Positions 1-21,483 of a DNA stretch of 21,483 bases are shown here, in pieces. The notes beneath the pieces were generated by a model. The model saw only the letters and a program-made list of their open reading frames with translations, did not search any database and was not told the origin of the DNA. This DNA comes from an uncultured virus (IMG/VR IMGVR_UViG_3300035689_000001) (lineage: Duplodnaviria; Heunggongvirae; Uroviricota; Caudoviricetes): the IMG/VR virus record IMGVR_UViG_3300035689_000001. One strand, written 5' to 3'. A program made the translations under genes and the position numbers. Within the stretch, counting starts at the first letter, position 1. The number at the start of each line of letters is the position of its first letter.

Positions 1-290
1 AACGGCATCCTCAGTAGCTTAGGTGATCAATATATCCGCACCTGGTTGAGGGAGCGGTGCAACATCCTGGCGTCCATGCAGATGCCAGTCAACATGTGGC
101 TCCAGGAATGCGACCTGACAGTGGTGACGAGTATCCTGCTGCTGCAACGCAAGTTCCCGGATTTCTCCCCGCAGGACTACAGCGTCCTCATGGGGGTGGC
201 GGAGTCCTGTGGGTTCGATCGTCGTGGCAAACCTTTGTACCGCAGGACCCCTGAAGGTGACCCAACGGATGAGCGCGACGACGATATTGG
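1..290 (+). other. C-terminal part of an HsdM-like (N6_Mtase) DNA adenine methyltransferase domain within the giant ORF
   Basis: NGILSS..DQYIRTWLRERCNILASMQMPVNMW..TSILLLQRK..DYSVLMGVAESCGFDRRGKPLYRRTPEG matches the pattern after motif IV in type I M subunits (GIL..IR.W..LASI.LP..F..TS.L.L.K..FMA.AE..G.DRRG). Confidence 0.75.
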
Positions 291-3200
291 GGATCTATTG
301 AACCCCCTGATCGAAACCCTTCAGGGCAATCGCGGCAAGCTATTGCCTCCCGCTCCAGAAGAGATTGATCCGGTCGAACTCCAGGTGGGCGATCTCATCA
401 AACTTCAGATTCCTGCTTCTGAGAAGACAGCGGAGTACAACGGGCAGGAAGCATGGGTGATTCGGTTCCGCCGATTCATTGATGACCAGTCCGTGGATGT
501 CTTGATCGATAACGGCAGCCAGGAGCGCATAACTGTGTCGTGCGACCGATCCTGGTTGCGATTCGTCGAAGCATCCCCCGTCCATCTTGGCGATATCGTC
601 AAGGTGGATCAGGGGTGGCCGCGCAACCATATTTCGATGGTTCAGGATATTGACCCGAAGAAGCAGGCCGTGCTGCTGGAAAGCCATCGGGGGGGATGGA
701 TTCCGTTTGATCGGGTGAAAATCTTGCCCCCGACTCCTACGGAACCATTAGATAAGCGATCGCCCCTGAAGCAGATGGGCGTGAAGTTGAAGTTCAGTCC
801 CGTCAAGGATATAGCTGGACAATACCGAATCCTGATGGTTGACGAGCGATTCCTTGAGGATCGGAAGCAGCCTGGGGAACTCGCCGTTATCCAAAAGTTC
901 GCTCGCGAGGGAGCCAGAGGAACCGACAAGGGTTGGGAATTAGTCCAGGCTCAAGTAACCGAGGGGCCGATTGCTGCCCCGTCTCAGGATGCCGTTGGGT
1001 TGGAGTTGCTGTACCGCTGGTCAGAGTATCGCAACAAGATGATCCAGCAGTCTGTGGAATTCGGGCGGCAGCAGGCGAAAGAAATTCGGCGGGGGGAAGC
1101 TACCAACGGCATTGACTGGCCGATTCGGGCATGGCTCCAAAGCAGTTGCGAGGATGTCACGAGAGATCTGATCGTTAACCAGCTCCTCGTGATGGCGCTA
1201 CATCAGCCAGCCGTAACCCTTGAGGATCGGGGAGAGCAGTTCCAGGAGATCGTTAACTTCTACAACGAGACAACCTTTCGGCAGCAGAACCCCATAGGGC
1301 TGCGCTTCCCCAGTCCCAACACATTGGATCTCCATCAGAGCCACAGAACCGCCACCCTAGCGTTTAATCCAGCGGATCGATCCTGGACAGTACAGCAGGG
1401 CAAGGATGCATATCTCAATCCCTCCCTTTCGCAGTTAGGGATGACGTTATTGAACTGGCCCCAGGCGGCAGGCAATGATCCATCGGATCAGCGATCGCCA
1501 GAGGAACGACGGATGGCGGGCGATCGCCTGCCCAATTCATTCCAGGTGGGCGACATCGTGAAGATTGTGTACCTCGGAGGAGCCAATCCGAAGTGGCAGG
1601 ATGCTGAAGCTGAAGTGATGGAGGTTGGCCGCCACACCCGCATCCGGATCTTCAGCGATCCACATCAGCATCATTATTTCTGGAATCACGAATGGTTGGA
1701 ACTGGTGCATCGCCCTGAGGGGTCAGTCGAAAAGCCTGCGGTTGGACAGTTCCCAGAAACGGAATACCCGGAGCAATACCTGTTGGCCCTGGAGCAAACC
1801 GTTCGGCTGATGCTGGATCCAAGCCTGGTGCCATCCACCGCGAAACCAGACCAGTGGGAACAGGAGCAAGAGGAACTCCTGGAAGAAGCCCAGTTGTTTG
1901 CGCTCAGGCACCGCATCCTAATCGACGGTAGCGGCGATCGCTGGGAACTGGATCCACAGGATCGTAATTTCTGCAAGTTACTACCGCTGTGGGAGGGCGA
2001 TCGCGTCTTCATCACGGCGGATATGCCAGACCACGGGAAAACCGCTGTTGTGGATACGGTGCGCTGGGATGGTGTCGTGGTCCTGTTGGAAACCCCTGAA
2101 GAGGAAAAGGGCCTGCGTCATAAACGCAGGCCCAGTGTTCTGCATGGTGCGATCACCCGGTGTTTCGAATTCAAAGACGTTCAACCTATACCCCCGGAAA
2201 CCCCTATGGAACTCCCGATCGAAACTCAGGACGGCATCAAGGCAAGCGATCGCCCCTACCCTCAGGCATTCCAGAAGCGCCAGGGTATCGAGAAACGTCG
2301 TTCAATCTTGACCCGGTTACTGGACTCGCCAGTCAAGAGCCGCTATTCCAACGACTTTGGGGAAGTGCTTAAAAATGCAGACCTCTACACCGTCGAGCAG
2401 TCGATCCGGGAGCTTCAGGAAGGGGAGTCCGGCAAGAACAAAATCAAGATTCTGGAGCGCCGGAAGAAGGATCTCGAAGCTCAGCAGGAAACGATTGAGC
2501 TACAGGATGGCCCATGGAAAGGCATCCTGCGGCAAGACCATGAGCAGGGGATTCATCTGACTTTCGTGAGTCCCCGTGGGTCAATGTGGATGCACCACAT
2601 TCTGGACTCTGAGGACTGCTGGGAGGTCGCTGATTACTTCCATGCCCGAATGGCGAAAGAGTTCAGCGGCGAGGATTTGTTTGTCGGGAGCAAGGACTCG
2701 GACATCAAAGTGATGCTCCATGACCATGCCCCCGTATTGCCCAAGAGATTAGAGGTTGAACCGGGCGATCGCGTTCGCCTGCATAAAGACTTCCTGCCAG
2801 AAGATCTGACCTGGCATAACGGGATTGGGCTACGCGGGGAAGTAGGGGAGTACATCGTGTTTACATCCCCGCTGGCCGATGGTGCCTATCTGAATAAGCG
2901 CGGCGTCATCGTTGAGGTGGAGGACAGCGACAATTTCGTCGCCACTTTCGAAGGGCAGGTTCCAGGGTATCCGGGCGATACCTTCACGATTCCGATCCAT
3001 CGATCCTCTATTGACCGCCGCCTGCGGTACAAAGAGCTGACCCCCGACACTGTATTTGACGTGATTTTGATCCATCCCTTGGGGATTGAGCTTTCCTATG
3101 AGGGCGCTGAATTCCGGGTTTTGTCCAATGCGATCGCCGAGGTCTTGCCGAAGGAGGAAGTCCCTGAGGAGGCTCCCATGCCCGTCGAGGAAGTCGAAAC

Positions 3201-6200
3201 CCGGGCGGATAACTCTTTTTCGATCTTTCCGAACGTTGAATCCCTGTGCTTTCTCCCGCTGAGGAAGGATGATAAATCTGGCTGGGAAGCGTCTACGGGG
3301 ATTGAGCTATCGATCGGCGATACCGTAATCTGCAACGATTACGTCCTGGATTTGAAGGAATTCAACGGTCAAGCCGGAATCCTGAAGGCATTCCTACAGG
3401 CAGAGGAAGGGTTTACCCCTTGGTTCGTCCTGGTGGACTTTGACGGGACAGAAGTCGTCTGTTCAGTTGGGATGTTGGAACCTGCGTCATACCAGGGATT
3501 AAGAAGGGGCGATCGCGCCGAGATCATCAAATGCAATTATCCCGACTATATTGGGGAACATGTCCGCGTCAACAGGATCGACTGGTGTTTCGGCACCATT
3601 TGGGTTTCTCGCGGAAACGGATTAAGTAGCTGTTTCCCCCGGGAAGCCCTACAACCAGTCCATCACCTGAAGCGAACCCCGGAAGATCCCCCACTGTGCG
3701 GCGATCGCCCCGATGCTCCCTATTACCTCACGAATCAACTGAGCAAACTGGCGTTCGAGACCTTAGCACACAACATCTGCCCAGAGTGCCAAGCCCTGAA
3801 TGCGACGCCAGACGAGGCCACTGCTTCGGAAGCTCCAGCACCACAGGAGAGCGATCGCCCCGACTACCTCGAACCTTACCAAAGGGAATTCCCCGTAGGG
3901 CAGGTTGTTTGGTTACTGGATAGTCTCAACCCTGCGTTTGTCTGGCGCAACGGGGTTGTCCAGGAGGTCAAGGGCGAAGGGATTAATCGCCGGGTTCTGG
4001 TGAACCTGGGGGAAGCCTTGGGGACCCACAAATGCAACCCAGCAGATCTGGTGCCGGAAGGCGAAATCATTGGGCGGTACACTTATCGATCTCCCAACGG
4101 CGAATCGACCGTCACGGCCCATTCGGCAGGAGAACAACATCTTTTCTTCGAGTTCCAGGGTGGTCTGATTGATCCAGAGCATTATCCCGCTGGTTATGCC
4201 ACGGTTTACGCCTGGGTGGAAGACCAGAAGGAGCCAATCAAAGATTTCATCAAAGCAACGGGTGGCAAGCTGGTGCAGGACTTCATCGACGCGATGGAGG
4301 CCGAGCACAAGCGCGTCCACAAGGCGATCATCGCCGCTATTGAGCTATACGAATCCCCTGCCCCAATGAAGATCGCTCAATCGCTCTACTACTTCGACGA
4401 AACCGGGGAATCAATCGCTCAGGAACTCCTGGGCGACTACCCCGAACACCCACTCATCCGATTCACCGATGAGTTCAAGGTGCTGGTCATCCGGGCGATC
4501 GTACACGCTGCCCTCATCGTAGCAGGGGTTGCCGACATTAAGGAAACCATCTTTTTAGTTGCTCCAGAACCGTCCAGCACTTTGGACGCTCCTGCTGAAC
4601 CGTGCAAGGTTAAACCGGGCGATCGGGTTCGGGTCTTGGCGGTCAAGGATCATCAACCAGAATCATTGATCGGCATGGTTGGGGTAGTCGAAAAAGTTTT
4701 GTCCAACCGATGGGATCGAATTTTGGTTCGATTCAATTTCCCTGACAAAGGAGCAGCGCCCATCAGGATGTTCCCGACAGCAGGATATCTGGAGCTGGTG
4801 CAGGAAGAGATCGCACCGGTGGCAGAAAAGGTAGCTGATCAGCCCACCGTCATGAAGGAAATTCAACAGGGCGATCGCGTCCGGGTCCTGGCGGTGCAGC
4901 AGCATCAATCTCAGGCATGGATCGGCAGAGTCGGAACCGTCGAAAAAATCACGAAAGGGAAGTCAGGCCGGATTCATGTCCGGTTGGATGCGGCCAACGG
5001 GGAACCGGAGCCATTCACGCTGCCGTTCCCGAAGGATGGCTGTCTGGAGCTGGTGCAGGAGGAGACGATCGCCCCGGTGGTGGAAGTAGGGTCTGAACCC
5101 ATGACTGTTGAGGTTGGGGTCGCAACCATCACGATGAACCCTGTGCCCGGAGTTCTGGTGAGCCTGACGGATCAGCAGGGACGTTGGGAGCACAACATCA
5201 GGAGGGTGCTGTTGGCCTGCCAGACATCTCATCATCCGCTCTATTGGCAAAACGAGAAGGTTCGGATCTCGCAAATCTCCCTACCGGGCCAAATCCTCAA
5301 GGTTTTGATCATCAACCATGATCACGATGGGCCGCTCGCCAACCAGGATGCAGTTCTGGCTGGAACCTGGAAGTGGGTAGAACCCAGTGAACTTCAGATT
5401 GATGCCACAACCTTGGGGGCTATTCAGTGGAATGAAGTCAAGCTGTACAGCCAGGTAGAGATTTGCCATGAGGCCCAGCAGGATTTCCCAGATTTATTTG
5501 GCCATACCTGGGAACTGATCCAGTCGGGTATTGGAGATGCTGAAGTCCCGACCGCCGTCATTGTGAAGCCAGGGCAGCAGGAGGGGGATGACTATGAGGT
5601 GCCCCTGTGGGCTATCCGGGGGATCAGTTATGTGCCAGCAGAAAATGTTGAGCCTCCGGTTGAACCGGAGCAGCCAAAACCAAAACTCTCCCCCAAAACC
5701 CTGAAGAAGATTCAGAAATTCCGGGAAGGCGCGGCTCAACTGGAGCGGGAGATCCAGCACAGACGGAATCCCAGCGCGGCCTCCGGGCGAATCACCCGGA
5801 AGCGTTGCGAGGAGGCGATTGACCAACTTCAACAAGCGCAGAAGCTCACTCGCCACTGGCAGGCATTGAACGCGATCGCCAACGCCCTGGAGTCGGGAAC
5901 GTGCCCACCGGAACTGGAGCACCTGAACGCGAAAGTCCACGTCACGGAGCTGGTGGATAATTTCAAGCGCGGGGCAGCGCTGCCAAATGCATTTGGGGAT
6001 GATCGCGATCGGTTCGATAAGGCCAGAGAACTATTGTTGGCTCTCCCGATGCCAGACCCCATCGTCACGGACGATGAAATCAAACTGAAGTCACTGGAGT
6101 GGCAACTATGCCTCAACCCAATCCCTGGCTTCTTCCCAACCACCAAACCGCTGGCCACCCGGATGATCGAACTGGCCGATATCCGACCCGGTCATCGGGT

Positions 6201-8658
6201 AAGTGAACCCCAGGCTGGGAATGGTGCGATCGCAGACTTGCTGGCTCAGATACCAGGGATCGACCTGTCGGTTTATGAGGCCCACCCCGGACTGGCCGAA
6301 CTATTGCGGCTCAAGGGCCACAGTTACCAGGGAGAAGACTTTCTCGCCTGTACCGAGAAGTTCAACCGGATCGTCGAGAATCCGCCGTTTGAGAACCTGC
6401 AAGACATAGAGCATGTGCGGCATTCCTATGAATGCCTCGATCCTGATGATGGTCGCCTCGTTGCGATCATGTCTACCAGACCGTTCTGGCTCGGTAAAGC
6501 CAAGGACGATGATCCAGCGGCACGGCCCCGGAAAGATGAACGCAAGTGTATTGAGTTCCGCCAATGGTTCAAGGAAGTTGGCGGAATCCACATCGAACTG
6601 CCGAAGGGTAGCTTTAACCAGAGTCAGCGCTCCACCGGTGTCGATACCTGCATGGTGGTGATTGGCATCGGCGCGGGTAGGCCGAATGATGTACCAGAGC
6701 CGGTGCCCTCCGAAGAAACACCAGAGGAAAGAATTGATGTGGCGGCAGTCTGGCGGGAAATCCAGGCAGATGAAGTCGAGCATCGCGAAACCAGACAGCA
6801 GATGAACCAAATGCTGGAATCGCTGGGGTATTTAAAGTCGGACGAACCGAAAGAGGAACCCCAGAGCGTAGCTGACATTATTCGAGACCTCCAAGTCCGC
6901 AGCGGAAGAATGATCCAGGGGCTGGATCAATTGGCCAACTTGGTGGATGGTTCGTCCGACCCCATTGATGGTGAAGCGATCGCCACCCCTGACCAGTCAG
7001 AAACGGTTCTGGAGGACAAGAAAACAACGGAATCAGTCACGATCCTGACACTGGAGGGCGACGTAGAGATCGGCACCGTATCGAGCACATCTGAGTTCAT
7101 GGAATTGCTGCAAAGTAACGGCCTCAATGTAGATGAGGTATGGGGCCAGCCAATGGATCGCTATCAGGAGTTGGAGCGATCGGCGTCTGCCCTGGCGAAG
7201 GTTCCAGGGACCCAGGTTGAATCATTCCGCACTGACGTGGTGGTACACGTCAACCATGCTCCCTACGACCAATACATTGGTCGCGCCAGCGGTCGCCACC
7301 AGCTCAGGCGGTCAAAATGGCACAACCTATTTAAGGTTGGGCGAGATGGCGATCTCCCGACAGTCCTCGGCAAGTTTGAGGAGCACCTGATCCACAACGA
7401 TGAGTTGATGGGGGCACTGGAGGAACTCCGGGGTAAGCGGTTGGCCTGCTGGTGCTGTGATGGCAATGAAGAGCTGACGGCAGATGATCCGCTGAAATGC
7501 CACGGCCAGATTCTCTTGAAGGCCCTCCGGGGCGACTATGCTGAACCAGCGAAACCATTCGATCCTGACGGACTCCTCAAAGAGGTTTTGCTGGGCCTGT
7601 TGCCGGGTGAAAAGTGGGATTTGATCCGTAGTCGCGGCGTGTCCGATCGCCACCTCAATGGCCTGATGAAGCGGTTGCTCGAAAACAACCGCGTCGGCGA
7701 AGGGTGGTTCGTCAGCATCCAGGGCCTATGGGTTGGGGATGACGCTGACTACCAGGATGTTTTCTTTGGTGACGCATTCATGAATGCGATCCGCAGGGTA
7801 ATGGAACTGCCGGATGCGGTTGGATCGGTGGAACAACCCCAGGTGGGCGATCGCGTCCAAGTGCTATTCTTCTACACCCCCAGCTACATTGGGGCGATCG
7901 GAACGGTAACGCGGTTAGAGGCCGCCTCTGTCTGGGTTGAGTTCGATGGTGATCTGAAGGCAGCATCGTTCGGTTCTGCTGATGTCCAGATTCTCGACAG
8001 GGCAGCGCCTGAGCACTCGAAACTCCCGGAGAAAGTTCTAGCTGCAACCAAGGCCGCGATCGCCGCCATCAAGAAGGCTAACGAGATGTTGGAGATTGGT
8101 CGAAACCTGGATCAACGACACGGTGGAGATGGGCGCTATGAGGCTGACACCTGGCGGCTTCATGGTTCGCGCGTAGAATCTGCCCTGGAAAAGCTGGATC
8201 AATACCGGAGCCATGCTCCAGAGCATGGCGTTGACTTCGATAAAGTCCTGGCAGAACTGGAGTATGTCGCGCCACTGGAAATTACGAGTGCCGCGCAGGA
8301 GTGGCTTAAGAGCGGTCACGGTTCCCCGGAATCGGAGCCACAGTCACGGCCAGTAGAAACGCCAGCAGAACATGAGGCTAACCCGCTGTTGGAGCATGGT
8401 TGCCATGCCGAGGGCTGTGACACCCCGGTAGACGCGACCCTGCTGATGTGTACGAAGCACTGGCGCATGGTTCCACTTGCGTTGCAGCAGAAGGTTTGGC
8501 GGCACTACCGGGCTGGCCAGGAGCAGGATAAACAACCATCCGCTGAATACCTGGAGGCAGCGAAGAACGCGATCGCCGCCGTAAAGCAGGCTGAAGAAGC
8601 AAAACGTGCCGCCAAGGTCAAACCCGAACCCGCTGAAGTTCAGATGGTTCTTTTCTAG
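1..8658 (+). CDS. Giant polyvalent protein (>2870 aa, 5'-partial): HsdM-like MTase tail, KOW/SH3-like repeats, N6-adenine MTase, DUF4326, C-terminal Cys/His domain
   Basis: Frame +1 is open from base 1 (NGILSSLGDQYIRTWLRERC...), so the true start lies upstream of the window. There is no stop until TAG at 8656-8658. Domains are listed separately below. Confidence 0.9.
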   Translation, partial: NGILSSLGDQYIRTWLRERCNILASMQMPVNMWLQECDLTVVTSILLLQRKFPDFSPQDYSVLMGVAESCGFDRRGKPLYRRTPEGDPTDERDDDIGDLLNPLIETLQGNRGKLLPPAPEEIDPVELQVGDLIKLQIPASEKTAEYNGQEAWVIRFRRFIDDQSVDVLIDNGSQERITVSCDRSWLRFVEASPVHLGDIVKVDQGWPRNHISMVQDIDPKKQAVLLESHRGGWIPFDRVKILPPTPTEPLDKRSPLKQMGVKLKFSPVKDIAGQYRILMVDERFLEDRKQPGELAVIQKFAREGARGTDKGWELVQAQVTEGPIAAPSQDAVGLELLYRWSEYRNKMIQQSVEFGRQQAKEIRRGEATNGIDWPIRAWLQSSCEDVTRDLIVNQLLVMALHQPAVTLEDRGEQFQEIVNFYNETTFRQQNPIGLRFPSPNTLDLHQSHRTATLAFNPADRSWTVQQGKDAYLNPSLSQLGMTLLNWPQAAGNDPSDQRSPEERRMAGDRLPNSFQVGDIVKIVYLGGANPKWQDAEAEVMEVGRHTRIRIFSDPHQHHYFWNHEWLELVHRPEGSVEKPAVGQFPETEYPEQYLLALEQTVRLMLDPSLVPSTAKPDQWEQEQEELLEEAQLFALRHRILIDGSGDRWELDPQDRNFCKLLPLWEGDRVFITADMPDHGKTAVVDTVRWDGVVVLLETPEEEKGLRHKRRPSVLHGAITRCFEFKDVQPIPPETPMELPIETQDGIKASDRPYPQAFQKRQGIEKRRSILTRLLDSPVKSRYSNDFGEVLKNADLYTVEQSIRELQEGESGKNKIKILERRKKDLEAQQETIELQDGPWKGILRQDHEQGIHLTFVSPRGSMWMHHILDSEDCWEVADYFHARMAKEFSGEDLFVGSKDSDIKVMLHDHAPVLPKRLEVEPGDRVRLHKDFLPEDLTWHNGIGLRGEVGEYIVFTSPLADGAYLNKRGVIVEVEDSDNFVATFEGQVPGYPGDTFTIPIHRSSIDRRLRYKELTPDTVFDVILIHPLGIELSYEGAEFRVLSNAIAEVLPKEEVPEEAPMPVEEVETRADNSFSIFPNVESLCFLPLRKDDKSGWEASTGIELSIGDTVICNDYVLDLKEFNGQAGILKAFLQAEEGFTPWFVLVDFDGTEVVCSVGMLEPASYQGLRRGDRAEIIKCNYPDYIGEHVRVNRIDWCFGTIWVSRGNGLSSCFPREALQPVHHLKRTPEDPPLCGDRPDAPYYLTNQLSKLAFETLAHNICPECQALNATPDEATASEAPAPQESDRPDYLEPYQREFPVGQVVWLLDSLNPAFVWRNGVVQEVKGEGINRRVLVNLGEALGTHKCNPADLVPEGEIIGRYTYRSPNGESTVTAHSAGEQHLFFEFQGGLIDPEHYPAGYATVYAWVEDQKEPIKDFIKATGGKLVQDFIDAMEAEHKRVHKAIIAAIELYESPAPMKIAQSLYYFDETGESIAQELLGDYPEHPLIRFTDEFKVLVIRAIVHAALIVAGVADIKETIFLVAPEPSSTLDAPAEPCKVKPGDRVRVLAVKDHQPESLIGMVGVVEKVLSNRWDRILVRFNFPDKGAAPIRMFPTAGYLELVQEEIAPVAEKVADQPTVMKEIQQGDRVRVLAVQQHQSQAWIGRVGTVEKITKGKSGRIHVRLDAANGEPEPFTLPFPKDGCLELVQEETIAPVVEVGSEPMTVEVGVATITMNPVPGVLVSLTDQQGRWEHNIRRVLLACQTSHHPLYWQNEKVRISQISLPGQILKVLIINHDHDGPLANQDAVLAGTWKWVEPSELQIDATTLGAIQWNEVKLYSQVEICHEAQQDFPDLFGHTWELIQSGIGDAEVPTAVIVKPGQQEGDDYEVPLWAIRGISYVPAENVEPPVEPEQPKPKLSPKTLKKIQKFREGAAQLEREIQHRRNPSAASGRITRKRCEEAIDQLQQAQKLTRHWQALNAIANALESGTCPPELEHLNAKVHVTELVDNFKRGAALPNAFGDDRDRFDKARELLLALPMPDPIVTDDEIKLKSLEWQLCLNPIPGFFPTTKPLATRMIELADIRPGHRVSEPQAGNGAIADLLAQIPGIDLSVYEAHPGLAELLRLKGHSYQGEDFLACTEKFNRIVENPPFENLQDIEHVRHSYECLDPDDGRLVAIMSTRPFWLGKAKDDDPAARPRKDERKCIEFRQWFKEVGGIHIELPKGSFNQSQRSTGVDTCMVVIGIGAGRPNDVPEPVPSEETPEERIDVAAVWREIQADEVEHRETRQQMNQMLESLGYLKSDEPKEEPQSVADIIRDLQVRSGRMIQGLDQLANLVDGSSDPIDGEAIATPDQSETVLEDKKTTESVTILTLEGDVEIGTVSSTSEFMELLQSNGLNVDEVWGQPMDRYQELERSASALAKVPGTQVESFRTDVVVHVNHAPYDQYIGRASGRHQLRRSKWHNLFKVGRDGDLPTVLGKFEEHLIHNDELMGALEELRGKRLACWCCDGNEELTADDPLKCHGQILLKALRGDYAEPAKPFDPDGLLKEVLLGLLPGEKWDLIRSRGVSDRHLNGLMKRLLENNRVGEGWFVSIQGLWVGDDADYQDVFFGDAFMNAIRRVMELPDAVGSVEQPQVGDRVQVLFFYTPSYIGAIGTVTRLEAASVWVEFDGDLKAASFGSADVQILDRAAPEHSKLPEKVLAATKAAIAAIKKANEMLEIGRNLDQRHGGDGRYEADTWRLHGSRVESALEKLDQYRSHAPEHGVDFDKVLAELEYVAPLEITSAAQEWLKSGHGSPESEPQSRPVETPAEHEANPLLEHGCHAEGCDTPVDATLLMCTKHWRMVPLALQQKVWRHYRAGQEQDKQPSAEYLEAAKNAIAAVKQAEEAKRAAKVKPEPAEVQMVLF
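4618..5080 (+). repeat. Tandem internal duplication of a KOW/SH3-like module in the giant ORF (~4618-4822 and ~4870-5080)
   Basis: GDRVRVLAVKDHQPESLIGMVGVVEKV...YLELVQEEIAPV versus GDRVRVLAVQQHQSQAWIGRVGTVEKI...CLELVQEETIAPV. DNA similarity is still visible (tctggagctggtgcagga in both copies). Confidence 0.85.
6121..6665 (+). other. Complete class I SAM-dependent amino (probably N6-adenine) DNA methyltransferase domain within the giant ORF
   Basis: Motif X GFFPT (6127), motif I EPQAGNGAI (6205), motif IV NPPF (6379-6390), then GRLVAIMS and ELPKGSF..STGVDTCMVVI. Confidence 0.85.
7237..7530 (+). other. DUF4326-like domain within the giant ORF
   Basis: VVHVNHAPYDQYIGR..SKWHNLFKVGRDG..LEELRGKRLACWC..CHGQIL reproduces the YIGR / S.W.NPF / L.GK.L.CWC / CHG signature. 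Confidence 0.85.
8395..8590 (+). other. C-terminal Cys/His (putative Zn-binding) domain of the giant ORF
   Basis: HGCHAEGCDTPVDATLLMCTKHWRMVP..VWRHYRAGQ: a CxxxGC..C..HW pattern I recall from small phage proteins. Confidence 0.6.
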
Positions 8659-8668
8659 GGGCAGGCGT

Positions 8669-8980
8669 ATGTGGGCATCGAAGGTTGGGGATCGGGTGTA
8701 CGGCGATTTTAGGCAGACATTGTGGCAAGTCACGCGCTTCTGTCGCGTGTCTGACCTGCGGATGGGCGAGTTTTTCAGCCATGTTAACGATCGCGATCAG
8801 GTTCTGGCGGGTCGCTTTCAGTGGATGGGGAACGGCACTGTCAATACAGTGTTTGGTCCTCGCAAGTGGGACGAACAAGATTGCCAGATCACACGAGTCG
8901 CAGCACTTGAACAGATCGTGGCGGTCGATGAGGTGCCGCTGCCCGACGGCAGCACCGTACTACAAGGACGAATTTTTTAG
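8669..8980 (+). CDS. Hypothetical protein, 103 aa, with an N-terminal KOW-like motif (KVGDRV)
   Basis: ATG at 8669 is 10 nt after the giant ORF stop. The ORF fills the gap before the next gene. Confidence 0.6.
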   Translation: MWASKVGDRVYGDFRQTLWQVTRFCRVSDLRMGEFFSHVNDRDQVLAGRFQWMGNGTVNTVFGPRKWDEQDCQITRVAALEQIVAVDEVPLPDGSTVLQGRIF

Positions 8981-8990
8981 AGAGGTGATC

Positions 8991-9941
8991 ATGACACTTG
9001 GGCTAATTTCAGATTTTCGAGAATACTATGACCATTGCTTTGACCAAAAGGAATGTTCTGATGTTCTGAAGGAGCACTACCAGGCCCACCGGACGGAGCG
9101 CGATCGCAAAGACATGGGACGGCACTATACCCCGAAGCATCTCGCCAGGGCCGTCACGAAGATGGCGCTCAAACCAAACGGCAGTCCTGATGCAGGGTGG
9201 CTGAAGCACCTCGCAGCCGTCCAGCAATTGCCAGTTGATCAACAATTGCAAGCGGTCCTGAATTTCCATACATGCGATCCAGCGGCGGGCAGCGGCAACT
9301 TTCTGGTGCAGGCCGCCAAGGAAATCGGGATTGGGGTAGCCCGGATTCTATTTCAGTCCAAAGTGCTGGACGCTCGCCAGGTTGAAGCCGGGATGTCGCT
9401 CGCGACCCAGAACTGCATCTACGGGGTAGACCGGGACCCGCTGGCAGTTGAGTTGTGCAAACTGGCCCTCTGGCTCAACGCAACCGAGCACCACATCCTG
9501 ACGGAGCTGCCGCTCCCTACCCTCCCGAATATCCGGTGTGGTGATTCACTCGTGGGAGTCCTGGAACTTTCGGTCTTGAAGGAGGGGATTCCTGACGGAT
9601 TTTACAAACCCAATGGCCTTGACGATAAAGCCGTTGCGGCTGCGTACCGGAAGCAAAACAAACAGGAGCGATCGCGCCACACCAACACGGCCACCAGCGG
9701 GTCTCTCCAGATACTTCGGGATGCCTGCGATGTCTATACGGCTGCTTGCTTCGTAAAAAAATTACCCGATGCTCCAGTCCCGACGACCGCGACCCTGGGG
9801 GCTGTCCTGAACCAATGCCTGACGCCACAACAGGAGGCGATCGTTCAGCACTGCCGCGAGACATCCCAACGGTTGCGGTTCTTCCACTGGAAGCTCGAAT
9901 TTCCAGAGGTTTTTCTGAAAAATGCCAAAAAAGCAATTTAA
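8991..9941 (+). CDS. Type IIG/Eco57I/PglX-like DNA methyltransferase, N-terminal half only (SAM-binding motifs present, catalytic NPP(Y/W) absent); possible pseudogene
   Basis: GAGGTG RBS precedes ATG 8991. Motifs: RKDMGRHYTP (X), CDPAAGSGNFL (I), IYGVDRDPLAVELCKLALWL, NIRCGDSLVG. The ORF ends at FFHWKLEFPEVF, just before where GFD..GNPP(Y/W) normally follows. Confidence 0.8.
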   Translation: MTLGLISDFREYYDHCFDQKECSDVLKEHYQAHRTERDRKDMGRHYTPKHLARAVTKMALKPNGSPDAGWLKHLAAVQQLPVDQQLQAVLNFHTCDPAAGSGNFLVQAAKEIGIGVARILFQSKVLDARQVEAGMSLATQNCIYGVDRDPLAVELCKLALWLNATEHHILTELPLPTLPNIRCGDSLVGVLELSVLKEGIPDGFYKPNGLDDKAVAAAYRKQNKQERSRHTNTATSGSLQILRDACDVYTAACFVKKLPDAPVPTTATLGAVLNQCLTPQQEAIVQHCRETSQRLRFFHWKLEFPEVFLKNAKKAI

Positions 9942-10632
9942 CGGAACCTGTGCATATTGCTATAAAGAATTTACCGCCCATCGTCGCCGCCAATGTTGCG
10001 ATCGATCCTGCGCCCGATCCTTAGGGTTGCAGCAAACGGGGCAAATGCCGTGGCACTGGGAAGAAAAAGAACTGTTGGACACATTGTCCGGCACTCTCCC
10101 GTTCCACGAGATTGTCGATAAGATACAGAAATTGGATAAGCGCCTCGGTATTCCTGAGCGATCCGCGATCGCCATCGGCGTCAAGATGAAGCGCATGGGG
10201 TTGAGTAAGCGCCCCACCCTCAGCCATATGACGACCGGGGACATTGCCAGAACATTGTCGGTGCCTCGTGATCGCGTCGAGCTATGGACCGAAAAATATG
10301 GCCTCAAGGCGGAACGACTCATCAAGGACTGGCGATTGATCTCCCTTGAGGATTTTACCGAATGGGCACATCAGCACCCCGAACTACTGGGAGGTCTCAG
10401 TCAGGATGCCCTAGAGTGGCTGACGGGCGATCGTGACTTTGCAGTAGAACGTGCCGCCGAATCACCCGATTGGAGAGGTCGCCCCATGCCAGTGCGTCGC
10501 CTCGACGACAACAGAACATTCCCCAGCATTAAGGCGGCGGCGCGAGCCTGTTATCTGCATCCCGCTTCTATCCGGCGGGCACTGAAGAAGAATGGTGCCA
10601 CCTGCGATGGAGCCAAGTGGGAGTATTACTAG
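9922..10632 (+). CDS. Multi-domain DNA-binding protein: N-terminal Cys Zn finger, central HTH-like region, C-terminal NUMOD1/IENR1-like domain
   Basis: CAYC..CCDRSC; MTTGDIARTLSVPRDRVELW (HTH-like); PVRRLDDNRTFPSIKAAARACYLHPASIRRAL..GAKWEY (NUMOD1-like). Confidence 0.75.
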   Translation: MPKKQFNGTCAYCYKEFTAHRRRQCCDRSCARSLGLQQTGQMPWHWEEKELLDTLSGTLPFHEIVDKIQKLDKRLGIPERSAIAIGVKMKRMGLSKRPTLSHMTTGDIARTLSVPRDRVELWTEKYGLKAERLIKDWRLISLEDFTEWAHQHPELLGGLSQDALEWLTGDRDFAVERAAESPDWRGRPMPVRRLDDNRTFPSIKAAARACYLHPASIRRALKKNGATCDGAKWEYY

Positions 10633-10814
10633 GGGCGATCGCCCTTCCGTATCCATTCCCAAAACGCCGCTGGCCTCCAGCCGGACTCCTGGAACTTGAC
10701 GAAGCGATCGCCCTCCCGCACCCAGATAAAAACCTGGCCAGTCTTGGGATTGACCCCTCGCAACGGCACATTACCCCAGTCGGTCCCGCCGACCCGGCCA
10801 AATGATTTAGGCAT
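10629..10814 (-). CDS. Small hypothetical protein, 61 aa (MPKSFGRVGG...)
   Basis: Its start overlaps the stop of the upstream 309-aa ORF. Its 5' two-thirds are duplicated at 13662-13762. Confidence 0.55.
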   Translation of the reverse strand: MPKSFGRVGGTDWGNVPLRGVNPKTGQVFIWVREGDRFVKFQESGWRPAAFWEWIRKGDRP

Positions 10815-10857
10815 CGTTATTTTCCGTTGCTCCAGAACCGTTCAGCACTTTGGACCA
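10714..10857. repeat. Direct repeat copy 1 (~144 bp; 99-bp identical core 10726-10824)
   Basis: Matches 13662-13805 at a constant offset of 2948 bp. Confidence 0.95.
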
Positions 10858-11736
10858 TTCGGCCTGGGCCACCTGCATGAACCCAAGGTATTGCTCTGAG
10901 AGCCGCACCTTGTTGGATTGCGCCATAGGTCGCCCCTCGTCCCCCGCGAGCATATTCCATAGGGTATCGGCCCAGCGCCAGACGGGATGACTTCCGGGCG
11001 GCGGCATCTGGCTTGGGTCGTTCAGGTCGCTTGCGCTCCAGAGGCGGGGATTTAGACGTGGGTCGGTCGATGGGAACGGCAACAGCCCTGCCGCAACGTT
11101 GCGGTACAGCAGTTGTAGTCCCGCGATGTAAGTCACCTGATTAGAGAAAAGTGTCTGGGACTGCGCGATCGCTATCACGACTTCCTGATGCTGAAGGATT
11201 TGCTGTTCCGTGCAACCTACCATCAAACAGCGCAACCACTCCTGTTGAGTCTTGCATAGCCTGTCGAGGGATGCCTGAGAGTGCAGATGCTGGTTAACCA
11301 GCATCAATGCAACAGCATTGACGAATTTTTCACTCAGGTCAGGTGCAGCGTTCGGATTGGGCGTCTGATCCCGCACCTCTTGCCTGATTTCCAACAATCC
11401 ACCCAACTCTCTGATGTTAGGGATGTGGCGACTGGTGGTGAGATCGTGATGGACAAACCCCGCAGGTGGCCGATATGCAGTCGTAATCGGTGGGAGCGCT
11501 TCCAGGGTTTCCCGCAGGGTGGCGATCGCAGCGATCGCATTGTCCAGTAGGGTCAGGGACATCTGGTTGATGTTGCTTTGCAGATCGTTCGATGCTGCGA
11601 TCGCGTCGGCCAGAACAGTCGGTTCATGGTCTCGGCATCCCTCAGGGTCTGGCCCGCCAGGGTGAATAGCGCAGTGAAGATGATCGGACGGACAGTAGTT
11701 TTGGCACGCCCGACAGAACTCCGGGAAGCTTGGCAT
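10807..11736 (-). CDS. Hypothetical protein, 309 aa, with an N-terminal Cys/His cluster (DUF6464-like CAIHP.GP motif)
   Basis: CRACQNYC..HLHCAIHPGGPDPEGCRDHE resembles a cyanobacterial Cys-rich motif. TAATG coupling with the upstream ORF. Confidence 0.7.
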   Translation of the reverse strand: MPSFPEFCRACQNYCPSDHLHCAIHPGGPDPEGCRDHEPTVLADAIAASNDLQSNINQMSLTLLDNAIAAIATLRETLEALPPITTAYRPPAGFVHHDLTTSRHIPNIRELGGLLEIRQEVRDQTPNPNAAPDLSEKFVNAVALMLVNQHLHSQASLDRLCKTQQEWLRCLMVGCTEQQILQHQEVVIAIAQSQTLFSNQVTYIAGLQLLYRNVAAGLLPFPSTDPRLNPRLWSASDLNDPSQMPPPGSHPVWRWADTLWNMLAGDEGRPMAQSNKVRLSEQYLGFMQVAQAEWSKVLNGSGATENNDA

Positions 11737-12311
11737 TAATTTGCCCCTTGCAGTTCAGCGTCTTGATTCTGATGTTTAGCCCAGGTGGTTTTCCAGTTGG
11801 TTTTTGCCCTGGCAATCCCGACGAGGATTGATTGCAATGCATGGGCTTCGTCCATGAGGTTCGCTGCAATGAGTTGGCAGGGCAACGGAATCCAGCAGAA
11901 GAAACCAGAAGCCAATTCTTTGTGGGGTTGACCATAGGGGCTAACCCCCCCGATATTTCCCTCAATGCAATACTTCAGGTATGCTCCCCCTGGCTTCTCA
12001 GGGGAAGGTTTCCAGTGTTCTGGCTCTAGGCCAGATTGCACTACCGTAATTTTTCGGGTCACGATCCCGATCTGAGCATATCCTGATCCCCCCAGATTAA
12101 AATAATCGCCTGGGTTAATGTGGCTTGTTACGATCGGGATAAATTCTTGCATCGCATCGTTCATCCGGTGAACCACATATTCTGGGTGGCACCAGTAACG
12201 CTGGATTGCGTCTGAATTGCAGCAGAATTCTATATAAGCCTTATGCTTCAGGAGATTGATAAGACAGGAATCTCCATACACTGAATCCCCTGGCGTTACG
12301 AATATTTTCAT
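11736..12311 (-). CDS. Hypothetical protein, 191 aa
   Basis: Long ORF with ATG start; its stop overlaps the next start. Confidence 0.65.
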   Translation of the reverse strand: MKIFVTPGDSVYGDSCLINLLKHKAYIEFCCNSDAIQRYWCHPEYVVHRMNDAMQEFIPIVTSHINPGDYFNLGGSGYAQIGIVTRKITVVQSGLEPEHWKPSPEKPGGAYLKYCIEGNIGGVSPYGQPHKELASGFFCWIPLPCQLIAANLMDEAHALQSILVGIARAKTNWKTTWAKHQNQDAELQGAN

Positions 12312-12349
12312 GCTGTGATTTTGACCCTATGGTTTTAATTTAACCCGAA

Positions 12350-12811
12350 TCATTGCGAACTCAGGCCAGACTTAGGGGCGATCGCACTGGCTTCCGGTAC
12401 GAGCTGATCCGAGAATCCTGAATAGCGAAATAGCCTTCTGATTGGGTCGATATCCCACAGTCGCCCCCAATCGTCACCGTGGACATACAGGTGGATCGCC
12501 AACTCTTGAAGTGTTGCAAACTTCGGGCTGATAGGGGTTCCTTCGCTTACGTTTTCGTAAACCTGGTAGTGGGTTGGTTCTTCTGTCCACTCAGGGCGAT
12601 GCTTCCCATACCGTGGGGCATCTCCAGCAAACTCGGTATAGCGCTTTTTGCTGATTTGGCTAAAATGTTGATCCTGTTTCCAAAGCTCAAAATTCTCCAG
12701 CCATTCATCCAGGGCTTCCTGGTAGGGCTGATCAAACAGCGGGACATATTTGCCGTCTGACTGTTTTGGATGGTTCCAACTTGGCGGTACTTTACGGATT
12801 TCATTCCCCAT
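12350..12811 (-). CDS. Conserved phage-type hypothetical protein, 153 aa
   Basis: MGNEIRKVPPSWNHP...YQVYENVSEGTPISPKFATLQELA resembles an uncharacterised phage family. GGAG RBS upstream. Confidence 0.7.
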   Translation of the reverse strand: MGNEIRKVPPSWNHPKQSDGKYVPLFDQPYQEALDEWLENFELWKQDQHFSQISKKRYTEFAGDAPRYGKHRPEWTEEPTHYQVYENVSEGTPISPKFATLQELAIHLYVHGDDWGRLWDIDPIRRLFRYSGFSDQLVPEASAIAPKSGLSSQ

Positions 12812-13394
12812 GGGTTTCTCCTAGTTGTGGGTGGGCGATCGCCGATTTAATTTTGCGGCTATTTAACCAATCAGAGACGAGTCGCGTTGAACCAACACGC
12901 CTTTTCAGCCAAGTATGCGTTGGATTAAAAGGCATCGACCAGTCGCCTTCGTGATGGAGGCCAGATGGATCTTCTGGTCTTCCAGGTATTCGGATTGCCA
13001 GGTCTTCGAGTTCATCCCAGAGGATCGTCAAGATAAAGGCTCTATGGTAGTCACCTAAAAGCCCAACCAAAAACCAGAGTTCTGGCATTGGCTTTGCAAA
13101 CCTATAGCTAATCCTGTTATCAGATAAATCTAGCGAAACTCGATAATTCTCCTTTGGCCGATCATCAATAAACCAATAGTAGTGAGCGGCCTCAATGGCA
13201 AATCGATAGGATTCCCATGGGGCACAAATCGCACTATTGATCTCGCACAGTCTTCGATATGTTTCATACCAAAGTTGATAATCGTCCAGTGTTTCAAGCC
13301 TTCTACCTGGTGGTGCAATGAAGTCAAGTATCAGGTTCCGCCTGCCATCCATGTAGCGGTCTTTGGGAGTTCCACGCTGAAAGTTGCTGTCCAT
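12801..13394 (-). CDS. Hypothetical protein, 197 aa
   Basis: Long ORF overlapping the next start by 11 nt; visibly AT-richer than the flanks. Confidence 0.65.
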   Translation of the reverse strand: MDSNFQRGTPKDRYMDGRRNLILDFIAPPGRRLETLDDYQLWYETYRRLCEINSAICAPWESYRFAIEAAHYYWFIDDRPKENYRVSLDLSDNRISYRFAKPMPELWFLVGLLGDYHRAFILTILWDELEDLAIRIPGRPEDPSGLHHEGDWSMPFNPTHTWLKRRVGSTRLVSDWLNSRKIKSAIAHPQLGETHGE

Positions 13395-13404
13395 AGCGAT
13401 CGCC

Positions 13405-13647
13405 CTACACCGCGTGCCTGAAAAGCGAGGTCAAGTAAATTCGCGCGGCTCTACGGTAGCGGGTTGATGCATCTGGTCCGTCGGCGTTGCTGTTCTGCAT
13501 CAGGAACATCCCCAGCGCAGCAGCAAATGCCCGATCCTGATCCCACTCTGGGTTTGTGTCGAGAAACCCTTGGAGTAACTGGTCGAGATCTTCGTCAAGT
13601 TCAATCGTTCTCATAACCCTGCGGACCACTTTTAATTCATTGCTCAT
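13405..13647 (-). CDS. DUF2811 family protein (cyanobacterial), 80 aa
   Basis: ELDEDLDQLLQGFLDTNPEWDQDRAFAAALGMFLMQN...YRRAARIYLTSLF matches the WDQDR.F.AAL.LFLLQN signature. Start placed at MSNELK. Confidence 0.85.
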   Translation of the reverse strand: MSNELKVVRRVMRTIELDEDLDQLLQGFLDTNPEWDQDRAFAAALGMFLMQNSNADGPDASTRYRRAARIYLTSLFRHAV

Positions 13648-13762
13648 GATGATGTTTTGAATCCCGAACCCATATAAAAACCTGGCCAGTCTTGGGATTG
13701 ACCCCTCGCAACGGCACATTACCCCAGTCGGTCCCGCCGACCCGGCCAAATGATTTAGGCAT
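13637..13762 (-). pseudogene. Truncated second copy (41 aa) of the 61-aa ORF at 10629-10814
   Basis: The first 33 aa are identical (MPKSFGRVGGTDWGNVPLRGVNPKTGQVFIWVR), then the sequence diverges and stops. Confidence 0.55.
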
Positions 13763-13805
13763 CGTTATTTTCTGCTCCCCCAGAACCGTCCAGCACTTTA
13801 GACCA
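13662..13805. repeat. Direct repeat copy 2 (~144 bp; 99-bp identical core 13674-13772)
   Basis: Matches 10714-10857. Confidence 0.95.
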
Positions 13806-13843
13806 ATAGCGGAATTCCCCATCCCTCCGGGTGGTAGGGTCGT

Positions 13844-14686
13844 TTATCCTGAATAATTCCGCAGCTCAGGGAACTCTGCCACGAACTCTGCCCACAGGTC
13901 AGGGTGGTAGAGCCGCAGACGTGATAATCGCCCCCGGTTTACCCCGGTGGTGCCGATCGGTGGCCCGTTCCGCACGGTCATGCGATCGCGGTCATACATT
14001 GCGGGGTAGGGGAGCTGGTGGGCGTCGATATACTGCCAGATTTCTTTGGTACTCCAGAACCCAACTGGGGAACAGATTACCCGTCCATCCTGACGCCGAT
14101 ACAGTGTTTTCTTGCTGGCCAAAAACTTTTCACGCCCTTTTGATTCACGCCGCAGCCCCCAGGCGTAGCCCGCGATCTGGTTTTGTTCCTCATATTGGGC
14201 GATCGGACGGTACATCAGGGCCTGATTGATTTTTGCATCCAGGGCGGTTCCCATGTGGCTTGCTAGCGGCACACCATAATCCCGGTACAGATCCCAAAGG
14301 CTGCGGGGTGGACAGATCTCAATGATGTTCCACCCCGCAGCTTTCAGGTAGTCAATCAATAGCAAGCAATCTGGCCATTCTGCCATCGGCCCCTGGTTAA
14401 TCCAGACAATTGGGCAATCGGGGATTACCTGCCGGATCAAGCACCCCGCTACCAGTGAGTCTTTGCCAGCTGAAAAATAATGACAGACTCTCCCCCCGGA
14501 TTCCTGCTGCCATTGTTGGATCGTGGCGATCGCCCGTTGCTCCCACTTTTGCAGCCACGGGGCAGGCAGGCCACTACCGTAGTGGAGTCGTGCCTCCAGT
14601 TGGGTGATGCCACTGGGGAGCCAGTAGTCAATCGTGCGGGTGAGCGCTCGCCGTGTTGTCGCGCGAGTCTCCACCCGCCTAATCAT
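13844..14686 (-). CDS. PAPS-reductase-family (CysH-like) PP-loop protein, 280 aa; resembles the CysH-like accessory protein of type IV-B CRISPR loci
   Basis: PP-loop FSAGKDS, WGLRRES..R, SPVGFWSTKEIWQYI, LPYPAMYD. It lacks the C-terminal ECG(L/I)H motif of true assimilatory CysH. Confidence 0.85.
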   Translation of the reverse strand: MIRRVETRATTRRALTRTIDYWLPSGITQLEARLHYGSGLPAPWLQKWEQRAIATIQQWQQESGGRVCHYFSAGKDSLVAGCLIRQVIPDCPIVWINQGPMAEWPDCLLLIDYLKAAGWNIIEICPPRSLWDLYRDYGVPLASHMGTALDAKINQALMYRPIAQYEEQNQIAGYAWGLRRESKGREKFLASKKTLYRRQDGRVICSPVGFWSTKEIWQYIDAHQLPYPAMYDRDRMTVRNGPPIGTTGVNRGRLSRLRLYHPDLWAEFVAEFPELRNYSG

Positions 14687-14927
14687 CAGCCCCCCAGGCT
14701 GGCAGACCCGCCCTCGCCCTCATGTCCCGCTGTTTTTTCTTGAGCTTCTTGTAGCGCTCCTGGAGGGCATTACGCTCGTTGATCCGTTGTTGCAGAACAT
14801 CTACGGTTTCATCGTAGTCTCCTTGCCGCAGGCGAGCGTACTCAACCTGTCGCTGCGCCTCTTTATATGCAGCGGCTACTTCCACGATTTCCTGGTCAAT
14901 TTCCGCCAGTGTCTTTTTCTTCGCCAT
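14679..14927 (-). CDS. Small coiled-coil protein, 82 aa
   Basis: Charged heptad-like helix; overlaps both neighbouring genes. Confidence 0.6.
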   Translation of the reverse strand: MAKKKTLAEIDQEIVEVAAAYKEAQRQVEYARLRQGDYDETVDVLQQRINERNALQERYKKLKKKQRDMRARAGLPAWGADD

Positions 14928-15108
14928 GTTTCACCAACCTGATCAATTCTTGCTGTTTATCTTTCGGCAGGGCCGCGATCGCCCCCAGCCAACCACTAAC
15001 GCTTCCGTTCCCAGCTTCGGTGCCAGACACCGTAATAAACCCTGACTCGGCGGCAATGGATCGCAGGGTTGCGAATTCCTCATCCGATAGGGCAATGCTG
15101 CGCCTCAT
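14896..15108 (-). CDS. Small putative ribbon-helix-helix-type DNA-binding protein, 70 aa
   Basis: MRRSIALSDEEFATLRSIA...SVSGWL shows a beta-strand/helix/helix pattern. ATGA overlap with the upstream stop at 15105-15108. Confidence 0.55.
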   Translation of the reverse strand: MRRSIALSDEEFATLRSIAAESGFITVSGTEAGNGSVSGWLGAIAALPKDKQQELIRLVKHGEEKDTGGN

Positions 15109-15302
15109 GCTGCCTCTAGGGCAGCGTACCGGGGATTGACTCGATACTGGTACTCCCCATCCCACATCCCTATGATTTTTCCATCGTCACCCGCAAAATG
15201 CAGATCGCACAGCCACATCAATCCCGCCTGCTCTGCGGCTAGCTCGCAATGATCCTGGAAGTTCATTGCATTGATTCCGTTTTGTACCTGGACAATCTTC
15301 AT
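15105..15302 (-). CDS. Small acidic hypothetical protein, 65 aa
   Basis: GAGGA RBS and a predicted promoter directly upstream; coupled to the next gene. Confidence 0.65.
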   Translation of the reverse strand: MKIVQVQNGINAMNFQDHCELAAEQAGLMWLCDLHFAGDDGKIIGMWDGEYQYRVNPRYAALEAA

Positions 15303-15310
15303 AAGACTTC

Positions 15311-15356
15311 CTCAGTGCGTACTCGTATTATGACCTGAGTACGCACTGAGCGTCAA
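15311..15356 (-). promoter_or_regulatory. Sigma70-type promoter (TTGACG-N18-CATAAT) overlaid by a perfect 14-bp inverted repeat (operator)
   Basis: Arms CTCAGTGCGTACTC (15311-15324) and GAGTACGCACTGAG (15337-15350). The -35 is at 15356-15351 and the -10 at 15332-15327, between the arms. Confidence 0.75.
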
Positions 15357-15949
15357 GAATTTTGCTGAACAAAATCGACCAGTACCGCCAGACGCTTTTT
15401 GTTCAGCTCTGTCCCGACAAACTTGCGTCCATTCAGGAAGGCGTGTTTCCCTACTAGCCCCTGCCCCATGCAGAGATCGCCAATGCACTGGTATTCATGG
15501 TTGGCGCAGATCCACTCAATAATCTCGGCTTCGTCCAGGTCTTCCAGTTCCCTGTAGCGCCGCCGCTGATGCTCGTTTGTCGCGTGGATGACGTAGCATT
15601 TGTTCTCGCGCTTGCGGTAGTACGTGGAGTTGTAGAACGTGACGTATCGGTAACGAGCCTCTGCCCGTTTGATGCATTCAGCAAGGGCTTGTTTCCCCGT
15701 CTCTAAAAACAGAGTCGCCGGGGAAATCTGGTCAATACACTCAAACAAGCGATCCAGAAAAGAACCGAACTTGCCGTCATTGCGATCGCTCACCACGCTT
15801 TCGGGGCGATTCTTGAAATTTGTCAGGAGGCTCTGGTCGTAGGGGATATCGATGAACAGGCAGTCGGCCTGCTGCATAAAGTCTGGCAAATCATCGTAGA
15901 TATCGTGAACCGCAACGGTTGAATCATTTGGCAGGCTGTAGATCGTCAT
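15353..15949 (-). CDS. Permuted (beta-class-like) N4/N6 DNA methyltransferase-like protein, 198 aa
   Basis: N-terminal motif IV-like LFIDIPY; C-terminal motif I IGDLCMGQGLVG..GRKFVGTELN. Confidence 0.75.
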   Translation of the reverse strand: MTIYSLPNDSTVAVHDIYDDLPDFMQQADCLFIDIPYDQSLLTNFKNRPESVVSDRNDGKFGSFLDRLFECIDQISPATLFLETGKQALAECIKRAEARYRYVTFYNSTYYRKRENKCYVIHATNEHQRRRYRELEDLDEAEIIEWICANHEYQCIGDLCMGQGLVGKHAFLNGRKFVGTELNKKRLAVLVDFVQQNS

Positions 15950-16529
15950 AGGTGATTCCCTGCTGAATTAAGTCATCGATAAAGAATGGTGTTTGCCTTC
16001 CTGAAGCATGGCCCGCAAGACTCGTGAAATTGAGGTGCTGCACCAGGCATGGACGAACCCGCCAGTATTTCACCTTCTCCTGCACCAAAACATAGCTGAT
16101 GAATGCATCACAGCTAACGCCTCTAAATCGCTCTGGCTTTTCGCGTTTGAAGGTCTCAAAATGGCCCCGCATCCTGGAAGGCAAACCAGGCGGCAAATAG
16201 ATGCACTGCATCCACAAGAAGTTGCTGCCTCCAACGTATTGGGTTGGCAACCACACTTTTGGCTTTTCAAAGAAGTTGAAAACTTTGTCGTGCCCCTTCT
16301 CCGAAACGATTGATTCCAGGCGATCGCAAAAGGTTTCGCACAGGAGTACGTCATCCTCAAGCAAAACGGCACCCGTGTCATCAATCTGGTCGCAAACATC
16401 AAAGAAGGTCTTGTACCAATCCCCGACAGAATCAACCGTCACCTGGAGATCGGGGATGTGGCGTTTCATCCTCTCGACGTTTTCTAATCGTTCCGCTGAC
16501 CAGCTCACAGTCCTGACAAAATACCTCAC
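15924..16529 (-). CDS. GT-A fold glycosyltransferase (GT25-like), ~201 aa
   Basis: AVLLEDDVLL acidic motif, plus DAFI and RPCLVQH. The GTG start overlaps the upstream TAG (TAGTG) and has an AGGAGG RBS. Confidence 0.7.
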   Translation of the reverse strand: MRYFVRTVSWSAERLENVERMKRHIPDLQVTVDSVGDWYKTFFDVCDQIDDTGAVLLEDDVLLCETFCDRLESIVSEKGHDKVFNFFEKPKVWLPTQYVGGSNFLWMQCIYLPPGLPSRMRGHFETFKREKPERFRGVSCDAFISYVLVQEKVKYWRVRPCLVQHLNFTSLAGHASGRQTPFFIDDLIQQGITYDDLQPAK

Positions 16530-17125
16530 TAGCTGGCCTCCTTCATTTCCCACGACATTGAATAATCTGCATTCTTGAATAGTTCCGCGATACCCGTTAA
16601 CTGTTTATAGCGGTGAATCGTATCGAGGTCGATCCCCAGGTGGATACTAACCTCCTCCTCACTCATGCCCTGTTGCAGAAGCGCCCGGATCACGTCAGCA
16701 TCCCGATCAACCTCATGGGTACCCTTCGCCTTATTGAACTGAATGGTGGCGACCATCCGCTGGTTTATGTCATGGGGCAGCACCACCAAGGGGAGATAAT
16801 CAAACTCCAGCCAATCCTCTCCGGCGATCGTACTGCGGTGGAACCCGTCCACAATGATGAAAACGCCATCATCCTGATCCCAGACCGCTACCACCGGGAA
16901 GCAAAACCCGTTATCCAGGATGGACTGTTGCAGCAGCTCCATCTTTTCCTTCGGGACATAGTTCGGGTTGTAGTTGTTGGCACGAACCAGCGCAGTTGAA
17001 ACCAGCAGGGTATTGCAGCACGGCACCAGCACTCTGCCGTGCTTTTTAGACGTGATATAGACCGGGGCGATCGCCCCTACGGCCTGTTGAAAATCCTCAG
17101 CGGTATCAATCCAGATAACAGCCAT
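16529..17125 (-). CDS. IbrB-like ParB/Srx-domain protein with C-terminal HTH, 198 aa
   Basis: VRANNYNPN..MELLQQSILDNGFCFPVV..IVDGFHR..RMVATIQFNKAKGTH..LGID..RYKQLTGIAELF..YSMSWE. Confidence 0.88.
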   Translation of the reverse strand: MAVIWIDTAEDFQQAVGAIAPVYITSKKHGRVLVPCCNTLLVSTALVRANNYNPNYVPKEKMELLQQSILDNGFCFPVVAVWDQDDGVFIIVDGFHRSTIAGEDWLEFDYLPLVVLPHDINQRMVATIQFNKAKGTHEVDRDADVIRALLQQGMSEEEVSIHLGIDLDTIHRYKQLTGIAELFKNADYSMSWEMKEAS

Positions 17126-18351
17126 CAGACGATCTCCTGTTGGGATTGGGGTAATGGTTCTGAAGTGGCAGGGCGTGGAGCCGTCACTGGGGTTAAGACT
17201 GACGTAATCATCAGGAGCCAGATCAGTACCTGCCGATAATACTCAATCAATTGCTCACGGGGGTCAGGGGCGTTGTGGACGTGGACATTGTTTTCGTAAT
17301 CGTTCAAGATTAATTGCCTGCACTGCTGCCGCGCCACATATTCATTATTCAGGTGTCGGGCAAACCGCTTCAAGAATATCTGTTTACGGCCTGGGTCAGG
17401 GTAGGTTTCAAGCAAAAAGTCCCGGTACTGAATCCAGGAGCTGAAATTTTGGGGTAGCGTCCGGGCCTTGAACATTTTGCTGTTTTTGCCCGTCTCCTGC
17501 GCGAACGCAATCCCCTTGATGCGCTTACATAGCTTCTCATAGGTTCTGGGTTCAAACTCTGGCAGTTCACAGATGCTTTTGAACGATCGCTCATGGATCA
17601 GGCTGGAGCAGCGGATTTCACTAATCCCCATCCCCTTCATGAACTGCCAATCATAGATTTTTGAATACCGGATTTTTTCGTCGTAGATGTAGCGCCACAC
17701 ATCATGGAAGTTCCAGTCAAAGATTGGGGAAATGCTGGCATTGCCGTTACCCCGGTTGGTTGCGTAGTAAACATCCTGTCCATTGATCGGGACAGGATGT
17801 TTCACCATTGCCCGCCAGCGGTTTGGCCCTTCGGTTGCCCGCAACCCCAGCAAGAATGCCGTATTGGTGTAGCACCGCTCAAAGTTTTCGATCACGTCAT
17901 AGTAATCAAACCCGATCGCCTTATTGCGGATCGTTGGATTATCCCCCCAAGGCGGCGAGATAATGTTGTTTTTCCCCTTGGGTCGCATCCATTCTTTGTG
18001 CTTGCCCTTCTCCCATGCGACCAGATAGGGTTCAGTCAAGGATGTAGCGTTCGTCAGATTAAATTCAACCTGGAGCCACAACCGATTGGTGTTCTCCGGG
18101 TACAGGTTCATCAGGTATTCCACCTGGTCGATTGTGGATTGATAGACCACCTCTTCATCAAAGAAGAATAGCCCTACCTTCCGGTTGCGCCGCCGCGCTT
18201 CCAGCAGGGCCAGGTGTGCCAGAACTGTCGAATCTTTCCCGCCCGATATGCTAACGATGATGTTGTCATAGGAGTCGAAGAGAAAGCTGATGCGCTCCCG
18301 TGCCGCTTCCAACACATTTTTCGTTTTGCTCACCGAATGAACCAGCATCAT
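17125..18351 (-). CDS. IbrA-like PAPS-reductase/DUF3440-type PP-loop protein, ~408 aa
   Basis: NVLEAARERISFLF..SISGGKDS..FFDEE..LGLRATEGPNR..SPIFDW..DVWRY. AGGAGG RBS before ATG 18351; directly upstream of the IbrB-like gene. Confidence 0.88.
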   Translation of the reverse strand: MMLVHSVSKTKNVLEAARERISFLFDSYDNIIVSISGGKDSTVLAHLALLEARRRNRKVGLFFFDEEVVYQSTIDQVEYLMNLYPENTNRLWLQVEFNLTNATSLTEPYLVAWEKGKHKEWMRPKGKNNIISPPWGDNPTIRNKAIGFDYYDVIENFERCYTNTAFLLGLRATEGPNRWRAMVKHPVPINGQDVYYATNRGNGNASISPIFDWNFHDVWRYIYDEKIRYSKIYDWQFMKGMGISEIRCSSLIHERSFKSICELPEFEPRTYEKLCKRIKGIAFAQETGKNSKMFKARTLPQNFSSWIQYRDFLLETYPDPGRKQIFLKRFARHLNNEYVARQQCRQLILNDYENNVHVHNAPDPREQLIEYYRQVLIWLLMITSVLTPVTAPRPATSEPLPQSQQEIV

Positions 18352-19276
18352 GAACCTCCTGCAGGAGAGTGGGTCGATATGGAGTGTGGGGAATCTGGGC
18401 GATCGCATTGTTTAGCCGATCAGCCCAATCGCGGTAGCGCTGGAGATACCACTGGTCTACCTTGAGGTCGGTCGTGATGACCGGGACGATAGTTTGGCGG
18501 GTAGTTGCCAGAAAGTCGTTGAATTCAAGGTGGTTGTGGCAAAACTCGAATACGGTGTAGCGATCGCCCATCAGATCATCCCGGTAAGTCGTCAGGTTTG
18601 GGAGTTTGAAGCGGTTGTTTCGCCCAACGTATTGGGTGTCTGGTTCCACGGCCACCAGTTTTGTCTTGCCCGTCGTCAGGTATAGGTTTCGGGGAATCGT
18701 GTGTGGGTCTTTCAGCCCAATATTATCAATCAACTCAGCCTTTTTCTTCTGGTATGCAGACTTCTGCTGAGCCGTTGTTTCAAGCTTAATTTCCTGGAAC
18801 AGCGGCACCACGGGATTGATTATGACCGTGGCGTTAGCTACCAGTTCCCGCGCAAAAGGTTCACGCTTCCACTGGCTGCGGGTATCGAAGTCAAACAGCG
18901 TCATAAAGTCTTCGATCCCGTCGATAAACGGCAGGTATTGGAAGATCAGTTTATGGTGTGTCTGCATCAGGAATTGCCGGATGCAGTTATACGTCAGGTC
19001 GTTGCGGTTTTGTGTCCGGAGGCATTCATGAACGACCAGCAGGGTGCTGTGGTCGATTTCCTGCACAAGCCGATAGTAAACCCTATACTGGACGATTTCG
19101 TTCCTGGGGCCAATCCCGGTCTCTCCCCACAGCACCACTTCATGAGGAATCTCTTCCCCCAGGTCAAGCCGAAACTTGGGAGGACACAGCACCACGACCC
19201 GCTTGATTCCGTGGTCACGGCAATACTGCCGCACCACCTCTAATTTTGCTGCCGTGCCCAACCCCAGATAGATCAT
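18266..19276 (-). CDS. Hypothetical protein, 336 aa; probable degenerate SF2 helicase-like fold
   Basis: Helicase-like strand order (RVVVLCP, LLVVHECLR in place of DExH), but no Walker A motif. ATGA coupling to the GNAT gene. Confidence 0.6.
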   Translation of the reverse strand: MIYLGLGTAAKLEVVRQYCRDHGIKRVVVLCPPKFRLDLGEEIPHEVVLWGETGIGPRNEIVQYRVYYRLVQEIDHSTLLVVHECLRTQNRNDLTYNCIRQFLMQTHHKLIFQYLPFIDGIEDFMTLFDFDTRSQWKREPFARELVANATVIINPVVPLFQEIKLETTAQQKSAYQKKKAELIDNIGLKDPHTIPRNLYLTTGKTKLVAVEPDTQYVGRNNRFKLPNLTTYRDDLMGDRYTVFEFCHNHLEFNDFLATTRQTIVPVITTDLKVDQWYLQRYRDWADRLNNAIAQIPHTPYRPTLLQEVHDAGSFGEQNEKCVGSGTGAHQLSLRLL

Positions 19277-19662
19277 GGCTCCAATCCCAATTTCGTCCGG
19301 TAGACGGTTCCCTGCGACATCTCGTAAGAGCTGATGACCTGGAACCCGTGCGGCGCGTAAAAAGCAGGGCGATACACCAGCGCCTTGATTGCTTTGGATT
19401 GTTTGCTCCGGGCAAGGGCGATCGCCTCTTTCAGGAGGACAGTCCCGTGGCCCCGGTGGCGATGCTCTGCCACCACGTAGAGGGATCTCAGATGCGCAGT
19501 CGCAGGTTGGCCAAAACTCACCCCAGCGCAGCCGATTATTTTGTCCTCGACAAAGCCACCCAACCAGATGGTGTACGGGGTATCCTGCATCGTGACGAGA
19601 TCGCGCACCGCTTCCCGCAACATCTGTTTAATGTCCTGGTAATCAACCTGCCGAACTTCCAT
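19273..19662 (-). CDS. GNAT family N-acetyltransferase, 129 aa
   Basis: LRSLYVVAEHRHRGHGTVLL (motif A) and AFYAPHGF (motif B). TAATG coupling with the upstream gene. Confidence 0.88.
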   Translation of the reverse strand: MEVRQVDYQDIKQMLREAVRDLVTMQDTPYTIWLGGFVEDKIIGCAGVSFGQPATAHLRSLYVVAEHRHRGHGTVLLKEAIALARSKQSKAIKALVYRPAFYAPHGFQVISSYEMSQGTVYRTKLGLEP

Positions 19663-20165
19663 TACTTTCCGAATCCCCTTGGCTTCGGACGTTGTGGGCG
19701 ATCGCCCTGAATCAACGCCAGCGCCAAACATTGCTCAAAATCTGCCAGCCAACTCAGCCCGATCGCTTCCTCAACGGGTAACACCAGGGTGGCGAGCCAG
19801 GGGAGCCGAGCGGGCTTTGCAGGTGGGCGCGATACCGACAGGGTGCCAAACTTTGCCGCCAACCGCAGGTACAGCGACTCAAACCCTTCCCAACACTCCT
19901 GTTCGCTCGCCTGTGTCCAGGCCACCGCATTGGTGTTGAGGATCATCTCACCCTGGTAGATATCAAACAGCGCTGCACCCTCGACTGTCGTGACTTTGAC
20001 GCTGTACCGACTAAACGGTTCAGGTAGCTCCGTCTGGGTCTGGCCTTCCGCCAGTGCCCGGAGTGCAATTGGCCGCAGCAGCTTGATAGCGCCCGGGTCA
20101 AATTGCTTGCCCCCACAGTCGAATGTATCGGCGGTATTGAGGGTGTAGTGCAGGAGATTGGTCAT
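19662..20165 (-). CDS. Hypothetical protein, 167 aa, ending in a KPRGFGK tail
   Basis: GAGGAGG RBS; ATGA overlap with the upstream stop. Confidence 0.75.
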   Translation of the reverse strand: MTNLLHYTLNTADTFDCGGKQFDPGAIKLLRPIALRALAEGQTQTELPEPFSRYSVKVTTVEGAALFDIYQGEMILNTNAVAWTQASEQECWEGFESLYLRLAAKFGTLSVSRPPAKPARLPWLATLVLPVEEAIGLSWLADFEQCLALALIQGDRPQRPKPRGFGK

Positions 20166-20368
20166 TCGACCTCCTCTGCCAGGAGATCCTCTTCTGCCGC
20201 GAGCGATCGCTCTATCAGGAGCCGCGCCTTCTCGTTGTTGGAGTTGGCGTAGTGGGTTCCATCCGGGTGAATCCCGACCGTGAAGCTCGCGCCCTCACTG
20301 TTGCGAACCTCAACCGATTGTCCGGGCTTCAGGTTCGCTGTCGCGGCCCCAAACAACATGATCAGCAT
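20162..20368 (-). CDS. Small hypothetical protein, 68 aa
   Basis: GGAG RBS; coupled to the downstream gene. Confidence 0.6.
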   Translation of the reverse strand: MLIMLFGAATANLKPGQSVEVRNSEGASFTVGIHPDGTHYANSNNEKARLLIERSLAAEEDLLAEEVE

Positions 20369-20394
20369 CTAACTCACTCCAACAGTTCAAGTTC

Positions 20395-20790
20395 TTAAAG
20401 TCGTTGCTCCAAGTCGTTTCCTGGGGCTTCTTCCGGCAGGTAGTAGGCGATCGCATCCAGCAAAATCTCCACGGTGGATATGCCCGTGAAAGAATCCTGA
20501 CCGACCACCAGGATCGTTTCCTTGCTATCAATAATGATGCTGGGGGCGTGACCGCTGAGCTGTTCCAGGATGCGCCACAGCAGATTGAGTCTGTTGTTAA
20601 CCAAGTGACCTGTCAACCAGTCGCTGCCTCGATCTCTACTACCCTGAGATCCCCAGGCTGACAGAAAATCATTGGGAATTCTCAACCGTCCCTGGACGGA
20701 TGCCTCCCCAGGCTTAATGGCACGGGCCAAACGGGCAATCCTGGCGGCATCTTCGGAAACCTTAGGATCGCGAGACTTTCTTTTAATCAC
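20395..20790 (-). CDS. Hypothetical protein, 131 aa, with a basic N-terminus
   Basis: GTG start overlaps the upstream stop; fits the operon tiling. Confidence 0.6.
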   Translation of the reverse strand: MIKRKSRDPKVSEDAARIARLARAIKPGEASVQGRLRIPNDFLSAWGSQGSRDRGSDWLTGHLVNNRLNLLWRILEQLSGHAPSIIIDSKETILVVGQDSFTGISTVEILLDAIAYYLPEEAPGNDLEQRL

Positions 20791-21037
20791 AAAACCAACG
20801 CTGCTCCACCTTGACCTGCCACCCTGAGTCGCCCAACACGACCCTGGGGCAGGGCCGCAGATACTCCTGACCCGAAACCGTTAAGGGCGCGCACCCCTTT
20901 ACATCCCACTGCTTTGCCGTCTGCCGGGTATCCAGAATTTCATCCAGGGCGACTCCATTGACTCGCTGACGGGTAGCGCGATCGCCCAGATCCGCTACCC
21001 GTATAAAGCCATTAAATTCCTGCCGCGTCATTATCAT
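20783..21037 (-). CDS. Small hypothetical protein, ~84 aa
   Basis: GAGGA RBS; first gene after the predicted promoter. The exact start (21046, 21037 or 21031) is uncertain. Confidence 0.6.
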   Translation of the reverse strand: MIMTRQEFNGFIRVADLGDRATRQRVNGVALDEILDTRQTAKQWDVKGCAPLTVSGQEYLRPCPRVVLGDSGWQVKVEQRWFCD

Positions 21038-21068
21038 GATCAACAATCCTCAAATCAGGTATATCAAT

Positions 21069-21098
21069 ATTATTGACAGTAATCACCGTTCTGTCAAT
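21069..21098 (-). promoter_or_regulatory. Sigma70-type promoter (TTGACA-N17-AATAAT) overlapped by an 8-bp inverted repeat
   Basis: The -35 TTGACA is at 21097-21092 and the -10 AATAAT at 21074-21069. Arms ATTGACAG (21072-21079) and CTGTCAAT (21091-21098). Confidence 0.7.
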
Positions 21099-21358
21099 TT
21101 AGACCCTGAATCTTTACAAAGACTCCGCACCCCATCCGACGTTTCCCGCCAAGCCCGTGGATCTGGAGTTTCAGGGATTCTTCAGGGCGCAGATCATTGA
21201 ATCGCACGGAGTAGCCAACGACATCATTGCCGTTCACCCGCATACACCCCCGATCGCCAATCTCCGGTAGGGTATCGATACCAAGGCGTTCTAGTTGTTT
21301 CCCCAGGCACATCGCAAACTTGATGGGTTCGACGCGGGTGCCCTGCCGCAGCTTGATA
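21094..21358 (-). pseudogene. cas6: 3' part of cas6 (Cmx6/type I-MYXAN-like), interrupted by an IS200/IS605 insertion
   Basis: IKLRQGTRVEPIKFAMCLGKQLERLGI..VVGYSVRFNDLRPEESLKLQIHGLGGKRRMGCGVF contains the Cas6 G-rich loop. Homology stops at the IS end, and an in-frame TAG lies just upstream inside the IS hairpin. Confidence 0.85.
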
Positions 21359-21483
21359 TTGACATCCTCCCCACCCTATAGAGGGATGGGGATTCCCAAA
21401 CCTCACGATTTAGGTTTCTGCTTCATCCACGTTTGCGTACACAGACAAGCCATGTTCCCGTCTTACATCATGTCCACAGACTT
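21359..21483 (-). mobile_element. Right end of an IS200/IS605-family (TnpB-type) element, including the 3' part of the omega-RNA scaffold
   Basis: Minus strand reads GAAGCAGAAACCTAAATCGTGAGGTTTGGGAATCCCCATCCCTCTATAGGGTGGGGAGGATGTCAA. This gives two hairpins and the GGAGGATGTCAA terminus characteristic of these right ends. Confidence 0.85.
21410..21483 (-). CDS. tnpB: Probable extreme C-terminal tail of TnpB (partial)
   Basis: VCGHDVRREHGLSVYANVDEAET* resembles the xCG..VR tails of TnpB and sits just before the right-end hairpin. Only ~23 codons are visible. Confidence 0.45.
   Translation of the reverse strand, partial: VCGHDVRREHGLSVYANVDEAET

Follow-up and report, generated by a model that had tools for sequence, protein, structure and literature searches.

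Plasmid pRHL2, the textbook example of subtype IV-B, represents a group of CRISPR-Cas loci composed of csf1, cas11, csf2, and csf3 together with a cysH-like gene. The product of the latter, CasCysH, has a PAPS-reductase fold with a PP-loop of the form SGGxDS/T (available part of PMC8175902). In the available parts of PMC7038947 and PMC8175902, the function of type IV-B CRISPR-Cas and of its nearly invariant CysH-like partner is presented as an open question, and cas6 is described in the former as rare in the subtype, with 12 instances. A second set of relevant genes is formed by the IbrA/IbrB pairs of Escherichia coli and many phages; no description of their chemistry, and no link between them and type IV-B systems, was found in the literature searched.

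The window analyzed here is a stretch of 21,483 nucleotides from an uncultured virus (IMG/VR record IMGVR_UViG_3300035689_000001). Its DNA contains 43 HIP1 sites, with 0.49 expected, and is therefore cyanobacterial; the DNA surrounding the genes described below is best explained as mobile-element-like. We propose, with a probability of roughly 0.6, that the block from 13,816 to 21,392 (Table 1) derives from a phage-type subtype IV-B locus with a built-in IbrA/IbrB cassette, of which only the enzyme half is intact while the Cas half has been reduced to the last ~40% of cas6. The intact half includes genes for a GNAT protein, an SNF2-like protein, IbrA, IbrB, a candidate GT-A glycosyltransferase, a methylase-like protein, and a CysH-like enzyme.

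Table 1. Features of the block and its boundaries, with the basis of each assignment
Feature	Position	Strand	Basis
Second, inverted hairpin-repeat copy, CCACCC-N-AGGGATGGGGA	13816..13834	-	Pattern match, directly after cysH stop
CysH-like PP-loop enzyme, 280 aa	13844..14686	-	Pfam PAPS_reduct; phage type IV-B-associated clade
Three small overlapping ORFs (65, 89, 82 aa) between methylase-like gene and cysH	14679..15302	-	No family
198-aa beta-class adenine-DNA-methyltransferase-like protein	15353..15949	-	Family profile, alignment A6
209-aa predicted GT-A glycosyltransferase	15924..16553	-	AF2 + Foldseek
IbrB-like ParB/Srx-domain protein	16529..17125	-	phrog_2159 1.8e-43; TIGR00180 weak
IbrA-like PP-loop enzyme, DUF3440 tail	17125..18408	-	Pfam, phrog_2302
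336-aa SNF2 N-lobe-like protein (p336)	18266..19276	-	Structure-search lead, alignment A3
GNAT acetyltransferase	19273..19731	-	Pfam Acetyltransf_1 7.6e-12
Four small ORFs (87, 131, 68, 167 aa), no family	19662..21046	-	Profile and tblastn negatives
Sigma-70-like promoter match TTGACA-17-AATAAT, 11/12	21069..21097	-	Consensus match only, at cas6-remnant stop
3' remnant of Cmx6-type cas6	21097..21375	-	Pfam PF09559, local Cas6 profile, upstream stops
Multi-copy short dispersed repeats, including hairpin copy at 21371-21392 (+)	21357..21426	.	Contig depth + pattern match

The initial annotation had described a non-assimilatory CysH-like gene of 280 codons, and the comparisons bear this out. The open reading frame is intact and matched Pfam PAPS_reduct (PF01507) with an E value of 1.6e-12, but it scored only 39 bits against the NCBIfam model for true CysH, whose cutoff is 165. 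Its PP-loop reads SAGKDS at residue 72, the S, G, D, and S being invariant in 29 sequences. The last cysteine is residue 205 of 280, so that the final 75 residues are cysteine-free, and the protein lacks the catalytic cysteine that true CysH has at its C terminus, the loss that distinguishes CasCysH. In the CysH tree, it fell in a clade of 34 rows (SH-aLRT 83), with 30 of the 33 other rows csf-adjacent, and housekeeping CysH fell elsewhere, which is the placement expected from the original suggestion of a type IV-B affinity. Among relatives of the gene with 44 to 60% identity, csf genes adjoin cysH in 39 of the 42 viral loci and in all 3 genome loci; in the other 3 viral cases the contig starts at cysH. 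The nearest rows in the tree belong to loci L003 to L007, in which cas6 lies between csf3 and cysH in the order cas11-csf2-csf3-cas6-x-cysH-csf1. The tree did not resolve how the phage clade connects, at its deep nodes, to the CysH of actinobacterial type IV-B plasmids. These sequence relationships support the assignment of the window protein to the type IV-B-associated kind of CysH. In the window itself no csf gene adjoins cysH, and 6.4 kb separate the gene from the closest Cas-like sequence, the cas6 stub.

The IbrA/IbrB pair is present and intact, and cysH, ibrA, ibrB, and the cas6 remnant all lie on the minus strand, as had been reported. The IbrA-like protein matched both PAPS_reduct (PF01507; 1.7e-14) and DUF3440 (PF11922; 1.6e-7) past their cutoffs, as well as phrog_2302 (2.4e-81), and its PP-loop is SGGKDS (sequence and alignment A5); its true start is probably near 18351. 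The IbrB-like protein carries the motif DGFHR, and the start of its gene shares base 17125 with the ibrA stop. The window thereby contains two distinct PP-loop enzymes, one IbrA-like and one CysH-like, in agreement with the earlier reading. The gene for p336 lies before ibrA in all 13 close IbrA loci, and the GNAT gene upstream of it occupies the same position in L028, L064, and L073. No Pfam match and no PDB sequence match were found for p336, and its AF2 model was poor (pLDDT of 45.5), but a structure search with the Atlas model gave a TM score of 0.66 to an SNF2 N-domain. SNF2 helicases carry a Walker A motif (GxGKT), a DExH box, and the sequence DEAHRIKN; alignment A3 contained no clear copy of the first two in p336, only G..K remnants, and NECLRTQN at the DEAHRIKN position. 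As a lead only, p336 may be SNF2-like but with no clear ATPase motifs.

Three further proteins of the cassette resemble transferases. Besides the GNAT protein, the 209-aa protein gave an AF2 model of moderate quality (pLDDT of 67.7 and pTM of 0.68) with 60 Foldseek matches in the PDB at E values of ≤1e-3, nearly all of which, among the matches listed, were GT-A glycosyltransferases; together with an acidic EDD (DxD-type) motif invariant in six sequences (alignment A4), this predicts a GT-A glycosyltransferase. The family profile of the methylase-like protein matched DpnA (3e-9), CcrM (8e-7), M.MboIIA, and M.RsrI, and the window protein itself had a weak PADLOC oMTase match. Beta-class amino DNA methyltransferases carry motif IV, (D/N/S)PP(Y/F/W), ahead of motif I, FxGxG. 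The window protein has DIPY at motif IV, in contrast to the DPPW, DPPY, or DPPC of its relatives, and its N terminus is shorter (alignment A6); DIPY in place of DPPW may leave the protein impaired. The role of the cassette is most likely nucleic-acid modification, probably of DNA.

At the other end of the block, the initial annotation had placed a cas6 gene. A Cmx6-type sequence is indeed present there on the minus strand, but it is a 5'-truncated remnant and not a gene. Its homology spans 21112 to 21363 and covers only positions 113 to 188 of 191 in the Pfam model PF09559 and, in a local profile built from phage sequences related to it, positions 128 to 211 of 213 (8e-31), and its score against TIGR02807 (62 bits) is below the cutoff of 98.85. 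The frame encodes 72 aa from the first ATG at 21312 (21094-21312), or 93 codons from stop to stop (21097-21375); a TAG at 21376-21378 closes it upstream, where three in-frame stops were counted. The glycine-rich C-terminal loop GLGGKRRMGCG is intact and aligned with the profile, whereas the N-terminal domain of a full-length Cas6 is missing with the first ~60% of the protein, and neither PF09559 nor the local Cas6 profile had a significant match in the other frames of 21094-21483. When contigs of four runs were placed on the stretch, 21357-21426 proved to be a short repeat present in multiple copies, with flanks that differed among many pieces. A 62-nt piece of it (21359-21420) had a depth 2.2 to 2.5 times that of the 7645-nt contig in X1 to X3 and 1.4 times in X4. 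The contig of single-copy sequence stops at 21387; the cas6 homology breaks off within a few bases of the repeat, at which the assembly also ends. The partial model match, the upstream stops, and the multi-copy repeat at the cut therefore identify cas6 as truncated. The hairpin repeat had 2 matches in the window, with 0 expected, and dispersed repeats bracket the block from 13,816 to 21,392.

No csf1, cas11, csf2, or csf3 was found in six frames of the window with local profiles built from 22 to 32 distinct phage sequences per family (23 for csf2 and 32 for csf3), the best E values being 0.68, 0.39, 1.9, and 0.22, respectively; PADLOC likewise had no csf2 or csf3 match in any window ORF. No CRISPR-like array was found in the window, as previously stated, and the minus-strand ORFs had no match to a helicase or cas1/cas2 and included no DinG or RecD. 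A cysH-like gene without an array, adaptation genes, DinG, or RecD is the accessory complement of subtype IV-B. The proposal of a type IV-B-like locus is thus supported in part, through relatives (the CysH clade and the interleaving of IbrAB described below), and not by the window's own Cas genes, since all four csf/cas11 genes are missing and cas6 is a stub. Because no csf gene is present, descent from a type IV-B locus is argued from relatives and from this stub.

It is conceivable, though unlikely, that the type IV-B-like locus is functional and continues just past the right edge with csf1, cas11, csf2, and csf3, cas6 being the last of its genes visible in the window. The stub does lie farthest upstream in the block and on the correct strand, and relatives have csf genes directly upstream of cas6 (L003 to L007) or of the IbrAB cassette (L074). 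However, this cas6 lacks its first ~60% and has stops upstream, its homology ends at a repeat with unlike flanks, and no csf1 lies downstream of the window cysH, where most relatives have it. Moreover, five unrelated small ORFs and a separate promoter-like site intervene between the stub and the cassette. The 87-, 131-, 68-, and 167-aa ORFs had no Pfam, NCBIfam, PHROG, or PADLOC match; profiles seeded on the 87-, 131-, and 167-aa ORFs found nothing in L001-L055 or L069-L148, and tblastn with all four found nothing in L001-L055. The total number of sigma-70-like matches in the region was not above that in shuffled sequences. As the only visible Cas gene is a broken cas6 stub, the window is therefore read as a decayed or rearranged copy of a type IV-B/IbrAB arrangement.

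Intact versions of this arrangement were found among relatives. Locus L074 has the order csf1-cas11-csf2-csf3-SNF2-like(p336)-ibrA-ibrB-MTase-cysH, with csf3 through cysH on one strand and the enzyme genes ordered as in the window. With IbrA alone as the seed, searches yielded csf2-csf3-cysH-p336-ibrA-ibrB in 3 of 8 metagenome loci; of 80 viral loci, 7 had csf genes, and these were interleaved in differing orders. Most IbrAB cassettes occur without type IV-B genes, which were absent from 73 of the 80 viral loci and, among the 13 closest, from 10. Such neighborhoods could be a shared hot spot for accessory genes, which cluster in phages and plasmids, and chance might have brought an orphan PAPS-reductase-like phage gene together with an IbrAB cassette and a cas6 fragment in an accessory island, with no functional CRISPR-Cas tie. 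The frequency of csf-less cassettes and the repeats on either side of the block fit that account, which is nevertheless improbable: the enzyme genes lie inside csf operons in several orders and several IbrA lineages (L073, L074, L085, L087, L144, L036, and L046 to L048), and the window CysH belongs to a clade that is overwhelmingly csf-adjacent. In the IbrA tree, 12 of 86 labeled rows (87 with the window's own) are csf-linked, which requires at least six changes of state. PADLOC models confirmed Cas11, Csf2, Csf3, Cas6, and Csf1 in L003 and L030 and csf genes in L074, L085, L087, L144, L046, and L028. These sequence data show repeated interleaving of IbrA/IbrB cassettes with type IV-B genes in several lineages. 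That the 72-aa ORF is a working mini-Cas6, retaining the C-terminal RNA-binding domain alone as an accessory, is highly improbable despite its intact loop and open frame, as the nine viral loci with Cas6 include no short homolog (all are full-length or cut by a contig end) and its upstream boundary is the repeat junction.

On the proposed reading of the block as a derivative of a type IV-B locus with an IbrA/IbrB cassette, its enzymes might act as follows. IbrB would bind DNA; IbrA and the CysH-like enzyme would each activate a nucleic acid, or a precursor, at one position by ATP-dependent adenylation; and after replacement of the activated group, the sugar, acetyl, and methyl transferases would add their decorations. 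The resulting mark may shield the element's own DNA from restriction or another defense, and in intact relatives the Csf ribonucleoprotein could be coupled to this chemistry, perhaps placing or limiting the modification. The available parts of PMC8175902 and PMC7038947 contain no measured chemistry, substrate, or modification for IbrA/IbrB or type IV-B CysH. The recurrent interleaving of type IV-B genes with a cassette that includes these transferases points to nucleic-acid modification chemistry, and it supplies defined gene sets for expression and assay. More speculatively, and with the odds clearly against it, the window may represent a naturally arising derivative without csf genes that kept cysH intact along with the IbrAB cassette; type IV-B CysH would then be functionally part of an IbrA/IbrB nucleic-acid modification pathway, and the Csf ribonucleoprotein would not be the core of the system but an optional accessory to this pathway, used for targeting or gating. 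The window is a case of enzyme genes persisting without visible effector genes, and it exemplifies the arrangement less well than do the intact loci L074, L073, L028, and L046 to L048.

Among known systems, the subtype IV-B loci of Rhodococcus jostii RHA1 pRHL2 and the Mycobacterium sp. JS623 plasmids resemble the window in having a CysH-like PP-loop enzyme without the C-terminal catalytic cysteine, in lacking an array, adaptation genes, helicase, and nuclease, and in lying in mobile-element DNA; the pRHL2 PAPS-reductase gene, which is beside a RAMP gene, encodes a protein 28% identical to that of the window. In contrast to those loci, the window lacks csf1, cas11, csf2, and csf3, has an IbrAB cassette between the cas6 stub and cysH, and has a cyanobacterial rather than an actinobacterial host. 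Dnd/Ssp phosphorothioation systems (DndC and DndB) and BrxP of BREX type 4 similarly combine a PAPS-reductase-family PP-loop enzyme with a ParB-like protein in a DNA modification setting, but PADLOC matches to DndC and BrxP in the window were weak, with scores far below family level, and the cysteine desulfurase, DndD/E, and Ssp partners are absent. CasCysH has been argued not to make phosphorothioates (available part of PMC8175902). The E. coli and phage IbrA/IbrB pairs (PHROGs 2302 and 2159) share with the window the PAPS_reduct and DUF3440 domains, a ParB-like partner, the PP-loop SGGKDS, a DGxHR-type ParB motif, and overlapping genes, whereas the window pair is joined by the SNF2-like, GNAT, GT-A, and methylase-like genes and by a further, Cas-linked PP-loop enzyme. 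Phage type IV-B loci in which IbrAB is embedded (L074, L073, and L028/L071 in IMG/VR and L046 to L048 in metagenomes) share the order (gnat)-p336-ibrA-ibrB-(GT-A)-MTase beside cysH, and their IbrA proteins are 60 to 70% identical to that of the window. They differ in retaining the four csf/cas11 genes that the window lacks, and in the loci most alike in gene order (L074, L073, and L046) CysH is of a different lineage, with only 25 to 31% identity to the window protein.

What the window contains of a phage-type IV-B locus is its enzyme half, with an IbrAB cassette (the PP-loop protein IbrA and the ParB/Srx protein IbrB with their neighbors) and a truncated cas6; no effector genes (csf1, cas11, csf2, csf3) are visible. 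Nearly all of the plausible genes from 21375 down to 10807 lie on the minus strand. Both PP-loop enzymes noted in the initial annotation are present, the IbrA-like protein and a 280-aa CysH-like protein, and its statement that the window lacks an array holds: a scan for tRNAs, Rfam families, and CRISPR-like arrays found none in the window, nor did a search of it for the CRISPR repeats of related viral loci allowing up to 9 mismatches.

Features of the window and of related loci (L numbers, fetched loci of relatives), with gene orders where these are informative
Sequence	Feature or gene order	Position	Strand
Window	Cas6-like fragment	21097-21375	-
Window	Four small ORFs (87, 131, 68, 167 aa) without family	19662-21046	-
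Window	GNAT (gnat)	19273-19731	-
Window	336-aa protein (p336)	18266-19276	-
Window	IbrA-like, PAPS_reduct + DUF3440	17125-18408	-
Window	IbrB-like, ParB/Srx	16529-17125	-
Window	209-aa protein (p209)	15924-16553	-
Window	198-aa adenine-methylase-like protein (MT198)	15353-15949	-
Window	Three small ORFs	14679-15302	-
Window	PAPS-reductase-like protein, 280 aa (CysH-like)	13844-14686	-
Window	Giant ORF (≥2885 aa, incomplete at the left edge), 418-aa N6-methylase, 236-aa protein	1-10632	+
Window	144-base direct repeat, copy next to cysH	13662-13805	
Window	144-base direct repeat, distal copy	10714-10857	
Window	Hairpin repeat, right copy	21371-21392	+
Window	Hairpin repeat, left copy	13816-13834	-
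L014	CRISPR array/repeats	14534-17328	
L018	CRISPR array/repeats	19743-20470	
L022	CRISPR array/repeats	18095-19516	
L015	CRISPR repeats (two)	11502-11590	
L013, L017	CRISPR array/repeats		
L026	Repeated sets csf3-cysH, csf3-csf1, csf3-cysH-csf1	1393-8662	
L028 (found via CysH)	csf1-csf2-csf3-cysH, facing MT198-ibrB-ibrA-p336-gnat		
L036 (found via CysH)	csf3-cysH-ibrA-ibrB		
L032 (found via CysH)	cysH adjoins gnat-ibrB-ibrA		
L031, L034, L037-L039 (found via CysH)	p209 immediately 3' of cysH		
L030, L035, L055 (found via CysH)	MT198 adjoins cysH		

The HIP1 sequence (GCGATCGC), the abundance of which is a hallmark of cyanobacteria, occurs at 43 sites in the window against 0.49 expected. The right-hand 2 kb is present in four lake-water metagenome runs, which are candidate sources, and none of the sequencing runs listed as containing window DNA is an RNA run. 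An exact 46-base word of the right end matched no viral, metagenome, or genome contig, and no plasmid or phage was matched by megablast with 13800-21483. The giant plus-strand ORF at the left edge has a DUF4326 match and a weak DUF6093 match and is followed by a 418-aa N6-methylase (MmeI/DrmMI-like) and then a 236-aa protein, relatives of which adjoin an IbrAB cassette in L141 and, in L034 and L019-L021, a type IV-B locus.

In the CysH-like protein the PP-loop reads SAGKDS and the last cysteine is residue 205 of 280; its scores are far under the cut-offs for true CysH. A large protein collection contained 94 relatives (best, 87% identity), mostly unnamed metagenome proteins; the closest, at 62-87% identity, are encoded on contigs of up to 87 kb. 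A single-sequence scan of viral contigs with this protein found no relative, whereas scanning IMG/VR with an alignment recovered 42 viral loci; these were mapped using profiles built here and checked with PADLOC models. The csf genes abut cysH in 39 of these 42 loci (near-duplicates occur among them, the distinct CysH sequences making 35 csf-adjacent tree rows), usually in the order cas11-csf2-csf3-cysH-csf1; in L032, L035, and L040, which make up the remainder, the contig ends where cysH starts, so that the region upstream of it is not visible. The csf-cysH arrangement was also found in all three genome loci, two of them in cyanobacterial MAGs, and a Cmx6-type cas6 is present in nine of the viral loci (L003-L007, L029, L030, L035, L041).

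The initial annotation had suspected a tie between the CysH-like protein and type IV-B, and a quick 63-row maximum-likelihood tree does place it with csf-adjacent CysH, within a 34-row clade (SH-aLRT 83) that includes 30 csf-adjacent rows and three contig-edge rows. The nearest rows are L003-L007, where the order is csf3-cas6-x-cysH-csf1. A clade of its own, with full support, is made up of five actinobacterial plasmid CysH proteins, one of them encoded next to a RAMP gene on pRHL2. The deep nodes are not resolved and long branches meet, so the tree is compatible both with one origin of all Cas-linked CysH and with several. In one csf-linked CysH subclade (with L028 and L036) the PP-loop reads SFGADS, with the lysine lost; the window and most other sequences have S(G/A)GKDS. 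The repeated sets of L026 include two different CysH-like genes, one of them very divergent.

Type IV-B systems are usually described as array-less. CRISPR repeats were found in the fetched flanks of six loci; in viral contigs the arrays, built of 37-base repeats (28 + 11 units at most), are separated from the type IV-B operons by 3-9 kb. The two repeat copies of L015 are directly 3' of csf1.

Several loci found via CysH also carry IbrAB cassette genes. In one MAG (genome G003), a single methylase-like gene is found at the end of the L055 contig and at the start of the L064 contig; if joined, the two contigs would read csf1-csf2-csf3-cysH facing MTase-ibrB-ibrA-p336-gnat, as in L028. Searches seeded with IbrA recovered csf2-csf3-cysH-p336-ibrA-ibrB in three of eight metagenome loci (L046-L048). 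The best 80 of 228 viral matches were also mapped, and among these the close IbrA relatives (at least 57% identity) had p336-ibrA-ibrB with MT198 in 13 of 13 cases, two of which had p209 as well. Seven of the best 80 carry csf genes (L071, which is the same contig as L028, and L073, L074, L082, L085, L087, and L144), and these calls were confirmed in a second test. L074 encodes csf1-cas11-csf2-csf3-p336-ibrA-ibrB-MT198-cysH on one strand, which is the order of the window with the effector genes still there, whereas in L073 and L085 the cassette sits between csf2 and csf3. In a FastTree phylogeny of IbrA (87 rows, of which 86 are labelled), csf-linked rows number 12 and the starred branches force at least six state changes, some of the "unlinked" rows being short contigs. 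The IbrAB cassette is repeatedly built into type IV-B loci. It mostly travels alone, however, with no csf gene in 73 of the best 80 viral loci, which counts against a link with type IV-B.

The initial annotation had placed the effector genes beyond the right edge. Profiles of cas11, csf1, csf2, and csf3 from phage relatives, run with filters off against six frames of the window, returned only noise (best E values, 0.22 to 1.9). Downstream of cysH, the position that csf1 has in most relatives is occupied by a 2.9-kb segment flanked by a 144-base direct repeat, the two copies of which are 94% identical. This segment has a GC content of 0.49-0.51 versus 0.55-0.57 and five minus-strand ORFs, one encoding a DUF2811 protein, and it looks like an inserted cassette. 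Blastn of the repeat against the fetched loci gave no meaningful match, and the RNA fold of the region downstream of cysH was no better than that of shuffled sequences (z, 0.21).

The Cmx6-like cas6 of the initial annotation stands as a region of Cas6 C-terminal homology but not as a whole gene. Its frame is open for 93 codons from stop to stop (72 from the first ATG), with three in-frame stops upstream. Read through with stops as X, it matched Pfam Cas6 (PF09559) solely at model positions 113-188 of 191, and a profile of seven phage Cas6 relatives only at positions 128-211 of 213 (8e-31; window 21112-21363); the remaining two frames of 21094-21483 had no significant match to either model. When contigs of the four metagenome runs were aligned to 13800-21483, one contig of 7645 bases, evenly covered (depth ~21 in all but one run, where it was 83), stopped at 21387, and 21357-21426 was covered by many short pieces of higher depth, the flanks of which were unlike one another on both sides. 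Relative to the main contig, the depth of one 62-base piece (21359-21420) was 2.2-2.5-fold in three runs and 1.4-fold in the remaining one, and summed depth in the last bin reached 7-14-fold. Variants abolishing the upstream stops were absent from the contigs of all four runs. Because Cas6 homology and the assembly both break off at a multi-copy short repeat, the homology within a few bases of it, cas6 is read as a 5'-truncated pseudogene. A weak N-terminus-like Cas6 match in another frame (~21422-21478) was attributed to chance (E value of 0.63 among 3 sequences; piece depth, 2.4-3 times the main contig).

One unit of the multi-copy repeat at the cas6 break, the hairpin CCACCC-N-AGGGATGGGGA, occurs as two inverted copies in the window (0 expected), the left one directly past the cysH stop, so that the block from cysH to cas6 is enclosed by them on both sides. 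In the metagenome runs the right-hand one is present in multiple copies. A REP/MITE-like element, a terminator, and a recombination site are possible identities for the repeat. An inversion between the two copies, considered as an explanation for the odd gene order, was dropped, since no 5' half of cas6 lies at either side within the window. Blastn searches of the fetched loci with the right end and with the spacer after cas6 were likewise without a meaningful match. Survival of the effector genes beyond the right-end repeat is rather unlikely, at about one chance in four. The observation of the initial annotation is confirmed in part. Its type IV-B reading is partly supported, in the CysH placement and in the interleaving of IbrAB with csf genes in relatives, and not in its effector genes, none of which is visible in the window.

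Among the other cassette proteins, the ibrA ORF overlaps that of p336 by 143 bases, and the true ibrA start is probably near 18351, because relatives align from about residue 19-30. p336 has no Pfam match and no PDB sequence match, and PDB sequence searches with p336, p209, and MT198 singly gave nothing useful. The AF2 model of p336 was too poor for a fold search; an Atlas model aligns to SNF2 N-terminal domains (TM, 0.66), and the alignment retains only remnants of the ATPase motifs of SNF2 proteins, so that a SNF2-like fold may be treated as a lead and not as a finding. The predicted model of p209 is of moderate confidence (pLDDT, 67.7); Foldseek gave 60 matches at an E value of ≤1e-3, and nearly all of those among the matches listed are GT-A glycosyltransferases. 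An EDD motif is invariant in the p209 alignment. The MT198 family profile matches DpnA, CcrM, M.MboIIA, and M.RsrI. Motif IV of the window copy is DIPY, where DPPW, DPPY, or DPPC stands in 14 of 14 aligned relatives, and the N-terminal 25-50 residues of the relatives are missing; for both reasons, the window MT198 may be impaired.

The two PP-loop enzymes would cleave ATP to AMP and pyrophosphate, adenylating a substrate. Alongside them are a ParB/Srx-type DNA-binding protein, a SNF2-like remnant that would handle DNA, and predicted transferases for sugar, acetyl, and methyl groups, a gene set that fits multi-step modification of nucleic acid, most likely of the element's own DNA. The interleaving of csf and IbrAB genes agrees with a modification role without demonstrating one.

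No paper joining "type IV-B" with ParB and CRISPR was found, and the literature on IbrA/IbrB, DUF3440, and PAPS-reductase/ParB, in its accessible text, gave no tie between IbrAB and type IV-B. The comparison covered PMC7038947, PMC8175902, PMC10848311, PMC12669027, PMC11437467, PMC12839542, PMC4490671, and 10.1101/270033. In the last of these, a figure legend on CRISPR-linked gene neighborhoods lists an N6-methylase among its abbreviations. Type IV-B is already known on plasmids, in prophages, and in some phages and archaeal viruses. One of these papers describes Cas6 in IV-B as rare, with 12 instances, and calls the cysH link key to type IV-B (PMC7038947). In another, the type IV-B-associated CysH (CasCysH) is said to be unable to make phosphorothioates and is proposed to modify nucleic acid bound by the Csf complex via ATP alpha-hydrolase chemistry (PMC8175902).
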